A stretch of DNA of 64,000 nucleotides, from positions 1-64,000 of the IMG/VR virus record IMGVR_UViG_3300027770_001980. The stretch is one strand, 5' to 3'. The position numbers were made by a program, and so were the translations under genes. The notes beneath the pieces were generated by a model. It made no database searches and was not told the origin of the DNA. It was given only the letters and a program-made list of their open reading frames with translations. This document shows positions 1-64,000 of the stretch, piece after piece; position 1 is the first letter of the stretch; every line of letters starts with the position of its first letter.

Positions 1-228
1 GAAAGAAAATTTACCTGCGGCAAGACTAAATTTGTTCTCGAAGCATTAACTAAAAATGCCAAGGAAAAACCAATTTGGGCCGGCAAAGATGAGGAAACAG
101 GAACTGATACAGTGCTCATGGTAAATCTCGAAACCCTAACTTGGACTGTGGTACAATACGATAAAGAAATGGCCTGTGTACTACAAAACGGAGAAGGATT
201 CAAGATCAGAAGCAAGACGTTGGAATAG
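1..228 (+). CDS. partial hypothetical protein (C-terminus)
   Basis: Frame 1 is open from base 1 to TAG at 226-228 (ERKFTCGKTK...RSKTLE*). Confidence 0.6.
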   Translation, partial: ERKFTCGKTKFVLEALTKNAKEKPIWAGKDEETGTDTVLMVNLETLTWTVVQYDKEMACVLQNGEGFKIRSKTLE

Positions 229-241
229 ATGAATAAATAGG

Positions 242-270
242 TTGACATTTTAATAGTACATCTGTATTAT
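242..270 (+). promoter_or_regulatory. sigma70-type promoter
   Basis: TTGACA-17 bp-TATTAT. Confidence 0.7.
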
Positions 271-282
271 TAATGCATTATT

Positions 283-1824
283 ATGATTCAATCAATACCA
301 ATACAATTTAAAAAAACATTATCTCTAAAAAATCGTCATGTGGGATTAATCATTCCGCCATCGCCATTCTTATTGGATGAACGTGTATTTGTTAGTTTGG
401 GTATATTACGTGTCGCGGCAAGTTTAGAAGCCCAGGGAGTTGATGTAGGCGTATTGGATCTATCTGGTGTAAGTAATTATACCGAAGCATTAGAAACCTA
501 TATATCTGATGCTAAAATAGAATGGGTAGGAATTACATCAACCACGCCGCAGTTGCCAGCGGCAGTTAAATTAGCAAAATTAATAAAAGAAAAAGCACCA
601 TCATTACCAATTGTATTAGGTGGACCCCATGTGACTCTAACATATAGTGCTGTTAAAGTTGAACAAAAAGCCGGCATTATAAATGGCAGAGCAAGAAAAG
701 CTGCTAATTTATTAGAGTCATATTTCGACTATCTGGTATCAGGGGATGGCGAACTTGCTGTGTTAGAAATTTTTAAAGAAGATTGCCCCAAGGTTGTTGA
801 TGGCGACGACAACAGAGGCGATTTATTCATGACCGATGAAATATATGAAGAAACAGATATGCCGGCAAGGCATTTAGTTGATCTATCAAGTTATCATTAT
901 AGTATAGAAGGATTTCCTGCTACCAGCTTAATCGCACAATTAGGATGTCCATTTAAATGCGGATTTTGCGGAGGAAGGAATTCCAGAAGTTTAAGACTAA
1001 TCCGCACACGTAGCGAATTTTCTATTATCGAAGAAGTACGTTGGTTATATGAAAACTACGGTTATACTGGATTTATGTTCTACGATGATGAACTTAATGT
1101 TAGTAAAACTTTTATTAAATTATTAAATGGCCTATATGATTTACAAAAAGAACTCGGAGTTGAATTTCGACTTAGAGGATTTGTAAAAGCCGAATTGTTT
1201 AATGAAGCTCAAGCCGAGGCTATGTATAGAGCAGGGTTTCGTTGGATACTAAGTGGGTTTGAAGCAGCTAATCCCAGAATATTAAAGAACATTGAGAAGG
1301 TAGCAACCTTAGAAGATAATTCTCGGGTAGTTGAAATAGCACATAAGTACGGTCTAAAAGTAAAAGCATTAATGAGTGTTGGGCATCCAGGGGAAACCAA
1401 AGAGTCCATTTTAGATATAAAAGATTGGTTGATTCAGATGAAAGTTGATGATTTTGATTGTACAGTAATTACAACTTATCCAGGAACTCCATATTATGAT
1501 TTAGCTGTGCCCGATCCTACTAAACCTGGAGTATGGACATACACACACAAGAATGGTGATAAGCTTCATGCCTATGCACTGGATCATACCACTACAGCCG
1601 ATTATTATAAAGGTGATCCTAATGGAGGATACACCGCTTACGTTTTCACCGATACATTATCAGCAGAAGAAATCGTTAGTCTTAGAGACGAGGTTGAACG
1701 TGATGTTAGAGAAGCATTGAATATTCCATTTAATCCAGGCGGTGTATCTGTAAGGTTTGAACATAGTATGGGGCAAGGATTACCGGATGCTATATACAGA
1801 GAATCTAAATTGGTGAAAGAATGA
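283..1824 (+). CDS. cobalamin-binding radical SAM protein
   Basis: N-terminal B12-binding-like domain (SLGILRVAA, GITSTT, VLGGPH); CxxxCxxC motif CPFKCGFC; FYDDE. Confidence 0.85.
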   Translation: MIQSIPIQFKKTLSLKNRHVGLIIPPSPFLLDERVFVSLGILRVAASLEAQGVDVGVLDLSGVSNYTEALETYISDAKIEWVGITSTTPQLPAAVKLAKLIKEKAPSLPIVLGGPHVTLTYSAVKVEQKAGIINGRARKAANLLESYFDYLVSGDGELAVLEIFKEDCPKVVDGDDNRGDLFMTDEIYEETDMPARHLVDLSSYHYSIEGFPATSLIAQLGCPFKCGFCGGRNSRSLRLIRTRSEFSIIEEVRWLYENYGYTGFMFYDDELNVSKTFIKLLNGLYDLQKELGVEFRLRGFVKAELFNEAQAEAMYRAGFRWILSGFEAANPRILKNIEKVATLEDNSRVVEIAHKYGLKVKALMSVGHPGETKESILDIKDWLIQMKVDDFDCTVITTYPGTPYYDLAVPDPTKPGVWTYTHKNGDKLHAYALDHTTTADYYKGDPNGGYTAYVFTDTLSAEEIVSLRDEVERDVREALNIPFNPGGVSVRFEHSMGQGLPDAIYRESKLVKE

Positions 1825-2594
1825 GCAGAACATTAAAAATAATCTTAAGAACTTGTGGCAGTGTCCACGCCATACACGGTAACAGATACATCAATAAACC
1901 TAAACCGGAAATCATCAATGTATGTGTAAGCAGTCTAATCAACAGCATCAATCAAGTAACCAATCACAATATTGATTTGGTTGTTTTGGATGATCATAGT
2001 TCTCCGGAAGTAGTTGCTGATATCAAAAAAATATTAGGATACTGTAAATTTCCAAACAATTTTATCAGCGTGACCGATGGTACAGGAAATGGTCACACCA
2101 TGCGTAAGGTGTTTGAACAAGTAGAACAATCAACTGATCTTTGGTTACATATCGAAGATGATTACTTACACTTTCCGGAAAGCATACGAGATATGATTGA
2201 CACAGTTGATCAATTAGAGTCTAACACAGGGCAGCATGTGGCAATCAATCCACACGACGACATATGGCGATATACCAATCAGATATACGAAAGTTTTATC
2301 TTGTTAGGTCCATATCGTCATTATAGAACAGTCAAACATACCACATACACTTGTATGGCTACTCGTTCTATCTATGACAAGTATCGTAATCACTTCCAAG
2401 ATATCGTTACTCTTACAGAGCAGAGAGCAGATTGGGTAGAAGATAAGACTATCAACATGGTATGGAATAAGCCCGATGTCATGTTGTTCTCGCCCATCCC
2501 AAGTCTCGCATTGCATCTAATGGAAGAGAGTGGTAAGGATCCCTACATAGATGTCGAAGCATTATGGAACAGCGTTCCTAAACTATGGCAATGA
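1821..2594 (+). CDS. GT-A fold (GT2-like) glycosyltransferase
   Basis: VVLDDHS and HIEDDYLH motifs. Confidence 0.65.
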   Translation: MSRTLKIILRTCGSVHAIHGNRYINKPKPEIINVCVSSLINSINQVTNHNIDLVVLDDHSSPEVVADIKKILGYCKFPNNFISVTDGTGNGHTMRKVFEQVEQSTDLWLHIEDDYLHFPESIRDMIDTVDQLESNTGQHVAINPHDDIWRYTNQIYESFILLGPYRHYRTVKHTTYTCMATRSIYDKYRNHFQDIVTLTEQRADWVEDKTINMVWNKPDVMLFSPIPSLALHLMEESGKDPYIDVEALWNSVPKLWQ

Positions 2595-3967
2595 ATAAAT
2601 TAATCATATTCGACCTCGACGGGGTTTTAATAGACAGCAGAGAATTGCATTACTTCAGTCTTAATGAAGCATTGCATAGTATAGATCCAAAATATGTAAT
2701 AGGTAGGGATGAGCATCTATCTACATATGATGGACTTAACACTACAAGAAAGTTAAAGTTACTTTCTGAAACTAAATCATTACCTATTGAATGCCATGAT
2801 ATGGTATGGCAACGAAAACAATTGGCCACATTCGATTTGATTAAAAAATTTGATATTGATTACAAGTTAGTAGATATTTTTTCAAAACTTAAAGCATCTG
2901 GGTATATGATTGCAGTGGCCAGTAACAGTATAAGAGAAACTGTTAAACTTAGCCTATTAAGGATAGGGGTGATGGAATACGTTGATTATTATATTAGTAA
3001 TCAAGATGTTGTCCATGCTAAACCGTATCCTGAAATGTATTGGCAATGTATGACAGCGTTGAAAGTATTACCCAAAAACACACTCATCATAGAAGATAGT
3101 CACATCGGTAGACAAGCAGCCATGGATAGTGGTGCGGTATTATTGGCTGTAGAAAATCCAAATGATGTAACATGGGGGAAAATTAATTCAAGATTACAAC
3201 GTATGAATTCGCAAATGACATCAAATACTATCCCTTGGAAAGATAGCCGATTAAATGTTTTGGTGCCTATGGCAGGTGCAGGCAGTAGATTTGCCCAACA
3301 AGGATATACCTTTCCAAAACCATTGATTGAAGTTAATGGTAAGCCTATGATACAAGTGGTGGTGGAAAATTTAAACATAGAGGCTCATTACATTTTTATT
3401 GTACAGCAAGAGCACTATGAGAAGTACAATCTTAAATATCTTCTCAATCTCATTGCTCCAGGATGTGACATTGTACAGGTTAATGGAATCACTGAAGGTG
3501 CGGCATGTTCAACATTATTGGCCAAAGATTATATCAATAATGATGCTCCTTTGGTAATGGCCAATAGTGATCAATATGTAGAATGGAATAGTAACGAGTG
3601 CATGTATGCATTTTCAGCAGATGATATTGACGGCGGCATCTTAACTTTTGAAGCAAGCCATCCTAAATGGAGTTATGCGAAAATAGGTCAGGATGGATTT
3701 GTAAATGAAGTAGCCGAAAAGAAAGTTATCAGCAATGAAGCTACGGTGGGGGTCTATTATTGGAAGCACGGCAGTGATTATGTTAAATATGCCGAAGACA
3801 TGATTGCTAAGAATATTCGTGTAAATAATGAATTCTATGTTTGCCCTGTATTCAATCAAGCGATCAAAGACCATAAGAAGATCAAAGTGAAACGCATTAA
3901 TCGAATGTGGGGTATAGGTACCCCGGAAGATTTAAACAATTTTTTACAAAATTATAAAGGAAAATAA
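2585..3967 (+). CDS. HAD phosphatase / sugar-nucleotidyltransferase fusion
   Basis: N-terminal DLDGVL...KP...IEDS; C-terminal PMAGAGSRF...PKPLI...GTPEDL. Confidence 0.85.
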   Translation: MAMNKLIIFDLDGVLIDSRELHYFSLNEALHSIDPKYVIGRDEHLSTYDGLNTTRKLKLLSETKSLPIECHDMVWQRKQLATFDLIKKFDIDYKLVDIFSKLKASGYMIAVASNSIRETVKLSLLRIGVMEYVDYYISNQDVVHAKPYPEMYWQCMTALKVLPKNTLIIEDSHIGRQAAMDSGAVLLAVENPNDVTWGKINSRLQRMNSQMTSNTIPWKDSRLNVLVPMAGAGSRFAQQGYTFPKPLIEVNGKPMIQVVVENLNIEAHYIFIVQQEHYEKYNLKYLLNLIAPGCDIVQVNGITEGAACSTLLAKDYINNDAPLVMANSDQYVEWNSNECMYAFSADDIDGGILTFEASHPKWSYAKIGQDGFVNEVAEKKVISNEATVGVYYWKHGSDYVKYAEDMIAKNIRVNNEFYVCPVFNQAIKDHKKIKVKRINRMWGIGTPEDLNNFLQNYKGK

Positions 3968-3968
3968 A

Positions 3969-4559
3969 ATGAAAACAATTATCGAGGTAGGAGCAAATAA
4001 TGGACATGATACACTTCAATTTTTAAATGACACAAATAACAATGTTTTTTGCTTTGAACCTACTGTAGAATTACAAGTAGTATTACATAACAAATATAAA
4101 CATTTTAAAAACTTTCATCTAATCTCAGCTGCGGTTGATATCAATAACGGATTCCAATGGTTTAATATCGCCGGACAAGCAGATTGGGGATGTTCATCAC
4201 TATATGAATTTTCTGAAAATTTAGAACAGACATGGCCGGGCAGGCCCGATTTTAAAACTACAGATCAATATAAAGTAATGACCATGCGTCTGGATACTTT
4301 TTTTGAAAATTATAATATTACAGAAGTAGATTATTTGTGGATAGACGCTCAGGGAAATGATTTTAAAGTTTTGCAGAGTCTCGGAGATAAGATAAACATG
4401 GTTAAGAATGGTAAATGTGAAGCTGCCTATGAGACTGTTTTATATAAAAATACCAATAATAATGCTCATGATATTAAGGCATGGTTAGAGGAACGGAATT
4501 TTGAATGTCATTTCGAAAGTATATCACATGAGGCCGATGTGCATTTTAGAAGAAAATGA
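3969..4559 (+). CDS. FkbM-family methyltransferase
   Basis: EVGANNG, FEP, RLDTF, IDAQG motifs. Confidence 0.8.
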   Translation: MKTIIEVGANNGHDTLQFLNDTNNNVFCFEPTVELQVVLHNKYKHFKNFHLISAAVDINNGFQWFNIAGQADWGCSSLYEFSENLEQTWPGRPDFKTTDQYKVMTMRLDTFFENYNITEVDYLWIDAQGNDFKVLQSLGDKINMVKNGKCEAAYETVLYKNTNNNAHDIKAWLEERNFECHFESISHEADVHFRRK

Positions 4560-5011
4560 AACTAATCGCACATAGGGGACTAACCTACGGTCCAGATGTT
4601 AATCTCGAAAATCGACCTGAACAAATCGAACTGGCATTAAGTCAAGGGTTCGATTGTGAAATTGACCTCTGGGTAGTTAATTCAGAGTTCTATCTGGGGC
4701 ATGATAGACCAGACTACCCAGTTGATAAAAAATTCTTAGACAAATTTGGACTATGGATCCATGCCAAGAACCTACCAGCATTGCGGTGGTTAACTGATAC
4801 CAGCCTGTGCTACTTCTGGCATGAGAATGACGAATTCACATTGACCAGTAATAAACTTATATGGACTTATCCTGGTAAGGAATTAACTCAACGTAGCATA
4901 GCAGTATTGCCAGAGTGGCATGATCCTGAGTTCAACAACTTGCCAACTAACTGTTATGGAATTTGTAGTGACTTTGTTGTGAAAATACAACAAAAACAGG
5001 TTGACATATAG
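4556..5011 (+). CDS. GDPD/PLC-like phosphodiesterase domain protein
   Basis: IAHRG, EN, CEIDLW, LGHD, WIHAKN. Confidence 0.7.
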   Translation: MKLIAHRGLTYGPDVNLENRPEQIELALSQGFDCEIDLWVVNSEFYLGHDRPDYPVDKKFLDKFGLWIHAKNLPALRWLTDTSLCYFWHENDEFTLTSNKLIWTYPGKELTQRSIAVLPEWHDPEFNNLPTNCYGICSDFVVKIQQKQVDI

Positions 5012-5029
5012 AACATATCCACATACAAT
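5001..5029 (+). promoter_or_regulatory. sigma70 promoter P1 of tRNA array
   Basis: TTGACA-17-TACAAT. Confidence 0.7.
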
Positions 5030-5095
5030 TAGTCACATACACAGCAGCAAAGTCAAAAATATTTTTGTTTTTTTGTTCAAAAATGCAAAAACAGG

Positions 5096-5124
5096 TTGAC
5101 AGCGATGCTAAATAAATGTATAAT
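5096..5124 (+). promoter_or_regulatory. sigma70 promoter P2 of tRNA array
   Basis: Perfect TTGACA-17-TATAAT. Confidence 0.85.
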
Positions 5125-5182
5125 TAACACATACGCAGCAATAATGCAGTGTATGAAACTTAAAGGTAAATTGGAAAGTAAA

Positions 5183-5329
5183 ATGAACAACGTATCGTAT
5201 ATTAGACAACATTGCTCAATAGCCAAACAGGCAGGCTTTATGCCCTCTGCTTGGTTAGCGATTAATAGTCTGTCATATGATCGCACACCAGAGGGGAATA
5301 CCCCGGGGTCCCAGGAGACCAGAGTGTAA
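5183..5329 (+). CDS. putative attenuator leader peptide (48 aa, all 20 amino acids)
   Basis: MNNVSYIRQHCSIAKQAGFMPSAWLAINSLSYDRTPEGNTPGSQETRV*; lies between promoter and terminator. ORF track starts it upstream at a TTG inside the -35 box. Confidence 0.7.
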   Translation: MNNVSYIRQHCSIAKQAGFMPSAWLAINSLSYDRTPEGNTPGSQETRV

Positions 5330-5358
5330 TAAAATACACGCTAACTCCAAAGGACCCC
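5305..5358 (+). promoter_or_regulatory. putative antiterminator hairpin
   Basis: GGGGTCC (5305-11)/GGACCCC (5352-58), GGAG/CTCC and GTGTA/TACAC; sequesters the 5' arm of the terminator. Confidence 0.7.
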
Positions 5359-5382
5359 AGGACTAAACACCCTGGGGTTTTT
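5354..5382 (+). terminator. intrinsic terminator (attenuator)
   Basis: ACCCCAGG-actaaacac-CCTGGGGT followed by a T-tract. Confidence 0.8.
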
Positions 5383-5494
5383 GCTTTTCGAGTGTGAAGA
5401 TACAGGTAACGAGGACCTGACAGCGCACTATAAACATGCTGTAAACGGGCGGTGACGAGGATGGCTTATCTTCTTGTAGATAAAAAAATTCGTC

Positions 5495-5587
5495 ATATTA
5501 AAGCATATACTTGCCTGACTGTAAACGTCGTGGTAAACTACTAGAGAAAGGGGTTCGAATCCCCGGGACTGGTATGTGCTTTAATAT
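5495..5587 (+). repeat. inverted-repeat-bracketed cassette B1
   Basis: ATATTAAAGCATATAC / GTATGTGCTTTAATAT (16 bp); cargo has CTGTAAA and the T-arm GGGGTTCGAATCCCC. Confidence 0.75.
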
Positions 5588-5649
5588 ACACACTCGTTCT
5601 GAGTACATAGTACAAAGAGGCAGAAAGATAAACTGCTAGAGTGTGTTTT

Positions 5650-5735
5650 GGAGACGTGGCAGAGAGGTTGATTGCACCAGACTGTAAATCTGGCCCGTAA
5701 AAAGCACGATGGTTCGAATCCATCCGTCTCCACCA
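5650..5735 (+). tRNA. tRNA-Tyr(GTA)
   Basis: Cloverleaf, CCAGA-ctGTAaa-TCTGG, encoded CCA. Confidence 0.92.
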
Positions 5736-5741
5736 TATTTC

Positions 5742-5817
5742 GGGGGATTGGTATACTTGGCTAACACACCTGGTTTGCAACCAGGAGCAAACGGTTCGAA
5801 TCCGTTATCCTCCACCA
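5742..5817 (+). tRNA. tRNA-Ala(TGC)
   Basis: CCTGG-ttTGCaa-CCAGG, CCA. Confidence 0.9.
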
Positions 5818-5822
5818 AGTTT

Positions 5823-5896
5823 GCTCTGTTAGTATAATGGTATTACACCTGTTTTGTAATCAGGTTACGGCAGTTCGATTCTGTCACGGAGCACCA
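5823..5896 (+). tRNA. tRNA-Thr(TGT)
   Basis: ttTGTaa loop, TTCGATT, CCA. Confidence 0.88.
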
Positions 5897-5902
5897 AGTT
5901 AC

Positions 5903-5977
5903 GGCCTCATCATATAGTGGTTATTATACCGGCCTGTCTAGTCGGATATCGGAGTTCGATTCTCCGTGGGGTCGCCA
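5903..5977 (+). tRNA. tRNA-Asp(GTC)
   Basis: CCGGC-ctGTCta-GTCGG, CCA. Confidence 0.9.
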
Positions 5978-5982
5978 GTTTT

Positions 5983-6040
5983 AGGATAGCAACAGCAAAC
6001 TCAAAAATTTCAATGTTTATGAAACCAAAATGCTATCCTG
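5983..6040 (+). ncRNA. CAGCAA-handle RNA E1
   Basis: AGGATAGCA/TGCTATCCT helix, ACAGCAAA, hairpin TTTCA-atGTTta-TGAAA. Confidence 0.7.
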
Positions 6041-6049
6041 TTTTATTAT

Positions 6050-6124
6050 ACTCCGGTCGTCTAGTGGCTAGGACGCCAGCCTTTCAAGTTGGAGAAGCGG
6101 GATCGAAACCCGTTCGGAGTACCA
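6050..6124 (+). tRNA. tRNA-Glu(TTC)
   Basis: CCAGC-ctTTCaa-GTTGG; variant T-loop ATCGAAA. Confidence 0.88.
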
Positions 6125-6132
6125 AGTTTTAT

Positions 6133-6210
6133 CTGTGTGTGAGAAAGTCTGGTTAATCTACTCGCCTTGGAAGTGAGAAATCGTAGGTTCAAATCCTACC
6201 ACACAGACCA
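6133..6210 (+). tRNA. tRNA-Pro(TGG)
   Basis: CTCGC-ctTGGaa-GTGAG, CCA. Confidence 0.88.
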
Positions 6211-6215
6211 TATAT

Positions 6216-6290
6216 GCCGTTGTAGTCCTCTGGGAGGGCACTGGATTGTCTATCCAATTAAGGCGGGTTCGATTCCCGTCGACGGCGCCA
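6216..6290 (+). tRNA. tRNA-Asp(GTC), copy 2
   Basis: TGGA-ttGTCta-TCCA, CCA. Confidence 0.88.
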
Positions 6291-6297
6291 AGTTTAT

Positions 6298-6373
6298 GTC
6301 CCATTCATCTAGAGGCCTAGGATAGTACCCTTTCACGGTATTCACAGCGGTTCGAATCCGCTATGGGACGCCA
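6298..6373 (+). tRNA. tRNA-Glu(TTC), copy 2
   Basis: GTACC-ctTTCac-GGTAT, CCA. Confidence 0.9.
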
Positions 6374-6380
6374 AGTTTAT

Positions 6381-6451
6381 GCGCTGGATTGACATTGCGA
6401 GTTGGATTTGAAGCCAAACGCAGACAGGTTTGATTCCTGTCAGGTGCACCA
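6381..6451 (+). pseudogene. degenerate tRNA-like gene, anticodon unclear
   Basis: ACCA end, T-arm CAGG-TTTGATT-CCTG, 8-nt loop ATTTGAAG, poor D-arm. Confidence 0.55.
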
Positions 6452-6458
6452 AGTTTAT

Positions 6459-6535
6459 GCGTGGTTAGCTCAGTTTGGTAGAGCATCGGGTTGCCAACTC
6501 GAAGGTCGCAGGTTCGAACCCTGTACCCCGCACCA
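6459..6535 (+). tRNA. tRNA-Gly(GCC)
   Basis: TCGGG-ttGCCaa-CTCGA, CCA. Confidence 0.9.
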
Positions 6536-6544
6536 AAAATTTAT

Positions 6545-6622
6545 GTCTAGGTGGCGGAGTGGCCCAACGCGACAGTCTGCAAAACTGTAACACCGTCGGT
6601 TCAAATCCGACCCTAGATTCCA
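6545..6622 (+). tRNA. tRNA-Cys(GCA)
   Basis: ACAGT-ctGCAaa-ACTGT, TCCA. Confidence 0.9.
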
Positions 6623-6626
6623 ATAT

Positions 6627-6703
6627 GCGTGGTTAGTGTTTAACGGCGAGCACGGTTGGCTTCCACCCAGCAAGAAGGAGTTCGAATCTCCTACCCCGCA
6701 CCA
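6627..6703 (+). tRNA. tRNA-Gly(TCC)
   Basis: GTTGG-ctTCCac-CCAGC, CCA. Confidence 0.88.
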
Positions 6704-6707
6704 AGTT

Positions 6708-6902
6708 TTGTAAGTGTCAGCAAGAGAAAGACTCGCTAGGAAGATTCTTCGAAGGTCGACCCAGTGTAAAAGTAGATCCGGTTCGAATCCGGCTTGGCTA
6801 CGGAGCGTCTATGTCGAGTATCCCGAGTGACTTACCTCCTCCCGTCCGGACTTGCATGAATCGGGTGAATGGTTGCGATTACAGAGGTGCAACTACTTAC
6901 AA
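6708..6902 (+). ncRNA. large CAGCAA-handle RNA E2 (~195 nt)
   Basis: TTGTAAGTG/TACTTACAA closing helix, TCAGCAAG, internal T-arm CCGG-TTCGAAT-CCGG. Confidence 0.6.
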
Positions 6903-6906
6903 ATTC

Positions 6907-7069
6907 AATAAGTAAGAATCAAGTGGAAAGCAAGAGCCACAAAGTAAATAGTAGACTATCATGCTACCGCGGTAGTCTTTGCAGTGTATACTGCGTCGGT
7001 AAAGTGTAACAGCGGAATCGAGAAACACTGGGGTAAGAGTCCCAACGTAGCGGTAAGCAGAAATTTATT
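6907..7069 (+). ncRNA. unassigned structured RNA
   Basis: AATAAGT/ATTTATT closure; AGACTATC/GGTAGTCT, GCAGT/ACTGC and GGG-GTAAGAGT-CCC hairpins. Confidence 0.45.
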
Positions 7070-7144
7070 CCGCAGTAGCTCAGTCGGTAGAGTAGTTGAC
7101 TGTTAATCAATTGGTCCCTGGTTCGAGCCCAGGCTGTGGAGCCA
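7069..7144 (+). tRNA. tRNA-Asn(GTT)
   Basis: GTTGA-ctGTTaa-TCAAT, GCCA. Confidence 0.92.
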
Positions 7145-7150
7145 AGTTTA

Positions 7151-7211
7151 AGGATGCTAACCGCAAATTTATACTCTGAACTTTTAATTCAACCAGTAAA
7201 AATGCATCCTG
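7151..7211 (+). ncRNA. CAGCAA-handle RNA E3
   Basis: AGGATGC/GCATCCT helix, ACCGCAAA, hairpin TGAA-ctTTTaa-TTCA. Confidence 0.7.
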
Positions 7212-7222
7212 TTTTATTTTGT

Positions 7223-7298
7223 TGGGGTGTCGCCTAGTGGCCTAAGGCAACGGTCTTTGAAATCGTCATCATGAGTTCGAATCTCATCTCCCCTGCCA
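7223..7298 (+). tRNA. tRNA-Gln(TTG)
   Basis: ACGGT-ctTTGaa-ATCGT, GCCA; acceptor stem has mismatches. Confidence 0.82.
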
Positions 7299-7317
7299 AA
7301 CATATTAGGAGAATGCA

Positions 7318-7446
7318 ATGGCTCACAAGCAACAAGGTATTCTAACAAAGAGTCCCCAATGGTGGAAGCACCTCAAGGACTGGAAACGTGTGTTCTGGAA
7401 ATCAGAACGCCAAGCACAGAAACGTAACATTAAACAAGGAGAATGA
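7318..7446 (+). CDS. small Trp/Lys-rich protein (42 aa)
   Basis: AGGAG RBS; MAHKQQGILTKSPQWWKHLKDWKRVFWKSERQAQKRNIKQGE*. Confidence 0.6.
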   Translation: MAHKQQGILTKSPQWWKHLKDWKRVFWKSERQAQKRNIKQGE

Positions 7447-7537
7447 CATGAAACGTTCAGGTAAACGATAGTGTCAATCTTAGATCCCGTATATGGTCTA
7501 GGGTTGGCACATTAAAGACAATTTAATATGCAATCAA

Positions 7538-7611
7538 CCCTCACAAACATTAAGGTGATGTAACCGGCTCTTAACCGGTAAAACACGGATCGTTACCGTG
7601 GTGTGGGACCA
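7538..7611 (+). tRNA. tRNA-Lys(CTT)
   Basis: ACCGG-ctCTTaa-CCGGT; variant T-loop ATCGTTA. Confidence 0.8.
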
Positions 7612-7617
7612 ATATAT

Positions 7618-7691
7618 GGGATCGTAACTTAAAAGTAAAGTATCGGACTTTTAATCCGACTAAGAAGGGGCAGTACCTTCCGGTCTCACCA
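7618..7691 (+). tRNA. tRNA-Lys(TTT)
   Basis: TCGGA-ctTTTaa-TCCGA; variant T-loop GGCAGTA. Confidence 0.82.
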
Positions 7692-7770
7692 TATAAAAAC
7701 ACATTGTCCTAGGCTGTGACCTAGTCCATCAGAAGTCCTTTGAGACAGAAACAATGTGTTTCTATATGGT
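7689..7770 (+). repeat. inverted-repeat-bracketed cassette B2
   Basis: CCATATAAAAACACATTGT / ACAATGTGTTCTCTATATGG; cargo hairpin CTAGG-CTGTGA-CCTAG. Confidence 0.75.
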
Positions 7771-7910
7771 AAAGAAGAAGCCGACATGGAAAGGTAGTGC
7801 AAAGGTATACAGTTGGTCTGGTTCGAAACAGAGTAAACTGATTGTATAATGAGCGTAGCACAACCCGCATCGCACGGGTAGTTAGTGGGTTCGATTCCCA
7901 TCTTTGTTAT
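7767..7910 (+). ncRNA. unassigned structured RNA with two T-loop mimics
   Basis: TCTG-GTTCGAAA-CAGA, ACCCG-catcgca-CGGGT, GTGGG-TTCGATT-CCCAT. Confidence 0.45.
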
Positions 7911-8025
7911 CATACATGAACACATTCAACGGTAAACAGGATACCTGGCAACTGGACGCAGGGGCTATCCCGAAGATGTAGGGCACTACCACCGTAAAGT
8001 CAGGAAATGAGTGTGTTCCTATATG
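7911..8025 (+). repeat. inverted-repeat-bracketed cassette B3
   Basis: CATACATGAACACATTCA / TGAGTGTGTTCCTATATG; inner ACGGT/ACCGT helix. Confidence 0.7.
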
Positions 8026-8100
8026 GTGTCTTTAGTGTAGTGGCCTGCACCCTGCTCTGTGAAAGCGGTAGTACCGGATCGATACCGGTAAGGCACCCCA
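8025..8100 (+). tRNA. tRNA-His(GTG)
   Basis: G-1 and C73, CTGCT-ctGTGaa-AGCGG. Confidence 0.88.
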
Positions 8101-8143
8101 ATATTTATTGTAGAGCATAAATACATTTATAAGGTGCTCTGCA

Positions 8144-8527
8144 ATGTTAAACTCAATATGTAAAAATTGTTCAAAAGAATTTATTAAAGGTCGAAATACA
8201 ACAGGGACATACTGTTCACTACCTTGCACTTTTGAATCTCAAAAAAAAGAAAGAAGAGAAAATTTCTTAGAAGGAAAAATGGTTAACCGTGGATTAATGA
8301 AACAACATATGGTTGATATTCACAGTTGGCAATGTATGTGTTGTAAAAACACTGAATGGTTAGGAGTGCCAATTCCGTTGGAGTTGGATCACATTGATGG
8401 TAATGCAGGAGACAATCGACCTGAAAATTTGCGATTGCTATGTCCAAACTGCCATGCACAGACTCCAACACATAAAGCAAAGAATAAAGGCAATGGCCGC
8501 GGGAGTCGCGGATTGCCCTGGTATTAA
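8144..8527 (+). CDS. HNH endonuclease
   Basis: LELDHIDGNAGDNRPENLRLLCPNCHAQT with Cys pairs. Confidence 0.85.
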   Translation: MLNSICKNCSKEFIKGRNTTGTYCSLPCTFESQKKERRENFLEGKMVNRGLMKQHMVDIHSWQCMCCKNTEWLGVPIPLELDHIDGNAGDNRPENLRLLCPNCHAQTPTHKAKNKGNGRGSRGLPWY

Positions 8528-8529
8528 TT

Positions 8530-8603
8530 CCTCTTGTAGTTAAATGGTATAACGGCCTCTTGATAAGTGGTTATTACAAGTTCGATTCTTGTCGAGAGGA
8601 CCA
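8530..8603 (+). tRNA. tRNA-Ile(GAT)
   Basis: ttGATaa loop, ACCA. Confidence 0.85.
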
Positions 8604-8610
8604 AGTTTAC

Positions 8611-8685
8611 GCCTGGTTAGTTCAGCGGAAGAACGTCTGCCCGATTAGCGGAATGTTGTAGGTTCGACTCCTACACCGGGTACCA
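8611..8685 (+). tRNA. tRNA-Ile(GAT)-like with variant loop
   Basis: TCTGC-ccGATta-GCGGA (C33, U37); otherwise a normal cloverleaf. Confidence 0.7.
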
Positions 8686-8692
8686 AATCAAT

Positions 8693-8767
8693 GCGCCCGT
8701 AGTATAATGGATAATACACTAGGCTACGAACTTAGGAATGGTGGTTCGATTCCATCCGGGCGCACCA
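8693..8767 (+). tRNA. tRNA-Arg(ACG)
   Basis: CTAGG-ctACGaa-CTTAG. Confidence 0.9.
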
Positions 8768-8775
8768 ATAGTTAA

Positions 8776-8865
8776 GGAAGCGTGGCAGAGCCCGGCTTAT
8801 TGCAGCAGTCTTGAAAACTGCCGACCCGAAAGGGTCCGTGAGTTCGAATCTCACCGCTTCCGCCA
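8776..8865 (+). tRNA. tRNA-Ser(TGA)
   Basis: GCAGT-ctTGAaa-ACTGC, long variable arm. Confidence 0.92.
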
Positions 8866-8882
8866 ATACAATAAATAAGTCT

Positions 8883-9626
8883 ATGCGAATACATGAACTT
8901 ATTGTAGAAACTACTGAGGAAGATCGTGCTATCATTAGCCTTGCTGATGTTATCTATAAGGATCTACAGCAATATGCTGATACAGAATTAGACTACGATG
9001 AAACAGGTGTGATGCACATTGGACGCATCGGTGATCTGTTTGATACTCCGATTCCCGGACTTGATCGCGTGAGATTAGAAATATCTTCAGATGAGTCCAT
9101 AGTGGATCTGGCACGTAGACTTCACGGTAAGGCTACACCGTCAGATAGTCATTTTGGACAATGGGATCCTATGGAGAAGGCGATATCTTTAAATGCTGAT
9201 TACTTGAGCTCTAATCGTATGCGTAGTGTCATAGCACATGAATTAAGACATGCCATGGACGATATGAAATCGTTGAATAGGGCTAACCAAAGTACACGAT
9301 ATCGTACAGCAAGGAAGCCCGAGCATCAAGCAGATAAAGATGGTGCTTATCAAGCACAACCTGCAGAAATCAATGCTAGGTTTATCGAAGCGTTGAATGT
9401 GTTAGTGCCCGTCATACCAAAGTTGGCAAATTTAGAACCTGCTGCATTTAGAACAAAGATGACAGCATATATAAACAAAGCATTTGAACTTAAAGACATC
9501 GCAGATTATTATCCAGAAAAGACAGCAAGTCCACACTATAAGAGATTGCTGCAACGAGCATGGGCTTTTATTGAAAAAGAGCTGGCTCACATACGATCAC
9601 AAACAGTTGACACAGCGGCGGAATAA
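8883..9626 (+). CDS. putative Zn metallopeptidase-like protein
   Basis: HExxH (AHELRH) plus downstream EINA; start moved to MRIHEL because the track start lies inside the tRNA. Confidence 0.55.
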   Translation: MRIHELIVETTEEDRAIISLADVIYKDLQQYADTELDYDETGVMHIGRIGDLFDTPIPGLDRVRLEISSDESIVDLARRLHGKATPSDSHFGQWDPMEKAISLNADYLSSNRMRSVIAHELRHAMDDMKSLNRANQSTRYRTARKPEHQADKDGAYQAQPAEINARFIEALNVLVPVIPKLANLEPAAFRTKMTAYINKAFELKDIADYYPEKTASPHYKRLLQRAWAFIEKELAHIRSQTVDTAAE

Positions 9627-9635
9627 GTATATAAT
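9607..9635 (+). promoter_or_regulatory. sigma70 promoter (internal to array)
   Basis: TTGACA-17-TATAAT. Confidence 0.8.
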
Positions 9636-9641
9636 ATACTT

Positions 9642-9750
9642 GCGACCGTGAGTGGAACATGGCAGACCTCCGGACCGGGGATTCTCGGCGAGGGATGGGG
9701 CGAAGTCTTAGACACAGCCTTTGTAGGTTCAAACCCTACCGGTCGTACCA
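9642..9750 (+). ncRNA. Leu-type tRNA-like RNA with expanded central domain (109 nt)
   Basis: GCGACCG/CGGTCGT acceptor + ACCA, Leu-like D-loop, T-arm; no canonical anticodon arm. Confidence 0.6.
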
Positions 9751-9762
9751 GTTAAGAATTAA

Positions 9763-9851
9763 GGAATGGTCCCATAATGGTATTGGAGCAGATTGCTAAT
9801 CTGTCGGTCGTTTAATACGGCTTCCGAGTTCGAGTCTCGGTCATTCCGCCA
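9763..9851 (+). tRNA. tRNA-Ser(GCT)
   Basis: GCAGA-ttGCTaa-TCTGT, long variable arm. Confidence 0.9.
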
Positions 9852-9872
9852 AGTTGATAAAAGAAGAATTAT

Positions 9873-10670
9873 ATGATTTTAGATTGTGTTACATTTTTTA
9901 ATGAGTTAGAATTATTAGAGGGTAGATTAGAATACCTGTATGATACCGTAGACTATTTTATCATAGTTGAAAGTGATACAACTCATAGTGGTCACCCTAA
10001 ACCTTTAAACTATTTGCCTAACATACAGAGATATAAAAAATATCTGGACAAGATAATTTATTTTCCGTATCCGGCAGAAATTAAAGATCTAAATATCGAT
10101 CAAACTCTTGATAAATTTGATTACGATTCCGCACATTGGAAAATAGAGAAAAGACAAAGAAGTCATATTCTTAATGCGATAAAATTTTTCAAGGATGACG
10201 ATATAGTATTGATCAGTGATGTTGATGAGATTCCTTCTAAATCTGCTATCGAGATAGCATCCGAGCAGTTAGGAAAATCAGCAGCAGCATTTTCATTATC
10301 ACAGGATTTTTTCTTTTATAATTTTGCTCAGAGGCAAAGTTTTCCGTGGAAAGGTACTGTTGTTTCTACAAACAAATTTGTTCAACAACAAGGTCCGCAG
10401 TGGCTTCGTGATATGCGTTGGGATATTCCAACAATATTTCAAGGTGGATATCATTTGAGCTACTGGGGTGATCCAGAACGTATCGCAACTAAGATACAGA
10501 ACTTTGCACATCAGGAACTCAACAAAGAAACCTTTACAGATACCGAACGTATAAAAGAAAGAATTAAATCAGGTAACGATCCGTTTGATCGTCAACCATT
10601 GATTCCTGTAGAACCGGAATCAATTCCAAAAGACATTTATGACATATTCAACAAATATGGCAGTAGTTAA
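9873..10670 (+). CDS. GT17-family (GnT-III-like) glycosyltransferase
   Basis: FFNELELLEGRL, VESDTTHSG, SDVDEIP, GYHLSY, KIQNFAHQE. Confidence 0.8.
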   Translation: MILDCVTFFNELELLEGRLEYLYDTVDYFIIVESDTTHSGHPKPLNYLPNIQRYKKYLDKIIYFPYPAEIKDLNIDQTLDKFDYDSAHWKIEKRQRSHILNAIKFFKDDDIVLISDVDEIPSKSAIEIASEQLGKSAAAFSLSQDFFFYNFAQRQSFPWKGTVVSTNKFVQQQGPQWLRDMRWDIPTIFQGGYHLSYWGDPERIATKIQNFAHQELNKETFTDTERIKERIKSGNDPFDRQPLIPVEPESIPKDIYDIFNKYGSS

Positions 10671-10674
10671 TTTG

Positions 10675-10763
10675 TATCTCTGGTGTAATGGTATTGGAGC
10701 GGATTGCTAATCCGTCGAGTTGCGAAAGCAGCTTTCTGAGTTCGAGTCTCAGTCATTCCGCCA
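10675..10763 (+). pseudogene. chimeric tRNA-Ser(GCT) with foreign 5' end
   Basis: D-loop to CCA resembles the 9763 Ser; 5' TATCTCT cannot pair with 3' TCATTCC. Confidence 0.7.
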
Positions 10764-10770
10764 AATAAAT

Positions 10771-10847
10771 GAGTCAGTAGTTCCAATTGGCAGAACGTTG
10801 GTCTCCAAAACCAAATGTTGTAGGTTCAAATCCTACCTGGCTCGCCA
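10771..10847 (+). tRNA. tRNA-Trp(CCA)
   Basis: TTGGT-ctCCAaa-ACCAA. Confidence 0.92.
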
Positions 10848-10871
10848 AACAAAGATAGTAAATAATAGTAT

Positions 10872-10945
10872 GCGGGTATGATGTAAAGGTAACCTGAAAC
10901 CTTGCCAAGGTTTATTTGAGAGTTCGATTCTCTCTACCCGCTCCA
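10872..10945 (+). tRNA. tRNA-Gly(GCC), copy 2
   Basis: AAACC-ttGCCaa-GGTTT. Confidence 0.9.
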
Positions 10946-10949
10946 AATA

Positions 10950-11045
10950 GGCCGGACCTGTATCCATATTCCGGCTCCGCTGACGCGAAAACAGGATGGG
11001 CTGCGCTCACGGGGTTTGATTGTTTCCCGACACAACAATAACAAT
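10950..11045 (+). ncRNA. unassigned pseudoknot-forming RNA
   Basis: GCCGGA/TCCGGC stem whose loop CCTGT can pair with ACAGG (10991-95). Confidence 0.4.
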
Positions 11046-11059
11046 CACCAAACATATGG

Positions 11060-11104
11060 CCTCACCCTCTAGCAACATAGTTCTACGGTGAGGTTTTCTT
11101 TTTT
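11060..11104 (+). terminator. terminator-like hairpin inside array
   Basis: CCTCACC/GGTGAGG with a long loop, followed by a T-rich tract. Confidence 0.45.
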
Positions 11105-11165
11105 AGGATAGCAACAGCAAACATTTAAAAACTTTTCTTGAACAAAAGCCAAAAATGCTATCCTG
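11105..11165 (+). ncRNA. CAGCAA-handle RNA E4
   Basis: AGGATAGCA/TGCTATCCT helix, ACAGCAAA, hairpin CTTTT-ctTGAac-AAAAG. Confidence 0.7.
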
Positions 11166-11174
11166 TTTTATTAT

Positions 11175-11250
11175 GCCATAGTAGCTCCAATGGTAGAGCA
11201 GCGGACTGAAAATTCGTGTGTTGCTGGTTCGAATCCAGCCTATGGTACCA
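11175..11250 (+). tRNA. tRNA-Phe(GAA)
   Basis: GCGGA-ctGAAaa-TTCGT. Confidence 0.92.
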
Positions 11251-11258
11251 ATTTATAA

Positions 11259-11266
11259 TATAAATA
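11259..11266 (+). promoter_or_regulatory. T4-like late promoter TATAAATA
   Basis: Exact octamer just upstream of the ATG; it also occurs at 13684, 49547, 52268 (+) and 27083, 44861, 51988 (-). Confidence 0.6.
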
Positions 11267-11271
11267 TTTTT

Positions 11272-11991
11272 ATGAAAATTGCAATATTACTATCCGGACA
11301 ACCAAGATTTACTCAAGAGTTTCAATTATTTTTAGATAATTTAGTAGGTTATGATCAAGCAGATTGGTTTGTTTACATGACCAATAATAATCACGATCCT
11401 TTTAAAGATAATCGCATTAAAATTCCAGAGACCTGGATAAATTATGAAATAGATTGGGCCAGAGAGACTATAACAAGAAATCTTCCTCCTAACAATTTTC
11501 TCAGACGTTTCGAAATATCGAATGTACACGAACAAATTTTTCCAACTCTTCGAGAAGAACATCTATCTGGTAATCAAGCTATTTTCAAAATGCACTATAA
11601 TATATTTAAAACAAATCAATTAAGAGAAGAATATGAAACCTCTTATAATTTTAAATACGATGCAATTGTTAGAGCCCGCCCCGATGTTGGACTTAATCAG
11701 ATAATAGATCTTCGAAAATTTGATTTGTCGACCAGGGGAGTCTTTATGCCTTGCCCTTTTTATGGACACCCAGGGAGAGAGTCTAATGATTTGATTGGAT
11801 TTGGTAATTCGGAGGTCATGTCTATTTACAGTAATGCCTTACATCATTTCAAAGAATATAGTGATGCTGGAGAAATAGTTTGCCCTGAAACACTATTATC
11901 ACGGCACTTGATTACAAATAATGTATCACGTATAAAATCTGATTTTAGTCACATTTTTCGAACTCTGCCTTTAGATCCTAAATGGTTTTGA
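11272..11991 (+). CDS. glycosyltransferase-like protein, paralog 1
   Basis: MKIAILLSGQPRF...KYDAIVRARPD...NDLIGFG; start reassigned out of tRNA-Phe. Confidence 0.6.
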   Translation: MKIAILLSGQPRFTQEFQLFLDNLVGYDQADWFVYMTNNNHDPFKDNRIKIPETWINYEIDWARETITRNLPPNNFLRRFEISNVHEQIFPTLREEHLSGNQAIFKMHYNIFKTNQLREEYETSYNFKYDAIVRARPDVGLNQIIDLRKFDLSTRGVFMPCPFYGHPGRESNDLIGFGNSEVMSIYSNALHHFKEYSDAGEIVCPETLLSRHLITNNVSRIKSDFSHIFRTLPLDPKWF

Positions 11992-12010
11992 GTGTCTGAA
12001 CTAATTACAT

Positions 12011-12097
12011 GGAAGATAGAAGTGCCGGGCACTAAGCAACTTGGAAAGTTGTTCCACTCTGAAAGGGGTGACAGTTCGACTCTGTTATCTTCCTCCA
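12011..12097 (+). tRNA. tRNA-Ser(GGA)
   Basis: GCAAC-ttGGAaa-GTTGT, long variable arm, atypical D-arm. Confidence 0.8.
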
Positions 12098-12117
12098 ACA
12101 CACTAAAGGAGCATAAC

Positions 12118-12180
12118 ATGTTAGTAATAGGATTATTAGTAATCATGGGTATGCTCTATTTGATTATTAGAAAGTTATAA
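12118..12180 (+). CDS. 20-aa hydrophobic peptide
   Basis: AAGGAG RBS; MLVIGLLVIMGMLYLIIRKL*. Confidence 0.5.
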   Translation: MLVIGLLVIMGMLYLIIRKL

Positions 12181-12181
12181 T

Positions 12182-12257
12182 GGTAGAGTAGCATAGCGGC
12201 TAATGCACCAGCTTCATACGCTGTCGATCGTGGGTTCGAGTCCCACCTCTACTACCA
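12182..12257 (+). tRNA. tRNA-Met(CAT)
   Basis: CAGC-ttCATac-GCTG. Confidence 0.85.
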
Positions 12258-12262
12258 ATCAA

Positions 12263-12382
12263 TGTCGTTGTCGTCTAATGGTAGGACGCTTATAAAAGGT
12301 TATCCTGTTAAGGATACAGTCAGCACAATCAAATTCCATGTCAAGGAAGAGATCTGGGTTCGAATCCCAGCTGCGACCCCCA
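12263..12382 (+). ncRNA. tRNA-like RNA with branched anticodon domain (~120 nt)
   Basis: Acceptor, D-arm, T-arm and CCA present; the centre holds TATCC-TGTTAA-GGATA and TTCC-atGTCaa-GGAA hairpins. Confidence 0.65.
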
Positions 12383-12388
12383 GTTTAT

Positions 12389-12464
12389 GTACATGAGCCC
12401 GAAGATTGAGGGTACCGTTAATTGAGACGGCGAAAGGCGATTGAGATGATACCCATGTACGCCA
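12389..12464 (+). ncRNA. 76-nt tRNA-like RNA lacking a TPsiC loop
   Basis: Perfect GTACATG/CATGTAC + GCCA; GCCC/GGGT and CCGTT/GACGG arms. Confidence 0.55.
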
Positions 12465-12466
12465 AG

Positions 12467-12615
12467 TTTCGAGATAGACGTAGAGATCGAGTCCCCTGTA
12501 CGCTAGTGCCCTATTTCTTGAGCATGACACACCAGTAGCAGTATCGGGTCAAGCAAAACTCTCTCATACGAGACAAACCAATGAGTCCTTGAGAAAGATA
12601 GTTGGAGGCTCGAAA
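12467..12615 (+). ncRNA. unassigned structured RNA (~150 nt)
   Basis: TTTCGAG/CTCGAAA closure; CTTGA/TCAAG and CTCAT/ATGAG helices. Confidence 0.45.
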
Positions 12616-12623
12616 ACCTATAT

Positions 12624-12709
12624 GCTCTGGTGCAGGGAATTGGAAGACCGGCAACGTTGAGAACGTTGTGACCTAACAGGTGTGGGTTCGAGTCCCACCC
12701 AGAGCACCA
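12624..12709 (+). tRNA. tRNA-Leu(GAG)
   Basis: CAACG-ttGAGaa-CGTTG. Confidence 0.88.
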
Positions 12710-12713
12710 ATTT

Positions 12714-12787
12714 AGTTCCTTAGTTTAATGGCAGAACACTACCTCGACACGGTGACAATGAAAGTTCGATTCTTTCAGGAACTACCA
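12714..12787 (+). tRNA. tRNA-Val(GAC)
   Basis: TACC-tcGACac-GGTG (C33 variant). Confidence 0.8.
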
Positions 12788-12877
12788 TATATAAAAACAT
12801 ATTAGGCCCTCGGTCGTAGACTTGAGTTGCGGGTATAGTGCCTTCCAAGCCGTGGACTCGAATGTGTTTTTATATAT
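12787..12877 (+). repeat. inverted-repeat-bracketed cassette B4
   Basis: ATATATAAAAACATATT / AATGTGTTTTTATATAT (17 bp); cargo has tRNA-Gly-like GCGGGTATAGT and GC-ctTCCaa-GC. Confidence 0.75.
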
Positions 12878-12905
12878 GAAAGTTCGATTCTTTCAGGAAC
12901 TACCA
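12876..12905 (+). repeat. 30-bp direct repeat of the tRNA-Val 3' end
   Basis: ATGAAAGTTCGATTCTTTCAGGAACTACCA, identical to 12758-12787. Confidence 0.9.
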
Positions 12906-12906
12906 A

Positions 12907-12981
12907 CTCTCTATAGTTCAATGGATAGAACACATTCCTCCTAAGAATGGGATGCAGGTTCGATTCCTGCTGGAGAGACCA
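12907..12981 (+). tRNA. tRNA-Arg(CCT)
   Basis: CATTC-ctCCTaa-GAATG. Confidence 0.92.
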
Positions 12982-12993
12982 AATAAATATTAT

Positions 12994-13070
12994 GCCCCGT
13001 TACGCTAATTGGTAGTGCGGATTCTCTCAAAAGGAGTTGGCTGTCTGTTCGAATCAGACACGGGGTACCA
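12994..13070 (+). tRNA. tRNA-Leu(CAA), short variable arm
   Basis: ATTCT-ctCAAaa-GGAGT; 77 nt. Confidence 0.78.
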
Positions 13071-13075
13071 CTTAT

Positions 13076-13150
13076 CGGTCTTTAGTGAAATGGATATCAT
13101 CTTTGTCTTCGAAACAAAAGTTGTGGGTTCGATCCCTGCAAGACCGGCCA
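13076..13150 (+). tRNA. tRNA-Arg(TCG)
   Basis: TTTGT-ctTCGaa-ACAAA. Confidence 0.9.
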
Positions 13151-13154
13151 ATCT

Positions 13155-13228
13155 GCTCCTATAGGTAAATGGTATACCAGCACTTTGGTAAAGTGCAATT
13201 ACAAGTTCGATTCTTGTTAGGAGCACCA
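13155..13228 (+). tRNA. tRNA-Thr(GGT)
   Basis: GCACT-ttGGTaa-AGTGC. Confidence 0.9.
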
Positions 13229-13236
13229 AAAAAAAC

Positions 13237-13265
13237 TTGACACACCGACAGAAATACAGTATAAT
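13237..13265 (+). promoter_or_regulatory. sigma70 promoter (internal to array)
   Basis: TTGACA-17-TATAAT. Confidence 0.8.
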
Positions 13266-13330
13266 TACTACATAGACAGCAAACGATAGAGTTAGTTGTT
13301 GTGTGTTCATTAACAATACAAGTTGGTTTT

Positions 13331-13414
13331 GCGGGTGTGGTGGAATGGTATACACAGCAGACTTAAAATCTGCCGCTGAAAAGCATGCCGGTTCGAGTCC
13401 GGCCACCCGCACCA
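13331..13414 (+). tRNA. tRNA-Leu(TAA)
   Basis: GCAGA-ctTAAaa-TCTGC. Confidence 0.92.
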
Positions 13415-13518
13415 TATTGAAACACATTGTGGAGAGCACTGTGTAGATTGAGAAGGTTTGATTCCGACTCACTACATCACTCGGTATCCTGCGGCCGCAA
13501 CAGTGTGCTTCAATATGG
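13412..13518 (+). repeat. inverted-repeat-bracketed cassette B5
   Basis: CCATATTGAAACACATTGT / ACAGTGTGCTTCAATATGG; cargo TGTAG/CTACA helix with GGTTTGATTCC T-loop mimic. Confidence 0.75.
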
Positions 13519-13522
13519 TGTT

Positions 13523-13641
13523 ATATTAAAATATACTTTTCGTCTCCAGTAGCCCAAACCCGGGGGAATCGCATATTGAGAATGTGCATAGCACAACGGT
13601 ACAGCAAGCATAAGACACTTGTTGGAAGTATGTTTTAATAT
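13523..13641 (+). repeat. inverted-repeat-bracketed cassette B6
   Basis: ATATTAAAATATACTT / AAGTATGTTTTAATAT; cargo GCATATT/AATGTGC hairpin. Confidence 0.72.
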
Positions 13642-13647
13642 GATTCC

Positions 13648-13680
13648 CTGGCGTTCGTATAATGGATAATACAGGGGATT
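13648..13680 (+). pseudogene. 5' half of a split tRNA-Arg(TCT)
   Basis: CTGGCGT acceptor strand, D-arm, GGGGA-TT; its partner half is at 14447-14488. Confidence 0.8.
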
Positions 13681-13698
13681 TAGTATAAATAGATATAT

Positions 13699-13775
13699 GC
13701 GACTGTAGCTCAGTTGGATAGAGTACCCGGCTTCTACCCGGATTGTCGGGGGTTCGAATCCCTCCAGTCGCACCA
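13699..13775 (+). tRNA. tRNA-Arg(TCT), replacement copy inside the insertion
   Basis: CCGG-ctTCTac-CCGG, full cloverleaf. Confidence 0.88.
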
Positions 13776-13790
13776 TTTAGTAGAAAATGT

Positions 13791-14429
13791 ATGTATCAAA
13801 AACTAACAAACTGTAAGCATTGTAATATCTCTTTAGAGAGTATGAATGCCAACGAAAGGGCAAACCATTCGAGATGGTGTACATCAAACCCTAAACGGGT
13901 TGAATATGTAAATGCGCTGGCCAAGCATAGAGAAAATATTGTCGCTCCTCGAAATCAATTTGTTAAAGCAAAAGACGAGGGACGACCTGTTCCAAAAGGA
14001 ACAATGACCGGAAAACCCGGAACGATGTTAGGTAAGAAACATTCTCTGGAAACAAAGCAACATCTTAAAGAAAAAGCGTTAGCAAGCCCACATAGAAGAT
14101 TAGTTAGGTCCATTAGAAAATATACACAAAAGGATGGAACTATTGTTAATTTAGATTCTTCTTGGGAAGAAGCATTGGCAATTCGCCTTGATGAACTTAA
14201 TGTTAATTGGATCCGACCCAAGCCGATAAAATGGATAGATGACAATGGTATAACCCATAACTATTTTCCAGACTTTTATCTTGTTGATTTCGACGTATAT
14301 TTAGATCCAAAAAATCCTTATGCTATTAAGGCACAGGAAAGCAAAATAAAATGTTTGACAAAACAGATAAAAAATCTTATAATCATAAGAGGATTAGAAG
14401 AGTGTAAAAATTATACCCCTATAGTTTAA
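13791..14429 (+). CDS. putative homing endonuclease (NUMOD3-like repeat + PD-(D/E)xK domain)
   Basis: GKKHSLETKQHL; DSSWE...YFPDFYL...YLDPKN. Confidence 0.7.
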   Translation: MYQKLTNCKHCNISLESMNANERANHSRWCTSNPKRVEYVNALAKHRENIVAPRNQFVKAKDEGRPVPKGTMTGKPGTMLGKKHSLETKQHLKEKALASPHRRLVRSIRKYTQKDGTIVNLDSSWEEALAIRLDELNVNWIRPKPIKWIDDNGITHNYFPDFYLVDFDVYLDPKNPYAIKAQESKIKCLTKQIKNLIIIRGLEECKNYTPIV

Positions 14430-14488
14430 TGGTAAAACGGCGGATTTCTACTCCCTAAATAGCAGTTCGATTCTGTTACGCCGGACCA
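14415..14488 (+). pseudogene. chimeric tRNA: foreign 5' half + 3' half of Arg(TCT)
   Basis: 3' TCTAC-TCCCT...ACGCCGG-ACCA complements 13648-13680, not the adjacent ACCCCTAT...GGCGGATT. Confidence 0.75.
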
Positions 14489-14499
14489 AAGATTTTATT

Positions 14500-14589
14500 G
14501 CGAGCGAGACTTGGAGTCCGAGGGGTCTTATATGCCCTTTCCGCCAGATTAGCGGCTTTGAGAGAGTTCGATTCTCTCCGCTCGTACCA
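14500..14589 (+). tRNA. tRNA-Ile(TAT)-like with long variable arm
   Basis: GGGT-ctTATat-GCCC, short D-arm, extra CCGC-cagatta-GCGG hairpin. Confidence 0.65.
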
Positions 14590-14638
14590 CCTATCACAAT
14601 TAGGTTCTTTTGTTAAAATATCATATAATTAATATATT

Positions 14639-15340
14639 ATGAACAATGAAAAACATCAACCTATTACAGTGGTAGTGCCTACCATGTGGAGACATTCTCC
14701 ATTTTTAGATTTTGCACAGGACTTCTTAGAATTAAATGTAGTCGAACATTTAATCATCATCGACAATGATATCTCAAGAAGACCCAACCATCCGGTATTG
14801 ACCAATTCCAAAATAACTATTTTTGAATTTGGAAAAAATATATTTGTCAATCCTGCTTGGAACTTAGGAGTCAACAACAGCAAAACTAATATTGTTTGCA
14901 TATTGAATGATGATTTAAATTTTGATATCAGATTATTCAATAGAGTATCTAAGTTTATTAAACCTGATATGGGTGCAATAGGATTGAGTAACGGAATAGC
15001 AGAATTTGGACAAACAATTTTAACTGACGGAATGATCAATTTTGAACCATTTCATGGACAGATATGTGAAGGATTTGGTAATCTCATGTTTGTACATAAA
15101 TCTACATGGAAAGATATACCCGAAGGGTTGAATATCGCATATGGAGATAATTTCATTTTCGAACAAAATCTTTACAACAATCGAACAAACTATTTTATTG
15201 TTAATATGTTTCATCACCATGCAGCATCTACCACAGTTAAAGAAGTATTAAAAGATAAAGATGTGAAAGATGTTTTTTGGCTACGAGAAAGTCTTCTATA
15301 TAAAGACATCAAGGTCAAATTAATGAATAGAACATTTTAG
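14639..15340 (+). CDS. GT2-like glycosyltransferase
   Basis: VVVPTMW, IIDND, VNPAWNLG, LNDD, YGDNFI. Confidence 0.7.
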   Translation: MNNEKHQPITVVVPTMWRHSPFLDFAQDFLELNVVEHLIIIDNDISRRPNHPVLTNSKITIFEFGKNIFVNPAWNLGVNNSKTNIVCILNDDLNFDIRLFNRVSKFIKPDMGAIGLSNGIAEFGQTILTDGMINFEPFHGQICEGFGNLMFVHKSTWKDIPEGLNIAYGDNFIFEQNLYNNRTNYFIVNMFHHHAASTTVKEVLKDKDVKDVFWLRESLLYKDIKVKLMNRTF

Positions 15341-15350
15341 AAAGAATAGT

Positions 15351-15425
15351 GGGCTTTTAGCTTAATGGTAAAGCAGTCGACTCATAATCGATTGAGTGTA
15401 GGTTCAATTCCTACAAAGCCCACCA
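15351..15425 (+). tRNA. tRNA CAT (Ile2/lysidine-type or Met)
   Basis: GTCGA-ctCATaa-TCGAT; GGGC acceptor resembles Ile2. Confidence 0.82.
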
Positions 15426-15466
15426 TATCTCAAAGTTAGAGATAAATACTCTAACCGGAGCACGTA

Positions 15467-15895
15467 ATGTTAAAAGAATATACATGTAAAGATTGTGGTA
15501 AAGAAGGAAAAGAAAATTTTTATCAATATCGATATCAATGCAAATCTTGTTGGAATAAACGCACATATCAATCAAGTAGAGATAAATTAGATTTACTCAT
15601 ACACGAAAGAGGCGGAAAATGCGAAAGATGTGGATACAATAAATGCATGGATGCTTTACAGTGGCATCATATAGATCCTACAATTAAAGAGTTTGGAATA
15701 AGCAAACAACGAGGTGCATCGATAGAAGTATTACGAAAAGAAATTGATAAGTGTTCTTTATTATGTGCAAACTGTCATGTCGAGGTACATGCAGAAATGC
15801 GAAATAAAGGATATAAAGTTGTCAGAATTACCCATCCAGAATTTAAAGAAAGATATTTTTCTGGTAAGGGATTTTTAGATTTAATGCGGGTGTGA
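15467..15895 (+). CDS. HNH endonuclease
   Basis: CERCGYNKCMDALQWHHIDP...LLCANCHVEVH. Confidence 0.85.
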   Translation: MLKEYTCKDCGKEGKENFYQYRYQCKSCWNKRTYQSSRDKLDLLIHERGGKCERCGYNKCMDALQWHHIDPTIKEFGISKQRGASIEVLRKEIDKCSLLCANCHVEVHAEMRNKGYKVVRITHPEFKERYFSGKGFLDLMRV

Positions 15896-15972
15896 TGAAA
15901 TTGGTAGACTTCCGGTCCTTAGAAGTCCGGGTTCGAAAGAGCGTGCTGGTTCGAGTCCAGTCACCCGCACCA
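15886..15972 (+). tRNA. tRNA-Leu(TAG)
   Basis: ctTAGaa loop, long variable arm. Confidence 0.85.
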
Positions 15973-15979
15973 TTATAGG

Positions 15980-16008
15980 TTGACAACTTACCTACATAGT
16001 TGTATAAT
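15980..16008 (+). promoter_or_regulatory. sigma70 promoter
   Basis: TTGACA-17-TATAAT. Confidence 0.8.
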
Positions 16009-16029
16009 TAATTTTAATAAAAGGAAAGT

Positions 16030-16206
16030 ATGAAAACAACTGCAACATTTCGATTGAATAAGCGTTTCAAAACACTTATCTCTGCTATGCCATTTAAGAG
16101 CCAAGAACAACGTGACCATTTTCGTCACATGATGATCGAGGCACAGGTAGCAGCAAATACCATTGTCAAGAGTTCTAAGGACCGTAACAACAACCGAGGT
16201 GAATAA
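16030..16206 (+). CDS. hypothetical protein (58 aa)
   Basis: AAGGA RBS; MKTTATFRLNKRFK...RGE*; coupled to rpoZ. Confidence 0.65.
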   Translation: MKTTATFRLNKRFKTLISAMPFKSQEQRDHFRHMMIEAQVAANTIVKSSKDRNNNRGE

Positions 16207-16430
16207 TGAAAACTCCAGATTTTGTTAACAGTCTTGACACCGACAAGTGTGTGTCTAACATTGGTAGCCGATTTGATTTAGTTATTGTTGCTGCTATTCG
16301 TGCCCGCGAGTTGAATCGTGGTCATAGAAAAATGGTCAATAGTCCAAATGGTAATATTGTTAGTGCTCTGCAAGAAATCGAAGCAGGACACATTGGGCGT
16401 GATTACTTGCGAAAGGTTCGTCGACCATGA
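16206..16430 (+). CDS. rpoZ: RNA polymerase omega subunit homolog
   Basis: SRFDLVIVAAIRAREL...IVSALQEIEAGHI matches the RpoZ family core. Confidence 0.8.
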   Translation: MKTPDFVNSLDTDKCVSNIGSRFDLVIVAAIRARELNRGHRKMVNSPNGNIVSALQEIEAGHIGRDYLRKVRRP

Positions 16431-16603
16431 GCAAAGGTTCCAGACAGCGTCCAACAGATCTAAATAAGTTTCGATCAAACTACGATGCTATCTTCCGAAA
16501 GCCTTCTCCAAAAGAAGTAGATGATGCTCAAGCAGAAGATGAAGCATTCAAGAGAGTTGAAGAACAGCAATCACAAGTTCGAGACAGTGACCAAGGCGGC
16601 TAA
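16427..16603 (+). CDS. hypothetical protein (58 aa)
   Basis: MSKGSRQRPTDLNKFRSNYDAIFRK...GG*; ATGA overlap. Confidence 0.6.
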   Translation: MSKGSRQRPTDLNKFRSNYDAIFRKPSPKEVDDAQAEDEAFKRVEEQQSQVRDSDQGG

Positions 16604-16616
16604 TAAATAGAGATGC

Positions 16617-16690
16617 GCCCTACTAGTACAATGGTAGTACACTGGTTTTGTAATCCTGTGATGGCAGTTCGATTCTGTCGTAGGGCACCA
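16617..16690 (+). tRNA. tRNA-Thr(TGT), copy 2
   Basis: ttTGTaa loop; weak anticodon stem. Confidence 0.8.
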
Positions 16691-16698
16691 AGAGATAT

Positions 16699-16772
16699 GC
16701 GGGGTTCGTAAAATGGTATTACCTTAGCCTTCCAAGCTAAAGTCAGGAGTTCGATTCTCCTACCCCGCTCCA
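16699..16772 (+). tRNA. tRNA-Gly(TCC), copy 2
   Basis: TTAGC-ctTCCaa-GCTAA. Confidence 0.92.
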
Positions 16773-17041
16773 AGTCTATGCAATATGTTTAGTGCTCTAT
16801 TACGCAGCCGTTGAGTAAACTCCGACTCTGATAACACGCCTTTAGCAAGATTACACTTGCGACATGTTACTTGTAAGTTATTGAAATCAGTGGTGCCACC
16901 TTGTGATTCTGGAATGACATGATCCATATGTATTTCAGAGTCTGACAAATCGTCATCACAATAAACACAGTAGAGGCCATCGCGTTCAATAACTCTACGG
17001 CGTAGATTTAATGGTATGCGTTCTTTTTTTTGTAGCATCAA
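16760..17041 (-). CDS. HNH endonuclease
   Basis: RDGLYCVYC...MDHVIPESQGG...NLQVTCRKCNLAKG. Confidence 0.85.
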   Translation of the reverse strand: MMLQKKERIPLNLRRRVIERDGLYCVYCDDDLSDSEIHMDHVIPESQGGTTDFNNLQVTCRKCNLAKGVLSESEFTQRLRNRALNILHRLGAG

Positions 17042-17076
17042 AAATATTTAGTAAATAGAGTTTTAATGTATTAAGA

Positions 17077-17151
17077 GCCTGGTTAGCTCAGGGGGAGAGC
17101 GGCTGCTTTACACGCAGCGGGTCGGCGGTTCGAAACCGTCACCGGGTACCA
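17077..17151 (+). tRNA. tRNA-Val(TAC)
   Basis: GCTGC-ttTACac-GCAGC. Confidence 0.92.
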
Positions 17152-17159
17152 GTTTTATT

Positions 17160-17891
17160 TTAAATCCATCTTGGATCCAATGGTAAATCTCTCAGAGAAT
17201 TATCAAAATTTCCGGGTGTATAAGAAATTTTGTTTGAATTTAAATGATGTCCAAGAATAGCTTCTGGACCAAAATCCAATACTTGTTTTTCATATTCTTC
17301 AAGATGATTTATGACATCCGAATAGATTGTCATAACATCAGAGTTTCCAAATGCAAATTGATCGTTTGACTGAGAAACCTCTCCATACCATCTATTGCCA
17401 GGCATGATAACAACTTGAGAACTTAGATCATAATTGTTGATATTTAATTCAATTGGTAATCCAATATCAGTTCGTGTTCTAATTACTGCATCATATTTAA
17501 AATTATTCTCTTGTTCGTAGTTTACTCTTAACTGATTAACCTTGTATAGATTATAATACATATTGAATATATTATCGGTACCTATACCTCGATAATCTCG
17601 AACAGGAGGCCATTGTTGAAGATGAACATCGGATATTTCAAATTTTTTAAGAAAATTGTTGTTTGGTAAATTTTCAATTATTTTGGATGTAGCCCATTCA
17701 ATGTCATAATTAATCCATTTATCGTGAGGTGGAATAATATGAGAATTTTTTATTTTTAAGTCTTCTCTGGTAGGACTGTTGGTAAGATACACAAACCAAT
17801 CTGCCTGATTGTAACCTTTTAAATTATTTAGAAAATTTCTGAGGTCGCCGGTGAATCTCGGTTCTCCAGGAAGTAGTATAGCTATTCTCAT
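17160..17891 (-). CDS. glycosyltransferase-like protein, paralog 2
   Basis: MRIAILLPGEPRFTGD...KYDAVIRTRTD...NDQFAFG. Confidence 0.6.
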   Translation of the reverse strand: MRIAILLPGEPRFTGDLRNFLNNLKGYNQADWFVYLTNSPTREDLKIKNSHIIPPHDKWINYDIEWATSKIIENLPNNNFLKKFEISDVHLQQWPPVRDYRGIGTDNIFNMYYNLYKVNQLRVNYEQENNFKYDAVIRTRTDIGLPIELNINNYDLSSQVVIMPGNRWYGEVSQSNDQFAFGNSDVMTIYSDVINHLEEYEKQVLDFGPEAILGHHLNSNKISYTPGNFDNSLRDLPLDPRWI

Positions 17892-17922
17892 AAATAATAT
17901 TTATGTTAGCATATAACGATGA

Positions 17923-18159
17923 TTGATTGATTATTTATTGGCTTTTTTTGCTATCTTCTTCACTGACATCTTTTATACATATTACTTGAAGGCTGTGCAT
18001 GAAGAGCAAACACTAAAGGCCAGTTGCTGGGCAACGATAGTCTATGTGGTTGCGGCAGTGGCAATTATAGAGTATAATAGTAATCATATGTTATTGATTC
18101 CAGCGGCAGCGGGTGCATTTTGTGGCACTTGGGTTGGAATGAAAATTAGAAAGAGATAA
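17923..18159 (+). CDS. small membrane protein
   Basis: About three hydrophobic segments. Confidence 0.6.
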   Translation: MIDYLLAFFAIFFTDIFYTYYLKAVHEEQTLKASCWATIVYVVAAVAIIEYNSNHMLLIPAAAGAFCGTWVGMKIRKR

Positions 18160-18160
18160 T

Positions 18161-18239
18161 CTCCGGTTCGCCTAACCTGGTTATGGCACCTCGTTTGGGA
18201 CGAGGAATAATGTGAGTTCGAATCCCACACTGGAGACCA
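18161..18239 (+). tRNA. tRNA-Pro(TGG), copy 2
   Basis: CCTCG-ttTGGga-CGAGG. Confidence 0.88.
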
Positions 18240-18246
18240 AAGAACA

Positions 18247-18410
18247 GCGGATAAGTTACATTATCCAGTATGAGTCGCTAAGGTAGGTACCTAATCCTTA
18301 GGGCAAGTAATAGTACACAATAGCGATGTAACAGGAAGTAGTGATCTACTCACCGGGACGGGCCTCAAAACGAATCCCACCAAGTTAACTCGCCATGGCA
18401 CACGGCGTAC
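18247..18410 (+). ncRNA. unassigned structured RNA
   Basis: GGATAA/TTATCC, TAAGG/CCTTA, AGTAG/CTACT, GGGA/TCCC and CGCC/GGCG hairpins between two tRNAs. Confidence 0.45.
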
Positions 18411-18438
18411 AATAGGACAAATTGTGTGGCACGAATAT

Positions 18439-18512
18439 TGCGGGATAGAGTAACGGTAATTCAGAAGTCTCATAAGCTTCAAATCTTGGTTCGATTCCAG
18501 GTCCCGCTTCCA
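18439..18512 (+). tRNA. tRNA-Met(CAT), possibly initiator-like
   Basis: GAAGT-ctCATaa-GCTTC; 1:72 mismatch, but lacks the GGG/CCC anticodon stem. Confidence 0.8.
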
Positions 18513-18517
18513 GTTTT

Positions 18518-18624
18518 AGGATGCATCCAGCAAACACTTTTTGCCACCAAAATCAGGCAGGCCGTGCAATTGGGCACCGTAGTTGAAATAGGGGTTCGAT
18601 TCCCGGCGATACTACAGCATCCTG
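18518..18624 (+). ncRNA. CAGCAA-handle RNA E5 with tRNA-elbow mimic
   Basis: AGGATGC/GCATCCT helix, CCAGCAAA, D-arm-like GTGC-AATTGG-GCAC, T-arm GGG-TTCGATT-CCC. Confidence 0.7.
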
Positions 18625-18639
18625 TTTTCCCAAATTGTC

Positions 18640-18668
18640 TTGACAAGACGCGAGTTTTGTTATACAAT
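18640..18668 (+). promoter_or_regulatory. sigma70 promoter for E6-E7-DUF2828
   Basis: TTGACA-17-TACAAT. Confidence 0.75.
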
Positions 18669-18700
18669 ATGTACATGTTAAGAAATTAACAGTAAGTTTT

Positions 18701-18833
18701 AGGTTAGGTACAGCAACTATTCATTACTATGGACTGCTACTTATCACATTCGGACATCAAACTCCGAATTTAAGTAGATAGAGGAGTTTCGATAAGTCTC
18801 CTCGATAAAAATAAAAAGTAGACAACTAACCTG
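18701..18833 (+). ncRNA. CAGCAA-handle RNA E6
   Basis: AGGTTAG/CTAACCT helix, ACAGCAAC; CTACTTA/TAAGTAG, ATTCGGA/TCCGAAT and GAGGAG/CTCCTC arms. Confidence 0.7.
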
Positions 18834-18841
18834 TTGAATAT

Positions 18842-18896
18842 AGAATGTTAACAGCAATCTTATATTTCATTTATATCGAAAATAAAATACATTCTG
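18842..18896 (+). ncRNA. CAGCAA-handle RNA E7
   Basis: AGAATGT/ACATTCT helix, ACAGCAAT, TTTC-a-ttTATat-c-GAAA; ends about 15 nt before the DUF2828 ATG. Confidence 0.65.
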
Positions 18897-18910
18897 AAAG
18901 GTAAATTAAA

Positions 18911-20326
18911 ATGAACGCATTTGTAAACGCAATCGCAAACCAAGAAGCCCGTACTGCCAATGGCATGAAGGCTCGTAAGTCAACCGCCAACAAGTGTGTT
19001 GACCTGTTCTACAACATCGGTGCAAGCCGTGGTAAGAACATCATCCCTGCATTCACTGCGGCTTATGTTGAAAACTTTGACATGGCTCTGCGTATCGCAC
19101 AATGGGCTCGTGATGTCCGTGGTGGTGCAGGCGAACGTGAACTATTCCGTAGTGTACTTGTACACTTGGAAAAGACTGATCCAGATGCCGCTATGGCTCT
19201 GTTGAAGAAGATCCCAGAAGTGGGTCGTTGGGATGACATCTTTGTCTTTCAAACTCCTGCGTTGAAGTCTGCTGCTTACACAATGTTGGGTGACGCACTA
19301 CGTGCATCAAACGGATTGGCAGCTAAGTGGACACCACGTAAGGGCAAGATCGCAGCAGAAGTCCGTGAGTTCTTCGGAATGAGCCCAAAGTTCTACCGTA
19401 AGAGTCTTGTGGCTCTGACCAAGGTCGTTGAAACACAAATGTGTGCCAAGGACTGGGACAACATCAACTTCAGTCACGTACCAAGCGTGGCTGCTCGTAA
19501 CTACAAGAAGGCTTTCGGACGTAACACTCCAAAGTTTGCTGAGTACGTGGCTGCATTGGTTAAGGGCACACCTGGTGTGAAGGTTAACGCTAACGCGATT
19601 TTCCCACACGATGTGTTGAAGGGTCTAATTGGTTCGTACAACCGTACCAAGTTGTCTAAGACAGATCTGGATCACATCACTGCACAATGGAACGCTTTGC
19701 CAAACTACGTTGGAGATGCCAGCATCCTTCCAATCGTGGACGTAAGCGGCTCTATGAGTTGCAAGGCAGGTGGTGAAGGTACTGTTACCTGTATGGATAT
19801 TTCTGTTAGCCTTGGCTTGTACTTGGCTGATAAGAACAAGGGCGTGTTCAAGGACACATTCTTGACATTCAGTGACAAGCCTGATTTGATGACTCTTAAG
19901 GGCGACATCGTCCAAAAGTTGGATCAAATGGAAACAAGCGACTGGGGTATGAGCACAAATCTACACGCAGCATTTGAAAAGATTCTGAGTGTGGCAGTTA
20001 AGGGCAATGCTCCTCAAGAAGACATGCCAGCAATGGTACTAATCTTGAGCGACATGCAATTTAACCAATGTGTTAAGCATGACGACAGTGCCATGGAAAT
20101 GATCGAACGCAAGTTCGAAGCAGCCGGATACACTTGTCCAAAGGTTGTTTTCTGGAACCTAAACAGTTCTGGCAATGTACCAGTCAAGTCAGATAAGAGC
20201 GGTGCCGCTCTTGTAAGTGGATTTAGTCCAGCAATCATGGCCAGCTTGCTGGGTGCGGATGTGGAACAATTCACTCCAGAAGGTATCATGCGTAAGACTG
20301 TAATGGTTCCACGCTACGATCTGTAA
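18911..20326 (+). CDS. DUF2828-family Ro60/TROVE-like vWA protein
   Basis: T-NG start, VDLFYNIGASR, ARDVRGGAGER, GRWDD, AKWTPR, MIDAS DVSGSM, SDMQF, FWNL, LVSGFS; strongly biased codon usage. Confidence 0.8.
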   Translation: MNAFVNAIANQEARTANGMKARKSTANKCVDLFYNIGASRGKNIIPAFTAAYVENFDMALRIAQWARDVRGGAGERELFRSVLVHLEKTDPDAAMALLKKIPEVGRWDDIFVFQTPALKSAAYTMLGDALRASNGLAAKWTPRKGKIAAEVREFFGMSPKFYRKSLVALTKVVETQMCAKDWDNINFSHVPSVAARNYKKAFGRNTPKFAEYVAALVKGTPGVKVNANAIFPHDVLKGLIGSYNRTKLSKTDLDHITAQWNALPNYVGDASILPIVDVSGSMSCKAGGEGTVTCMDISVSLGLYLADKNKGVFKDTFLTFSDKPDLMTLKGDIVQKLDQMETSDWGMSTNLHAAFEKILSVAVKGNAPQEDMPAMVLILSDMQFNQCVKHDDSAMEMIERKFEAAGYTCPKVVFWNLNSSGNVPVKSDKSGAALVSGFSPAIMASLLGADVEQFTPEGIMRKTVMVPRYDL

Positions 20327-20347
20327 CAGTTATAGAGATATAACTCC

Positions 20348-20383
20348 AAACCCTGCCAACCTCGGTTGACAGGGTTTTTTTTT
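20348..20383 (+). terminator. intrinsic terminator overlapping next promoter
   Basis: AAACCCTGCCAAC-CTCG-GTTGACAGGGTTT + T-tract; TTGACA(20366)-17-TATAAT(20389). Confidence 0.85.
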
Positions 20384-20400
20384 GAGTGTATAATATAGTC

Positions 20401-20628
20401 ATGTATAAAGTAACTTATGACAACATAGAAATAAACTGTTCTTCATTGGAAGAAGCAATGTCTTTCTCAAAGAAGACTAACAAATTTGTAAACATCAAAG
20501 GTCCGGACTTCGAAGTCTGTGGTATATTCGGTGTTGACAGTGTTCGGGATGGTAAGACACCAGATGGAGTAGCATACACATGGAACAAGGCCAGCCGCAT
20601 TGGCCGTGTCCAGAAAGCACTTGTATAA
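20401..20628 (+). CDS. hypothetical protein
   Basis: ORF after promoter; start at MYKVTY. Confidence 0.6.
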   Translation: MYKVTYDNIEINCSSLEEAMSFSKKTNKFVNIKGPDFEVCGIFGVDSVRDGKTPDGVAYTWNKASRIGRVQKALV

Positions 20629-20632
20629 AATC

Positions 20633-21193
20633 ATGGATAAAAATCTCGAATCTTATGTAAGAGTATATACAGATGTGTTTAGCCATGATTTTTGTAAACA
20701 AGCCGTAGAAGAACTAAAAAATTCAAATTTTGAAATTCATAGATTTTATGACCCTAAAAAAAATTCATATCAATCATTTGATAAAGAATTATCGGTAAGC
20801 AATTATAAAATTTCAAGAGAGGTAGAATTATATGAAGGAGTATGGAATTCCTTACAAAATTATGTATATGATTTTAAATTTCCATGGTTCGCCGGATGGA
20901 ATGGTTTCCTTGAAATACGATTCAACCAGTACAAAATAAATACCCAAATGGCAGAACATTGTGATCACATTCATAGCATGTTTGATGGACAGAGAAAAGG
21001 AATACCGGTTTTGAGCGTGGTAGGAGTATTAAACGACGATTACGAAGGTGGTGAGTTTATTATGTGGCAGGACACCAAAATAGAACTTATAACCGGAGAT
21101 GTTTTGATATTTCCTTCTAATTTCTTGTACCCCCACCGTGTAAATGAAGTAACCAAAGGTACACGTAATACATTTGTATCCTGGGTATGGTAA
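20633..21193 (+). CDS. 2OG-Fe(II) oxygenase (P4H-like)
   Basis: HCD...LNDDYEGGEF...FPSNFLYPHRVNEVTKGTR. Confidence 0.88.
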   Translation: MDKNLESYVRVYTDVFSHDFCKQAVEELKNSNFEIHRFYDPKKNSYQSFDKELSVSNYKISREVELYEGVWNSLQNYVYDFKFPWFAGWNGFLEIRFNQYKINTQMAEHCDHIHSMFDGQRKGIPVLSVVGVLNDDYEGGEFIMWQDTKIELITGDVLIFPSNFLYPHRVNEVTKGTRNTFVSWVW

Positions 21194-21202
21194 GGATGAA
21201 TC

Positions 21203-21397
21203 ATGAAAATTAATAGAATAGTTAACGAACACTTAAAGGCTTACCAAATTACCCAACAGACTTTGGAAAAGCAAAAGGAACAACAGTTCCAACATGCTGT
21301 AGAAAAGAAAAGACTGGATAGGATTGAGGAAACCCGAGTCGAAAGAGCCAAAAGATTAGGACTGGATAAAGGTACTAATGTAGATTTAGATTGTTAA
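21203..21397 (+). CDS. hypothetical protein
   Basis: ORF with RBS. Confidence 0.6.
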   Translation: MKINRIVNEHLKAYQITQQTLEKQKEQQFQHAVEKKRLDRIEETRVERAKRLGLDKGTNVDLDC

Positions 21398-21411
21398 CAG
21401 AAAGGTAAATC

Positions 21412-21648
21412 ATGACATATAGAACAATTACCACAGATGTTGAAGTTGACTTGTCAGAGTTCGACACTGAGGATCTTATCGAAGAGTTAGAAGACCGGGG
21501 AGAATGGCCCGGAATCAGTTCCGGTGACGTTCAATTTGATGCTAAAGAATTGCTGGAAACAATCTGGAAGAAGCGTCGACTGGGAAACCACGATTACCAA
21601 ACAGAACTGGACCAGTTGATCTATGCTGTATTAGGTCATGTCATATAA
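21412..21648 (+). CDS. hypothetical protein
   Basis: Acidic ORF with RBS. Confidence 0.65.
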   Translation: MTYRTITTDVEVDLSEFDTEDLIEELEDRGEWPGISSGDVQFDAKELLETIWKKRRLGNHDYQTELDQLIYAVLGHVI

Positions 21649-21761
21649 TGTATATTACCAACCAGCGCGGCGACATTAAATTGCCATATGAACCCGGATT
21701 GTTAGAATGGTTGAATGAGAAATATCCATATTCAAAATATCGTATCGTAGAAAGTAAATAA
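21648..21761 (+). CDS. hypothetical 37-aa protein
   Basis: TAATG coupling at both ends; MYITNQRGDIKLPYEPGLLEWLNEKYPYSKYRIVESK*. Confidence 0.5.
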   Translation: MYITNQRGDIKLPYEPGLLEWLNEKYPYSKYRIVESK

Positions 21762-22222
21762 TGCCAAAATTGTATATGTTGGTTGGAGTGCCGTGTTCCG
21801 GTAAAAGTTCGTGGCATTGTGATCAAGAATGGCTGCAGGATGCTGCTTATATCTCCACAGATCGCTATGTTGAAGAATACGCTAAGAATGCAGGCAAGAC
21901 CTACAGCGAAGTCTTTAAAGAAGTCATGCCCGAATGCGTGAAATACATGACCGGAGATGTTGTCCATGCCCGTGAAGCAGGGCAAGATATCGTTTGGGAT
22001 CAGACCAGCACCACTGTGGCGAGTCGTGCTCGTAAGTTCAAGATGTTGCCCGATTACTATTCTATCGCAGTGGTATTCCGTACCCCTCCTCGAGATGAAT
22101 TGGATGTGCGACTGTCAGGCCGTCCTGGCAAGCATATTCCAAAATCGGTCATCGACAGCATGATCGAAGGATGGGAAGAACCCTCTATGGACGAAGGCTT
22201 TAAGGAAATTTGGTATGTCTAA
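21761..22222 (+). CDS. P-loop kinase (AAA_33 / polynucleotide kinase-like)
   Basis: LYMLVGVPCSGKSSW, ISTD, WDQT, R...R lid. Confidence 0.8.
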   Translation: MPKLYMLVGVPCSGKSSWHCDQEWLQDAAYISTDRYVEEYAKNAGKTYSEVFKEVMPECVKYMTGDVVHAREAGQDIVWDQTSTTVASRARKFKMLPDYYSIAVVFRTPPRDELDVRLSGRPGKHIPKSVIDSMIEGWEEPSMDEGFKEIWYV

Positions 22223-22472
22223 AGCAGAAATCGTACATAAAGACAAACTAGGACGAGTATTGAACATTGGAGATGCAGTTTGCTATCCGGATCGTAATAG
22301 TCTCGAGTTTGGAACTGTTAGGAAAATCAATCCCAAAATGATCACAGTTTGGGAAATGGGGTCTCACAGCACATGGTACACAGGCAGTAGAAAATACCCT
22401 CAGGATCTAATTAAAGTAGAGGGTCCAGAAGTTACTATGTATTTGCTCAAAATGAATGCTGCTGGCAATTAA
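22215..22472 (+). CDS. hypothetical SH3/KOW-like protein
   Basis: DKLGRVLNIGDAV pattern. Confidence 0.55.
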   Translation: MSKAEIVHKDKLGRVLNIGDAVCYPDRNSLEFGTVRKINPKMITVWEMGSHSTWYTGSRKYPQDLIKVEGPEVTMYLLKMNAAGN

Positions 22473-23287
22473 TGCCAGCTTGGATCATCTATAACGGTTC
22501 GACATAGTTGTCTAAATCCACCGCGTTGATAAGAAATATTATTCACAGTTAAATGATAACCTAACAACGTTTCTGGTCCAAGGTCTACTCCTCGATCATT
22601 ATACATTTTTATATGATTTACAAGATCAGTATATATGGTCATATTATCCGAGTTACCAAATGCAAATTGATCATTGATAGGAGTAGATGATCCATGCCAA
22701 TCGTTATCAGGCAGGATTATAGTATTAGGACCTAAATTAAAATTTCTTAAATCTACTTCATTTAATAATGCACTATCTGCCCTTGTCCTAATCACTAAGT
22801 CATATTTAAAATTATGTAATTTTTCATATTCGGTTCTTAGTTGATTCGATTTGAATATATTGTAGAATTGCGAAAATATCCTGCGAGGGGTATACCATTT
22901 CATGAGATCTGATTTTCCATACTTCTCGTATAACGATACCACATCCGGCCAGGTTTGACTTTCAACATCCGATATTTCAAATCCTTTAATAGAATTATTA
23001 GAAGGAAGGTGTTCTGTTATCTTATCGATAGCCCATTTTTTACCATAATTTGCCCACGAATTGGGTATAGTGCCGTGATGAAAACGTGGAGAGTTTTTCT
23101 CCCATTCCTCATCGGTATGTAAAGTGGGATCCCACTTTACTGTTTTATAAGAAGGATCGGGTGGTGTATAGTTATTAGTTAGATAACAAAACCAATCTGC
23201 TTGATCGTATCCTTTTAAATTATTTACAAATATACGAAAGTCTCCGGTGAATCTGGGTTCACCCGGTAATAAAATTGCTATTCTCAT
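22469..23287 (-). CDS. glycosyltransferase-like protein, paralog 3
   Basis: MRIAILLPGEPRFTGD...KYDLVIRTRAD...NDQFAFG. Confidence 0.6.
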   Translation of the reverse strand: MRIAILLPGEPRFTGDFRIFVNNLKGYDQADWFCYLTNNYTPPDPSYKTVKWDPTLHTDEEWEKNSPRFHHGTIPNSWANYGKKWAIDKITEHLPSNNSIKGFEISDVESQTWPDVVSLYEKYGKSDLMKWYTPRRIFSQFYNIFKSNQLRTEYEKLHNFKYDLVIRTRADSALLNEVDLRNFNLGPNTIILPDNDWHGSSTPINDQFAFGNSDNMTIYTDLVNHIKMYNDRGVDLGPETLLGYHLTVNNISYQRGGFRQLCRTVIDDPSWH

Positions 23288-23339
23288 GAAGTATTTAATT
23301 AAACACTATTCTTTCAATATAAAGTTTGAAAGTGTTTGG

Positions 23340-23368
23340 TTGACATCTAACGGTTTTTACTGTATAAT
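23340..23368 (+). promoter_or_regulatory. sigma70 promoter
   Basis: TTGACA-17-TATAAT; further TTGACA-17 promoters at 23989, 24776, 27865, 37260 and 63553. Confidence 0.75.
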
Positions 23369-23388
23369 AATAACATAAAGGAAACATC

Positions 23389-23979
23389 ATGCCAGCAGTA
23401 TTTTTAGTCAGTGACACACATTTTGGACACAAAGGTGTATGCCACTTCACACGGAATGACGGTGTGACCAAATTACGCCCATGGGATACGCCTGAGGAAA
23501 TGGACGAGGCCATGGTCAAGTCCTGGAACGAACGTGTGGGTCCCAAAGACAAAGTCTACCATTTAGGTGATGTTGTTATCAACCGTAAATCGTTGGTCAC
23601 CATGTCCAGATTAAATGGAGACAAGGTGTTAATCCGCGGCAACCACGATATCTTTCCAGATGATGAGTATCGCAAGTATTTCCGTGAATTACGGGCATAC
23701 CATGTGGTTGAAGGAATGATCATGAGCCACATCCCTATACATGAAGAATCATTGGGGAGGTTTGGTGTGAACATCCATGGTCACTTGCATGCCAACAGGG
23801 TCATGAAGCGTGGCCCAGCTGCTGGTGAATTTGTTACTCAAGTTGTTGATCCACGGTATCATTGTGTATGCGTAGAGCATACTGACTTCGCTCCTATCTT
23901 ATTTGAAGATGTTAAAAAGCGTATCGTCGATGAAGGTGGCGAGATTGGGTTTAGGAGCGGCAACGGTCCTACAATGTAA
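23389..23979 (+). CDS. calcineurin-like metallophosphoesterase
   Basis: SDTHFGH, LGD, GNHD, SH, HGHLH. Confidence 0.88.
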   Translation: MPAVFLVSDTHFGHKGVCHFTRNDGVTKLRPWDTPEEMDEAMVKSWNERVGPKDKVYHLGDVVINRKSLVTMSRLNGDKVLIRGNHDIFPDDEYRKYFRELRAYHVVEGMIMSHIPIHEESLGRFGVNIHGHLHANRVMKRGPAAGEFVTQVVDPRYHCVCVEHTDFAPILFEDVKKRIVDEGGEIGFRSGNGPTM

Positions 23980-24047
23980 ACAAGGTAGTTGACATCTTGA
24001 TAAAACCGTGCTATAATATTGTTTTAACTAAGCGATTTCGGAGTTGA

Positions 24048-24287
24048 ATGATGAACGAACGAATTAAACAACTTGCTCTACAGGCTGGATTTAATGAATA
24101 TATCAATGAAAATTTATGGCCTGAAGAACAACCTGAGTTTAATAACCTAATGGAAAAGTTTGCCGAGTTAATTGTTCAGGAATGTATTGATATTATTGCC
24201 CCTTATTCTGTTAGAATGATTAAACCAGGTGAAAGATACCTACACCCTATTCAAGAAATACAAAAAAATTTCGGAGTTGAAGAATGA
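24048..24287 (+). CDS. hypothetical protein (FGVEE family)
   Basis: EKFAELIVQEC...FGVEE. Confidence 0.65.
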   Translation: MMNERIKQLALQAGFNEYINENLWPEEQPEFNNLMEKFAELIVQECIDIIAPYSVRMIKPGERYLHPIQEIQKNFGVEE

Positions 24288-24541
24288 ACAAACAAATTCA
24301 AAAACTTTATGATCAGGCTGACAAGTTTGCCAAAGAGAATCGCACACAAAACATTGCTGCCCCAGGCAACAACTACTTTGAACTGTTTCACGAAAAGTTC
24401 GCCGAGTTGATTGTTCGGGAATGTGTTGACAGGGTAACATCAAAGGCAAATGGGTGGGGTGATATGACTGGGTTTGCGATCAAAGAATCTATCCTAGATT
24501 GTGCTAAAGATTTGAAAGAACATTTCGGAGTTGAAGAATGA
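24284..24541 (+). CDS. hypothetical protein (FGVEE family paralog)
   Basis: EKFAELIVREC...FGVEE. Confidence 0.65.
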   Translation: MNKQIQKLYDQADKFAKENRTQNIAAPGNNYFELFHEKFAELIVRECVDRVTSKANGWGDMTGFAIKESILDCAKDLKEHFGVEE

Positions 24542-24762
24542 TAGAAATTTTTATTCCCGTGCTGTTCATGTGCCTGAATGGCAACTGTGAGTTTATGCAG
24601 GCAAAGATACATTATCGCAACGAAGAAAAATGCAGAGAATCAATCGAAGAACAGAAAACCTATATGCTTACTATGGTCAAAAAGACCGGGAAGAAGGAAT
24701 TTGATGTTTTAGAGGGCACTTGTATTAATGCCAAAGTTGACGATATGAAAAATAAAGTATAA
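24538..24762 (+). CDS. hypothetical protein
   Basis: ORF with Cys pattern. Confidence 0.55.
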   Translation: MIEIFIPVLFMCLNGNCEFMQAKIHYRNEEKCRESIEEQKTYMLTMVKKTGKKEFDVLEGTCINAKVDDMKNKV

Positions 24763-24851
24763 ACACCGAAATCACTTGACATCATTAACTTTATAGTTTA
24801 TACTGGTAGATTGTTGATAACTACTTAACCGCTAACCAGAAGGAGGTCTTT

Positions 24852-25421
24852 ATGACTACTATCGAGCTAGAACGGGGAGAAAAAGATACAGGATCAGTCG
24901 CAAAAATACTCAATTGGGTGTTAATGATTGTGGCTCTTGTGTGTAGTGTATGGCTGCTAAACTGGGCAGTTGAAGATAAATTTTCCCGAAGTGATGTGCC
25001 TGAAAATTCTACAGTCACAGCAGAAATGCGAGAACGACAATTAGGTTGTCTTGCTAAAAATATATATTACGAAGCCGGAGGTGAACCTTTCGAAGGAAAG
25101 ATTGCTGTGGCACAAGTTACTATGAATCGTGTAAACAGCGGCCAATTTCCCGGCGATGTTTGTAAAGTCATTTACCAAAAGAATGTATTCTACGAAAAGG
25201 TAGTTTGCCAATTCAGTTGGGTTTGCGATCGTGTATCCGCATTTAAACCCGCTAATGGCAACAACTATGACGAAAGCATGGTTGCCGCACAGAAGGTGCT
25301 ATTAGAGGATTACCGTCTTCCGAGCCTGAAAGAAGCATTGTATTACCATGCTGACTATATAAACCCAGGGTGGAAGAAAGAGAAAGTTGCGAAAATCGGA
25401 CATCACATTTTTTACAAGTAA
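24852..25421 (+). CDS. SleB-like cell wall hydrolase
   Basis: TM anchor; CLAKNIYYEAGGE, VAQVTMNRV, CQFSW, YYHADY, IGHHIFY. Confidence 0.9.
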   Translation: MTTIELERGEKDTGSVAKILNWVLMIVALVCSVWLLNWAVEDKFSRSDVPENSTVTAEMRERQLGCLAKNIYYEAGGEPFEGKIAVAQVTMNRVNSGQFPGDVCKVIYQKNVFYEKVVCQFSWVCDRVSAFKPANGNNYDESMVAAQKVLLEDYRLPSLKEALYYHADYINPGWKKEKVAKIGHHIFYK

Positions 25422-25430
25422 GGAAATATT

Positions 25431-25757
25431 ATGAGCTCACCATTTTTGGATTATGTAGAACGCATTCCAAATAAAATCTATGTGTTTCTGGATGAACATC
25501 TTGGACACATCAGTGCCAGAACTTTGGGCTGGATCACTATCATCCTGCTACACTTTGCCAGTATTCCTACACTATTAGCAGTGTTGATGGCTAAAAGTGA
25601 TAGATTGCCTCCTATCGATCTAATGGTGTTTGTTTGGGCTGCTTTGATCACATTGTTCTTCAAGAGCTTGATTGAACGAAATACTTTGTATATCGCGACA
25701 ATCTGTATGGGATTTGCGGCACAGACTTTCTTGATGGGACTAATCCTTTTCAAATAA
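25431..25757 (+). CDS. membrane protein
   Basis: Three hydrophobic helices. Confidence 0.65.
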   Translation: MSSPFLDYVERIPNKIYVFLDEHLGHISARTLGWITIILLHFASIPTLLAVLMAKSDRLPPIDLMVFVWAALITLFFKSLIERNTLYIATICMGFAAQTFLMGLILFK

Positions 25758-25767
25758 TAAATACTTG

Positions 25768-26019
25768 ATGCAAATCAAGGAACTACTCGCCGAAAAGACT
25801 TTGCCCACACCCACTGCCAGTCAGTGTTCGATTGGGCATTCTCGTTTGAGCAATGTGCGTTATTCACAATGCGTCAGTCATGGATTATTGGCACATGACA
25901 GTGATCATACTGCTGGAACTGGAAAACAAGGTGTTAAAGGTTCCGGAGTGAAACTAAAAGGCAAAAAGATGAAAAGTGCTCGCCACGGTGGAACAGTCAA
26001 AGACTACAGCGGCAAGTAA
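25768..26019 (+). CDS. small basic protein
   Basis: MQIKELL start after TAAATA; K/G-rich tail. Confidence 0.55.
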   Translation: MQIKELLAEKTLPTPTASQCSIGHSRLSNVRYSQCVSHGLLAHDSDHTAGTGKQGVKGSGVKLKGKKMKSARHGGTVKDYSGK

Positions 26020-26388
26020 TCAATCGTCATCCATATTAAAGGTATCAACTGCCTTCTTCAACAATTCCTTGTGTGTTAGTCCAGCATATCTGTCATCCAA
26101 CTCATAGAATTTTTCTTCCTTGATATCGGGTAATTCAACACCCAACATCTCCATAAGTTCAAGATAACTGATTTCTTCACAGCGTAGTTGACTTACCCAT
26201 ATGCAGGTAATGAACATACACATGAATACGATTCGTTGATCGTCGACATAATTTTCATTACACCAATCTTGTGTTTTCTCAAGATAATGCGCGATGTCTT
26301 CTATGCGATCCTCTAATTGAGCAATCCATGCTTTAGTGTGTTCTCTGGACCAATAGTTCATACTCTGAAACTCTCTCCACATCCGCAT
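26020..26388 (-). CDS. hypothetical protein
   Basis: ORF downstream of iscA. Confidence 0.6.
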   Translation of the reverse strand: MRMWREFQSMNYWSREHTKAWIAQLEDRIEDIAHYLEKTQDWCNENYVDDQRIVFMCMFITCIWVSQLRCEEISYLELMEMLGVELPDIKEEKFYELDDRYAGLTHKELLKKAVDTFNMDDD

Positions 26389-26681
26389 CTGTCCCTCTCG
26401 TTAGGATTCTTGAATTCAAATCCTTCGTTAAGACCTTGTCTCACATAATCTATTTCCATATTTTGAAGATAGACTTCATGCTTGATATCAACTACAACAG
26501 CGAAGCTCGGTTGGATATAATTGATAACACCAGGCTCGGGCTCAAATTTATCGATGTATTCTAACACATAGGCCAGTCCGGAACAGCCTGTTGTTTTCAC
26601 TCCTACCTTGATACCAACCCCTCCACGCTGTTCTAACAAGCGTTTGATCTTATTCGTGGCTGCATCAGTTAGCGTGATCAT
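26358..26681 (-). CDS. iscA: Fe-S cluster A-type carrier (IscA/HesB)
   Basis: ITLTDAA, GCSGLAY, GFEFKNPN, CGCGESF. Confidence 0.92.
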   Translation of the reverse strand: MITLTDAATNKIKRLLEQRGGVGIKVGVKTTGCSGLAYVLEYIDKFEPEPGVINYIQPSFAVVVDIKHEVYLQNMEIDYVRQGLNEGFEFKNPNERDRCGCGESFRV

Positions 26682-27051
26682 GCTTTTCTCGATAGTCCTT
26701 TACCGCCGCTTTGATCGCATCCTCTGCAAGTATTGAACAATGAATTTTAACTGGGGGGAGGGCAAGTTCATTAGCGATTTCGCTATTTTTGATGCTGCCC
26801 GCTTGATCAAGACTCATCCCTTTAACCATTTCAGTAATGAGCGAACTGCTGGCAATGGCACTACCGCAACCGTATGTCTTGAATCGTGCATCTGTGATGA
26901 TACCATCCTTACCGACTTTGATTTGTAGTTTCATCACATCCCCACAAGCAGGTGCTCCCACCATACCTGTGCCAATTGTATCGTCGATATCAAATTTACC
27001 TACATTGCGTGGGTTTTCATAATGGTCAATCACTTTGTCGCTGTAAGCCAT
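26665..27051 (-). CDS. iscU: Fe-S scaffold protein IscU
   Basis: MAYSDKVIDHYENPRNVG, GAPACGD, FKTYGCGSAIAS, LPPVKIHCSILAED. Confidence 0.95.
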   Translation of the reverse strand: MAYSDKVIDHYENPRNVGKFDIDDTIGTGMVGAPACGDVMKLQIKVGKDGIITDARFKTYGCGSAIASSSLITEMVKGMSLDQAGSIKNSEIANELALPPVKIHCSILAEDAIKAAVKDYREKHDHAN

Positions 27052-27138
27052 AGTATCTTCCTTTTTTGTTGTATTGCCAAGGTATTTATAGTATAATAAA
27101 TTGTGGTACATAAATATATATGCTATCAAAGGAGCACT

Positions 27139-27864
27139 ATGGTCCCTACAGTCGATTGGTCATCGTTGGATCGAAAAGGCCTCGCCGAGTATATTTGGTC
27201 GCTGGCTCCGAAAATAATAAACCAACCTCTAAGTGTTGATCAATTCCACGGTATGATATATCGCCGTTTGAAAAAGCATCTTCCATTACGCATCACTAAA
27301 ACACGATACGATAAAGTAGAACCCAACACTGTATTCGTTGGTGGATGCTATTACAGCATATGGGACCAAAAGAATAAGAACTGTATCGAATTGTCATTGT
27401 TTTACAATCCCGTTGATAACCATTTAAAGATCAATGCCCGTAAATTTCAAAGAATATGCATAGTGATTGCAGACACAATACTGCATGAAATCATACATAT
27501 GAGACAATTCCGCAGACGTGATTTCAAAGATCTCCCAGATTATCCCAGCACAGCACGGAGAGCATCTAAACGAGAAGAACAGAGTTATTTGGGCAACAGT
27601 GACGAAATTGATGCATATGGATTCAACATAGCCTGCGATCTAATGGATAGATATCAACAAAATACCAACGATGTAGTCAAACATTTGAATCTGGATCAAC
27701 GAGACAAACGATTAAAATGTGACGAATGGTATATGTATCTCAAGGCATTTGATCACGATCACGATCATCCCATCATCAAAAAAGTAAAGAAGAAGGTTTT
27801 ACAATATCTACCAAATGCCATAATTGGTAAACCATATCGAGATCGGTATTGGATAAATCAATAA
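27139..27864 (+). CDS. putative Zn metallopeptidase-like protein
   Basis: HExxH (LHEIIH), YLGNSDEIDAY. Confidence 0.55.
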   Translation: MVPTVDWSSLDRKGLAEYIWSLAPKIINQPLSVDQFHGMIYRRLKKHLPLRITKTRYDKVEPNTVFVGGCYYSIWDQKNKNCIELSLFYNPVDNHLKINARKFQRICIVIADTILHEIIHMRQFRRRDFKDLPDYPSTARRASKREEQSYLGNSDEIDAYGFNIACDLMDRYQQNTNDVVKHLNLDQRDKRLKCDEWYMYLKAFDHDHDHPIIKKVKKKVLQYLPNAIIGKPYRDRYWINQ

Positions 27865-27899
27865 TTGACATAGTATAACATTCATGCTATACTGTTAGC

Positions 27900-28130
27900 A
27901 TGACATTTAAAACTCACCAAAGTCGGATACGAACTATTAAACCAGGTGATCCGCGATTTAACATTGTGGATAAATTTGTCACCGCTCCTCGAGCAGGATT
28001 TGAGATCAGTCAACGATGTCCGGAAAATTATCGTGACCTATTACAGGAATGTATTGGGCATGGTTGGATCAAACCTGTTGCTCATGTGCATGAGCGAGAA
28101 TTACTTTTTATGGGACTCAGTCAAGAATGA
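27900..28130 (+). CDS. hypothetical protein
   Basis: ORF after promoter. Confidence 0.6.
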   Translation: MTFKTHQSRIRTIKPGDPRFNIVDKFVTAPRAGFEISQRCPENYRDLLQECIGHGWIKPVAHVHERELLFMGLSQE

Positions 28131-28981
28131 ATATGCAGATGCCAGGCACCATGGGAGGTGCTAAACTAAACTTTGATAGACCAAAATACGATAGTATAGG
28201 AATTATAGGTCTAGGATTTGTGGGCACTGCCATCGAACGTTCTTTAGAATTTGATACAAAACTTGTCATCATGGATCCTGCCAAAGGCCATAATGCTACA
28301 TATAAAGATCTAATGGAATGTAGTGGAATCTTTGTATGTGTACCAACTCCGCAAGACGACGACGGTACTTGCGATACCAGTATAGTGGAGGAAATCCTAA
28401 ACAATTTATATGCTTGTAGATATCAAGGTGTCATTATCAGTAAATGCACAGCACCACCCGATCAGTATGACCTATGGAATCTACAACATCCCAATTTAGT
28501 TCATGCTCCAGAATTCCTTACTGCTGCCAATGCCAATGATGATTATGCGGTGGGCAAATTTGCTTTTGTTGGTGGCCGGGTTCCTGCTTATGTACGAGAG
28601 GCAGAAAGAATCATCCGCATGTCACAACGCAGTTTAGAAACCGTTGTTCATTGTACCGCAGGTGAAGCGGCAATGGCCAAATATGCCATCAATACGTTTA
28701 TGGCCACTAAAGTTGTGTTTATGAACGAGATACAAGAACTATGTTCTAAAACTGGCGTAGACTATAATCGGGTTGCTCATATGGTTGTACAAGACAATAG
28801 GATTGGTAAAAGCCATATGCAGGTGCCAGGGCCAGATGGTGCTTATGGATTTGGAGGTGCATGTTTCCCCAAAGATACCAGTGCCTTGTTGAAATATGCC
28901 GAACAGAATGGTTCCGTAATGAATGTTCTTGATGCAGCGGTAAAGAAAAATACAATACTTAGGTTGACGGAACCTAAATAA
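28127..28981 (+). CDS. UDP-glucose/GDP-mannose 6-dehydrogenase family protein
   Basis: GLGFVG, CVPTP, PEFL, AKYAINTFMATK, GFGGACFPKD. Confidence 0.9.
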   Translation: MNMQMPGTMGGAKLNFDRPKYDSIGIIGLGFVGTAIERSLEFDTKLVIMDPAKGHNATYKDLMECSGIFVCVPTPQDDDGTCDTSIVEEILNNLYACRYQGVIISKCTAPPDQYDLWNLQHPNLVHAPEFLTAANANDDYAVGKFAFVGGRVPAYVREAERIIRMSQRSLETVVHCTAGEAAMAKYAINTFMATKVVFMNEIQELCSKTGVDYNRVAHMVVQDNRIGKSHMQVPGPDGAYGFGGACFPKDTSALLKYAEQNGSVMNVLDAAVKKNTILRLTEPK

Positions 28982-29011
28982 CAATGTATTATAAAGCATT
29001 GGAGAATAAAA

Positions 29012-29815
29012 TTGACAGAAGAAAATAGAGTGTTTAAACCAGATCCGTTGTTATCAAACGAGTCTGAAGAGTTTGTTCCGTTAGAAGGACAAAGAATTTA
29101 TGTGAAGAAGAAAGATGCTCCCCAAGGTACATATCTTAGCACAGCCTTGCGAGAAAGGATGAAAACAGATGGTAAGAGATTCTGGGCAGGAGATAATGTC
29201 AGTGACTATATTACCGAATTGGACAAGGAACACCTGATCAACGAAGCAACAGCAGCATTTGAAAAGGTCTTAGATACATTGCTAATCGATCGTGAAAATG
29301 ATCCTAACAGCAAGGGCACGGCACGACGTTTGGCCAAGATGTATTTCAATGAAATCATGGCTGGTAGATATGAACCGGGTCCGGATGCAACCGCATTTCC
29401 GAATGATAGTGATGACAGATATGAAGGCATGTTAGTAGTTCGTAGTGAACTGAAATCCATGTGTAGTCATCATCACCAACCTGTTAGTGGTGTGGCTTAT
29501 ATCGGAATATTGGCCGCACAGAAGTTAATAGGATTAAGTAAGTATACACGCATCGCACAATGGTGTGCTAGACGCGGTACTCTACAAGAAGAACTTTGTA
29601 ACGACATTGCTCGTGAAATCATGAAAGCCACAGACAGCCAAAATGTTGCAGTCTATATCCAGGCCACTCATGGTTGCTGTGAGAACCGTGGTATAATGGC
29701 ACATAGTAGTCTAACCCAAACTACTGTATTGCGCGGCGCATTTAAAGATGATGCCAGCGTTAAGAAAGAGTTCTTTGACAATATCAAACTACAGCAAGAA
29801 TTCGCTCCGAGATAA
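29012..29815 (+). CDS. folE: GTP cyclohydrolase I
   Basis: SMCSHHHQP, GLSK, RRGTLQEEL, ATHGC. Confidence 0.95.
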   Translation: MTEENRVFKPDPLLSNESEEFVPLEGQRIYVKKKDAPQGTYLSTALRERMKTDGKRFWAGDNVSDYITELDKEHLINEATAAFEKVLDTLLIDRENDPNSKGTARRLAKMYFNEIMAGRYEPGPDATAFPNDSDDRYEGMLVVRSELKSMCSHHHQPVSGVAYIGILAAQKLIGLSKYTRIAQWCARRGTLQEELCNDIAREIMKATDSQNVAVYIQATHGCCENRGIMAHSSLTQTTVLRGAFKDDASVKKEFFDNIKLQQEFAPR

Positions 29816-29840
29816 AACCTAATAACATATAAGGATAAAA

Positions 29841-30605
29841 ATGAAAAAAGGTAAACTAAACATTCCAAGTCGCACCCCTATTGCAAATGCAGCTGGTGCT
29901 ATGCAACCACCATCCAGCTATATGCAAGCGGCAATGGGTCAACAGCAACAACCAATGCAAGCTCAGCGGCCATCCGGACAACGTCCAAGCGTTATGATCG
30001 CTGTTCCTGCTATGGAAATGGTTAATGCAGAATTTGCACAACATTTAGCAATGGCGGCTGCTAATATGGTTGCTAATGGAATTAAAATCAACTGTGCATT
30101 TAACATTGGATCAGTTATTACTATTGCTCGTCGTAATCTTGTTGATATCTTTATGAAATCAGACTTTGAGTATATCTGGTGGGTTGACAGTGATATGAAA
30201 TTTCCAATTGATGCACCATTACGTTTATTGAATCGTAACAAACCAATCGTAGGTGCTAACTATCGTCGTCGTCGTTTCCCTAATCCCAACTTCACCGGTA
30301 TGAGTGGTGGTGCAGGCACATTTACTGAATTTCAAACAACTGACAATAGTCCAGCAATGGAACTAATCGATGTTCTACCACATGGTATGGTATTGTGCAA
30401 ACGTGAAGTATATGAGAAGATTCCACAACCACATTACTTACAAGAATATATTCCTCACCTAAATCTCGAAATTGGTGAAGACATTTTCTTCTGTCAACAA
30501 GCACAGAAGGCAGGATATCAGTTGTGGTGTGATCAAGAACTAAGCCGCGAAATTGCACACATTGGTATTTTCCACTTTAACTACAACCTGAGTGTGCCTA
30601 AATAA
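29841..30605 (+). CDS. GT2-like protein with Q/P-rich N-terminus
   Basis: WVDSDMKFP, VGANY, GEDIFFC. Confidence 0.65.
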   Translation: MKKGKLNIPSRTPIANAAGAMQPPSSYMQAAMGQQQQPMQAQRPSGQRPSVMIAVPAMEMVNAEFAQHLAMAAANMVANGIKINCAFNIGSVITIARRNLVDIFMKSDFEYIWWVDSDMKFPIDAPLRLLNRNKPIVGANYRRRRFPNPNFTGMSGGAGTFTEFQTTDNSPAMELIDVLPHGMVLCKREVYEKIPQPHYLQEYIPHLNLEIGEDIFFCQQAQKAGYQLWCDQELSREIAHIGIFHFNYNLSVPK

Positions 30606-30619
30606 AAGAAAGGATTCCT

Positions 30620-30784
30620 ATGTTTGAATCTATTGAAATACGCAAAGTTAAAAACGGTGTTATCGTTACTTTGCGTAGCGACGACGATGAAGATCAAGAA
30701 TACGTTTATGATACCGATCGCAAGGCTATCAAATTCGTAAAAGATCTTCTTGACGTCAAAACTAAAGAGCAAGCCCCGGCTTGA
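30620..30784 (+). CDS. hypothetical 54-aa protein
   Basis: AGGA RBS; MFESIEIRKVKNGVIV... Confidence 0.6.
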   Translation: MFESIEIRKVKNGVIVTLRSDDDEDQEYVYDTDRKAIKFVKDLLDVKTKEQAPA

Positions 30785-30790
30785 TAAATT

Positions 30791-31276
30791 ATGACAGTTA
30801 AGAAAAAATATGCGGTAGGTGATACTGTTTGGATATACGGTATTAATAGACTTGATAACAAGTCTGTACAGGGTACTGTAATAAAAGTGTTTACCATTGA
30901 TTACGGCAACTATAATAAAGAGCCGAATTATCTTGTAGAAGTTCCTACCGAGATTGAACCATTGTTAGAAGTCCGTACATGGCATACTATTAGTCAAACC
31001 AAAGATGGCCATGTTGGCGGTATCCGTGATGCTTTTAGTAATACAGACGCTGCACATAAAATGTTGTTAAGAACCGGCGTGGCGATTATTTCAACAGATG
31101 ATGAAGTATCTGAAGATGGTACAGAAACTACCAATGAAGACGATATGTATGACGATGGACCAAGTCCTGAGCAAATTCATGCTGCTATGCTACGTTCACA
31201 AGAGTCCGGAACTGTTCCTCCCATGAGTCCTACCAAGTCATCTAAACGTCGATACTTTAAGAAAAAGAAAGTATGA
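30791..31276 (+). CDS. hypothetical protein
   Basis: ORF. Confidence 0.65.
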   Translation: MTVKKKYAVGDTVWIYGINRLDNKSVQGTVIKVFTIDYGNYNKEPNYLVEVPTEIEPLLEVRTWHTISQTKDGHVGGIRDAFSNTDAAHKMLLRTGVAIISTDDEVSEDGTETTNEDDMYDDGPSPEQIHAAMLRSQESGTVPPMSPTKSSKRRYFKKKKV

Positions 31277-31587
31277 CAACCGATCCATGGCAGCATATGC
31301 TTCGGCAACTCGAACCAAAATATCACAATTGGAAATATCTTTTGGAAAAGGATTCTGTTTTTGTAGTTAACATTCATAAACTTGGAAAGTTAGGATGGCG
31401 TATTCGAATTACAGAACAGAACGGGTTTACCTATCCCGAAGGGCTCGATGAATGTGTTGAATGGGCTACTGAACAATTAGCATCATGGCCCGACTGTAAA
31501 AAGATGGCATGGGATATGTGGGACTTTAAGCATCGTAGGGATGCTGAAAAATTTAAAACATTGTTTACATTAAAATGGGCAAGGTAA
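31273..31587 (+). CDS. hypothetical protein
   Basis: ORF, Trp-rich. Confidence 0.6.
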   Translation: MTTDPWQHMLRQLEPKYHNWKYLLEKDSVFVVNIHKLGKLGWRIRITEQNGFTYPEGLDECVEWATEQLASWPDCKKMAWDMWDFKHRRDAEKFKTLFTLKWAR

Positions 31588-31886
31588 GATGGGAACGATC
31601 CTACGATGGCGACCAAGTTGTCATCAAAGAGATTCATAAGGCTGTGGTTCATCGTTTTCGATTAGGTGATGTAGAAGACCCGGACTTGTATGCTGCTCAA
31701 CCTTTATACGAATGGGAAAAGAGTGACCCGGGCCAGTTTGTCATGAAACATGCCGTAGATAAACCGGAATGGCATAGGCATCTTGATCAGTTTAGTTACG
31801 GATATGAATATGCTATAGTAGCAGAGTTAGAGATGAAGAAGTTAAGTGAGTTTTATTTAAGGTGGGGACCGGTGGGGAAATTATAA
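31575..31886 (+). CDS. hypothetical protein
   Basis: ORF. Confidence 0.6.
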   Translation: MGKVRWERSYDGDQVVIKEIHKAVVHRFRLGDVEDPDLYAAQPLYEWEKSDPGQFVMKHAVDKPEWHRHLDQFSYGYEYAIVAELEMKKLSEFYLRWGPVGKL

Positions 31887-31898
31887 AAAGGAACAATA

Positions 31899-32867
31899 AT
31901 GAAAATACTATTTCACAATAATCAACTCGATATAAGAGGTACCACAGTATCTGTAACCGATTATGCAAGGTATAATCAAGAAATATTAGGTAATGAGAGT
32001 ATTATCTGCTACGATGCTACTATAAGACCAGATGGAAACAACGGAACAGATCCCGGGGTACGCGAAGGACTTGAAAACTCATTTAAAATAATTGGTCACC
32101 AAGGACCCGATGATGTTAAAAAAATCATCGATCGAGAAAAAATCGATTTTGCTTATTTCCAAAGAGGTGGGTGGCCTGAATTTATACCAGATAATTGCAA
32201 AACTGGAGTACATGCAGTATTTCAATGTAATGACCCACACGGTGATATATATGCCTATATATCAGAATGGTTATCTGAGGCCATGGCACAAAAGCACGGG
32301 ATATCTCCTCGACCGTGGGTTCCATACCCTGTATATCTTCCACCTCCTACAAGAAATTATAGAGAGGATTGGGGTATTCGCCCGGACCAATTTATTTTTG
32401 GTAGGCACGGTGGACGTTTTACTTTCGATTTAGGATTTGTTCAGAAACAAATTGCTTATCTGTTAGATACTCGAGATGATTTTGTTTTTGTATTCATGGG
32501 AACAGACCCTTGGATAAATCATCCTAATGTTAGATTTTTAAATCCAGTACATGATCTACAAACCAAATCTAATATCATAAACACCTGGGATGCAATGATA
32601 CACGGCAGATCACATGGGGAAAGTTTTGGTGCAGCGGTGGCAGAAGCATTGTTTTTAAATAAACCTGTACTATCGTGGGAGGGAGGAAATGATCTACATC
32701 ATGCTAAAGTTTTAAATAATTCCGGTTTACTTTATTCAGAAAATACACTTTGGGAAAAAATGAATAACATACGAGAATTGGCCAAGAAAGAAGATTGGTC
32801 AAAACGAGTAGAACAATTTAAACCAGCAGTGGTGATGGATAGATTTGATAAAGTTTTTTTAAGGTAA
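31899..32867 (+). CDS. GT-B (GT4-like) glycosyltransferase
   Basis: RGTTVSVTDYA, GRHGG, GESFGAAVAEA...KPVL. Confidence 0.75.
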   Translation: MKILFHNNQLDIRGTTVSVTDYARYNQEILGNESIICYDATIRPDGNNGTDPGVREGLENSFKIIGHQGPDDVKKIIDREKIDFAYFQRGGWPEFIPDNCKTGVHAVFQCNDPHGDIYAYISEWLSEAMAQKHGISPRPWVPYPVYLPPPTRNYREDWGIRPDQFIFGRHGGRFTFDLGFVQKQIAYLLDTRDDFVFVFMGTDPWINHPNVRFLNPVHDLQTKSNIINTWDAMIHGRSHGESFGAAVAEALFLNKPVLSWEGGNDLHHAKVLNNSGLLYSENTLWEKMNNIRELAKKEDWSKRVEQFKPAVVMDRFDKVFLR

Positions 32868-32871
32868 TATA

Positions 32872-33054
32872 ATGGAAGCACAATTTAAAGTAGGTGATCT
32901 TGTTGAAAAGGTTGGTGGTGACTACACATTCGTGGGTCATGTAGTAGCAGTATTTGCTAAACTAAGTGGAGCAATTCGTTTGGTCGTTGAAGATGATCGC
33001 GGTGTTCTTCATGTATATAGCGAAAAGATTCTTCGTTTGGTGGAGGCACAATGA
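32872..33054 (+). CDS. hypothetical protein
   Basis: FKVGDLVEKVGGDY. Confidence 0.65.
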   Translation: MEAQFKVGDLVEKVGGDYTFVGHVVAVFAKLSGAIRLVVEDDRGVLHVYSEKILRLVEAQ

Positions 33055-33410
33055 CCAATCCTTTTCGTGATCAAGAAAAATTTATGAGGGCTTGCGACCA
33101 AAGTGTCACAGGTGATCAAAAACAATACGATATGTACATCAGTCTAATTGAAGAAGAAGTTAACGAACTACAAGAAGCAGAAGATGATACAGAAACATTA
33201 GATGCACTTATTGATATACTTGTGGTCACCATTGGTGCTATCCATAGTATGGGTGCAGATGGTGAAGGTGCTTGGAAAGAAGTTATGGCAACTAACTTTG
33301 CCAAAATAGATCGAGAGACAGGTAAGGTACGCAAACGTGAGGATGGAAAAGTCTTAAAGCCTATTGGGTGGACACCTCCTGAGTTATCTCCATTTGTAAG
33401 GAAAGAATGA
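33051..33410 (+). CDS. MazG-like/PRA-PH NTP pyrophosphohydrolase
   Basis: LIEEEVNEL, DALIDILVV, N..K...R.DGKVLKP. Confidence 0.85.
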   Translation: MTNPFRDQEKFMRACDQSVTGDQKQYDMYISLIEEEVNELQEAEDDTETLDALIDILVVTIGAIHSMGADGEGAWKEVMATNFAKIDRETGKVRKREDGKVLKPIGWTPPELSPFVRKE

Positions 33411-33658
33411 TGGCAACTAAAAAGAAATCCAAAGTAATCGAATCTGCTGATGTAGCAGAAATGATTAATAAGCCTTCGGGCGGTTGGCCCATGATGAATC
33501 AAGGTACACATCTAACAGTAAAAACATTCGAAGATGGTAGAACTGAACTAATTTGGAACGATGCGGCATTGACACAAGAAGTTAATGCTGCTATACTAAG
33601 TACAGAGAATAAAACTATAGCGATTACATCAGAATCAAAACGTAAAAAAGTAAAATAA
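33407..33658 (+). CDS. hypothetical protein
   Basis: ORF. Confidence 0.55.
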   Translation: MMATKKKSKVIESADVAEMINKPSGGWPMMNQGTHLTVKTFEDGRTELIWNDAALTQEVNAAILSTENKTIAITSESKRKKVK

Positions 33659-33659
33659 A

Positions 33660-34388
33660 ATGTCAACAACAAAACAGGAAAACTATCCAAGCGATAAATC
33701 TTTTTGGCACGGATTTGATGAATTCTACGAAAAGTATTTTGAAAATAGAACATTTAATAACATTGCCGAAATTGGGGCTGCAGGTGGAGCATCGATCAGG
33801 TGGTTGTTGGAACGTTTTCCTAACAGTCACATTTATGGTGCAGACATTATTGGACGCACAAATAAATGCCCGGTTGACGACCGATATAAATTATTTCAAA
33901 TAGATCAAAGTAATGTTGAACAATTAAAATATTTCCTAACTCAAGCATCATATGATCTTATTATTGAAGATGGTTCCCATCATCCTGCCCATCAGATATT
34001 AAGTTTAATTGAGGGTATCAAGGTACTTGTACCTAAAGGTATCTATATATTAGAGGATATTCATACCAGTATGAGTGCAATCGCTTCCGGAAATGCCGGA
34101 AACGCATTATCAGTATTGTTGGGTATTCAGCATTACAGGAGATTAAATATTTCAATTGATAGAGGTATTGCTCAAAAAATATCTTACAATAGTTTAATGT
34201 CTATAGATGAGGTCTTACTATTAGAAGAACATATTGACACAATAGAACTATACAAGAGATCACGTCTGCCCGATTGGTGTGCTGTTTGTAAATCTATAGA
34301 CTTTAATTTTAGTCAGTTTAGATGCGGATGTGGAACAGGAATTTTTAGCTACGATGATAGCATGACCTTTGTTATCGTTAAAAAATAA
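33660..34388 (+). CDS. class I SAM-dependent methyltransferase
   Basis: EIGAAGG, IYGADI, IIEDGSH, GIYILEDI. Confidence 0.8.
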   Translation: MSTTKQENYPSDKSFWHGFDEFYEKYFENRTFNNIAEIGAAGGASIRWLLERFPNSHIYGADIIGRTNKCPVDDRYKLFQIDQSNVEQLKYFLTQASYDLIIEDGSHHPAHQILSLIEGIKVLVPKGIYILEDIHTSMSAIASGNAGNALSVLLGIQHYRRLNISIDRGIAQKISYNSLMSIDEVLLLEEHIDTIELYKRSRLPDWCAVCKSIDFNFSQFRCGCGTGIFSYDDSMTFVIVKK

Positions 34389-34410
34389 TTATATTAACAG
34401 GAGACAGAAA

Positions 34411-34623
34411 ATGGCAACAGCAAAATCGGTAAGCAATCTCAGCGACAAACTGGTAAAAGTAAATGAGAATTTCTCAATCAATATGTATGACAATGGCTTC
34501 ATGATTGAAGTCGGCGGTCGTAATAAAAAAGGCGATTATACCAATGCTAAAATCATGTGCTCAAATGTTGAGCAACTTGTAGCATTGGTAGCAGAAGCCT
34601 GCTCAATGGAACGTGACTCATAA
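34411..34623 (+). CDS. hypothetical protein
   Basis: AGGAG RBS. Confidence 0.65.
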   Translation: MATAKSVSNLSDKLVKVNENFSINMYDNGFMIEVGGRNKKGDYTNAKIMCSNVEQLVALVAEACSMERDS

Positions 34624-34907
34624 TGCAGATTAAAATCGCAGGTATCAAGTATGATATCATACTTAAATCAAGTGAAGAGATGCATGGTGGAATTGGCCTG
34701 GCTAATTTTAACACACAAGAAATTTGGGTCAATGAAACATTTTCTTCTCAAACTAAAACAATAGCATATTGGCATGAGACTATACATATCTTAAGTGATT
34801 CATATAATCTCAAATTAAATGAAGAGAACGTCAAATATTTGACTCATGCACTTATAGCATTGCTCGAAGATAACCCTGGAATAGTTGAACAATTTAAAGG
34901 AAATTAA
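34623..34907 (+). CDS. HExxH domain protein
   Basis: YWHETIH. Confidence 0.55.
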   Translation: MQIKIAGIKYDIILKSSEEMHGGIGLANFNTQEIWVNETFSSQTKTIAYWHETIHILSDSYNLKLNEENVKYLTHALIALLEDNPGIVEQFKGN

Positions 34908-34908
34908 A

Positions 34909-35415
34909 ATGGCAATCTGGACCGTTAGCACATACTACAAAAAATCTTGTCAAGAAGTTGAACATTGGGTCCGCCAAAATGGTGATGGTAAAATAATCAC
35001 AACCAACGGATTCCGTTTTGGTGAATGGACTGTGGAAACTACAGACGACAATCCTCCGGAGTTTGAATTCACTTATGTTCCAGGCGGTGATGGTCGTCGA
35101 GACAGCCTCGACATGTGCAACCTTGAAGGCAACAACATCGAAAGTTCAGAACTTGTTGAAATGTTCGACGGTGGTTGCTGGTTTGAAACTGATTTCTATG
35201 ACCTTGATGATGCGGAACAAGAAGAACTTGAAAACTTCATCGAAGAAAACAGCATCTATGATTTAGAGGATCGCGAAGATGATCCATGGTATCCGGATGA
35301 AACTGAATGGTGGATATGGGGACCTATTGAGATTAAGAACGCTGACGGCGACCGTGTGCGTATCATTATTGCAGACGACGACGGCAATGTCGTTGATTTT
35401 AAAGACGAAGAATAA
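34909..35415 (+). CDS. hypothetical acidic protein
   Basis: ORF. Confidence 0.7.
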   Translation: MAIWTVSTYYKKSCQEVEHWVRQNGDGKIITTNGFRFGEWTVETTDDNPPEFEFTYVPGGDGRRDSLDMCNLEGNNIESSELVEMFDGGCWFETDFYDLDDAEQEELENFIEENSIYDLEDREDDPWYPDETEWWIWGPIEIKNADGDRVRIIIADDDGNVVDFKDEE

Positions 35416-36260
35416 TGGCACAACACAGTAACTATTGGAGTTGTAGTCCTTTCGCAGATTGGATCCGAGGTACTACCAAATTAAAAATGGGTACCAGCGA
35501 AGAATGGCACGAGTGGGAATCTCGTGCAAAACGAGATTATCCCATCCGTTGGTGGATTGCAGAAGAAGGTCTTGGGCATCTACAAGACTTCGTTACATGG
35601 CCCGTAAGGAAAATATATGATATCAAATACTACATTAACAACCGTTGGATTAGTCACACTCATGCTCTTACCGCTCATCCCCGGGATATTAAGCCGGGTG
35701 AATGGAGGGATGTGGGCAACCGCTTTCTGCCTTGCTTATTCAATGAGTTGGTTGATTTTGTTGAAATAGAACAAGCCTGGCATCACATTGCCTGGAACGA
35801 TGAATCCAAAGAGAAGTTCAAAGCACCATTCTGGGCCAGTGGTTGGTTCCGTTGGAGAACTTGGCGTTGTCCCGAAGCAGGTATTGCTTCACTTGATTGG
35901 TCAATGAGTTTGGTTTGGGACAAGGACTGGGGTGTAGACGAAACAAGTCCAGAATTTGGCAAGCCTACCAGTCAAGCAATCCGTGCTAAGGAAATCAAAG
36001 AACTATATCTATGGTGGACCACTGTATATCCTGCTCGACCAGATCCCATGGATGCCAGTGGGTGGAGTGAATACTGCGATCGTCTGCGTATAGAACAAGG
36101 TAGTGACCGCTGGATTGGAATGAAATCAAAGAGCCCCGAGACCGAAAAGATGGGAAAGAAAGCACTCAAACTATCACAAAAGATTGAAGAGGCCTACGAT
36201 AAAGAAGATGAGGCTATGATGATTCGTTTGATTAAGATAAGAGATAGCCTATGGACCTAA
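35415..36260 (+). CDS. hypothetical Trp-rich protein
   Basis: ORF. Confidence 0.7.
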   Translation: MAQHSNYWSCSPFADWIRGTTKLKMGTSEEWHEWESRAKRDYPIRWWIAEEGLGHLQDFVTWPVRKIYDIKYYINNRWISHTHALTAHPRDIKPGEWRDVGNRFLPCLFNELVDFVEIEQAWHHIAWNDESKEKFKAPFWASGWFRWRTWRCPEAGIASLDWSMSLVWDKDWGVDETSPEFGKPTSQAIRAKEIKELYLWWTTVYPARPDPMDASGWSEYCDRLRIEQGSDRWIGMKSKSPETEKMGKKALKLSQKIEEAYDKEDEAMMIRLIKIRDSLWT

Positions 36261-36421
36261 GTTGCCCTAAATGCGATACAAAATCATACTCTTCTGAATA
36301 TGATACTTACTACTGCGAATCTTGTAACGAGTGGTTAGAGGACATCTGCACAGACCGAGATTGTAAATTTTGTAATAGTAGACCTGCCAAGCCCAATGAC
36401 CGACATATCCAGGAGTCCTAA
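36251..36421 (+). CDS. small Zn-finger-like protein
   Basis: CPKC, CESC, C..CKFC in 56 aa. Confidence 0.5.
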   Translation: MDLSCPKCDTKSYSSEYDTYYCESCNEWLEDICTDRDCKFCNSRPAKPNDRHIQES

Positions 36422-36983
36422 TCGGCATACCTTTCAAAGAGACAACTATATCAAACGTTGTCTCGAGGAAGGCAAAAGTCTCGACGATCCAAATGTTAAA
36501 GCTATGATTGATATGTATAACAGTTGGGCGCTTAGAGATGAAGAAAATCTAACCGACACCGAGTGGCAAGAGAACAATATGGAGTTCGATATGCGTAGTG
36601 CCGACTGGATGGTTGCCAAGGTCCGCGAAAGTCGAGTCTACGCTCAACACCTCTATGCTGCCATGTGCAATAATGAGTTCCAAAAACTCGAAGTGTTCCC
36701 TATTCTTAAAGACCAGCGTTGGAGTGCCAGTTGGAGATATGCTGGTGGCATAGTAGCGGACATGCGCGGAGAAGGTGATTACATCGATTGGTATTGCTCT
36801 GGTATTGGAAATAGCGATCCGTTAGAGGACGGTGAATGGGAACGAATGACCGCTGAGCAGCAAACCGTCTATAAAGAAAAAGAAGCATCTGTCGGCGAAG
36901 GCATGATCACTGATGAGATCAAAGATGACCTAAAGCGGTTAGGTTGGATATTCCGTGACGGCGATTTTGATGACATGCGATGA
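36396..36983 (+). CDS. hypothetical protein
   Basis: ORF. Confidence 0.7.
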   Translation: MTDISRSPNRHTFQRDNYIKRCLEEGKSLDDPNVKAMIDMYNSWALRDEENLTDTEWQENNMEFDMRSADWMVAKVRESRVYAQHLYAAMCNNEFQKLEVFPILKDQRWSASWRYAGGIVADMRGEGDYIDWYCSGIGNSDPLEDGEWERMTAEQQTVYKEKEASVGEGMITDEIKDDLKRLGWIFRDGDFDDMR

Positions 36984-37270
36984 GTAAACCTGTTGTCCTG
37001 ACCGAAGATCAATGGGCTAAAGTATACGATATCATTGCCAAAACCTATCCACATAGTGTGTTGTTAATACGCAACAGGATGAAGGAAGTTCTGGGTTTCA
37101 CTGTACGCAGACATGCAGAATGGCTCAAATATGATGGAGAGGATCACGAATTTGTCCCTCGACATTCATACAAAGAACTGATATGTTTAGATTTCTACAA
37201 TGAGCCAAAAAGAACCATGTTTTTGTTGAGATATTCGGACATAATTGGTAAAACCACTCTTGACAATTAG
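36980..37270 (+). CDS. hypothetical protein
   Basis: ORF. Confidence 0.6.
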   Translation: MSKPVVLTEDQWAKVYDIIAKTYPHSVLLIRNRMKEVLGFTVRRHAEWLKYDGEDHEFVPRHSYKELICLDFYNEPKRTMFLLRYSDIIGKTTLDN

Positions 37271-37321
37271 ACAAAATCGCTGTATAATTACTATATTGAA
37301 CAGCAACACTTGGAGTAATAT

Positions 37322-38524
37322 ATGGTAACAGCAGTTAAAAAAGTAGCAGTAAAGAAGGTTCGCGTAACTTCGCAAAGCATTCGTGAAAATGCCAAACGCG
37401 ATTTGAGCCCAAAATGGGACGGTGCTGGAGACATGAGCCCAACTGAATATGCTGCTTATTTCCGCGAAGCAATGAAATACTACCGTTTGGAAAGTTCTGG
37501 CAAAGAACTCAAGCCAAAAGTCATCGATTGGATGGGTCGTAACGATTACACCCGTGATCAAATACAAGCATTCAAGAAAACTAAAGAGTGGCGTTGTAAC
37601 CTGACCATGGGTGCTATCGCAAGTTGCTTGCTCAAAGGTATGCCAGCAACTAAACAAGGTTGGAACAACAATGCAAGTTCTGCAGAATGGCTCAAAGAGC
37701 AAATCGCCGATGCTGTAGAAGCAGGCAAGTGGGATATTGAGGAAGTCGAAGCGGTTAAGACTGCCAAAGCAGTGGCGCCAGTTATGAACATCCAAGATCG
37801 CATCCGTGAGCAGGCAGTGGGCATGAGCGATGAGATCGATGCTGCTATCGATTCGTGGATCGTTGATCCTAATGCTTTTGATCCCAAAGCATTCAAGATG
37901 GTTAGTCTGTTGCGTGGCAAGGGTGCCAAGGCAGCACAGGCTCGCTATATCAAAGGTTTCTTTGCTAACGGTCTGGCAGAACTCAAAGAACTCGCCAGTG
38001 GACATGCTGATGACCAATTGAAAGAAGGTTATCGACATGTTAGTCGTAAGAATGTCAACAAGTTGATCGAGTTCTACGAAAGCATTGCACAGGCTTGCGA
38101 GCAGATTGCCGCAGAAGCCAAAGTGTTGAAGAAGCCCCGTGCTAAAAAGGTCAAGCCCGCAGAGGAATTGGTCAAGCGTATCAAGTTTAAGATGACTGAT
38201 GACAAGTTGGGTGTGGCTTCAGTGCCGGCTGCTGGTTTGATTGGTGCCCAGGCTGCTATTGTTTACAATTCCAAGACTCGCAAGTTTGGTATGTATATCG
38301 CTAAAACTTCAGCAGGCTTGAATGTTAAAGGTACCAGCATCATCGACTTTACTGAGAAATCAGTACAGAAAACTTTGCGTAAGCCTGCAGAACAGTTGAA
38401 AGACTTTAAACTGCAAAATACGCAACGGCGTGTTGAGACTTGGTTGGGTGCCATCAAGGCCACTGATACTATGTTGAATGGACGCATGAATGCAGACATC
38501 ATGATCTTAAAAGTGTTCAAGTGA
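37322..38524 (+). CDS. hypothetical 400-aa protein, probably highly expressed early gene
   Basis: Own sigma70 promoter, GGAG RBS, biased codon usage. Confidence 0.75.
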   Translation: MVTAVKKVAVKKVRVTSQSIRENAKRDLSPKWDGAGDMSPTEYAAYFREAMKYYRLESSGKELKPKVIDWMGRNDYTRDQIQAFKKTKEWRCNLTMGAIASCLLKGMPATKQGWNNNASSAEWLKEQIADAVEAGKWDIEEVEAVKTAKAVAPVMNIQDRIREQAVGMSDEIDAAIDSWIVDPNAFDPKAFKMVSLLRGKGAKAAQARYIKGFFANGLAELKELASGHADDQLKEGYRHVSRKNVNKLIEFYESIAQACEQIAAEAKVLKKPRAKKVKPAEELVKRIKFKMTDDKLGVASVPAAGLIGAQAAIVYNSKTRKFGMYIAKTSAGLNVKGTSIIDFTEKSVQKTLRKPAEQLKDFKLQNTQRRVETWLGAIKATDTMLNGRMNADIMILKVFK

Positions 38525-38661
38525 TCAACAGAGATATTATTTTAGCGGTAAGAGAAATGACTGATCGTCATTTCACAGTATCGGATATTGCTGCTAAACT
38601 TAATATCGGCGTTGAACTTGTTCAAATGGCTATTGATTTTATTAACAATATGTTAACATAG
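38521..38661 (+). CDS. small HTH-like protein
   Basis: GTG start; TVSDIAAKLNIGVELV. Confidence 0.45.
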   Translation: MINRDIILAVREMTDRHFTVSDIAAKLNIGVELVQMAIDFINNMLT

Positions 38662-38668
38662 GTGTAAT

Positions 38669-39025
38669 ATGACAGGCTGGAATACAATCAAAAATCTTCG
38701 AGATATTGAAGCACGGGCAGACTTGCTGGGTATGATGTTGGCACCTTACCGTCATGATGATCGTTATGGCGAAAATGTAGCACTGGTGCCCAAGGATCAG
38801 AACTCATTGCCCATCTACACCCGTGATGCTCAGCTATTTGCTGGCTCACTCGAAGGTGCTAATCATTTCATGCAAGGTATCATGTGGGCACGAGATTACG
38901 ATCTTTTCACCATTGATAAAAATCTCAATGCCAAGCGAGCTCGAAAAGAACAAGACCTGCGTAATAAAGAATTGATGGAAATTATTAAAAATAGTGATAA
39001 GCGAGATAAAAATGAAACTGTCTGA
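38669..39025 (+). CDS. hypothetical protein
   Basis: ORF. Confidence 0.65.
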   Translation: MTGWNTIKNLRDIEARADLLGMMLAPYRHDDRYGENVALVPKDQNSLPIYTRDAQLFAGSLEGANHFMQGIMWARDYDLFTIDKNLNAKRARKEQDLRNKELMEIIKNSDKRDKNETV

Positions 39026-39428
39026 TCATAGTAAACAACGACTGCAGGCGACTTTTACTGAATGGGGCGTGGACGAATTGGACTACATGGGCCCTATGTA
39101 TGAATATTTGATCAATGGATTTGAGCCAGGTAGTTTCTTTACTGCGGTGTTGGCTAATAACTTCATGGATGCCGTGAGGTCCAGCCATCCTGCTAACACT
39201 ATTCCTGCTCTTAAAAAATTAGCAGGATGGATTACTGAACACATGCCCAAGCAAGCCTGGGGCAGTTACAATCAAGTGAAATCCTGGCTGGCCTTGGCAG
39301 ATCACGAGCGTAGAGCAATATTGGAAGAATGTCGTCTGATCTATACGACCAAACAGGAAGTCATGTTGATCTTGAAGGGTATGCCTGTCATACACACTGA
39401 TGATTTTTTGAGAATGGAGAATTGCTAA
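39012..39428 (+). CDS. hypothetical protein
   Basis: GFEPGSFFTAVLANNF. Confidence 0.65.
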   Translation: MKLSDHSKQRLQATFTEWGVDELDYMGPMYEYLINGFEPGSFFTAVLANNFMDAVRSSHPANTIPALKKLAGWITEHMPKQAWGSYNQVKSWLALADHERRAILEECRLIYTTKQEVMLILKGMPVIHTDDFLRMENC

Positions 39429-39429
39429 T

Positions 39430-39720
39430 ATGAGCACAGAAGAAGATAAATTCAAACACAGCCGGCGATTGCTCAAAGACGATAATGCTGTAAAGAAACA
39501 GACTAAGATTGCTAAAACTTTTGGAGTGCCGGTTAAGGAGCCACATAAGTTTGCTAAACAACATGCTATGGATTGCGGTAATCCACAATGTTTGCTTTGC
39601 TCAAGTGAAAAAGTTTTAGGAAGAAAGACTATTAAAGAAAGACGATTTGATCAAGATGTGGATACACCTTCCGACCGACGCAGTAATGGAGTAAAACCCA
39701 ATGAAGAAGATCTACTATGA
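39430..39720 (+). CDS. hypothetical protein
   Basis: H...CGNPQCLLC Zn-binding-like motif. Confidence 0.65.
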   Translation: MSTEEDKFKHSRRLLKDDNAVKKQTKIAKTFGVPVKEPHKFAKQHAMDCGNPQCLLCSSEKVLGRKTIKERRFDQDVDTPSDRRSNGVKPNEEDLL

Positions 39721-40156
39721 AAAAGTCGGCGCACGGTATGTTCCCGTAGCCGAATATGATAGCGAATACTTGGATAGTTTCTCCAAAGGTACTCACATTG
39801 TCATGTGCTATCCAGGTGGACAAAGTCGTAGATACAACATCGATCCTGACTATGCTGGAATGATTGCCGCCGGGCGTGTGGCCGAAGAAGCCATGGGCAA
39901 GGCCATGTATGACGCCAGTCAACTGAAGCCAAGCAAGAAACCAATTACATCTGGACAACGACGAGCATGGCGGAAACTGGCCAAAGAGTTTGGTGAGGAA
40001 CTATATCAATTGAATGGAGTCAGCACACACGATATTGTCCAAGAAGGCCTAAAGGCTTTACATAAGGAAGCAGATGTGTTATACTCTAATCCAGCAGTGA
40101 AAAAAGCATACGATCACTTTATTTTAATGTGTAAACTAACCAAGGAACAATCATGA
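39701..40156 (+). CDS. hypothetical protein
   Basis: ORF. Confidence 0.65.
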   Translation: MKKIYYEKVGARYVPVAEYDSEYLDSFSKGTHIVMCYPGGQSRRYNIDPDYAGMIAAGRVAEEAMGKAMYDASQLKPSKKPITSGQRRAWRKLAKEFGEELYQLNGVSTHDIVQEGLKALHKEADVLYSNPAVKKAYDHFILMCKLTKEQS

Positions 40157-40689
40157 TCACTCTTAAAGATTTTATGGAAACAGTCAACTACCGTATCACA
40201 GAAGGTAGCAACTATGGCTGGAGTTGTTTTGGATTCAATGCCTATATATTGGATTATTGGAATGGTGACCATAGTGGTTACAGCATGGTCATCACATTTG
40301 ATACTAAAACTCAAGTGGTTTACATGGTAGAGGCACACGATTTTAAAAATCAGAGAGCATATCGTATGATCAACCCTGCCTTCACAGCGGCACACGATAC
40401 TGAAGTTAAGACCCGTGGTATTGAAGATCAAGCATGGGAAGATGATAACGGCGAGCCTGTCAAATACACTGATCTCGATGTAGATGCTGACTTCTTAGAA
40501 AAGGCTCGTGCTATCGTTGCTGGTGAAGACTACGATACTCGTGTCCAGATTTCAGTTGATTTCACGAATGAAGAACTATTGCAGTATGCTATAATGGCAC
40601 ATGAACAAGATATCACCCTGAATGCACTTATCGAAGGTGCTCTTCGTGATATGATTGACCGCCACGATTTATTGAAAGAATGGAAGTAA
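40153..40689 (+). CDS. hypothetical protein
   Basis: ORF. Confidence 0.7.
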   Translation: MITLKDFMETVNYRITEGSNYGWSCFGFNAYILDYWNGDHSGYSMVITFDTKTQVVYMVEAHDFKNQRAYRMINPAFTAAHDTEVKTRGIEDQAWEDDNGEPVKYTDLDVDADFLEKARAIVAGEDYDTRVQISVDFTNEELLQYAIMAHEQDITLNALIEGALRDMIDRHDLLKEWK

Positions 40690-40962
40690 ATGACATTGCC
40701 CGATGAACGCTATCGTGCGGTCATGGAAACTATGCGTTTCCTTACAGATTTACAATCCACAGAAGTATATCCCAGGGTGCCTAAAATAGTGAGGAAACAT
40801 GCCCTAAGCCTGTTGCGTCATTATCCCAGTGCTTGGGATATGAAGGTAGCATCTGAGAATGCGCCAAATATATTCCAAAAAGAAATGGAACCACTTTATC
40901 GTATGGTTAAGAAATACGATATGGAAAAGAAAGAACAGAATGAAAATCGGCCTGAGTTATAG
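40690..40962 (+). CDS. hypothetical protein
   Basis: MTLPDERYRAV...LLRHYP. Confidence 0.65.
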   Translation: MTLPDERYRAVMETMRFLTDLQSTEVYPRVPKIVRKHALSLLRHYPSAWDMKVASENAPNIFQKEMEPLYRMVKKYDMEKKEQNENRPEL

Positions 40963-41362
40963 TCGTTGTATCCGAGACATCGTCGACGGTGTTGTGGATA
41001 TCGATGATGTATTAGTAGTCATCTCCCGTACCAACTTTGATCCCAAAGATGACGAGCAGTGGGCGGGCATTTGGGCGGGCTATCACGACCGTAGCGGAGG
41101 ATGGAGCAATAGCGAATGGTACGGCTATCCAGACACCGACGAAGTTAAATTCCGCGATGTAACAATCAAACTATGGGATGCTGGTAAGTTCCATCAACCT
41201 CGCAAGTTCGGAGCAAACCCTGCTCGCCGTCCAGAATACTGGTTAGAGACTTGTTTGCCAAGCAGTGAGTTAGAGCGTAATCCAGCAGCCAAGATCGCAT
41301 GGAATAACTTCCAAGTGGTTGCAGGATTGACCAATGTGACATTAGACAAAGATTATCAATAA
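40940..41362 (+). CDS. hypothetical protein
   Basis: Start at MKIGLSYSRC. Confidence 0.65.
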   Translation: MKIGLSYSRCIRDIVDGVVDIDDVLVVISRTNFDPKDDEQWAGIWAGYHDRSGGWSNSEWYGYPDTDEVKFRDVTIKLWDAGKFHQPRKFGANPARRPEYWLETCLPSSELERNPAAKIAWNNFQVVAGLTNVTLDKDYQ

Positions 41363-41371
41363 GGACATATT

Positions 41372-41956
41372 ATGTTAGTACCAATGGTAGTAGAGAAGAC
41401 AGGTCAAGGCGAACGAGCCTTTGACATTTTTAGTAGATTATTGAACGAAAGAATTGTATTCCTAAATGGAGGAGTGGACGATCACAGTAGCAATCTTGTA
41501 GTGGCACAGATGCTACATTTAGAGAGTGCCGATAGTGAGAAGGATATCCACTTTTATATCAACAGCCCCGGTGGCGTGATTACCAGTGGCATGGCTATCT
41601 ACGATGTCATGCAATTTGTCAAACCAGATGTATGCACTTATGTCATGGGTCAAGCCTGTAGCATGGGCAGTTTCTTGGCACAGGCAGGAGCTAAAGATAA
41701 GCGTTATATCTTACCACATGCTCGCCATATGATACACCAACCCAGTGGTGGTGCTCGTGGTATGCAGAGTGACATTGAGATCCAATACAAAGAAATCACA
41801 CAGATGAAGAAGATGTTGACAGACTTGTATGTTCAACATAATACGGCAGGCAAGACCTATGCTGACTTCGAGCGTGATATGGATCGTGATACATTTATGA
41901 GTGCTGAAGAAGCATTGGCATATGGATTGGTTGACAAAATTATCGATAAGCGTTAA
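41372..41956 (+). CDS. clpP: ATP-dependent Clp protease proteolytic subunit
   Basis: [33 protein letters not shown]. Confidence 0.95.
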
Positions 41957-41975
41957 ACTTACGATAAATATCAAC

Positions 41976-42035
41976 AGCGGTCTCCGAGCATCAACCCGCT
42001 ATACAAATTCTGCTGCCTATGCTATAACATAGGAG
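41976..42035 (+). promoter_or_regulatory. putative riboswitch-like leader of queD
   Basis: AGCGG/CCGCT stem, loop AGCA can pair with TGCT; CCTATG/CATAGG hairpin buries the SD AGGAG. Confidence 0.45.
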
Positions 42036-42042
42036 AAAAAGC

Positions 42043-42549
42043 ATGTCAACATTACAACCTGTACAATATAAGTACACCAGCACCAAAGAATACATCGACG
42101 CATTTCCATGCGCCTATCGACAATGGAGAGCCGATAGTCATTGCAATATGAATCACGGTTATTCATTTAGTATGAAGTTTTACTTTGGAACCAACGAGTT
42201 AGATGTCCGTAATTGGGCGGCAGACTATGGAGGATTGAAGGAACTTAAAAAAATCCTCGAAGATCAATTTGATCATACTACATTGGTCGCTTACGATGAT
42301 CCAGAACTCGAGTTCTATAAAGAAATGGAACGCCGCAAGTTAGCCAAACTTACAATCCTACCAAGATTAGGTTGTGAGAGTCTGGCAGACATGCTGTACA
42401 AGTATGTAAATGGTGTTTATATTCCAGACTACTGGGGTGAAGGTGAGAGTAAGCGTCTATGGTGCTATCGCGTAGAAGTTCGCGAGACACAGGCTAATAT
42501 GGCTTTCCGTGAAGGACATCGTGAGTGGAATGAGGATCTGTTTGAATGA
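42043..42549 (+). CDS. queD: 6-carboxytetrahydropterin synthase (PTPS/QueD)
   Basis: AHRQ-like CAYRQW, SHCNMNHGYS, DYGGLK, FDHT, VEVRET. Confidence 0.85.
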   Translation: MSTLQPVQYKYTSTKEYIDAFPCAYRQWRADSHCNMNHGYSFSMKFYFGTNELDVRNWAADYGGLKELKKILEDQFDHTTLVAYDDPELEFYKEMERRKLAKLTILPRLGCESLADMLYKYVNGVYIPDYWGEGESKRLWCYRVEVRETQANMAFREGHREWNEDLFE

Positions 42550-42818
42550 ACGATAAAGAAAAAGAAGTAATGGACATTCTTCAAGAGGAATGTGCCGAAG
42601 TGATCCAAGCGGTTAGTAAATGTAGCCGCTTTGGTATCGACAATTACAAACCCGGCAAACCCTTAACCAACAGAGAGCACCTTGAAGAAGAACTCGGTGA
42701 CCTGTTGGCTATGGTTGATATCATGCTGGAACAAGGCATTGTAAGTATGGCCAAGTTAGATGAAGCCAAAGCAAATAAAAAACACAAACTCAGGAAATGG
42801 TCTACCATTTATGACTAA
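42546..42818 (+). CDS. MazG-like pyrophosphatase
   Basis: [11 protein letters not shown]...LEEELGDL. Confidence 0.75.
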
Positions 42819-43740
42819 AAAAGTATTAGTAACAGGTGGGGCTGGTTTCTTAGGAAGCCATCTTTGTGATAGATTAGTAGCACAGGGTCATCATGTTCTA
42901 TGTGTTGACAACTACTTTACGGGTAGTAAGAAAAACATTGAACATCTGTTGGATCATAAGAACTTCGAAGTGATCCGACAAGACATTTGTATTCCACTAT
43001 ATGTCGAAGTAGATGAGATTTACAATCTCGCTTGTCCAGCAAGTCCACAGCATTATCAGCACGATCCAATCCAAACAATGAAAACATCAGTTATTGGGGC
43101 TTTCAATATGCTGGGTTTGGCCAAACGTACCGGTGCTAAGATTCTACAGGCCAGTACAAGTGAGTGTTATGGTGATCCAACTGTGCATCCACAACCTGAA
43201 GAATATTGGGGTAACGTGAATCCTGTAGGAATACGTAGTTGTTACGATGAAGGTAAACGTGCTGCTGAAACATTGTTTATGGACTATCACCGTAAACATA
43301 ATGTCGATACTCGAATCATGCGTATCTTCAATACCTACGGTCCGAGGATGGCAGAAGGTGACGGCCGAGTAGTCAGTAACTTCATTGTGCAGGCTCTGCG
43401 TGGTGAAGATATCACCATTTACGGTGACGGAAGTCAAACTCGCAGTTTCTGTTACTATGAAGATAACTTAGATGGTATGATGGCGCTAATGGCGAGTGAT
43501 TATCATGACCCAGTTAACATCGGCAATCCTGATGAGTTTACCATAAAAGAACTGGCCGAAGCTGTAGTTTATATGATCAAAAGCCCCAGTAAAATCATAT
43601 ATTTGCCCTTGCCACAGGATGATCCAAAACAAAGAAAACCCGATATCGCCAGAGCGAAAGAGATTTTAAATTGGGAACCCTCGGTACTGTTAGCAATTGG
43701 ATTGGATAAAACGATTGACTATTTCCGTGAAATCGTGTAA
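42811..43740 (+). CDS. UDP-glucuronate decarboxylase-like NAD-dependent epimerase/dehydratase
   Basis: [50 protein letters not shown]. Confidence 0.92.
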
Positions 43741-43749
43741 AATAATACT

Positions 43750-43866
43750 ATGAACTATACTATTCGCTGGCAACAATTTTATCACAATTGGCAACCTATT
43801 GAGTTACCGATTACTGATTTTACTGAAGCATTGGCGGTTATTAACATGATTAAGGCAAAGAAATGA
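43750..43866 (+). CDS. hypothetical 38-aa protein
   Basis: MNYTIRWQQFYHNWQPIELP... Confidence 0.45.
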   Translation: MNYTIRWQQFYHNWQPIELPITDFTEALAVINMIKAKK

Positions 43867-44042
43867 CAACTACAGCAACATCCTGGACAGTTACATTAGA
43901 AGAAGCAGACGACGGTAGCGGCGACCTTGTCATGCCATTGCCCGAAGAGTTCTTAGCCATGCAAGGATGGAAAGAAGGCGATACGCTGGATTGGCAAGAT
44001 AACGAAGACGGTTCATGGACTCTATCGAAAGTTGAAAAATGA
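43863..44042 (+). CDS. AbrB/MazE-like small protein
   Basis: GDLVMPLPEE...GWKEGDTLDW. Confidence 0.6.
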   Translation: MTTTATSWTVTLEEADDGSGDLVMPLPEEFLAMQGWKEGDTLDWQDNEDGSWTLSKVEK

Positions 44043-44082
44043 CTAATTCCACCGAGATGTGATCATTCCTTTTTTCCAACCT

Positions 44083-44841
44083 TTAAAGAATTTTATTTTT
44101 ACATTGGTTACCGTGCCATCTTTTATACATAGACGGACTTGCTAGTTTGTTACAGTGTCCGCATTTAATCTTAGGAATATTTTTCAATTTTTGTTTATGT
44201 TCTTCGGATAATTTTTTACCTTTTAATTTTTCTGATATTGCTTTCTTATGATCTTCTGATTTTAATATCCCCTTATTGTAAGAATGCCCGGCATTTTTAT
44301 TAGATATTAATTTTTTAGATTCGTCTGAATGAGTCTTTCCAAACATAAAATTATTTTCACCCGAATTAGATTTAGAAATTTTTTGTTTATGGGCATCTGT
44401 TAACACTTTTCCAGAATTCCATGGTTGTTTTCCTAAGTGAGCATTAGACATTCTTTGTCTAGACTCAAGTGAATGAAATTTTCCATACATTGGATTCCCT
44501 GATCTGGACATAGCCATAGACTGTTCGTTTGCAAATATTTTCCTCGAGTTCTCATACAACTTTGATCTATATCTATTTTGATAAGGATTGTTAAGATTTG
44601 ATAGCGCATTGAGCGCAAAAATCATCGATCTTTTATTTTTTCCAAAAGTAATTTTAGTTAATAATAGATGGCAAATAAAATGTTCTTTGGCAGTTAGGTC
44701 TACTAAATTTTCTTTATTGTTTGACCCTCCCATTGACCTTGGAATAATATGATGTGATTCAACATATCCGTCGATAACTCTTGACTTTGCCCTATATATG
44801 ATGTTATAATAATATTTGAAATACTTATTTTCGACGAACAT
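44083..44841 (-). CDS. HNH homing endonuclease with NUMOD3 repeats
   Basis: ESHHIIPRSMGG.N...NLVDLTAKEHFICH; GKTHSDESKK repeats. Confidence 0.9.
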   Translation of the reverse strand: MFVENKYFKYYYNIIYRAKSRVIDGYVESHHIIPRSMGGSNNKENLVDLTAKEHFICHLLLTKITFGKNKRSMIFALNALSNLNNPYQNRYRSKLYENSRKIFANEQSMAMSRSGNPMYGKFHSLESRQRMSNAHLGKQPWNSGKVLTDAHKQKISKSNSGENNFMFGKTHSDESKKLISNKNAGHSYNKGILKSEDHKKAISEKLKGKKLSEEHKQKLKNIPKIKCGHCNKLASPSMYKRWHGNQCKNKIL

Positions 44842-45914
44842 TGCAATCTCCCTGTGTGTTTATTTATACTAACGAAGTCCTACTTGTTTACAAAATGACA
44901 ATCAAAAAAATTGGGTTTGCTTGCAAAATTTCAGAATTTAATTCTAAAAATGAAGTAGTATCTATCCCAGAATATAATTCTAGAAGCACTACAGTCTCTT
45001 GGTTAAATAGACAGAGTAAAGATGTTGCTGAAACAAAATTGTGGGAATTAATGGAACACAATATTGAAGCGGCTAAAAAGGCGGTAGAATATGTTGGAAA
45101 TTTGGAAAAAAGTCTTAGGTGTTTTCGCCTTAGTAGCGATATGCTGCCTGTTTATACCCAGTCTGATTGGAGTTATTTCTGGCGTAGGAATGATGTTCGC
45201 GACTATTGTGATCGCAATCTTCTCGTTGTTGGGGATAGTGCTCGTAGCAATAATGTACGCCTTAGCTTTCATCCTGGGCAGTTCACTGTTCTTGCTTCTA
45301 TTAATCCCGGTATTGTTGACAGGTCTATAGATGAGTTCGAATATCACGCCGATCTCGCCCGCTGGATGGGTTTTGGAAAATCGTTCCAAGATTTCAAAAT
45401 CAACGTCCACATATCGGGTAAAGAAGGCCCTGATGGTATCCGCCGCGCCTACAACCGACTTAGCACCGAAGCCCGTAATTGTATTACGATTGAAAACGAA
45501 GAGAACGCATGGGGATTAAATGATTGTCTTACACTTACTGATATCTTACCTATCGTCCTTGATGTCCATCATCATTGGATCAACTCGGGAGAATATATTT
45601 CCCCTAATGACCCGCGTGTTCAACAAGTTATTAATAGTTGGAGGGGTGTTCGCCCTACTATGCATTACAGTGTTAGCCGCGAAGATATACTCCCAGGCTT
45701 TTCCACTGTTGATCGCCCAGAGTTGGAGTTATTGCTAGAAGATGGATACAAAAAGCAGAAACTCAGAGCACATTCTGATTTCTACTGGAATACAGCAGTG
45801 AACGAATGGGCACTGAGCTTTTTGGATCGATTCGACATCATGGCAGAGAGTAAAGGCAAGAATTTAGCCAGCTTCGCATTGCACGAGCAGGCTAAACAAT
45901 TAGGCCTTCTGTGA
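44841..45914 (-). CDS. uvsE: UV-damage endonuclease
   Basis: IGFACK, FRLSSD, RLSFHPGQF, TIENEE, LDVHHH, MHYS, HSD. Confidence 0.9.
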
Positions 45915-46253
45915 TTTAGTTTTCTTTTCAGCTTTAACAACTGTTAATTTAGGAGCCTTGGCTTTTGCCGGGGCTTTTTCTTTAACAGGTTTTTCCGCAA
46001 CTACTGCTACCTTAGGGGTACGTGGTTTACGTGGCTTCTTGGCAGGTTCCGCAACAACTTCAGGAGCAGTAACTGCTGGTGGAATAAATTCCAATGTAGT
46101 CATTCCCTGAGTTGGAGGAACATCATATGCATGAGACACTGGTGGTTCAACTTTATATGGTGCAGCAGGTGTAGTCACTGCATCTAATGGATGAGCAAAA
46201 TTACGTTCACTTGCGGGTTTACCTACGAAAAACTCTTTGATTTTTTTAAACAT
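45900..46253 (-). CDS. K/A/P-rich histone-like protein
   Basis: PAKKPRKPR...KAPAKAKAPK tail. Confidence 0.55.
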   Translation of the reverse strand: MFKKIKEFFVGKPASERNFAHPLDAVTTPAAPYKVEPPVSHAYDVPPTQGMTTLEFIPPAVTAPEVVAEPAKKPRKPRTPKVAVVAEKPVKEKAPAKAKAPKLTVVKAEKKTKSQKA

Positions 46254-46326
46254 GATTCATTTCCTTTAAGAATTAAATGTTACTATTATTTACCTCGGCT
46301 AAATATCTGACAATAAAAATATATAT

Positions 46327-46536
46327 ATGATTGATCAAAATGACGAGGAAGTACACGATTATGATGACGAATTTGGACCCGGAGACTTTGGTTTTGTGAT
46401 AGGACCAGATGGGGAATTAAAAAGTATGATGATTCCAGAGGATTTAATGGAAGATCCTCCAAAAAATATCAAAAGAATAATGAAAATATTTGGTATACGT
46501 GATCTTCAAGAGGTCACAATTAAAACTCTGCACTAA
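46327..46536 (+). CDS. hypothetical acidic protein
   Basis: ORF after TAAATA. Confidence 0.6.
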   Translation: MIDQNDEEVHDYDDEFGPGDFGFVIGPDGELKSMMIPEDLMEDPPKNIKRIMKIFGIRDLQEVTIKTLH

Positions 46537-46602
46537 TTTCAAGTTAATATTTAAGTACCTAAATTAATAAATAAGGTATAGATTAACTATGGACACCAAA
46601 TT

Positions 46603-49551
46603 ATGACCGTAAGAGCACCCCTATCAGAAGTTTTAGCAGACCCAGGGCTAACCAATCCCACATTAGCAGACACACTTTTTATAGTCGCTCAGGGTGGGGT
46701 AGAGCAAAAACTTACTGCGACTCGTGCAGGTTTATTGTTGAGTAACACCGGTTATGTAGGAAGTCGAGGATATACTGGATTTACTGGCAGTTATGGATAT
46801 ACTGGAAGTCGAGGATATACTGGAAGTACCGGTTATGTAGGAAGTCGAGGATATGCCGGAAGTTATGGATATACTGGAAGTTATGGATACACTGGTTCAA
46901 GAAGTACAGCAACCGGATATACTGGTAGTTATGGTTATTCGGGTAGTAGGGGATTCAGTTATGCGGGTAGTAGAGGAATAACCGGATATGCCGGTAGTAA
47001 AGGTGATCAAGGACCTCCAGGAAATAGCGTTCCAAATCCATACTCTAATACAACAACAAATATTGCCGGAGGAATAGCTGGAAATATACCTATACAACGA
47101 GCTACCAGTTCAACAGCATTTATATCAACTGGCTCTATAGGCAGTTTATTACAATATCAGGCAGGAAATACTGCCACCTGGGTTAGTACTTCTACTCTTA
47201 AAGTAGGAATTTCCGGAAAAAGTGATCAAATTTACGTAACAAGTCTTCCGGCTTCAGGAAGAACCGGAGATCAATACCTAATGCTATCGAATGGTGTTAG
47301 TGACTATTATGGGGCTGGAATACAATCAGACATAACATATAATGTTACTAATAAGGTATTAACTGTTCCATACGTATCTATAACAAGCACAGACGAATCA
47401 TTGTCAACTATTACCGGTGCATTACAAGTTGTCGGCGGTGTTGGTATAGGTGGTTCTATAAATGTATTCAATACTGCTACAATATTTAATAATACCCCGT
47501 CTATATCTACAGTAACAGGTGCATTGATCGTAACAGGCGGGGGCGGGATCGGAGGTGATTTGTGGGTTGGTGGAATAATCCATGGGACAATATCAGGAAG
47601 TATTTCTTCAGCAAACGATATTAATGGAGGAACCGCTGGACGATTATTATATCAAAGAGCAGTCAATGATACCGACTTTCTAAGTGCTGGAAACAGTGGA
47701 CAAATATTAATTAGTGCAGGAGCATCGGCAAATGGGCCGACATGGACAAATACATCAAGCCTAAGAGTAGGATATGCTACAAATATCATAGGTGGTAGAG
47801 CAGGATATATGCCTTATCAATCCGCAGTTGATGCAACACGATTCCTTGCTATAGGTACAGCAGGATATGTATTAACTGTTAATGCTGCTGGAACCGCTCC
47901 GGAGTGGGCCGAAAATACAGGTGGCGGTGGCGGTAGTGTAAATGTTGATACTGCTAACAATTTAGCAGGTGGACTTTCTGGCGTTATACCTTACCAACAA
48001 CTTGCAGGCTTGACAGGATTTACAGCACAAGGAAATATCGGTGATGTATTAACCAGTGGAGGTACTGGTGAGCCAACTTGGGCCGCTGCCAATAGTGTAA
48101 TAACCGACTTCCAGGGCGGGGCAGCAGGTAGTTTAATTTACCAATCGGCAACTGATAACACGGCATTTTTAGATATCGGAACAGCGGATCAGGTATTGGT
48201 TGTGAATGCAGGTGCAACTGCGCCTCAATGGAAAACATTAACAAGTTTAAATGCCGATTATGCAGGAACTGCTACAAATATAAAAAATGGATCAGCAAGT
48301 CAGATTCCTTACCAGGTAAGTGCAGGCTTAACTGCATTCTTTGGTCCAGGTACCAAAGGACAATTATTAGTTAGTGCTGGTACTACTTCAACTGGTCCTG
48401 TATTTACAAATACGGCCAGTATTATAGTCGGCTATTCTTCAAATATTGTAAATGGAACCATTGGGCAATTATTATATCAATCCAGCACCAGTACTACTGG
48501 TTTCGTTGGACCCGGCACCACAGGACAGCTTTTAGTTAGTCAGGGATCAGCTGCACCACAATATAAAGGTGCATCAACTATAACAGTTGGATACGCAAGT
48601 AATTTAGCAGGCGGTGGTGTAGGACAAATACCTTATCAAAATGGAGTTGGAAGTACAAGATTCACCAACACCGGTACGACCGGGCAAATTCTAATGAGTG
48701 ACGGAGTAAATGGCCCTTATTGGATCAATACCTCAACTTTAAAGTCCAATAGTACCAATTATGCTGATATTGCTGGTTCTCTTACCAATTCGTTAACAAT
48801 CGGTACAGGGTTATCAGGAAGTACAAGCAGTACATATAATGGATCTGCTGCAATTACAATTACCAATGCCGGTGTTACCAGTAATGTAGCAGGTACCGGC
48901 ATTGGAGTAAATAGTTCAACCGGTGCTGTTACTATTACAAACAATGGTGTTACCAGTATAATAGCAGGTACCGCTATTGGGGTAGATAGTTCAACAGGTG
49001 CGGTCACAATTACAAACAATGGTGTAACCAGTGCAGTAGCAGGTACTGGAGTTGGTGTATCAGGATCGACCGGTGCGGTTACATTCAGCATTGGGCAAGC
49101 AGTCGGTACTGGAGATAACGTACAATTTAATAGTTTAGGTGTTGGAACAGCAGGAAGCGGCACCACTGGTGAGATACGTGCTACTAATGAAATTACAGCT
49201 TACTATTCAGACCGTAGACTCAAAGAAAATGTTAAAGTTATTAATAACGCAGTTGAAAAAGTATTAAAATTAAACGGCATTACCTATACACCAAACGATC
49301 TTGCCGAATCATATGGATATGATAAAACTAAAAAATTAGTTGGACTATTTGCCGATGAAGTTGAAGCAGTTTTACCAGAAGCAACACGCCCTGCACCATT
49401 TGATACTGATGAGAATGGAAATAGTAAATCTGGTGAAAATTATAAAACTATTCAATATGAAAAACTTGTTCCATTGTTAATTGAGGCAATAAAAGAATTG
49501 TCCAACGAAATTAATAATTTAAAAAATAAAGCCGGTAATCGTATCCTATAA
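46603..49551 (+). CDS. tail fibre with collagen-like repeats and C-terminal intramolecular chaperone
   Basis: GY(T/A)GS triplet repeats, repeated GG.AG.IPYQ units, YYSDRRLKEN (S74-like) and coiled-coil end. Confidence 0.85.
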   Translation: MTVRAPLSEVLADPGLTNPTLADTLFIVAQGGVEQKLTATRAGLLLSNTGYVGSRGYTGFTGSYGYTGSRGYTGSTGYVGSRGYAGSYGYTGSYGYTGSRSTATGYTGSYGYSGSRGFSYAGSRGITGYAGSKGDQGPPGNSVPNPYSNTTTNIAGGIAGNIPIQRATSSTAFISTGSIGSLLQYQAGNTATWVSTSTLKVGISGKSDQIYVTSLPASGRTGDQYLMLSNGVSDYYGAGIQSDITYNVTNKVLTVPYVSITSTDESLSTITGALQVVGGVGIGGSINVFNTATIFNNTPSISTVTGALIVTGGGGIGGDLWVGGIIHGTISGSISSANDINGGTAGRLLYQRAVNDTDFLSAGNSGQILISAGASANGPTWTNTSSLRVGYATNIIGGRAGYMPYQSAVDATRFLAIGTAGYVLTVNAAGTAPEWAENTGGGGGSVNVDTANNLAGGLSGVIPYQQLAGLTGFTAQGNIGDVLTSGGTGEPTWAAANSVITDFQGGAAGSLIYQSATDNTAFLDIGTADQVLVVNAGATAPQWKTLTSLNADYAGTATNIKNGSASQIPYQVSAGLTAFFGPGTKGQLLVSAGTTSTGPVFTNTASIIVGYSSNIVNGTIGQLLYQSSTSTTGFVGPGTTGQLLVSQGSAAPQYKGASTITVGYASNLAGGGVGQIPYQNGVGSTRFTNTGTTGQILMSDGVNGPYWINTSTLKSNSTNYADIAGSLTNSLTIGTGLSGSTSSTYNGSAAITITNAGVTSNVAGTGIGVNSSTGAVTITNNGVTSIIAGTAIGVDSSTGAVTITNNGVTSAVAGTGVGVSGSTGAVTFSIGQAVGTGDNVQFNSLGVGTAGSGTTGEIRATNEITAYYSDRRLKENVKVINNAVEKVLKLNGITYTPNDLAESYGYDKTKKLVGLFADEVEAVLPEATRPAPFDTDENGNSKSGENYKTIQYEKLVPLLIEAIKELSNEINNLKNKAGNRIL
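46747..47020 (+). repeat. coding tandem repeats (GYTGS/GSRGY)
   Basis: 9/18-bp units such as GGATATACTGGAAGT. Confidence 0.8.
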
Positions 49552-49577
49552 ATAATATAAACAACCGGAGTTAAACC

Positions 49578-49910
49578 GTGTCAAGCACAATAACAAATTA
49601 TAGTAATTTAATCGATGTAAATTTTCCTGTACCAGGGGCAGATAATGATACTCAAGGATTTAGGACCAATTTTATTGAGATCCAAGAAGCATTAAAAGTT
49701 GCCAGTAACGAGATAACTGCTCTACAATTGGCTAATAGTAATCCTTCTAACGTCAAGCTGAATAGTTATTCAGCAACAGAACTTAGTAATTTAGGAACCA
49801 ACCTCGATGATGGTACTATGGTGTTTTTAGCCAGTGGGTATAATAGACCCGCATATTTCCATTCCGGTACATGGTATATAACTACCGGAACTGCTATTTC
49901 TCTTACATAA
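49578..49910 (+). CDS. hypothetical virion-associated protein
   Basis: FPVPGADNDTQGFRTNF; TATAAATA upstream. Confidence 0.6.
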   Translation: MSSTITNYSNLIDVNFPVPGADNDTQGFRTNFIEIQEALKVASNEITALQLANSNPSNVKLNSYSATELSNLGTNLDDGTMVFLASGYNRPAYFHSGTWYITTGTAISLT

Positions 49911-50156
49911 ATGTTTCATCCATTGCTTCCGGATTTGTCAACATTAAAAGACGAAGACGTAGACAAAAAAATAACCGAATTAATGCAGAAATATTTCCAA
50001 GCATCGAGATCCGGACAGAGCGGTGTGATGCAACAAATCTCCGTTATTTTGGAATCTTATAAAAACGAACAATATGCCAGGCAAAAAAGAGCCAGCGAGA
50101 AATTGATGCAGAATAGAAATCAAGATCTGGACAGTTTTATCAATGTAGATCGTTGA
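49911..50156 (+). CDS. hypothetical protein
   Basis: ORF. Confidence 0.65.
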   Translation: MFHPLLPDLSTLKDEDVDKKITELMQKYFQASRSGQSGVMQQISVILESYKNEQYARQKRASEKLMQNRNQDLDSFINVDR

Positions 50157-50187
50157 CATCTTAGAAAAGATAGTATAAACTACTAAG

Positions 50188-50706
50188 ATGAATATTGATA
50201 AATTTGGTGCTGTATTTGTGTCTGCTGAGGAAATGTTTGATAGCATTTATTCAGGTAAGATCAAAACATTCGATAATATCTACTTAGATAAAACAACCGT
50301 AAATCAATTTAATTCGGCAAAAAATACCAACAGAGATAAATTTGATTCTTTCAAAGAACAAGATCCTAATGATATATCGTTAGAGAAATTTGATACCAAT
50401 TTACAAAACAATTGGTTTATGCCCGAGAAATATAAGAGTTTTGATATCAAAGGGTGGTGTTTAGATTGCTGTACAACACCTACACAAATTGCCCGGGTAA
50501 ATGAAGAATTAGAATTATTTGCCCAATATGATATGATCGACCTGTTGTGTTATCTTAAATACTTGGTAGATACAATGAGAGAGCACAATATAGTATGGGG
50601 AGTAGGTCGTGGTAGTAGCGTAGCCAGTTATTGCTTATACTTGTTAGGTGTTCATAAAATAGACAGTATTAAATACGATCTCGATATTCGAGAATTCTTA
50701 AAATAA
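50188..50706 (+). CDS. stand-alone fragment of DNA polymerase III alpha (DnaE)
   Basis: RVNEELELF...LVDTMRE...GVGRGSSVASYCLYLLGVH.ID. Confidence 0.8.
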   Translation: MNIDKFGAVFVSAEEMFDSIYSGKIKTFDNIYLDKTTVNQFNSAKNTNRDKFDSFKEQDPNDISLEKFDTNLQNNWFMPEKYKSFDIKGWCLDCCTTPTQIARVNEELELFAQYDMIDLLCYLKYLVDTMREHNIVWGVGRGSSVASYCLYLLGVHKIDSIKYDLDIREFLK

Positions 50707-50716
50707 GGAGAATTAA

Positions 50717-51019
50717 ATGGGAATTATACATAGAACCATGCAAGGAAAAGTAGTTGACATGGAAAAATTAATGAGCCAACATGAGCTCATGCCAGCCATC
50801 GGTAACGTAAAAGTAAATGCCAGAGGCGACGAATTAGGACCCGGCGGTAAAATTATTAAAAAGCGCGAGGATATCATGGCCGAATATTACGAAAGTAATC
50901 CTAAAGCCGTTCCTGAAAACTCTCGCCCTGTACAGGCAAAACCTCCAAGAGAAGCTCCTGTACAACAAGAGGCAGTGACTCCTACCAGAAAAACAAAGGC
51001 CAATACTGATGAAAGTTAA
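50717..51019 (+). CDS. hypothetical protein
   Basis: RTMQGKVVDME...VNARGDELGPGG. Confidence 0.7.
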   Translation: MGIIHRTMQGKVVDMEKLMSQHELMPAIGNVKVNARGDELGPGGKIIKKREDIMAEYYESNPKAVPENSRPVQAKPPREAPVQQEAVTPTRKTKANTDES

Positions 51020-51347
51020 AGGTAAAATTATTCCGATACGAGATTCGGTAATTGTGTCGGATATGAATTTCGATATGGAGAGAACTACCACTGGACTTTA
51101 TATCCCAACCGACAATGGTAAAACACAAGGTATACACCCTCGATGGGGCCGTGTATGGGCTATTGGTCCTGATCAACAGGATGTTGCTATCGGTGATTGG
51201 GTTTTAGTAGAACATGGTCGATGGACAAGAACTATAGAGTTTGAAGTCGATAATGGTAATATCGTTGAACTACGTAGAGTAGATACTAATGCTATCATGG
51301 CAACTGCTGAGGAAAAACCGCAAGACTGGATGCGGTCCATAGCATAA
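51009..51347 (+). CDS. groES: GroES-like co-chaperonin
   Basis: PIRDSVIV, TTTGLYIP, GRVWAIGP, V.IGDWV. Confidence 0.75.
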   Translation: MKVKGKIIPIRDSVIVSDMNFDMERTTTGLYIPTDNGKTQGIHPRWGRVWAIGPDQQDVAIGDWVLVEHGRWTRTIEFEVDNGNIVELRRVDTNAIMATAEEKPQDWMRSIA

Positions 51348-51351
51348 AAAT

Positions 51352-51378
51352 AAAAGGGCTTATTAAGCCCTTTTTTTA
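51352..51378. terminator. bidirectional intrinsic terminator
   Basis: AAAAGGGCTT-ATT-AAGCCCTTTTTTT between convergent genes. Confidence 0.8.
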
Positions 51379-51381
51379 CGA

Positions 51382-51963
51382 TTAAACAAAATTCTTTTTA
51401 ATTAGTTCTATTATGTTGGGATCTCTCGAAGCAACTCCAAGTCCTGCAGAATGAATAAAATTTATTTTATAGGGCATTTCAAATTCATGAAAAAATCTGC
51501 CAACGTCTGCCGGAAATGCTTCAGTATCATGAAACATAACTACTGACTCATCTTTTAGAAAATCTTTCCAGGTGTTCCAATCATATGTCACTGCATCATA
51601 TGTATGAAATCCATCGATATGTAATATATCAATTTTCTTTTGCCATGTTTTTGCTACCTGATCAAAGAACCCTTTAATAAATGTAATATTATTAAATTCA
51701 TATTTGTCTTTTGTGGTATTAACATATTGGAAAGTATCCCTAATACCTGCATGATAGTCACCTTCGAAACTATCAACACCATATACATTTCCAATACCCA
51801 TTTCGGCAAGATAAAAAGTACTATGTCCAAAATCTACACCTAAATCAACTGTGATATCCGGTCTCATAGTTTTTACTAACCAGTTGGCAAAACTTCTATG
51901 ACCTAACCATGCACTCGGCCGTTCTTGAGTAATTATATCACATGCTAAATGTTTGTTTGACAT
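51382..51963 (-). CDS. class I SAM methyltransferase (Methyltransf_24-like)
   Basis: VDLGVDFG, GVDSF, LHIDG.HTY, FHD. Confidence 0.85.
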   Translation of the reverse strand: MSNKHLACDIITQERPSAWLGHRSFANWLVKTMRPDITVDLGVDFGHSTFYLAEMGIGNVYGVDSFEGDYHAGIRDTFQYVNTTKDKYEFNNITFIKGFFDQVAKTWQKKIDILHIDGFHTYDAVTYDWNTWKDFLKDESVVMFHDTEAFPADVGRFFHEFEMPYKINFIHSAGLGVASRDPNIIELIKKNFV

Positions 51964-52035
51964 AGAATCCTTTATATTGGTATATTATATTTATAAACCC
52001 GTTGACTTATAGACTAACAAATTGTATAATATAGT

Positions 52036-52239
52036 ATGAAGACAAGAGAACAAATTATTACCGGTATGTGCATGACTTACAGGCACGATTACGGTTTAGA
52101 CAAACATCCTGACGATGCTGCTTTTGTGGCAGGTATGACCGGATCTCAACGCAAAGCATTATGGAATCAAATGGCACAAATATTTGATAACGACATTTGG
52201 CCACACATGATGTTTCGATACGGGGATGACTGGCGATGA
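52036..52239 (+). CDS. hypothetical protein
   Basis: ORF after TTGACT-17-TATAAT. Confidence 0.6.
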   Translation: MKTREQIITGMCMTYRHDYGLDKHPDDAAFVAGMTGSQRKALWNQMAQIFDNDIWPHMMFRYGDDWR

Positions 52240-52293
52240 TTAACTTTTGAGATATTACATGTCTGAGTATAAATAGTATTTTAGGATACTATT

Positions 52294-53016
52294 ATGAGCA
52301 AAAAAGCAACCTTATCAGAATTTATAGTAAAAGCAGAAAATATACATAAAAAATTTTATACATATGAAAATGCTGTATATATTGATGCATTAACAAAGTT
52401 ATCTATCACATGCAAAGAACATGGAGAATTCTGGCAAACTCCTGGTGATCATGTTTATGGACACGGATGTCCGCAATGCAAGGCGGTTAAAAGATCATGT
52501 AAATGGACTGATATAATTTTGTTATTTCAAGAAAAACATAATGGGTACTATTCATACGACGAAACTACATACATAAGAAATAGCATAAAAATGAGAATAA
52601 TATGCCCCGTGCATGGAGAATTTTGGCAAAAACCCGAGTTGCATAAAAACGGATCAGGCTGTAAACTATGTACTGCAAGTGGTGGTCCCGGAAAGTATTG
52701 CGAAACAATTTTTAATAGAAATCCTGAACTCAAGTTAAAGAATGGATATTTGTATTTTATAGAATTACATGATGCAGATGGTTCTAAATTTTATAAAATA
52801 GGAATTACTGTTTCAATGAAAAATAGATTTTATAAATTTATAGAAAAAAATAATGGAAAAATATGTTGGATCAATGAAGATACATTATACAACTGTTTTT
52901 TAAAAGAACAATATGTACTTAAAAAATATAAACATGTATCATACATACCTTCCAGTTTAAAAATAGGAGGAAAACACGAATGCTTTTCAAAGGAATTATA
53001 TACAGATGATATTTAA
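52294..53016 (+). CDS. putative homing endonuclease with Zn-ribbon repeats
   Basis: Two C..HGEFWQ.P..H..G.GC..C repeats; C-terminal LYFIEL...YKIGIT. Confidence 0.7.
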   Translation: MSKKATLSEFIVKAENIHKKFYTYENAVYIDALTKLSITCKEHGEFWQTPGDHVYGHGCPQCKAVKRSCKWTDIILLFQEKHNGYYSYDETTYIRNSIKMRIICPVHGEFWQKPELHKNGSGCKLCTASGGPGKYCETIFNRNPELKLKNGYLYFIELHDADGSKFYKIGITVSMKNRFYKFIEKNNGKICWINEDTLYNCFLKEQYVLKKYKHVSYIPSSLKIGGKHECFSKELYTDDI

Positions 53017-53470
53017 CAAACTCAAAGATCTTAAATCTCAAAATAAAAAAATTGGTATTGTTTTTAGTGCATGGGACCTTTTTCATGCTGGCCATATTGC
53101 TATGTTAGCAGAAGCAAAGAATCATTGTGATTACTTGATTGCAGCATTACAAACTGATCCAACCATTGATCGCCCAGACAGTAAAAATCCACCAATCCAA
53201 ACTATTGTAGAACGACAAATACAGGTCAGCACTAATCGCAATGTGGACGAAGTAGTTGTATATCAGACAGAAAAAGACTTGGAAGACCTCTTGCTTATTT
53301 TGCCTGTTGATGTTAGAATATTAGGTGTAGAGTATAAAGACAAAGACTTCACTGGTAAGGATATTTGTCTCAAGCGCGGAATTGAAATTGTCTACAATGG
53401 ACGAGATCATTCCTTTAGTAGTAGCAGCCTACGCAAGCGTGTGGCAGAAGCAGAAGGAAGAAAGAAATGA
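53006..53470 (+). CDS. glycerol-3-phosphate cytidylyltransferase-like (TagD family)
   Basis: DLFHAGH, ALQTDP, R.H.FSSS. Confidence 0.85.
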   Translation: MIFNKLKDLKSQNKKIGIVFSAWDLFHAGHIAMLAEAKNHCDYLIAALQTDPTIDRPDSKNPPIQTIVERQIQVSTNRNVDEVVVYQTEKDLEDLLLILPVDVRILGVEYKDKDFTGKDICLKRGIEIVYNGRDHSFSSSSLRKRVAEAEGRKK

Positions 53471-53760
53471 ACTGGTTAAAACGACGACTACGTATTTGGG
53501 CATTTAGCGACAATGAATCCGACCTGATAACATCAAATAAGGTAAGGAAGGGATCCCTTACTATATCCGCCGACGAAACTCTTAGCTCAGACCCATTACG
53601 TCTAAGCATCTATCGTGCCAACGGTGGAATAGTTGTTGAGACTCGTACATATGATCGTCAGAAGGATCGTAATCAAACTCAACTACACATCGTAGGGCAT
53701 GATGAAGATCTCGGTCGCAGTCTAAGTAAAATCATCACCATGGAGTCATTACGTGGATAA
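53467..53760 (+). CDS. hypothetical protein
   Basis: ORF. Confidence 0.65.
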   Translation: MNWLKRRLRIWAFSDNESDLITSNKVRKGSLTISADETLSSDPLRLSIYRANGGIVVETRTYDRQKDRNQTQLHIVGHDEDLGRSLSKIITMESLRG

Positions 53761-54004
53761 GTGTACCATCTGTAAAAAAGAATATAGTCCAGATTGCGAC
53801 TACAATCAAGGACGCTGCCCACATCATCCACCAATGCTGAATATCCAACCCAAAGATACCAGCAAAGGACATTTTTATGTTAGTATTGTAAAGAGTATGT
53901 TTCGTATTGGGGCAGGCGGATGCCTAATGCAAGGCAACTTGTTTTTTGCCGGCTTCTTACTAATCTTTGCGGAAATATTAGGCATTGTCGAGGAGTTAGT
54001 GTAA
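53753..54004 (+). CDS. hypothetical membrane protein
   Basis: Cys-rich N-terminus, hydrophobic C-terminus. Confidence 0.6.
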   Translation: MDKCTICKKEYSPDCDYNQGRCPHHPPMLNIQPKDTSKGHFYVSIVKSMFRIGAGGCLMQGNLFFAGFLLIFAEILGIVEELV

Positions 54005-54005
54005 A

Positions 54006-54197
54006 ATGTATGATAAAGAAGCAGTAAGAAAACGCATGAATGAATTAATGGAACCAATTGATCGTCAGATTATGATGAGTGATTCCAGAGAAGAATTGTT
54101 GATGTTGGCATGTGCTATGCAACAACGCACAACTGAAATTTTTGATGCCGAACTTGGTGTGAATGGTAGAAAACGAATGTATGAGGATTATGTATGA
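54006..54197 (+). CDS. hypothetical protein
   Basis: ORF. Confidence 0.6.
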   Translation: MYDKEAVRKRMNELMEPIDRQIMMSDSREELLMLACAMQQRTTEIFDAELGVNGRKRMYEDYV

Positions 54198-55114
54198 TTG
54201 AATTATGGGTCGAGGCATATAGGCCAAAAAAAGTCAGCGACTATGTGTTCAGAGATGACGCACAGCGTAGACAAGTTAACTCTTGGATCAAGGAAGGCAG
54301 TATTCCTCATCTATTGTTGAGCGGTGCGGCTGGCATTGGCAAGACCACGTTGGCCAAAGTTCTATGCAATGAACTCAACATCGAAGAATATGATATATTA
54401 GAGATCAATGCGTCGCGTGATAACAACGTAGAAACGGTACGTGATAAGATCATCAACTTTGTGCAGATGATTCCGTTTGGTCCTTTTAAGGTAGTATTAT
54501 TAGATGAAGCAGATTATCTCACTCCTAACGCACAGGCAATCCTACGAGGAGTTATGGAGACCTACAGTAACCATAGTAGGTTTATTCTTACTTGCAATTA
54601 TCCGAATAGAATTATTCCTGCTCTCCATAGCCGCTGCCAGGGCTTTCACATCGAAAAAACCGATCTAACTGAATACACGGCACGGGTGGCTACTATTCTT
54701 GTAGAAGAGGCTGTAGAGTTTGATCTCGATACATTGGATACATATGTCAAAGTAGCATATCCAGATTTACGTAAATGTATTAATATGGTACAGCAAAATG
54801 TCAGCGACGGTCGACTACAAACTCCCACAGCAGGTGAAGAAGGTGTAAGTGACTACAAGATCGAAATGGTTGAGTTGTTTAAGAAAGGCAAGATTAAAGA
54901 AGCAAGGACATTGCTATGTGGTCGTGCTCGCCCAGAAGAAATGGGTGATATCTTTAGATGGTTATATGACAACTTAGATCTATTTGGCAAGACTGAAGAA
55001 CAGAAAGATTCGGCATTGTTGATCATCAAACAAGGACTGTGTGACCATGCGATTTGTGCCGACAGCGAGATAAATTTAGCAGCAACTTTGACAAAACTGG
55101 CTCGTCTACAATAA
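54194..55114 (+). CDS. clamp loader subunit (RFC small subunit / T4 gp44-like)
   Basis: LWVEAYRP, GAAGIGKTT, EINAS, LDEAD, SRC, DLRK. Confidence 0.92.
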   Translation: MIELWVEAYRPKKVSDYVFRDDAQRRQVNSWIKEGSIPHLLLSGAAGIGKTTLAKVLCNELNIEEYDILEINASRDNNVETVRDKIINFVQMIPFGPFKVVLLDEADYLTPNAQAILRGVMETYSNHSRFILTCNYPNRIIPALHSRCQGFHIEKTDLTEYTARVATILVEEAVEFDLDTLDTYVKVAYPDLRKCINMVQQNVSDGRLQTPTAGEEGVSDYKIEMVELFKKGKIKEARTLLCGRARPEEMGDIFRWLYDNLDLFGKTEEQKDSALLIIKQGLCDHAICADSEINLAATLTKLARLQ

Positions 55115-55116
55115 AC

Positions 55117-55155
55117 AAACCGCACAGTCGATGCAGGTCGAATACTGTGCGGTTT
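55117..55155. terminator. hairpin between convergent genes
   Basis: AAACCGCACAGT / ACTGTGCGGTTT. Confidence 0.7.
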
Positions 55156-55176
55156 ATCGTTGTTATTGTAAGTTAG

Positions 55177-55941
55177 TTAATCGCTGGTTTCTTCCTTATA
55201 GATTTTTAATACTTCCTTAACGACTGGATGTCGTTCAATATCTCGAGTTTCAAATCTCGCCATTGCGATCATTCGGCAATCACCTCCTCCATCGAACAAT
55301 CCGCAAAACTCTAGGAGACCGTTTTCACTAGGACGGTCGGCTTGGTTTAAATCTCCAGTAACTACCATACGAGAATTGTTACCAATTCTTGTTAATAGCA
55401 TCTTCATCTGACTCGGTGTAGCATTTTGCATTTCGTCAGCAATGACAAAAGCATTTTTAAATGTTCTACCTCTCATGTATGCCAATGGTGAAATCTCAAT
55501 AGATCCATCCTCTAACATACTGGCTATCTCTTTAGGATGATAGTATTCTTCAAAGACATCAAATATAGGTCTTGTCCAGGGTGCCATTTTGGCATTTAGA
55601 TCCCCGGGTAAAAACCCATGTTCTTCATCTACCGAAACAGCGGGGCGGGTTACAATTATCTTACTGATAGACCCTTCCTTGTACAATTTAATTGCCATCT
55701 GTACGGCCAACATTGTTTTGCCCGTACCGGCTGGGCCGATGGCTAAAATAATGTATTTCTTGGGGTTTTTTAGCAATTCAAGATAGTTCTCTTGACTTAG
55801 GTTACGTGGAACTATATTGACTTGCTGGCTGCGTTTTAAGTAGGTCTTAATTTGTATTAAGTTACTATGTGGTTCTTTATGGAATCGTGGATCTCGTTGT
55901 TCACTCATATCCCTGTCCCTTCTTCTATTAGCTCTAGGCAA
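55177..55941 (-). CDS. phoH: PhoH-like ATPase
   Basis: GPAGTGKT, TRPAV, GFLPG, AYMRGRTF, DEMQN, GDLNQAD; TTG start after GGAGG. Confidence 0.93.
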   Translation of the reverse strand: MPRANRRRDRDMSEQRDPRFHKEPHSNLIQIKTYLKRSQQVNIVPRNLSQENYLELLKNPKKYIILAIGPAGTGKTMLAVQMAIKLYKEGSISKIIVTRPAVSVDEEHGFLPGDLNAKMAPWTRPIFDVFEEYYHPKEIASMLEDGSIEISPLAYMRGRTFKNAFVIADEMQNATPSQMKMLLTRIGNNSRMVVTGDLNQADRPSENGLLEFCGLFDGGGDCRMIAMARFETRDIERHPVVKEVLKIYKEETSD

Positions 55942-56087
55942 TTTTACCTCCTTGGTGAAGATCGACCTGCAACAATATTTAAAAGTTATTTCAAAATACC
56001 CGCTCAAAGGCATTGATTTTGGATCCCGGCTGATTTAAGGGTTAGTATCGGTTGAGAATGGATAAATATTCTATATAGAGAACCCCT

Positions 56088-56609
56088 ATGCACGACATTA
56101 TAGACGTAATTAAAAACCTACAAACACTGAGTGAAAACAATAGTGCATTTAAAGTGCTCAAAGACTTTGAAAGAGTCATTGACGAATTAGATGTTTATGT
56201 GTTTAAAAATTGGGAAGAAGGCGAACTTATCGCCGGACCTGATGTAAATCGCTATGATGTAAAATGTAAGTTTATGTGGACACGCGAAAACATGCCTGAT
56301 CCTAAAGGTGGCAAACGATTAGTAGACTACGGTTGTCAAGTGGTATTTGCTAAAGAATCAGTTATGATTCCACGTAAGATTAAAGAACCAGGTGATTTCC
56401 GTCCTGGCACAAAGAAAGGCAAGATTGATGCACATCCTATTTGGACTGTGACTATTACTATGCCAAAAAAATTAATGCAAGATGTTTATGTGGGTAAAGA
56501 AAACAAAGAGAATAACCGAATGGCAGAATTAATGAAATATAGCCAACAAGATGCAGAAGTTGAAAATACCGCACAGGAATCACCAGAGGAGGCACCAACT
56601 AATGCGTAA
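56088..56609 (+). CDS. hypothetical protein
   Basis: ORF after TAAATA. Confidence 0.7.
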   Translation: MHDIIDVIKNLQTLSENNSAFKVLKDFERVIDELDVYVFKNWEEGELIAGPDVNRYDVKCKFMWTRENMPDPKGGKRLVDYGCQVVFAKESVMIPRKIKEPGDFRPGTKKGKIDAHPIWTVTITMPKKLMQDVYVGKENKENNRMAELMKYSQQDAEVENTAQESPEEAPTNA

Positions 56610-57342
56610 TTTAAATGAAGGACTAAGATCCGGAGACCTTGAAAACTATGTTTCGGAACTCTTTACTGTTGACCAATATAGAAGCAAAATGGGCGAAGAC
56701 AGTGATGTTATAGTTTTAGGATTCCATGTGCGTGAAAAGAATCCTGCTATTGATATGATGGAATTTATCGAACGTGGATATGATTTTATTCTCGACGCCG
56801 ACATGAGTGCCGGTGAAGAAAATGACGGACAATATCAAGTGTTTGTTGAAATTGAAAGAACCCCTAATCTCAAAACACAATTGAAAGAATTGTTAGGCGG
56901 AGTTGGACAATTATGTAATTGCAGTGAATGGAGATTCCGCTATCAGAAGTCTAAAAATAGTTTGGAATTTAATGAAGAAAATATTACCGAGGCTATCCCA
57001 ATGACTAAACAAGATTACGAAGGCAAGATTATGGAAATTAAAAATACCGATATTAGAGAATTCTTTGATCAAGGTATAGTCAATGTCGATCTTGCGGAGG
57101 ATAACACACTGATATTCAGCAAACCATATGCTGGCGATATCGCTGCTAAATTTATCGCGATTGGCGATTATGAAGATGTTAAGAATACTGTTCCTGGACC
57201 TATCTCTTTAGATGAGAGCAGCCAAAGCCAAATGTTCTTCTTGACCAAATATATTGGCAATTATGAAATTAATAAAATTGGTAATAAATTCCTAATCAGG
57301 AATGGAGATAGGGCAGTAGTCTTAGAAAAAGATAGGTGGTAA
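56602..57342 (+). CDS. hypothetical protein
   Basis: Start at MRNLNEGL. Confidence 0.7.
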   Translation: MRNLNEGLRSGDLENYVSELFTVDQYRSKMGEDSDVIVLGFHVREKNPAIDMMEFIERGYDFILDADMSAGEENDGQYQVFVEIERTPNLKTQLKELLGGVGQLCNCSEWRFRYQKSKNSLEFNEENITEAIPMTKQDYEGKIMEIKNTDIREFFDQGIVNVDLAEDNTLIFSKPYAGDIAAKFIAIGDYEDVKNTVPGPISLDESSQSQMFFLTKYIGNYEINKIGNKFLIRNGDRAVVLEKDRW

Positions 57343-57343
57343 C

Positions 57344-57805
57344 ATGTGGTTAATGGATTTCATGCCTGACTGGATATTCCACGCAATACTATTGGCAGGT
57401 TCACTGGGCTTAATAGCCAGTTTCATATTAAATTTTATTCCTACTTTCAAACTTTATCATTTACCTCTGCAGGTCATATCTGTATTGCTAATCGCATTAG
57501 GTATTTGGTTCGAAGGTGCTATGAGTAATCAAGCAGAATGGGAGGCTAAGGTTAAAGATTTAGAAGTCAAGGTAGCAGAAGCACAGGCACAAAGCCAAGA
57601 AGAAAATATCAAGATCGTAACTAAAACGGTTAAACAAATACAAGTGATTCGAGAACAAGGACAAAATATTATCACCTATGTGGATAAGGAAGTAGTCAAG
57701 GACCGAGAGGTCGTTAAGTTTGTAGAGAACTGCCCTATTCCCGAAATCATCATCAGCACACATAATGCAGCAGCATTGAATAAAATCATCGAGGATAAGA
57801 AATGA
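57344..57805 (+). CDS. putative inner-membrane spanin (Rz-like)
   Basis: N-terminal TM helices, coiled coil, C-terminal Cys; precedes a lipoprotein and the endolysin. Confidence 0.55.
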   Translation: MWLMDFMPDWIFHAILLAGSLGLIASFILNFIPTFKLYHLPLQVISVLLIALGIWFEGAMSNQAEWEAKVKDLEVKVAEAQAQSQEENIKIVTKTVKQIQVIREQGQNIITYVDKEVVKDREVVKFVENCPIPEIIISTHNAAALNKIIEDKK

Positions 57806-58092
57806 ACTTGATTAAATTATTCGTCCTGGTAATTTTTATCATACTGGCATTTTTAATGACAGGATGTAGCACTACTGTTCCTGTAACAGCAAGATTCCCA
57901 GATGCACCTGTGTTGATATTAGAAAAATGTCCACCATTGAAAACCATCGAAGGTGAAAAAGTTTCTATCACTGATCTCATTAAAACCGTCACCCAAAATT
58001 ATACTACATATTACGAATGTGCAGAAAAGAATAATGCTTGGGTAGAATGGTATCAAACACAAAAACCAATATTTGAAAAGGTAGGAAAATAA
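57802..58092 (+). CDS. putative outer-membrane spanin (Rz1-like lipoprotein)
   Basis: Lipobox LMTG-C, Pro-rich segment. Confidence 0.65.
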   Translation: MNLIKLFVLVIFIILAFLMTGCSTTVPVTARFPDAPVLILEKCPPLKTIEGEKVSITDLIKTVTQNYTTYYECAEKNNAWVEWYQTQKPIFEKVGK

Positions 58093-58716
58093 ATGTCAAA
58101 CTTTATTTTAAACAAATCACAGTTATCACAACTTATCCCAGGTAATCCATATATTGATTATTGGTATCACGCATTAGAACAAGCATTGCCGGATTATGAT
58201 ATTAATACTCCAAACCGTGTCGCTGCTTTCATGGCACAATGTGCTCACGAATCCGGTGGGTTTAGAGCACTGAAGGAGAACTTGAATTATCGTGCCGTTA
58301 CGTTAAGAAAAGTATTTCCTAAATATTTCCCCAGTGACGATATCGCTAACGCATATGCAGGTAAACAAGAAATGATCGCTAACCGTGTTTATGGTGGACG
58401 TATGGGCAATGGAGATGAAAATAGTGGAGATGGATTTCGTTATTGTGGACGTGGTTTGATACAACTTACCGGTAAACAAAATTATCAAGCATTTGCCGAC
58501 AGTATTGAAACACCAGTAGAAGATTTGCCAGAATATTTGGCCACATTTGAAGGTGCTGTCCAAAGTGCTTGCTGGTTCTGGGAAAGTAACAATTTAAATC
58601 AATTTGCCGACAAAGGTGATATTTTAACAATGACTAAACGTATCAACGGTGGTACTATTGGTTTAGAGGATCGTATCAAACACTACGAACATGCATTACA
58701 TGTATTAGGAGCATAA
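58093..58716 (+). CDS. GH19 family endolysin
   Basis: FMAQCAHESGGF, ENLNY, YCGRGLIQLTG, TKRINGG. Confidence 0.92.
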   Translation: MSNFILNKSQLSQLIPGNPYIDYWYHALEQALPDYDINTPNRVAAFMAQCAHESGGFRALKENLNYRAVTLRKVFPKYFPSDDIANAYAGKQEMIANRVYGGRMGNGDENSGDGFRYCGRGLIQLTGKQNYQAFADSIETPVEDLPEYLATFEGAVQSACWFWESNNLNQFADKGDILTMTKRINGGTIGLEDRIKHYEHALHVLGA

Positions 58717-58717
58717 C

Positions 58718-59170
58718 ATGTCAACACAAGAACATGATATTGAAGCATTAGTTAAAGATGTAAAAGAATTACGGGATGCTCAGATGGCTGCTGCCAGTAA
58801 AGGTGGCCTGGTCGAGAAGATAACCTTTGCAGGAATACCCATCATGTTTTCATGCATAGTGTATCTCATGACGGCATTGAGTGCAGCCAGTCATGATCTA
58901 ACTGTGCTACAAAGCAAAATCAATGTGGTAGTGAGTGCCGAAAACAAGGCCATTCCGCCTCAAGGCACCACTATCGAGATGGAAAAGATCAAGGAAGAAG
59001 CAGCACTGGCCCGAGCAGCAATGACCCTGGAGCGTGTGAAAGACTTTGCTGCCATGAGAGAAGAATCAGCATTGAGCCGAGCAAAAATCCGTGAAGACTC
59101 GGCCTTGGCCCGTGCAGATTTGGATAGTCGCATTGATTTACTTGAATACAAAGTATTTGGCAAAAGATAA
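58718..59170 (+). CDS. membrane protein with coiled coil
   Basis: One TM segment. Confidence 0.6.
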   Translation: MSTQEHDIEALVKDVKELRDAQMAAASKGGLVEKITFAGIPIMFSCIVYLMTALSAASHDLTVLQSKINVVVSAENKAIPPQGTTIEMEKIKEEAALARAAMTLERVKDFAAMREESALSRAKIREDSALARADLDSRIDLLEYKVFGKR

Positions 59171-59181
59171 AGGAGCAGAAC

Positions 59182-59718
59182 ATGGCAGACGAAGCAAAAC
59201 CATTATCACGTAGCGAGCGTGAAGCACAGATCAAAGACAAGTCGGGATTAGTCATTGTCTTTATGGCATTATTTTTAGCAGGTAATACCTACATTGCTAA
59301 TAACTTTAGCAGTATTGCTCAAACTAACTTATTAAAAGCCAGTAACACATATGGATTTTATCAATCTAAAAGTATCAAGCAAAGTATTGCTGAAGGGCAA
59401 TTAGAAGATGCCAAACGAGATAAGGACAAAGATCGTATCGCTAAATTAGAAGCAAAGATTGCTCGATATGAAAGTGAACCTGACAAAGGTGAAGGTAAGA
59501 AAGAACTTCTTGAAAAAGCAAGAGCACAAGACGCTGCTCGCGATGAAGCAAGATTGCATACTCCATGGCTAACATTTGCTGGTATGTTATTCCAATTAGC
59601 AATCGTGTTGTTATCTGCCGCTATATTAACTGTCAATAACAACATGTATAGAGCCAGTTGGGTAGTCGGCGGAGTAGGACTGTTTCTAATGGCACAGGGC
59701 TATTGGCTATTCTTTTAA
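59182..59718 (+). CDS. DUF4337-like membrane protein
   Basis: YQSKSIKQ, FQLAIVLLS, three TM segments. Confidence 0.6.
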   Translation: MADEAKPLSRSEREAQIKDKSGLVIVFMALFLAGNTYIANNFSSIAQTNLLKASNTYGFYQSKSIKQSIAEGQLEDAKRDKDKDRIAKLEAKIARYESEPDKGEGKKELLEKARAQDAARDEARLHTPWLTFAGMLFQLAIVLLSAAILTVNNNMYRASWVVGGVGLFLMAQGYWLFF

Positions 59719-59785
59719 CTAAACTACATACTTAACTTTCCGCTCTACCGCTTTAAATAATAGCATACTATTATGGAGCGGCACA

Positions 59786-59989
59786 ATGTGGATTACAAAA
59801 CCCGGAATAATGATCTCCGCAATCGCGACATTATTCCTTACGACCGCTGATCCACAACCAAAAAGCCCTGATAAAAATAAAGAATACGTATGTGTTCGTT
59901 GGTCAGGTTCCGGTGACTTTAGTCAAAATCAACCCAGCATCTGTTTACAATGGGAACTAAAGGATAAGCCTTGGTTTAGGAAGACTTAA
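59786..59989 (+). CDS. small exported protein
   Basis: Signal-like N-terminus, two Cys. Confidence 0.5.
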   Translation: MWITKPGIMISAIATLFLTTADPQPKSPDKNKEYVCVRWSGSGDFSQNQPSICLQWELKDKPWFRKT

Positions 59990-60481
59990 ATGATAGATCC
60001 GTTTACCGCCTTTGCGTTGGCCCAAGGTGCTGTTGCTGGTATCAAACAGGCTGTGAAACTGGGCAAAGACATCAACGGACTCATACACGAGTTTAGTGAT
60101 TTTTATAAGGCCGCAGATGAAGTTCATAATGCCAGTATAAAATTAAAAGTTCAAAGCATCAGGATGAGTGATGCCGAAATTGGAGCACAGGCTTTGAAAA
60201 TGGCTATGGCATCCAGAGCATTAAGACAGCATGAAAAAGAATTAAAAGATATATTGTTCTGGTCCGGCAATGCTGATGTTTACTATGAAATGCAGGCCGA
60301 ACGCAAACGCATGATGGAAGAACGTCAGGCAGAAGAAAAACGTATAGAAGAACAGAAACAAAAAGACCGAGAGATGAAGGCTCAGGCTATAATGGCCACA
60401 CTATGGCTCATGGGAAGCCTTTGTATCGTCATTCCCCTCTGCACTATCCTATTCCAATTAATAACCGTAAAACATCTGTAA
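59990..60481 (+). CDS. membrane-anchored coiled-coil protein
   Basis: MIDPFTAFA; C-terminal TM. Confidence 0.65.
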   Translation: MIDPFTAFALAQGAVAGIKQAVKLGKDINGLIHEFSDFYKAADEVHNASIKLKVQSIRMSDAEIGAQALKMAMASRALRQHEKELKDILFWSGNADVYYEMQAERKRMMEERQAEEKRIEEQKQKDREMKAQAIMATLWLMGSLCIVIPLCTILFQLITVKHL

Positions 60482-60528
60482 ATCCTAAAAGTGCATAAAT
60501 ACTGATACACTACACTAGGAGCGTTATC

Positions 60529-62586
60529 GTGATTCAGAAAATAAAAAGTGGCCTCATGGCCGCCTTACTTGCCTTCGCGACCATTGGTCAGGCACAAAAT
60601 GTAATAATAGAAAATGAATATGTTAGAGCAGGTGTTAACTTGTCTACAGGAACGTTGGGCTCAGGGGGTGCCACACGTCCTGGACTACAATACGATAACA
60701 CCGGAACGCATACTTGGCCTTGCAGTAGTTGCCAAGGCGACTATCTAACACCAGGTAGCCCATTTGAAGGCTTTACTGTTAGAATAGAAGATAGTTCAGG
60801 AACATTGATCCGTTCATATACAAATAATAACACCGGAACTAAAAGTATCACAGGTGGTGTTTGGTCAGGAAGTCCTACAGCAGCCAGTGCCATATGGGCT
60901 GCATCTACAGTAGACTTTGATATTACACATACCTACAGTCTACCAAGCGGACAGAAATACATTGATATAAACACACAATTTACTGCATTGGCTGCTATGC
61001 CAAAGTTATATTTTGGTCGTTATATTGACCCGGACGCGATGCCTATGACAGGCGATACCAGTGCTACTGATAACGTATTAGGTTATGGTGCCATCCCTGC
61101 AAAGAACGTGGTATTCTCCGAAGCCACTGTCAGTCGTTATGCATTGGGCTTATACACATCACAAACCACAGGTAGTTATGGTGCAGGTATCAGTTCATCA
61201 TGGTCTACTAATCCAAAAGATTATCTTAATAACACTGGAGGACTAACTGTAGTTAGAGGTGACTATACTATTGGATTAGGATTCATGGTAAGTGGAGTTA
61301 GCATAGGCGACATCGTTAATTTCCAATATGCTTACATATTTGGACCAAATGCATTTAGTGCAGCAGATTCAGCAGTGACAGGTGGTGCCGGTGGTGGAAC
61401 ATCAGGTACAGTACCAGGCGGCGGCACATTAGTCGACGTTGGAAGTGCTACATCATCTGGTGGTAGTTCATCCACTTCTACTCCTACCGTAACTGGCACA
61501 AGCACAGCAACTATTACAGTTTCCGATACTACCGCGGCTTCAACAACATTGCCGGTGGTAAGAGGATCTTTAGCACATCATACAGCAAGCGAAAGTGATA
61601 CTACACAAACTATCGCAAGAGAAACAACAACTACAGTAACAACTCCAATGGAAAGAAGATTGGTCACAAAAGTTAGAACAACTACTACATGGAGTGATGG
61701 TACTACAACTACAAGCGATAGTGCTACTACTACAACTACTACTGTATCAAATTCAGTAGCGACCAGCGTAGCGAATGCAAGTTTCTCCGGACGTATTGAT
61801 CAAGCAAGCCAACTATCCGGTATAAACAAAGATCTATTAAGTGGTATTGCTGTAAATCCATTCCGTGGAGATATGGTAGCAACTGAAGATGGACACTTTT
61901 TCATAGGTGGTGGACAAGCGACATCGGAGATGAAAAAGGGTTATGGTGCCAGCAGCGATTCCTTTAAACTTGGTGGAGATTTGAATATCAATAGTGATTG
62001 GCGTTTGGGTCTAAACTACAACAAAATTGATACTACTCTTACAGGGTCTGATAGCAAGACCAAACAAGATAAACAGGCAGTGGGTCTATACAGCATCTAC
62101 AAAACTGACGGCGATATTGTAATGGTGAATAATTTTAACTATGGACAAAATGACATCAGCAATAGTCGTAGCGTAGGCGGATTGTTCAACAATGCCTATA
62201 CAACAACGGGAAGTGATTTATGGGTTAACCACAGAGTTTATGCTCCTGAAATTGACAATGCAATTCGTCCTTTTGCTGGATATTCTGTAATACATTCAGA
62301 AACAAATGGTTACAAAGAGTCCGGTAGTGTACAAAGTGCAAGAACAGTGGGCAGCACCAGCAGCGATACTGGATATGCAGAAGCAGGCGTTCGTGTTAGC
62401 AAAAGAATCAACGATTTTGCTGTAACAGGCGAATTTGCTATGAATTCTGATACAAAAGTTACTGCTGAAGCAGGTATTACATATTCTCCATACAAAGATA
62501 TGAGTGTTGGTTTATATGGAACTACCCAACAAGGGCTTGAAAATAAGACAGATACGTGGGCTTTAAAAGGTGTAATGAGATTTTAA
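60529..62586 (+). CDS. autotransporter-like outer membrane protein
   Basis: Signal peptide, Thr/Ser-rich linker, amphipathic beta-strand C-terminal domain ending W-x-L-x-G-x-x-x-F. Confidence 0.65.
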   Translation: MIQKIKSGLMAALLAFATIGQAQNVIIENEYVRAGVNLSTGTLGSGGATRPGLQYDNTGTHTWPCSSCQGDYLTPGSPFEGFTVRIEDSSGTLIRSYTNNNTGTKSITGGVWSGSPTAASAIWAASTVDFDITHTYSLPSGQKYIDINTQFTALAAMPKLYFGRYIDPDAMPMTGDTSATDNVLGYGAIPAKNVVFSEATVSRYALGLYTSQTTGSYGAGISSSWSTNPKDYLNNTGGLTVVRGDYTIGLGFMVSGVSIGDIVNFQYAYIFGPNAFSAADSAVTGGAGGGTSGTVPGGGTLVDVGSATSSGGSSSTSTPTVTGTSTATITVSDTTAASTTLPVVRGSLAHHTASESDTTQTIARETTTTVTTPMERRLVTKVRTTTTWSDGTTTTSDSATTTTTTVSNSVATSVANASFSGRIDQASQLSGINKDLLSGIAVNPFRGDMVATEDGHFFIGGGQATSEMKKGYGASSDSFKLGGDLNINSDWRLGLNYNKIDTTLTGSDSKTKQDKQAVGLYSIYKTDGDIVMVNNFNYGQNDISNSRSVGGLFNNAYTTTGSDLWVNHRVYAPEIDNAIRPFAGYSVIHSETNGYKESGSVQSARTVGSTSSDTGYAEAGVRVSKRINDFAVTGEFAMNSDTKVTAEAGITYSPYKDMSVGLYGTTQQGLENKTDTWALKGVMRF

Positions 62587-62629
62587 TCCAAAAGATAATA
62601 AATATCAGTACACTTAACTGGAGTACACT

Positions 62630-63196
62630 ATGGCCGACGAAGAAGTCAAAATGAGCGCAAGCGAGAAGAAAAAAGAAGATTGGATGAATTCAAAATGGCG
62701 TCCAATGATGGGCTGGATGTACATGTCCGTATGTACTTTTGATTTTGTACTTGCACCTGTTATGTGGAGTCTATTACAAAGTCTAAGCCACGGATCTGTG
62801 CAAACACAATGGCAACCATTGACGTTACAAGGTGCTGGTTTATTCCACATCGCAATGGGTGCTGTTCTTGGTATTGCTGCACACGGTCGTACACAGGAAA
62901 AACTAAATGGTGCTAACAACGGTGGAATGCAACTCCCTTCTAATGCAGGAACTACATATGTTCCACCGGGAGCAACACCACAAGCAGGAGGTATGAACAA
63001 TGGCGGATTCAATGTACAAACAAGCAGTCCGTCAGCATTTGGCTCTCAGGCAGCAGGAGGAGTTAGCAACTCCGGTGGATTTGGCGCATCAGCACCAACA
63101 GGCTTTAATAGCAATCCAGGCTTTGGACCGCCTGCGGTTACTACAGGATTTGGAGGAAAACCAGCACCTGTACAACCACCACAACCTTTACTATAA
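62630..63196 (+). CDS. putative 3-TM holin with low-complexity tail
   Basis: WRPMMGW...WQPLTLQGAGLFH.AMGAVLG. Confidence 0.6.
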   Translation: MADEEVKMSASEKKKEDWMNSKWRPMMGWMYMSVCTFDFVLAPVMWSLLQSLSHGSVQTQWQPLTLQGAGLFHIAMGAVLGIAAHGRTQEKLNGANNGGMQLPSNAGTTYVPPGATPQAGGMNNGGFNVQTSSPSAFGSQAAGGVSNSGGFGASAPTGFNSNPGFGPPAVTTGFGGKPAPVQPPQPLL

Positions 63197-63205
63197 GGAG
63201 TAGGT

Positions 63206-63328
63206 ATGTTAGAAACATTATTTTGGATCATCGTTGGAGCATTTATAGGATGGAATTTTCCACAACCTGCTTATGCTAAAATGCTACAAGAAAAATACTT
63301 ACAAAAGTATATAGATAAATTTAAATAG
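63206..63328 (+). CDS. small membrane protein (40 aa)
   Basis: AAGGAG RBS; MLETLFWIIVGAFIGWNFPQP. Confidence 0.55.
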   Translation: MLETLFWIIVGAFIGWNFPQPAYAKMLQEKYLQKYIDKFK

Positions 63329-63336
63329 GAGTTGGT

Positions 63337-63546
63337 ATGAATAAACTATTAGAAATATTGTTATTAAGCATGGTAGTCAGCACAGCATATGCTGGTGGCG
63401 AGATGAAAGAAGTATGCCACGATAAAATGGACAAGGCCGGCAAGCCTGTAATGAAGAACGGTCAGCCCGTTCAAGAGTGTAAGAAAATCAAAGTGCATAA
63501 GAAATTAGAAGGCACCGCGGTTCCAGAGGATAAGAAAAAGAAATAA
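63337..63546 (+). CDS. small exported basic protein
   Basis: Signal peptide, two Cys. Confidence 0.6.
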   Translation: MNKLLEILLLSMVVSTAYAGGEMKEVCHDKMDKAGKPVMKNGQPVQECKKIKVHKKLEGTAVPEDKKKK

Positions 63547-63604
63547 AAGTTCTTGACATCACTCGGAAGGTATAGTATAATTACTACTATACCTTTTTTC
63601 TATT

Positions 63605-64000
63605 ATGGATCATTATACAACTTTAGGCGTTGACAGAAACGCAGGACCAGAAGACATCAAGCAGGCCTATCGAAAATTGGCCATGAAACATCACCCTGAC
63701 CGAAATGGCGGAGATGATAGCAAATTCAAACAACTACAGGAAGCATACGATACCTTGAGTGATCCGGGCAAACGTCAACAATACGACAACCCAATGCCAC
63801 AAGGTTTCCACGGTGGACCTCCTCCGGGATTTGAAGACATGTTCTCACATATGTTTGGAGGAAATCATCCATTTGGCGACATATTTGGACGTAGGCCACA
63901 ACCTGTGAGAAACAGGAATTTGAATATGCAAACAGATATTACCTTTGAAGAGTCATTCTTTGGTAAGAATCTCATTGCCACTATCCAACTACCGTCGGGT
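63605..64000 (+). CDS. dnaJ: DnaJ-class J-domain protein (partial)
   Basis: HYTTLGV...[16 protein letters not shown]; G/F-rich linker; runs off the window. Confidence 0.9.

What the first reader, a model, noticed from the sequence alone, without database searches (positions are those of the whole stretch)
12263..12382. tRNA scaffold carrying two queuosine-family anticodon-like hairpins
Seen: normal acceptor, D-arm, T-arm and CCA, but the anticodon arm is replaced by about 60 nt holding TATCC-TGTTAA-GGATA (contains CTGTTAA, the Asn loop heptamer; register ambiguous) and TTCC-atGTCaa-GGAA (Asp). With the cassette cargos (GTA, GTG), all four GUN anticodons occur as extra hairpins in the array. 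Known: TGT and colicin E5 recognise these loops. Inference: this is a multivalent decoy or an intron-like tRNA.
Basis: partly seen in the sequence, partly recalled or inferred. Interest (0 to 1): 0.65.

Follow-up and report, generated by a model that had tools for sequence, protein, structure and literature searches.

The report
tRNA carrying a Ro-protein RNA module
This phage gene is a complete aspartate-type tRNA with a 44-base insert in its anticodon stem. The insert matches a small RNA motif that recurs through phage tRNA arrays and always travels with a phage Ro60-like RNA-binding protein, so the molecule is most likely a tRNA-shaped partner RNA of that protein, not a decoy with two anticodons.

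Summary
Window 12264-12382 is a full tRNA cloverleaf (Rfam tRNA 39.3 bits) with a normal GUC anticodon loop. Covariation places a 44-nt insert between tRNA positions 29 and 30. Hairpin 1 is not anticodon-like: it is a covarying helix capped by a 6-nt loop.

The insert (A-rich leader, helix, UCAGCA) is a circular permutation of a cassette that occurs six more times in the same array and in many other phages, next to the gene or in the same tRNA array. That cassette has a G-started end helix, a UACAGCAA motif, a variable cargo that is often an anticodon-stem-loop mimic or a permuted tRNA, an A-run and CUGU. A model of the cassette finds it beside a DUF2828 gene in cyanophage, Listeria, Campylobacter, FelixO1-like and mycobacterial phages. 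The window's copy of that gene (18911-20326) folds as Ro60/Rsr.

KVP40 "tRNA-Pseudo-3/4/5" belong to the target's family. The best reading is a Y-RNA-like ligand of the phage Ro-like protein built on a tRNA body; binding is inferred, not shown. The cassette also resembles Dictyostelium Class I RNAs, below Rfam's threshold. There is no evidence of splicing.

The parts
12264..12382 (+). Whole RNA gene: tRNA-Asp(GUC)-type cloverleaf with a 44-nt insert and an encoded 3' end CCCCA
   Evidence: Rfam tRNA 39.3 bits. Family alignment A3 with covariation in every helix.
12264..12270 (+). Acceptor stem 5' strand GUCGUUG. It pairs with 12371-12377 (CUGCGAC), with one U-U mismatch and one G-U wobble.
   Evidence: all 7 acceptor pairs show compensatory changes across the family.
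12273..12287 (+). D arm: GUCU stem, AAUGGUA loop, GGAC stem
12289..12291 (+). tRNA positions 27-29 (CUU), pairing with AAG at 12347-12349 (positions 41-43)
   Evidence: Compensatory changes UA:8 GC:2 AU:1 and UA:11 GC:1. The rival contiguous UUCC/GGAA pairing is broken in 4 of 12 and 2 of 12 sequences without compensation. The BUCT-ZZ01 copy has ACG/CGU.
12292..12299 (+). Start of the insert: A-rich leader AUAAAAGG. It corresponds to the A-run before the 3' strand of the cassettes.
   Evidence: the 3'-half HMM hits 12294-12309.
12301..12316 (+). Hairpin 1: strand X UAUCC, loop UGUUAA, strand Y GGAUA. This is the closed form of the cassette end helix (AUCC|UGUU ... UA|GGAU).
   Evidence: Covarying stem with an invariant C-G closing pair. 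The same strands occur in cassettes in permuted order.
12320..12325 (+). UCAGCA motif (UCNGCA across the family). It corresponds to the ACAGCAA motif of the cassettes.
   Evidence: Near-invariant in A1 and A3. The 5'-half HMM, built without the window's own cassettes, hits 12308-12325 at 9.5 bits, against noise of at most 5.8 bits.
12326..12335 (+). Variable linker; end of the insert
   Evidence: Not conserved in sequence or length among close relatives.
12336..12349 (+). tRNA positions 30-43: CC, anticodon loop AUGUCAA (anticodon GUC at 12340-12342), then GGAAG
12354..12370 (+). T arm: CUGGG stem, UUCGAAU loop, CCCAG stem
5983..6039 (+). Cassette 1, the permuted relative of the insert: GGAUAGCA-ACAGCAA ... 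hairpin ... AAAA-UGCUAUCC, flanked by GUUUUA on both sides
   Evidence: Model R1 scores 73.7 bits, but this sequence was used to build the model.
7151..7210 (+). Cassette 2; its cargo hairpin has the loop CUUUUAA, a Lys-type anticodon loop
11105..11164 (+). Cassette 3
18518..18623 (+). Cassette 4; its cargo includes a T-arm-like hairpin
   Evidence: R1 scores 34.6 bits; this sequence was not in the model.
18701..18832 (+). Cassette 5, with a conserved cargo of about 118 nt (the cassette spans 132 nt)
18842..18895 (+). Cassette 6, directly upstream of the Ro-like gene. Its best Rfam match is Dicty_Class_I_RNA at 20.8 bits, which is below threshold.
18911..20326 (+). Ro60/Rsr-like protein gene (DUF2828 + DUF7788/vWA; phrog_850). 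Proposed protein partner of the module and the cassettes.
   Evidence: Pfam; PHROGs; AF2 model with pLDDT 90.9; the top 13 Foldseek hits are all Ro60/Rsr/TROVE.

Best explanation
The gene encodes a hybrid RNA: an intact tRNA body (acceptor stem, D arm, T arm and an Asp-type anticodon stem-loop) with a 44-nt module between positions 29 and 30.

The module is the capped-hairpin version of the end helix and flanking strands (A-run; UCAGCA, matching ACAGCAA) that define a family of roughly 55- to 170-nt cassette RNAs scattered through phage tRNA arrays. I propose that this helix-plus-motif is the docking site for the phage's Ro60-like protein (window 18911-20326). The RNA would then work like a bacterial Y RNA of the YrlA type: one end binds the Ro ring, and the other end, here a real tRNA shape with free ends, engages something that recognises tRNAs (a processing or modification enzyme, a synthetase, an anticodon nuclease or the ribosome).

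Shown: the cloverleaf, the insert position, conservation and covariation, the permuted identity with the cassettes, the Ro60 fold of the neighbouring protein, and their co-occurrence across distant phages.

Inferred: binding of the module to the Ro-like protein, retention of the insert in the mature RNA, and the tether or adapter role.
For: - Structure and insert position.
- The family spans KVP40-like vibriophages (annotated tRNA-Pseudo-3/4/5), Cronobacter S13, Aeromonas phiAS5 and APT65, Synechococcus BUCT-ZZ01 and many IMG/VR contigs.
- Variants in which a full 5-bp anticodon stem closes the module with no anticodon loop (KVP40 Pseudo-4/-5), and cassettes holding circularly permuted tRNAs (for example on L128), show that the module plus a tRNA shape is what is conserved. 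The anticodon and a free CCA end are not.
- The insert equals a permuted cassette.
- The cassette helix covaries in 5 of 7 pairs.
- Model R1 finds cassettes immediately beside the DUF2828 gene in phages not used to build it: BUCT-ZZ01 54 bits; Listeria LMTA-94 46 and 41 bits; Campylobacter CP30A 34 bits; Alf5 28 bits; LilDestine 22 bits. Phage T4 gives none.
- The protein has the Ro60 fold and is labelled 'Ro-like RNA binding protein' in mycobacteriophages.
- Nine of the ten other module-bearing genomes tested (eight with a strong match, one a weak partial one) encode it, as does the window's own record; the exception is a 52%-complete fragment. T4 has neither the module nor the protein.
- Precedent for Ro plus adjacent tRNA-like Y RNAs in bacteria and phages: PMC4201824, PMC12135203.
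- In Listeria phage CKA15, an Rsr-like protein lies less than 2 kb downstream of three extremely abundant unannotated transcripts near the tRNAs: PMC12282133.
- An RNA-library contig covers 12279-12354 without a gap.
Against: - No binding data exist for any DUF2828 protein with any of these RNAs.
- In the window the target lies 6.5 kb from the gene, although the cassettes bridge that gap.
- The module differs from known Ro-binding sites: there is no GNCGAA motif, and the Rfam YrlA model scores only 15 bits.
- Topology is unlike every described Y RNA, where the 5' and 3' ends form the Ro-binding stem.
- The half-HMM support for the permutation is modest (E 0.15 and 0.92) and rests largely on visual identity of the strands.
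- The RNA evidence comes from metatranscriptome contigs of relatives, which may contain DNA and cannot exclude a spliced minority.
- A perfect tRNA is left when the insert is removed, which is what an intron would look like.
Confidence: 0.55

Rival explanations
1. Intron-containing tRNA. The 44-nt insert is cut out, by phage or host enzymes, and the exons are joined to give an ordinary decoding tRNA-Asp(GUC).
For: Removing 12292-12335 gives a perfect cloverleaf. The stem pairs flanking the insert are maintained by compensatory changes. Most relatives keep a proper 7-nt loop with U33 and A37. Listeria phages with the same Ro-like gene also carry an annotated 'tRNA-splicing ligase' nearby.
Against: At 44 nt the insert is far too small for a group I intron, and Rfam found none. 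By inspection there is no bulge-helix-bulge motif, and the related isolated phages infect bacteria. The own 221-kb record has no RtcB and no Rnl2-type ligase. Family members such as KVP40 Pseudo-4/-5, S13 t23 and L133 have no anticodon loop to restore. Close relatives L002-L005 have an 8-nt loop. The array already has two normal tRNA-Asp genes. No joint skipping the insert was seen in four RNA libraries, while one RNA-library contig spans it.
Confidence: 0.12
2. Decoy or sponge. The RNA presents anticodon-like loops on a tRNA body to soak up host anticodon nucleases or modification enzymes (TGT, colicin-E5-like, PrrC-like).
For: Most type-A members carry GUC or GUU, both queuosine-family anticodons. 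Small cassettes very often carry hairpins of 4-6 bp (mostly 5) with canonical CU-NNN-AA loops, and the Lys-type CUUUUAA is the commonest at 8 of 44. tRNA-Lys is a known target of phage-defence nucleases (established knowledge).
Against: Hairpin 1 is not an anticodon-type loop and often lacks UGU. The anticodon is variable or absent in the family. The extra GUA and GUG hairpins were not found. What is conserved is the helix and motif shared with Ro-gene-linked cassettes, and a pure decoy does not need that. This idea can coexist with the main explanation, with the decoy as the cargo of a Ro particle.
Confidence: 0.1
3. Dead gene. A tRNA-Asp gene was hit by the ends of a small mobile cassette (MITE-like: inverted ends, GUUUUA-type flanks), leaving a functionless pseudo-tRNA, which is how KVP40's annotation labels it.
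For: The cassettes have inverted terminal strands and similar short flanks on both sides. The window copy has an acceptor mismatch and an extra C before CCA. Some relatives lack 12258-12461 altogether (joint 12224 to 12462). KVP40's annotators called these genes pseudo-tRNAs.
Against: All helices, including hairpin 1 and the split anticodon stem, are kept by compensatory changes across very distant phages. That pattern means selection on the RNA fold. KVP40 keeps three diverged copies.
Confidence: 0.08
4. Processing punctuation. The module and the cassettes are only cleavage or folding signals for maturing the long tRNA-array transcript (RNase E- or RNase P-type cuts at the GUUUUA or UGAUAA flanks).
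For: Cassettes sit exactly between a CCA end and the next tRNA, with U-rich flanks. Tandem cassettes are separated by UGAUAA or UGUUCAA, the same letters as the hairpin-1 loop.
Against: The same cassette sits beside the Ro-like gene in LilDestine, where no full tRNA was annotated or found. It also lies several hundred nt from the nearest tRNA in CP30A, LMTA-94 and BUCT-ZZ01. A signal inside a tRNA's anticodon stem would destroy that tRNA rather than mature it. The invariant ACAGCAA motif and the anticodon-like cargos are not explained.
Confidence: 0.07

Closest known systems
Bacterial and phage Y RNAs of the YrlA type with Ro60/Rsr (Chen et al. 2014, PMC4201824; Thermus phage phiLo Ro60 with Yrl1/2, PMC12135203)
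   Same: A non-coding RNA encoded on the same strand near a Ro60-fold protein gene. It combines a conserved protein-docking helix and an adjacent single-stranded motif with a domain that mimics tRNA (D arm, T arm, acceptor). There are several such RNAs per locus.
   Different: The protein belongs to the DUF2828 family, not Pfam TROVE. The motif is UACAGCAA/UCAGCA, not GNCGAA. In the target the RNA ends lie in a true acceptor stem with an encoded CCA, and the docking helix is a capped hairpin inside the anticodon stem; in YrlA the ends form the docking stem and the acceptor is capped. Rfam YrlA scores 15 bits against a gathering score of 69.
Dictyostelium Class I RNAs (Rfam RF01414; Kjellin et al. 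2021, PMC7919456)
   Same: This comparison applies to the cassettes, whose ends make up the target's insert. Both are about 60 nt, start with an invariant 5' G, have a covarying terminal stem of about 6 bp, carry the motif ..UUACAGCAA directly after the 5' strand, have a variable middle, and end 3' with C-UGU. RF01414 is the only non-tRNA Rfam family that repeatedly matches them: 20.8-28.4 bits in four phages.
   Different: All scores fall below the gathering score of 41.5. Class I RNAs are reported as unique to dictyostelids, have their own promoter element, and are known to bind an RRM protein (Rnp1A/CIBP). No link to a Ro-like protein has been reported. In the target the motif is permuted and reduced to UCAGCA.
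KVP40 'tRNA-Pseudo-3, -4, -5' and similar 'tRNA-OTHER' features (NC_005083; Cronobacter S13 t23/t24)
   Same: The same family: a tRNA scaffold of 113-124 nt with the same module in the anticodon arm.
   Different: These exist only as annotation labels. They are sometimes mis-called tRNA-Phe or tRNA-Ser, or are left unannotated. I found no description of the insert, its position or its link to cassettes or a protein.
Phage T4 stable RNAs species 1 and 2 (rnaC, rnaD)
   Same: Stable RNAs of unknown function at the end of a T4-type tRNA cluster, of similar size (139 and 119 nt). rnaC has a tRNA-like T arm.
   Different: They cannot be aligned with the module. T4 has no cassette hit (best 17.9 bits, E 0.44) and no DUF2828 gene.
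Non-canonical archaeal tRNA introns and permuted tRNA genes
   Same: An insert at a non-canonical position inside a stem (I recall that 29/30 is used in some Crenarchaeota; this is from my own knowledge and was not checked here). Circularly permuted tRNA versions also exist in related loci.
   Different: There is no bulge-helix-bulge motif. The known hosts of relatives are bacteria. No splicing was seen, and many members have no anticodon loop to restore.

Membership tests
tRNA (Rfam RF00005) | Cloverleaf scoring at or above the family's gathering score | tested here: met
   39.3 bits against 29. All four stems covary.
tRNA (Rfam RF00005) | Uninterrupted anticodon stem | tested here: not met
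   There is a 44-nt insert between positions 29 and 30. ARAGORN does not call the gene.
tRNA (Rfam RF00005) | Is aminoacylated and decodes on the ribosome | not testable with these tools
   This needs charging and translation assays. The window copy has discriminator C, an acceptor mismatch and CCCCA at the 3' end.
Y RNA / YrlA (RF02553) | Encoded near a Ro60-fold protein gene and on the same strand | tested here: met
   The Ro-fold gene is at 18911-20326 on the + strand. The target lies 6.5 kb upstream with cassettes in between. In S13, APT65, phiAS5 and BUCT-ZZ01 the distance is 0.3-2.5 kb.
Y RNA / YrlA (RF02553) | Contains a tRNA-like domain | tested here: met
   A full cloverleaf is present.
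Y RNA / YrlA (RF02553) | 5' and 3' ends pair to form the Ro-binding stem, with a GNCGAA-type motif in the adjacent loop | tested here: not met
   The ends lie in the acceptor stem, the candidate docking helix is a capped hairpin, and the motif is UCAGCA. The cassettes do have end-joining stems, but with ACAGCAA.
Y RNA / YrlA (RF02553) | Reaches the Rfam gathering score | tested here: not met
   15.2 bits against 69, and only over the tRNA-like part.
Y RNA / YrlA (RF02553) | Binds Ro60/Rsr | not testable with these tools
   This needs EMSA, RIP or cryo-EM.
Dictyostelium Class I RNA (RF01414) | Terminal stem starting with G, an 11-nt CCUUACAGCAA-type motif after the 5' strand, and a 3' CUGU | tested here: inconclusive
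   The cassettes have all three features. The target has them only in permuted, reduced form: UCAGCA, with the loop UGUUAA joining the strands.
Dictyostelium Class I RNA (RF01414) | Reaches the Rfam gathering score | tested here: not met
   Cassettes score 20.8-28.4 bits against 41.5. The target itself gave no hit.
Group I intron in a tRNA gene | A ribozyme core of about 200 nt or more inserted in the anticodon loop | tested here: not met
   The insert is 44 nt and sits in the stem, not the loop. No intron family appeared in the Rfam e-value scan.
Protein-spliced tRNA intron (bulge-helix-bulge) | A bulge-helix-bulge at the exon-intron borders, and an endonuclease plus ligase available | tested here: inconclusive
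   No such motif was seen by inspection. RtcB and an Rnl2-type ligase are absent from the 62%-complete record. A splicing endonuclease was not searched for.

The most novel reading that the evidence does not exclude
The module-bearing tRNAs, the cassettes in phage tRNA arrays and the Class I RNAs of dictyostelid amoebae are one ancient RNA family. It is defined by a G-started end helix, a UACAGCAA motif and CUGU, and it is the cognate ligand of DUF2828-type Ro60-like proteins in viruses and eukaryotes. Phages plug anticodon-stem-loop mimics, permuted tRNAs or whole tRNAs into it as exchangeable cargo. This would give Class I RNAs a protein partner and a biochemical context. It would also define a second, very widespread Ro/Y-RNA system: the protein is found in 708 phage records.
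Probability: 0.3. Interest if true: 0.9.

Novelty: new variant of a known kind. Interest (0 to 1): 0.75.

Why it matters
- It gives a testable identity to RNAs that have sat in phage genomes as 'pseudo-tRNAs' since KVP40 was annotated.
- It shows that many 'spacers' in phage tRNA arrays are conserved structured RNAs carrying anticodon-stem-loop or tRNA mimics.
- It ties these RNAs to a highly conserved, abundant phage protein with a Ro60 fold whose RNA partners are unknown. The protein occurs in FelixO1-like, P100-like, Campylobacter, mycobacterial and T4-like phages, several of which are used in biocontrol.
- It offers a new Y-RNA topology, in which the docking helix lies inside the anticodon stem and the tRNA ends are free.
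- It provides a lead on the unexplained Class I RNAs of Dictyostelium.
- It bears on how phages interact with host tRNA biology and tRNA-targeting defences.

Tried and rejected
- Homology with T4 rnaC/rnaD: not alignable beyond the T arm.
- Known small ribozymes and riboswitches: the loop CUGAUAAG resembles the hammerhead CUGAUGA box but lacks the essential G, and a preQ1-I-like A-tail lies on the wrong side of the hairpin. No Rfam family other than tRNA reached significance on the target.
- A pseudoknot between loop CUG and downstream CAG: the middle base varies without compensation.
- The contiguous UUCC/GGAA hairpin 2: rejected in favour of the split stem.
- Further copies of the module in the own 221-kb record: none.
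- Descent from the array's own tRNA-Asp genes: there is no special similarity; the best match is tRNA-Pro at 72%.
- Splicing evidence: no joint across the insert in four metatranscriptome runs. This is a weak test, because the data are contigs of relatives.
- RNA-repair genes in the record: RtcB, Pfam TROVE and the RNA_ligase family were all absent.
- Sequence search of the Ro-like protein against the PDB: nothing by phmmer and only weak Ro60 hits by profile. The fold search was decisive.
- Literature: nothing found on the insert, on DUF2828 function, or on the Class I pull-down protein DDB_G0281243.
- The Atlas look-up gave no information on eukaryotic members.
- I could not score a permuted copy of the target with the cassette model, because the tool searches only held sequence. 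I used half-HMMs instead.

Full report
**Setting.** The window is the first 64 kb of a 221-kb IMG/VR virus record, about 62% complete. DNA holders of the sequence are freshwater metagenomes. A tRNA array runs from 5650 to 18512, with 41 ARAGORN calls, and is interspersed with HNH endonuclease and other ORFs.

**The observation.** ARAGORN skips the region, but the Rfam tRNA model matches 12264-12378 at 39.3 bits (gathering score 29), with 55 nt where 11 central anticodon-arm positions should be. A minimum-energy fold of the single sequence is unremarkable (z = -0.35), so the case rests on comparison with relatives.

**Relatives.**
- Pattern scans of IMG/VR and blastn against phage genomes found the same long tRNA-like gene in many contigs.
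- It also occurs in named phages: Cronobacter S13 ('tRNA-OTHER', plus a neighbouring 121-nt 'tRNA-Ser'), Aeromonas phiAS5 and APT65, the whole KVP40 group of vibriophages, and Synechococcus phage BUCT-ZZ01.
- In KVP40 these genes are annotated tRNA-Pseudo-3, -4 and -5.

**Structure.** I tested two structures on 12 distinct members (alignment A3).
- Split stem: CUU directly after G26 pairs with AAG (positions 27-29 with 41-43), and CC just before the loop pairs with GG (30-31 with 39-40). This is 97% paired, with compensatory changes such as U-A to G-C and to A-U.
- Contiguous UUCC/GGAA hairpin: it loses pairs in 4 of 12 and 2 of 12 sequences without compensation.
- The cyanophage copy adds ACG/CGU in support of the split stem.

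The molecule is therefore a complete cloverleaf with a 44-nt insert (12292-12335) between positions 29 and 30. Removing the insert gives a 75-nt tRNA-Asp(GUC) that folds as a cloverleaf.

Hairpin 1 has a covarying 4-5-bp stem, an invariant C-G closing pair and a 6-nt loop (UGUUAA, UGAUAA, UGACAA or UGUAUA). It is not an anticodon loop. Flanking it are an A-rich leader and a near-invariant UCNGCA.

The anticodon of the real loop varies across the family:
- GUC in most members;
- GUU in L126, phiAS5, KVP40 Pseudo-3 and BUCT-ZZ01;
- UCC in S13;
- UAC in APT65;
- an 8-nt loop in L002-L005;
- no anticodon loop at all in KVP40 Pseudo-4/-5, S13 t23 and L133, where a full 5-bp stem encloses the module and, in some members (Pseudo-4, S13 t23), a further small hairpin.

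The module, not the anticodon, is the constant.

The window copy has a U-U mismatch in the acceptor stem and ends in CCCCA. GUA and GUG loops occur only in the ordinary tRNA-Tyr and tRNA-His.

**The insert is a permuted cassette.** Repeats in the array led to six elements with a common form: (CCA)GUUUUA-GGAU..-(U)ACAGCAA ... cargo ... AAAA-..AUCC-UGUUUUAUU. They lie at 5983-6039, 7151-7210, 11105-11164, 18518-18623, 18701-18832 and 18842-18895.

The insert carries the same pieces joined the other way round: AAAAGG-UUAUCC-UGUU | AA-GGAUAC-AG-UCAGCA. HMMs of the two cassette halves, built without the window's own copies, hit 12294-12309 and 12308-12325 back to back. For the 5' half this ranks above all background (9.5 bits against at most 5.8). 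The 3' half is marginal (7.5 against 7.3).

A script found about 87 distinct cassettes in the fetched loci.
- Small cassettes usually hold a 4-6-bp stem (mostly 5 bp) with a 7-nt loop of anticodon type. CUUUUAA is the commonest at 8 of 44.
- Larger cassettes hold circularly permuted tRNAs, with the acceptor closed by a loop. One on L128 is the exact permutation of the KVP40 Pseudo-5 arrangement.
- The cassette helix covaries in 5 of 7 pairs.
- Tandem cassettes are separated by UGAUAA or UGUUCAA, the same letters as the hairpin-1 loop.

**The protein.** Directly after cassette 6 lies ORF 18911-20326.
- It carries DUF2828 + DUF7788 and belongs to phrog_850, 'RNA-binding protein'.
- An AlphaFold model from a 59-sequence alignment has pLDDT 90.9.
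- Its 13 best PDB fold matches are all Ro60, Rsr or TROVE proteins aligned over the full length, including the Ro60 of Thermus phage phiLo (E from 1e-8 to 1e-6).
- A sequence profile gives only weak Ro60 hits, and the Pfam TROVE model does not match.
- The family occurs in 708 phage records and is labelled 'Ro-like RNA binding protein' in mycobacteriophages.
- It is present in KVP40, S13, APT65, phiAS5 and BUCT-ZZ01, with a weak partial match (27%, E 6.5e-11) on the L128 contig, and in three near-complete module-bearing contigs. It is absent from T4 and from one 52%-complete fragment.

**Linkage test.** A covariance model (R1) built from 26 small cassettes found significant matches immediately next to this gene in phages that did not contribute to the model:

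| Phage | Score | Position relative to the gene |
|---|---|---|
| Synechococcus BUCT-ZZ01 | 54 bits | just upstream |
| Listeria LMTA-94 | 46 and 41 bits | just upstream |
| Campylobacter CP30A | 34 bits | just upstream |
| Felixounavirus Alf5 | 28 bits | in the tRNA array that follows the gene |
| Mycobacteriophage LilDestine | 22 bits | just downstream |

There was nothing significant in T4, or elsewhere in the window outside the array.

A multi-omics study of the P100-like Listeria phage CKA15 reports three extremely abundant unannotated transcripts near the tRNAs, less than 2 kb upstream of an Rsr-like protein that is also found in virions. Its authors suggest the transcripts are Y RNAs (PMC12282133).

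**Comparison with known families.**
- Ro60 proteins bind Y RNAs encoded next to them. Bacterial and phage YrlA RNAs carry a tRNA-like domain (PMC4201824), and a phage Ro60 binds two adjacent Y-like RNAs and host PNPase (PMC12135203). The present RNAs share that logic but fail YrlA's defining details: the end topology (for the target), the GNCGAA motif and the Rfam score.
- The only other Rfam family that matches the cassettes is the Dictyostelium Class I RNA, always below threshold: 20.8-28.4 bits against 41.5, in four phages.
- Its published hallmarks fit the cassettes point by point: about 60 nt, an invariant 5' G, a covarying 6-bp end stem, an 11-nt CCUUACAGCAA motif and a 3' CUGU. The authors found the class only in dictyostelids (PMC7919456).
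- One of four proteins pulled down with a Class I RNA is of unknown function (bioRxiv 10.1101/2020.04.05.026054). I could not check whether it is a DUF2828 protein.

**RNA evidence.** Four metatranscriptome runs hold only contigs of relatives. One 80-nt contig (depth 27.5) covers 12279-12354 without a break, and no joint skips the insert. Some relatives lack 12258-12461 entirely. This is weak evidence against splicing and shows that the gene is dispensable in some genomes.

**Verdict.** The feature is real, conserved and mis-described as a two-anticodon decoy. The best-supported reading, at about 0.55, is a tRNA-bodied, Y-RNA-like ligand of the phage Ro60-like protein. The intron, decoy, pseudogene and processing-signal readings are each much less likely. 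Binding and function remain to be shown.

**Compliance with the operators' notes.** No alternative genetic code was used.

Noticed in passing
window 12119-12181: A 20-codon ORF (MLVIGLLVIMGMLYLIIRKL) with an AAGGAG ribosome-binding site lies between tRNA-Ser(GGA) and tRNA-Met. Contigs of some relatives skip it (joints 12098 to 12180/12182).
   Followed up: no
window 12383-12623: A 240-nt ORF-free stretch follows the target, with long-range pairing GUACAUG...CAUGUAC. The part 12462-12632 is conserved in relatives that lack 12258-12461. It may be another structured RNA.
   Followed up: partly
window 7618-7688; 7788-7909; 6380-6455; 10674-10762; 14422-14477; 12876-12905: Further tRNA-like elements that ARAGORN misses: a 48.9-bit tRNA; a 27-bit tRNA-like with an insert of about 50 nt; one with an aberrant D arm; a second Ser(GCU)-like copy; a partial tRNA; and an exact 30-nt repeat of the 3' end of tRNA-Val.
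   Followed up: partly
window 18701-18832; also on L004, L006, L052, L073 and L107: Cassette 5 carries a conserved cargo of about 118 nt (larger in relatives) with a GAGGAGUUUCGAUAAGUCUCCUC hairpin. In several relatives it lies upstream of the small GAAUGU cassette, and where the downstream gene was fetched (the window), both precede the Ro-like gene.
   Followed up: no
L145 (Listeria phage LMTA-94) 6849-8060: An annotated 'tRNA-splicing ligase' (RtcB-type by name) lies 1.3 kb downstream of the DUF2828 Ro-like gene. This recalls the rsr-yrlA-rtcBA operon of Salmonella.
   Followed up: no
L146 (Campylobacter phage CP30A) 2907-3320: At least four unannotated tRNA genes (three at 61-75 bits, one partial at 38 bits), plus a weaker candidate, lie in the 1.3-kb 'empty' gap upstream of the Ro-like gene, followed by two cassettes.
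   Followed up: partly
window 16206-16430; 11218-11991, 17160-17891(-), 22469-23287(-); 8144-8527, 15467-15895: An RNA-polymerase omega/Rpb6-like 74-aa ORF sits inside the tRNA array. There are also three paralogous ORFs: 11218-11991 and 17160-17891 match phrog_13607 and weakly DUF7796; 22469-23287 matches DUF7796. Two HNH endonuclease ORFs sit inside the array as well.
   Followed up: no
PMC12282133 (Listeria phage CKA15): The Ro-like protein of a P100-like phage was detected in purified virions with 57% sequence coverage. This suggests the protein, and perhaps its RNAs, may be packaged.
   Followed up: no

What the first reader, a model, noticed from the sequence alone, without database searches (positions are those of the whole stretch)
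12758..12905. Cassette B4 is flanked by a perfect 30-bp duplication of the tRNA-Val 3' end
Seen: ATGAAAGTTCGATTCTTTCAGGAACTACCA occurs at 12758-87 and at 12876-905, bracketing the 91-bp cassette. Known: integrative elements typically duplicate tRNA 3' ends (attL/attR). Inference: this is a recent insertion of a tiny non-autonomous element, or a slippage duplication. It is the best evidence that the stalk cassettes move.
Basis: partly seen in the sequence, partly recalled or inferred. Interest (0 to 1): 0.6.

Follow-up and report, generated by a model that had tools for sequence, protein, structure and literature searches.

The report
Recombination scar in phage tRNA array
The 30-base repeat is real, but it is most likely the scar of an unequal crossover between two naturally occurring versions of a giant phage's tRNA gene array, not the footprint of a tiny jumping element; the hairpin "cassette" it brackets belongs to a widespread, undescribed family of phage RNA hairpins anchored on tRNA ends.

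Summary
The 30-nt 3' end of tRNA-Val(GAC) occurs exactly twice (12758-87, 12876-905) and nowhere else in the 221-kb phage record. It brackets an 88-nt hairpin.

The attL/attR reading is not supported:
- The hairpin is one of more than 200 "stalk cassettes" found in over 100 uncultivated phage tRNA arrays. Each starts at C74 of a tRNA's CCA, and many end on the next tRNA. None of the others has a flanking duplication.
- One relative (L164) carries the same cassette (84/88 identical) after the same tRNA-Val. There it abuts tRNA-Leu(CAA) with no duplication.
- Nineteen other contigs carry intact Val-N-Arg(CCT) with no cassette.
- No integrase, resolvase or Y1 transposase is found in the record.

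The window looks like these two haplotypes fused. It reads Val-B4 up to ...ATATATG, then the last 27 nt of a second Val, then A and Arg(CCT). The join falls at a 3-nt ATG microhomology. Similar half-tRNA scars occur nearby, in a split tRNA-Arg(TCT), and in relative L178.

Cassettes do change place, but through recombination. One example is an allelic core swap inside the same stalk (L161 versus L164).

Read-level checks could not be run.

The parts
12624..12709 (+). tRNA-Leu(GAG), upstream neighbour, separated from tRNA-Val by ATTT
   Evidence: ARAGORN and Rfam tRNA. The same Leu-ATTT-Val junction is seen in L182 and G018.
12714..12787 (+). Intact tRNA-Val(GAC) with encoded CCA
   Evidence: ARAGORN; Rfam tRNA 54.4 bits. 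71/74 identical to the Val of L164.
12758..12787 (+). Repeat copy R1: variable loop, T arm, 3' acceptor strand and ACCA of tRNA-Val
   Evidence: Exact 30-mer.
12786..12803 (+). 5' arm of the B4 stalk. It starts inside the CCA of tRNA-Val. The canonical outermost C74 pair is lost here.
   Evidence: Fold. Family register: in 108 of 109 cassettes the stalk starts at C74 of the upstream tRNA.
12804..12860 (+). B4 core (57 nt), a structured RNA core with homologues in 24 other viral loci
   Evidence: Pattern scan, contexts, alignment fold A2. A compensatory G.U to U-A change relative to L164 is seen.
12861..12878 (+). 3' arm of the B4 stalk. It ends ...ATATATG, identical to the arm end in L164 and L143, where the G is nt 1 of tRNA-Leu(CAA).
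12876..12878 (+). ATG, the proposed 3-nt microhomology at the illegitimate junction. It is shared by the stalk end and the Val variable loop.
   Evidence: Comparison of the window with L164 (...TATATATG|CCC) and with Val-N-Arg haplotypes (...GATG|AAAG).
12876..12905 (+). Repeat copy R2: a 5'-truncated tRNA-Val fragment. No tRNA is called here.
   Evidence: Exact 30-mer. No ARAGORN or Rfam call at 12788-12906. In 13 other contigs the same 30-mer closes an intact Val that lies one base upstream of an Arg(CCT) gene; that base is A in 12 of them.
12907..12981 (+). tRNA-Arg(CCT), the usual downstream neighbour of this tRNA-Val in relatives
   Evidence: Val-N-Arg(CCT) adjacency is seen in 19 other contigs.
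12994..13070 (+). tRNA-Leu(CAA), the gene that directly follows the cassette in L164, L161 and L143
7688..7770 (+). Stalk cassette of the same family with a different core, after tRNA-Lys(UUU)
   Evidence: The same core occurs in L023, L044 and L090.
7910..8026 (+). Stalk cassette of the same family, ending on G-1 of tRNA-His
   Evidence: The same core occurs in L014, L047 and G018.
13411..13519 (+). Stalk cassette of the same family, after tRNA-Leu(UAA)
   Evidence: An identical core occurs in L015.

Best explanation
The window is the first 64 kb of an uncultivated, tailed jumbo phage from a group of lake phages, with more than 41 tRNA genes. The piece between the repeats is an ordinary member of a phage-specific family of 'stalk cassettes'. 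These are RNA hairpins on the tRNA strand. Their conserved 18-bp stalk starts at C74 of one tRNA's CCA and often ends on the first bases of the next tRNA. They carry highly variable cores.

The 30-nt repeat was not made by cassette insertion. It is the scar of one unequal, microhomology-mediated crossover or template switch (homology-facilitated illegitimate recombination). The crossover joined two array haplotypes that both exist in related phages:
- (A) Val - B4 cassette - Leu(CAA)
- (B) Val - N - Arg(CCT) - Leu(CAA)

The recombinant reads through haplotype A to the end of the stalk (...ATATATG). It then re-enters haplotype B in the variable loop of its tRNA-Val at ...ATG|AAAG. This keeps a 27-nt 3' stump of the second Val. 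With the shared ATG, the repeat reads as 30 nt.

Shown: the repeat, the family, both parental arrangements, the empty sites, and the absence of repeats around other cassettes. Inferred: the single-crossover mechanism, and the possible role of the HNH or other homing-type endonucleases in the array in supplying breaks. The stump is probably non-functional. It leaves the B4 RNA with a 3' tail, because the next RNase P site lies before Arg(CCT).
For: - Left junction is canonical for the family: 108 of 109 cassettes that follow an ARAGORN tRNA start at C74. The right junction is the only abnormal one.
- L164 is haplotype A. Its Val is 71/74 identical with R identical 30/30, its B4 is 84/88 identical, and its stalk end ...TATATATG runs straight into Leu(CAA) with no repeat.
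- L143 and L161 show the same stalk-end to Leu(CAA) join.
- Haplotype B exists. Intact Val is followed after 1 nt by Arg(CCT) in 19 other contigs, 13 of them with the exact 30-mer. L182, L189 and L213 carry the window-type Arg(CCT) followed by Leu(CAA).
- About 216 stalk cassettes in 119 loci and 24 other B4-type loci show no flanking duplication.
- No Phage_integrase, Resolvase or Y1_Tnp is found in 221 kb; the searches' control genomes did give hits.
- The same kind of scar recurs. The window holds the two halves of G018's tRNA-Arg(TCT) at 13648-13681 and 14442-14488. They are split by 760 nt carrying another tRNA-Arg(TCT) and an endonuclease-like ORF, with a GGATTT microhomology at the join.
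- L178 differs from L161 by a roughly 680-nt ORF-bearing block flanked by a 56-nt repeat of the Val 3' part with 1 mismatch.
- L164, L182 and G018 are relatives at about 79-84% nucleotide identity in alignable parts, with the same array neighbourhood.
Against: - The exact parental genomes are not sampled. The relatives showing haplotypes A and B are about 80-86% identical, not sister strains.
- A 3-nt microhomology is short and could be coincidence.
- R1 and R2 are identical, so nothing says which side came from which parent, or how old the event is.
- The product is formally indistinguishable from a 118-bp insertion (cassette plus R) into a Val-A-Arg(CCT) site.
- Only about 62% of the genome is in the record, so a recombinase could lie in the missing part.
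- No read-level data could be examined.
Confidence: 0.6

Rival explanations
1. Site-specific integration: a miniature non-autonomous integrative element (cassette plus a copy of the tRNA-Val 3' end as attP) integrated into tRNA-Val, leaving attL and attR.
For: The X-R-I-R layout, with R being a tRNA 3' end including CCA, is what tRNA-targeting integrases leave (established knowledge). Empty sites exist in relatives. The stalk arms are inverted repeats.
Against: - No tyrosine or serine recombinase or Y1 transposase is found in 221 kb.
- The element would be 88-118 bp, with nothing inside but a canonical family hairpin.
- L164 has the same cassette at the same tRNA without attR.
- More than 200 family members have no flanking repeats.
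- The left junction is simply the family's normal CCA anchoring.
Confidence: 0.1
2. Intramolecular replication error: in an ancestor with Val-B4-A-Arg(CCT), hairpin-induced slippage or template switching re-copied the Val 3' end after the cassette. Alternatively, a tandem duplication of Val+B4 was followed by deletion.
For: The stalk is a strong hairpin. The ATG microhomology fits slippage. Tandem tRNA duplicates exist in the array, for example Ile(GAT) twice at 8530-8685.
Against: - A single slip gives R-I-R-I, so a second event is needed to remove the second cassette.
- The required ancestor Val-B4-A-Arg(CCT) was not found among 75 Val contexts, whereas both parents of the crossover model were.
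Confidence: 0.15
3. The repeat is kept by selection. The second T arm plus ACCA gives the cassette RNA a tRNA-like 3' end, or lets the Val 5' half pair with either copy as an alternative fold that regulates maturation.
For: The minimum-energy fold of 12714-12981 pairs the Val 5' acceptor strand with R2 and lengthens the stalk by GGAAC/GUUC (inverted repeat I3 of 25 nt).
Against: The arrangement is seen only in this phage and an identical contig. No other cassette has such a tail. The fold's z-score is only -2.4, and co-transcriptional folding would favour R1.
Confidence: 0.07
4. Assembly artefact.
For: Repeats can mislead assemblers, and no reads could be inspected.
Against: The repeat is only 30 nt. 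Two contigs from different IMG datasets agree base for base over 8.4 kb. Each half of the structure is a natural arrangement in other contigs.
Confidence: 0.03

Closest known systems
attL/attR repeats of integrative elements at tRNA 3' ends
   Same: A direct repeat equal to the 3' part of a tRNA gene including CCA brackets foreign DNA. The tRNA stays intact. Empty sites exist in relatives.
   Different: There is no integrase in the element or in the 221 kb. The insert is an 88-nt hairpin that normally sits at tRNA ends without any repeat. The same insert occurs at the same tRNA without a repeat in L164.
Homology-facilitated illegitimate recombination / microhomology-mediated template switching (the known route for partial gene duplications; from general knowledge, phages with recombination-dependent replication recombine often)
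   Same: One side is anchored in homology (tRNA-Val). The other side joins at a 3-nt microhomology. The product is a partial duplication and both parental arrangements exist.
   Different: No experiment was done. The event is inferred from metagenomic haplotypes only.
Free-standing homing endonuclease genes in phage tRNA clusters (e.g. SegB in the T4 tRNA region; from memory)
   Same: HNH and NUMOD-like endonuclease ORFs lie between tRNA genes. A tRNA-Arg(TCT) is split by such a block.
   Different: No endonuclease gene lies within or next to the B4 repeat. Cleavage specificity is unknown.
RNase III processing stalks of rRNA/tRNA operons and T7 early RNase III sites (from memory)
   Same: A long stem formed by sequences flanking an embedded RNA, lying between genes of a polycistronic stable-RNA transcript.
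   Different: The stalk's primary sequence is conserved across very different phages. It has a recurrent A.C mismatch and a G.U pair, and a fixed register on CCA. No phage RNase III is found, and cleavage is untested.
HDV-like theta ribozymes next to phage tRNAs (PMC10879173)
   Same: A structured RNA placed directly at the 3' end of phage tRNA genes, with a proposed role in tRNA maturation.
   Different: No Rfam ribozyme or any other family matches the cassettes, even at a permissive E-value threshold of 5. Cores are of at least 87 unrelated kinds, and some cassettes have no core at all.
Y RNA / YrlA with Ro60 (PMC4201824)
   Same: A conserved closing stem plus a variable, sometimes tRNA-like module. 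A DUF2828 + vWA-like protein is encoded beside the array.
   Different: No TROVE domain is found. The DUF2828 protein is present in only 2 of 11 near-complete stalk-bearing genomes. There is only a weak sub-threshold YrlA match elsewhere in the array.

Membership tests
tRNA-targeting integrative element (attL/attR) | Direct repeat identical to the tRNA 3' end on both sides of the element | tested here: met
   30/30 identical copies at 12758-87 and 12876-905.
tRNA-targeting integrative element (attL/attR) | Tyrosine or serine recombinase in the element or in the genome | tested here: not met
   PF00589 and PF00239 give 0 matches in 221 kb, while the searches' control genomes gave hits. The record is only about 62% complete.
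tRNA-targeting integrative element (attL/attR) | Other insertions of the same element also carry the flanking repeat | tested here: not met
   L164 has the same cassette at the same tRNA with no repeat. The 24 other B4-type loci have none.
MITE / transposon with target-site duplication | Terminal inverted repeats | tested here: met
   The stalk arms are 18-nt inverted repeats. However, sense-strand G.U pairs are frequent (for example at position 16) while sense-strand A.C pairs are confined mainly to position 8. This points to RNA pairing on the tRNA strand.
MITE / transposon with target-site duplication | A duplication of fixed length at every copy | tested here: not met
   The longest shared flank in about 216 copies is 12 nt or less, and those are T-loops of neighbouring tRNAs.
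MITE / transposon with target-site duplication | Cognate transposase | tested here: inconclusive
   Y1_Tnp is absent. DDE families were not searched, and the genome is incomplete.
Stalk-cassette family (defined here; not in Rfam 15) | Stalk starts at C74 of the upstream tRNA's CCA, on the tRNA strand | tested here: met
   The ACCA of Val runs into TATATAAAAACA. The register is shared by 108 of 109 cassettes. In B4 the outermost C74 pair is lost.
Stalk-cassette family (defined here; not in Rfam 15) | Conserved 18-bp stalk sequence with covarying positions | tested here: met
   Both arms match the family pattern with 1-3 mismatches. Pair statistics on 117 unique cassettes show position 7 as A-U 65, U-A 34, G-C 14. 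Covariation is also seen in alignment A2.
Stalk-cassette family (defined here; not in Rfam 15) | 3' arm abuts or overlaps the next tRNA, or a short spacer | tested here: not met
   Here the arm runs into a 5'-truncated tRNA-Val stump. In 43 of 68 cassettes followed by a tRNA, the arm overlaps that tRNA's first bases.
Tandem duplication by replication slippage | Head-to-tail repeat of the whole unit (R-I-R-I) | tested here: not met
   There is only one cassette copy. The layout is R-I-R followed by Arg(CCT).
Known ribozymes and other Rfam RNA families | Covariance-model match | tested here: not met
   No non-tRNA family hits 12788-12875 or the other cassettes at E up to 5. None was found in 7 related loci at E up to 0.01.
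Y RNA with Ro60 | Ro60 (TROVE) partner encoded with the RNA | tested here: not met
   PF05731 is absent. The DUF2828/vWA-like neighbour is present in only 2 of 11 near-complete stalk-bearing genomes.

The most novel reading that the evidence does not exclude
The stalk cassettes may be a previously undescribed, phage-specific class of modular RNA genes. A universal 18-bp stalk is anchored in fixed register on the CCA of one tRNA and on the first bases of the next. RNase P and tRNA 3'-end processing would then release each cassette as a hairpin-closed small RNA. The conserved arms would also act as portable homology that lets phages swap cores, at least 87 kinds of which were seen, at a fixed site. 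The B4 repeat would be a rare mis-step of that exchange traffic. In the set sampled here, 74 of the 109 cassettes that follow a called tRNA sit after Lys(UUU), Glu(UUC) or Gln(UUG), which hints at a link to tRNA-targeted defence.
Probability: 0.35. Interest if true: 0.75.

Novelty: new member of a known kind. Interest (0 to 1): 0.42.

Why it matters
The repeat is a rare datable scar showing how large phage tRNA arrays are rebuilt. Whole tRNA genes, half-tRNAs and inter-tRNA hairpins are shuffled between co-circulating relatives by homologous and microhomology-mediated recombination, not by a dedicated integrase. This corrects an attractive but wrong reading (attL/attR).

The work also drew attention to the cassette family itself. 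It is a phage-restricted RNA hairpin with a conserved stalk, found in more than 100 uncultivated phage contigs. It is absent from Rfam and was not found in the deposited phage genomes searched. If its function can be found, it would add a new component to phage tRNA biology, whether in tRNA maturation, small RNAs or counter-defence.

Tried and rejected
- Rfam at gathering and at permissive thresholds: only tRNAs. No ribozyme, Y RNA, GOLLD or ROOL falls on any cassette.
- Ro60/Y-RNA idea: TROVE is absent. The DUF2828 + DUF7788 (vWA-like) gene at 18911-20326 lies beside arrays in 11 of 144 loci, but in only 2 of 11 near-complete stalk-bearing genomes. It has no PDB sequence relative. It was dropped as an obligate partner.
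- Recombinase hunt: Phage_integrase, Resolvase and Y1_Tnp are absent. RNase III is also absent.
- Deposited phages: blastn of 7600-8100 and of a core-less stalk found nothing meaningful.
The stalk is therefore phage-specific, and no host could be named.
- Literature: four full-text searches found no description of these hairpins.
I did not try to get reads another way.
- ARAGORN in intron mode did not resolve the two tRNA-like genes with 40-50-nt inserts.
- The ORF inside the L178 insertion has no Pfam or PHROG match.

Full report
**1. The observation**

The 30-mer that ends tRNA-Val(GAC) occurs at 12758-12787 and again at 12876-12905.
- Both copies are exact, and none is expected by chance.
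- No third copy exists in the whole 221-kb record.
- The flanking bases differ on both sides, so the repeat is exactly 30 nt.
- Copy 1 is the variable loop, T arm, 3' acceptor strand and encoded ACCA of an intact tRNA-Val at 12714-12787.
- Copy 2 is followed by a single A and then tRNA-Arg(CCT) at 12907-12981.

The 88 nt in between fold into an 18-bp stalk (12786-12803 paired with 12861-12878) with a 57-nt core. The stalk uses C75-A76 of copy 1 and the ATG of copy 2.

An IMG/VR contig from another dataset (L002) is identical over 8,420 bp, including the repeat. I took that as final.

**2. Setting**

- The window is the start of a linear IMG/VR virus record of 221,356 bp, estimated 62% complete.
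- It carries long-tail-fibre genes.
- An array of at least 41 tRNA genes lies at 5650-18512, all on the + strand.
- Interspersed in the array are consensus sigma-70-like promoters (family D19), HNH endonuclease ORFs, and other ORFs.

**3. The cassette is one of a large family**

The same stalk occurs at four places in the window: 7688-7770, 7910-8026, 12786-12878 and 13411-13519. Each starts at the CCA of a tRNA.

*How widespread it is*
- 91 of 126 pattern matches had the complementary arm within 300 nt.
- A looser search gave about 216 cassettes.
- Deposited phage genomes gave nothing.
- Rfam has no matching family.
- Four literature searches found no description.

*Anatomy*
- In 108 of 109 cassettes that follow a called tRNA, the stalk begins at C74.
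- In 43 of 68 cassettes followed by a tRNA, the last one or two stalk bases are that tRNA's first bases.
- Across 117 unique cassettes the stalk is almost always paired.
- Position 7 covaries: A-U 65, U-A 34, G-C 14.
- Position 16 is usually U.G, and position 8 is often A.C.
- G.U pairs fall on the tRNA strand.
- Cores run from 3 to 207 nt and fall into at least 87 unrelated clusters.
- Individual cores are nevertheless conserved between phages.

*Reading.* These are RNA-level hairpins that fill inter-tRNA spacers in fixed register. How they are cut, and what the cores do, is not shown. My inference is release by RNase P on one side and tRNA 3' processing on the other.

**4. B4 in relatives**

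The B4 core motif occurs in 25 viral loci, including L002, the contig identical to the window. In the other loci it lies:
- after Lys(UUU) and before Met (L047, L137, L142, L122);
- after Glu (L121, L129, L136);
- after another cassette (L123 and others);
- after Thr(GGT) and before Leu(CAA) (L143).

No flanking repeat is seen in any of these. The alignment supports the stalk and two core hairpins.

**5. The tRNA-Val site in relatives**

The 27-nt core of the repeat was scanned in IMG/VR (14 loci) and in JGI/ENA metagenomes (61 loci). The contexts are listed.
- Intact Val is followed after one base by an Arg(CCT) gene in 19 contigs other than the window's own record. Thirteen of these have the exact 30-mer.
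- L182, L189 and L213 have Leu(GAG)-ATTT-Val-C-Arg(CCT, window type)-Leu(CAA).
- Val is followed directly by Leu(CAA) in G018/L144/L185, L177, L192, L206 and L208. G018 is a syntenic relative whose array segments are 69-100% identical to the window's (most of the longer ones 78-98%).
- Val is followed by a stalk cassette in six other contigs, with four different cores.
- L164 has Val (71/74 identical, repeat region 30/30), then B4 (84/88 identical, including one compensatory change). Its stalk end ...TATATATG runs straight into Leu(CAA). There is no second copy of the Val end.
- L161 has the same Val, the same stalk and the same Leu(CAA), but an unrelated core. That is an allelic core replacement.

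**6. Explanation**

Only the right-hand junction of B4 is abnormal. The stalk end ...ATATATG is followed by AAAG..., which is nucleotide 49 onward of a tRNA-Val. The Val-A-Arg(CCT) junction after that is the common one.

The window is therefore haplotype A (Val-B4-...) joined to haplotype B (...Val-A-Arg(CCT)-Leu(CAA)). The join is at an ATG shared by the stalk end and the Val variable loop. One illegitimate crossover or template switch, anchored on the left by Val homology, is enough. It yields a 27-nt stump that reads as a 30-nt repeat.

Two similar scars support this mode of evolution.
- In the window, the tRNA-Arg(TCT) of G018 is present as two halves (13648-13681 and 14442-14488, each 100% identical). 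They are separated by 760 nt holding another tRNA-Arg(TCT), an endonuclease-like ORF with a weak NUMOD3 motif, and the 5' part of a foreign tRNA joined at GGATTT.
- L178 differs from L161 by an ORF-bearing block flanked by a 56-nt repeat of the Val 3' part.

**7. Rivals**

- *Integrase-type attL/attR.* This fails on three counts. No recombinase is found. No repeat is seen at any other copy. The same cassette sits at the same tRNA without a repeat.
- *Simple slippage.* This predicts two cassette copies. Its required ancestor, Val-B4-A-Arg(CCT), was not found among 75 contexts.
- *A selected alternative fold.* This is suggested only by an energy minimum in which the Val 5' strand pairs with copy 2. 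The arrangement is unique to this phage.
- *Assembly artefact.* This is unlikely but could not be excluded with reads.

**8. Known relatives and novelty**

The repeat is a new instance of a known process: homology-facilitated illegitimate recombination leaving a partial gene duplication. It resembles attL/attR only in layout.

The cassette family itself was not found in the libraries and papers searched. Its nearest functional analogies are RNase III processing stalks and the theta ribozymes that flank phage tRNAs (PMC10879173). No defining feature of either was met.

A Ro60/Y-RNA link was considered because a DUF2828 + vWA-like gene adjoins the array. It was set aside for three reasons:
- no TROVE domain is found;
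- only 2 of 11 near-complete stalk-bearing genomes have the gene;
- the protein has no PDB sequence relative.

**9. Verdict**

Cassettes do change neighbours and cores, but by recombination, and this repeat is a crossover scar, not an insertion footprint.
- The finding itself is of moderate interest. The family it belongs to deserves its own study.

Noticed in passing
window 13648-13681 and 14442-14488 (with 13699-13775 and ORF 13743-14429 in between): The tRNA-Arg(TCT) that is intact in relative G018 is split here into two 100%-identical halves sharing GGATTT. The 760 nt between them hold a different tRNA-Arg(TCT), an endonuclease-like ORF (PHROG endonuclease, weak NUMOD3), and the 5' part of another tRNA. 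It looks like a mobile endonuclease block that brought its own replacement tRNA.
   Followed up: partly
L178 (minus strand) compared with L161: A second, independent partial duplication of the same tRNA-Val. A 56-nt 3' part (1 mismatch) flanks a block of about 680 nt carrying a 205-aa ORF with no family match. The truncated copy is followed by the stalk cassette and Leu(CAA).
   Followed up: partly
L161 versus L164 (Val - stalk - Leu(CAA)): The flanking tRNAs and the stalk arms are the same, but the cores are unrelated. This is an allelic core replacement inside a constant stalk, and it is better evidence that cassettes move than the B4 repeat.
   Followed up: partly
119 viral loci, tally: Of the 109 cassettes that follow a called tRNA, 45 follow Lys(UUU), 17 follow Glu(UUC) and 12 follow Gln(UUG). 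From memory, these are the three tRNAs with thiolated wobble uridine that several anticodon nucleases target. The tally is not corrected for relatedness of the contigs or for the seed pattern used.
   Followed up: no
window 12264-12378 and 7788-7909: Full-length Rfam tRNA matches (39.3 and 27.1 bits) stretch over 115 and 122 nt, meaning tRNA-like genes with a 40-50-nt insert. The first is conserved in L161, L178 and L002. ARAGORN does not call them, even in intron mode.
   Followed up: partly
window 12379-12623: A spacer of about 245 nt between the tRNA-like gene and Leu(GAG), whose downstream part (from 12459) lies in a stretch 98% identical to G018. A similar block (GAGATAGACG...GCTAGTGCCCTATT...) directly follows tRNA-Val in L169, L194 and L208. 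It may be another structured RNA.
   Followed up: no
window 5977-6049, 7145-7222, 11099-11174, 18512-18535, 18695-18716: A second repeat family after tRNA ends (AGTTTTAGGATAGCAACAGCAAAC ... GCTATCCTGTTTTATT), forming a different hairpin. It is also seen after tRNAs in L033, L067 and L021 (families D14/D15).
   Followed up: no
window 18911-20326: A 471-aa protein with DUF2828 + DUF7788 and a DxSxS (MIDAS-like) motif lies just after the array. It is 64-81% identical in nine full-length matches, among homologues in 11 of 144 array loci, but present in only 2 of 11 near-complete stalk-bearing genomes. It has no PDB sequence relative.
   Followed up: partly
window 11218-11991 (+) and 17160-17891 (-): Paralogous ORFs (weak DUF7796 matches) in opposite orientation inside the tRNA array. 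They are seen as 56-nt and 47-nt inverted repeats at about 80% (I1/I2).
   Followed up: no
G018 (L145, minus strand) versus window: Single tRNA genes differ in position between close relatives. Arg(CCT) and Arg(TCG) lie between Val and Thr(GGT) in the window but elsewhere in G018. G018 also carries the c7910-type core inside the B4-type stalk variant (CCATATATAAAAACA...). Stalks and cores therefore reassort.
   Followed up: partly

Follow-up and report, generated by a model that had tools for sequence, protein, structure and literature searches.

The window, the 64-kb stretch of DNA analysed here, is the first 64 kb of a 221,356-bp single-contig virus record with 39% G+C, and the sequencing runs that hold it are freshwater and lake metagenomes. 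It carries 41 tRNA genes on the + strand between 5650 and 18512, together with T4-like long-tail-fibre and baseplate proteins and a homolog of the T4 late sigma factor gp55 (E 2.4e-8). Within the tRNA array, two separated segments constitute the halves of a tRNA-Arg(UCU) gene, and the sequence between them holds a motif TATAAATA, a second tRNA-Arg(UCU), an ORF for a predicted endonuclease and a fragment of a further tRNA (Table 1). All of these elements, which an earlier note had described from the sequence alone, were confirmed.

Table 1. Features of the interrupted tRNA-Arg(UCU) locus (window coordinates)
Coordinates	Strand	Feature	Remarks
13648-13680	+	5' half of the disrupted resident tRNA-Arg(UCU)	nt 1-33: acceptor 5' strand, D arm, anticodon-stem 5' strand, loop nt 32-33
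13676-13681		Left copy of the direct repeat GGATTT	6 nt
13681-14446	+	Inserted segment	766 bp; cassette plus donor scar
13684-13691	+	TATAAATA	Matches the T4 late-promoter consensus; 7 nt upstream of the inner tRNA
13699-13775	+	Inner (replacement) tRNA-Arg(UCU)	77 nt; the only intact Arg(UCU) gene in the genome
13791-14429	+	Endonuclease ORF	212 aa; N-terminal CxxC...H...C zinc-finger-like motif, NUMOD3-like segment, predicted C-terminal PD-(D/E)xK nuclease domain
14415-14446	+	5' fragment of a long-variable-arm tRNA(UAU), 'B'	32 nt; overlaps the ORF's last codons and stop codon
14442-14447		Right copy of GGATTT	Crossover point between donor-like and recipient-like sequence
14447-14488	+	3' half of the disrupted resident tRNA-Arg(UCU)	Anticodon through CCA
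14500-14589		Neighbouring tRNA of the same unusual type as B

When joined, the two outer segments give a canonical 75-nt sequence that ARAGORN calls tRNA-Arg(tct), with a 7-bp acceptor stem CTGGCGT/ACGCCGG (one G-U) and an anticodon stem GGGGA/TCCCT, and the intron mode of the same program recovers the gene in place with a 766-nt interruption between nt 33 and 34. The match between the halves is not due to chance: a 30-mer spanning the junction occurs in 14 IMG/VR contigs, of which eleven carry the whole 75-nt gene with 0 mismatches and three carry it with a compensatory change of one acceptor pair. A metagenome scan for the intact gene together with the window's own right flank returned four contigs (L125-L128). 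One of them, L126, is collinear with window 8.7-25 kb at 78-99% identity and has the same tRNA order, Leu(caa), Arg(tcg), Thr(ggt), Leu(taa), Arg(tct), Ile(tat), Met, Leu(tag), Thr, Gly, Val, Pro, Met, with its Arg(tct) gene intact and no cassette. The segment between the halves is thus a genuine insertion. The flanking direct repeat is GGATTT, one base longer than the GGATT of the earlier note.

Aligning Logan contigs to the locus shows a joint that skips exactly 766 nt, with 6 ambiguous letters at the joint, in three independent DNA runs in which the filled form also occurs, including the likely source sample. The presence of both forms in one sample raises the possibility that the layout is an assembly artefact joining a donor-type and an empty-type phage. 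We consider this extremely unlikely, because the two parental sequences share only 6 nt at the junction, far below any assembler's word size. Moreover, an 820-nt Logan contig of the filled form covers 13652-14471 with 0 differences, an independent IMG/VR contig is identical (L031/L045), and a contig from another sample (L129, see below) has the same junction.

The inner tRNA-Arg scores 65.6 bits with Rfam tRNA, and differs from the outer gene in the D arm and in all five anticodon-stem pairs. The ORF matches PHROG 15137 'endonuclease' (5e-10), and an alignment of 43 homologs shows an invariant CxxC...H...C motif and an invariant block containing E123, FPD158 and D169-P-K171 (residue 1 of the alignment corresponds to window 13800); all invariant catalytic and zinc-binding residues are retained in the window's copy. 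NUMOD3 (PF07460) is below Pfam's cut-off in this copy (14.6 vs 20.4 bits), but is found in 16 of 43 homologs at E <= 0.05 (best 1.5e-5), and Phage_endo_I is found in 4 of 43. The AlphaFold model (AF2, pLDDT 86.9) places residues 100-209 on the PD-(D/E)xK fold, with the best structural matches being the TnsA catalytic domain (Z 9.2, rmsd 2.7 A over 102 residues, residues 100-202; Foldseek probability 1.00), VRR-NUC (7.6) and Vsr (7.3), followed by Bax1 and Hjc. TnsA, T7 endonuclease I and Vsr-type nucleases nevertheless have different biology (transposition, junction resolution, mismatch repair), show 14% sequence identity or less, and none is linked to tRNA genes. No GIY-YIG or HNH signature was found (Pfam, PHROGs and NCBIfam gave no GIY-YIG match), and neither a phmmer search of PDB sequences nor NCBIfam returned a meaningful hit. 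All 957 homologs at E <= 1e-20 are unnamed. Among GenBank phages, DNA searches gave only generic tRNA matches, while protein searches gave two distant homologs, in phiWae14 (44%) and in a Stenotrophomonas phage (30%), neither of which is annotated. Neither blastn nor tblastn found paralogs or a source of the insert elsewhere in the genome.

The position of the insert in the anticodon loop, where bacterial group I introns with homing endonucleases sit (for example the I-Ssp6803I intron in tRNA-fMet), and the undamaged state of the two halves could suggest an intron, self-splicing or protein-assisted, with the outer tRNA rejoined at the RNA level. The evidence speaks strongly against this reading. 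An Rfam scan of 13400-14700 at E <= 1 finds only tRNA-type matches, only about 125 nt of the insert is neither tRNA nor ORF, and the right end of the insert is a fragment of an unrelated tRNA. In relatives the outer halves decay or the 3' half is missing altogether (as in loci L131, L047, L048 and L064), which would not be tolerated if the outer gene were expressed by splicing. RNA data were uninformative: the only RNA run with signal has a depth of about 0-3 over the locus and shows no joint, and although one 217-nt contig spans the 5' half into the inner tRNA, DNA carry-over cannot be excluded. A functional chimera of the B fragment and the Arg 3' half (14415-14488) was likewise rejected, since ARAGORN finds no gene there, the acceptor strands cannot pair, and Rfam matches only model positions 8-63.

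How could this arrangement have arisen? The 32-nt fragment is the exact 5' part of a ~92-nt tRNA with anticodon UAU and a long variable arm, which is intact in 29 other viral contigs. Contigs carrying close variants of the endonuclease reveal a donor-like layout: in L131 and L132, whose protein is 95% identical, the window's left flank, the same 5' half, TATAAATA, the inner tRNA and the endonuclease are followed by a complete B-type tRNA(UAU) and then by Met and Leu(tag), with no 3' half of the Arg gene. A three-way alignment shows the window following this layout up to GGCGGATTT and the empty-site relative L126 from GGATTT-CTACTCCC onward. L131 is 92.7% identical to the window over the cassette, and is therefore donor-like, not the donor itself. 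The two halves in the window remain 100% identical to the intact gene, whereas neighbouring sequence differs from L126 by 11-13%, which is consistent with a recent event. The same scarred element is also found on a 346-kb contig (L129) that shares nothing with this genome except window 13680-14489 (90.6%). There the B-fragment scar lies inside a different tRNA-Arg allele, whose outer acceptor strands remain complementary through a compensatory change; the sequence next to the junction is shared, while the distal T arm and acceptor differ. The scarred element has therefore moved horizontally.

These observations refine the earlier note in two respects. The note had the insert bounded by microhomology, but only the right junction is a microhomology join, the left one being shared with donors and best explained by homology in the 5' half. 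What the note described as the 5' half of another tRNA is a scar copied from the donor's neighbouring tRNA(UAU).

The nested layout extends to the wider endonuclease family. Eighty viral loci encode homologs (40-100% identity), 57 of them unique, and in 32 of the 57 ARAGORN calls a tRNA-Arg(tct) within 200 nt upstream on the same strand, while the downstream neighbour varies (Met, Ile(tat), Arg(cct), Trp, Gly, Leu, Ser and others). Exact TATAAATA lies upstream of the endonuclease in 31 of 57 unique loci, against 0.04 expected per 240 nt, and usually ends 6-11 nt (mode 7) before the inner tRNA; in the present genome it is the rarest of 56 same-composition 8-mers. Immediately upstream of the motif, many loci keep a fragment that best matches the first ~33 nt of Arg(tct) genes and ends after loop nt 32-33. 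In several loci (L059, L062, L065, L072, L084/117, L085/86, L095) a matching 3' fragment follows the endonuclease, whereas in others it is truncated or absent and the anticodon stem of the remnant is degenerate, as expected for a dead gene. Because the intron mode of ARAGORN yields many chimeric false positives in tRNA arrays, we retained only hits straddling the cassette with complementary acceptor strands and checked them against a cross-locus control: complementary outer halves occur in 7 of 211 same-locus pairs, against 17 of 9,554 cross-locus pairs. Endonuclease and inner-tRNA divergence are correlated (Mantel r = 0.375; 0 of 2000 permutations reach it), and the inner gene always belongs to a different sequence class from the outer remnant.

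Ordinary illegitimate recombination in a rearranging array, with the endonuclease gene as a passive or defunct passenger and its position inside tRNA-Arg due to chance, could be proposed instead. The array is indeed plastic, since the window and L126 differ by several indels and two HNH ORFs are also present, and a 6-nt microhomology join needs no site-specific enzyme in principle. This possibility appears remote given the recurrence of the nested layout far above the control rate, the presence of the same scarred element in an unrelated genome, the retention of all invariant residues in the window's ORF and the maintenance of 957 homologs as intact ORFs.

We propose, with a probability of roughly 0.8, that the segment is a free-standing homing-endonuclease cassette, consisting of a late-type promoter, a tRNA-Arg(UCU) and a PD-(D/E)xK/NUMOD3-like endonuclease, which has been copied into the anticodon loop of the phage's resident tRNA-Arg(UCU) gene. 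This supports the reading of the earlier note, which saw a selfish cassette that destroys its target gene and complements it with a cleavage-resistant copy, although cleavage of the intact gene and the resistance and function of the spare copy remain inferred. In the inferred mechanism, the endonuclease cut the intact gene in or next to the anticodon loop during co-infection, the left end was repaired by homology with the donor's 5' remnant, synthesis ran through the cassette into the donor's tRNA(UAU), and the new strand annealed to the other broken end through the 6-nt microhomology. By inference, the resident gene is dead, as its halves cannot be rejoined by any recognisable intron, and AGA, the commonest arginine codon in this phage's long ORFs (35%), is decoded by the cassette's own tRNA, which would escape cutting because its D arm and anticodon stem differ from those of the target. 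The promoter function of TATAAATA, driving late transcription from about the first nucleotide of the tRNA, is likewise inferred. With both halves now flanking it, the element could home into further intact alleles by ordinary homologous repair. Some observations complicate this picture. In L056/L060 a 55%-identical homolog lies 164 nt downstream of an intact A-type tRNA-Arg with the same anticodon arm as the window's target, so that specificity must differ between clades or lie outside the anticodon arm, or that copy is inactive. Outer remnants also have very different anticodon-stem sequences across loci, which argues against one simple shared recognition sequence.

The closest known counterpart is T4 SegB, a free-standing homing endonuclease in the T4 tRNA gene cluster, which sits between tRNA-Arg and tRNA-Ile (PMC2988022), the same neighbourhood as in the donor layout, contains a NUMOD3 motif and drives co-inheritance of adjacent tRNA genes (PMC2330249). 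SegB, however, is a GIY-YIG enzyme that recognises the T-psi-C motif and cuts at the 3' ends of many tRNA genes, and its homing replaces a region without leaving a split target gene around the cassette. In an unlikely alternative, the present enzyme homes to a generic tRNA feature such as the T-loop or to an intergenic site, and the linked tRNA-Arg(UCU) is beneficial cargo, for example a copy resistant to a host anticodon nuclease or a supply for the rare AGA codon, the split gene being a by-product of imprecise repair. The role of SegB in amplifying anti-defence tRNA loci (PMC13096335), the intact A-type tRNA in L056/L060 and the varied tRNA genes downstream of the cassette are compatible with this view. 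Against it, at least 15 different outer alleles are broken at the same structural position, the window's right junction falls at that same nucleotide, and the outer remnants are specifically Arg(tct)-like rather than random tRNAs.

Other systems share individual aspects of the arrangement. In intronless homing (T4 SegF/gene 56, SegG/gene 32, SegE and others; PMC2988022), an endonuclease gene appears to lie next to a resistant allele of its target, and cleavage of the sensitive allele in a co-infecting phage would lead to co-conversion of both (Belle et al. 2002; Liu et al. 2003). There the sensitive allele is overwritten by gene conversion, whereas here the endonuclease and the putatively resistant allele sit inside the sensitive gene, which persists as two dead halves. 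The group I intron encoding I-Ssp6803I in the Synechocystis tRNA-fMet also places a PD-(D/E)xK homing enzyme in an anticodon loop, but the structural match is distant (2ost, Z 4.6), there is no sequence similarity and no ribozyme was detected in our case, the present enzyme has additional zinc-finger and NUMOD3-like modules, and gene function would be restored by a spare gene rather than by splicing. Aeh1 mobE (PMC2988022) similarly splits nrdA without an intron, but the two protein pieces probably reassemble into an active enzyme (Friedrich et al. 2007), while a tRNA split in its anticodon loop has no known way to reassemble in bacteria. We found no description of a homing cassette carrying a replacement tRNA or splitting a phage tRNA gene in the literature searched, which was incomplete.

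A more speculative possibility is that the tRNA-Arg(UCU) genes of freshwater T4-like phages are the arena of a serial-replacement arms race, in which each clade of this endonuclease family would destroy one sequence class of the gene and install a different, immune class. The disrupted outer gene of L084 has the same acceptor stem and D arm as the window's replacement copy, and some loci keep nested remnants, which hints at successive replacements. Such pressure might have driven tRNA structural innovation, including the ~80-84-nt UCU tRNA-like genes without a normally placed D arm that some cassettes carry. The element would then be a third way, besides introns and inteins, for a homing endonuclease to live inside an important gene: by bringing a spare.

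Homing endonucleases are thought to survive inside important genes only by hiding in self-splicing introns or inteins, or by sitting beside the gene and overwriting it. The element described here looks like a hybrid solution, which inserts at the inferred cut site like an intron, leaves the target permanently broken, and is inferred to neutralise the cost by carrying a divergent copy of the same tRNA. Metagenomes happen to hold the empty site, a donor-like relative, the product and a secondary spread of the same scarred product, and such a near-complete natural record of a homing event resolved by microhomology is unusual. The family is large, entirely unannotated and tightly linked to tRNA-Arg(UCU), and its enzymes may be compact, tRNA-gene-specific nucleases. 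tRNA half-genes in phage arrays can be footprints of such elements.

The left flank of the split gene is itself polymorphic in the population. A 123-nt segment upstream of this gene is absent in the syntenic relative L126, in the contig L127 and in contigs of the sequencing runs X1 and X2 (joint 13519->13643), but is present in the donor-like relative L131. Relative to L126, the window also has about 1.4 kb extra between tRNA(UAU) and tRNA-Leu(tag), which includes a weak GT-A-like ORF and an HNH endonuclease ORF (PHROG 2255, 1e-28). With the second HNH ORF taken into account, the array hosts several mobile nucleases. A second TATAAATA in the array lies immediately after tRNA-Phe and upstream of an ORF of PHROG 13607 (function unknown), a paralog of which is found on the opposite strand. 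The large ORF directly after the tRNA array has DUF2828 and DUF7788 domains and matches PHROG 850 'RNA-binding protein' (1.7e-138), raising the possibility of a Ro/TROVE-like RNA-binding protein placed next to the tRNA genes. Elsewhere in the window, one ORF has a strong UvdE UV-damage endonuclease match (Pfam 6.8e-38; PHROG 8420).

Coordinates of features in the window and in related sequences
Sequence	Positions	Strand	Feature
Window	8144-8527		HNH ORF
Window	11259-11991		Second TATAAATA in the array and ORF of PHROG 13607
Window	13520-13642		Polymorphic segment upstream of the split gene
Window	13699-13775		Inner replacement tRNA copy
Window	14500-14589		tRNA with anticodon UAU
Window	14590-16010		Extra segment relative to L126
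Window	14639-15340		Weak GT-A-like ORF
Window	15467-15895		HNH endonuclease ORF
Window	17160-17891	-	Paralog of the PHROG 13607 ORF
Window	18911-20326		ORF with DUF2828 and DUF7788 domains
Window	44841-45914		ORF with UvdE match
L126	3639-3729		tRNA with anticodon UAU
L131	1458-1549		tRNA with anticodon UAU
L084	1152-1922		Disrupted outer tRNA
L137 (LC778249.1)	57052-60060		Region with the homolog and the uncalled tRNA sequence

The 90-92-nt tRNA with anticodon UAU, which also occurs in L126, L131 and loci L015-L044 and is widespread in these freshwater phages, has a ~20-nt variable-arm hairpin (class-II-like) and a very small D arm. It is not reported by Rfam's general tRNA model, the best match being tRNA-Sec at 23 bits, below threshold. 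AUA, the codon it reads, makes up 31% of Ile codons here. Some cassettes (loci L063, L065, L067, L088/L094, L100, L101/L111 and L107) carry, in the region between TATAAATA and the endonuclease, ~80-84-nt tRNA-like genes that are not called by ARAGORN. These have a 7-bp acceptor stem, T arm, CCA and a UCU anticodon arm, but no normally placed D arm; a D-loop-like GG-containing segment lies 3' of the anticodon arm. L063, L065 and L067 show a compensatory change in a helix that encloses the anticodon arm.

A 44%-identical homolog, annotated as hypothetical, is present in the cultured Aeromonas phage phiWae14 (L137). On the opposite strand just beyond its stop codon lies an uncalled A-type-like tRNA sequence with a CTTCTCA loop and a ~26-33-nt hairpin-forming insertion in the anticodon arm. 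This is a possible tractable system or an alternative immunity allele. In locus L084, the disrupted outer tRNA has the same acceptor stem and D arm as the window's inner replacement copy, and loci L046 and L133 appear to hold two fused 5' remnants upstream of the cassette. Both observations suggest serial invasions of tRNA-Arg(UCU) by different clades of the family.
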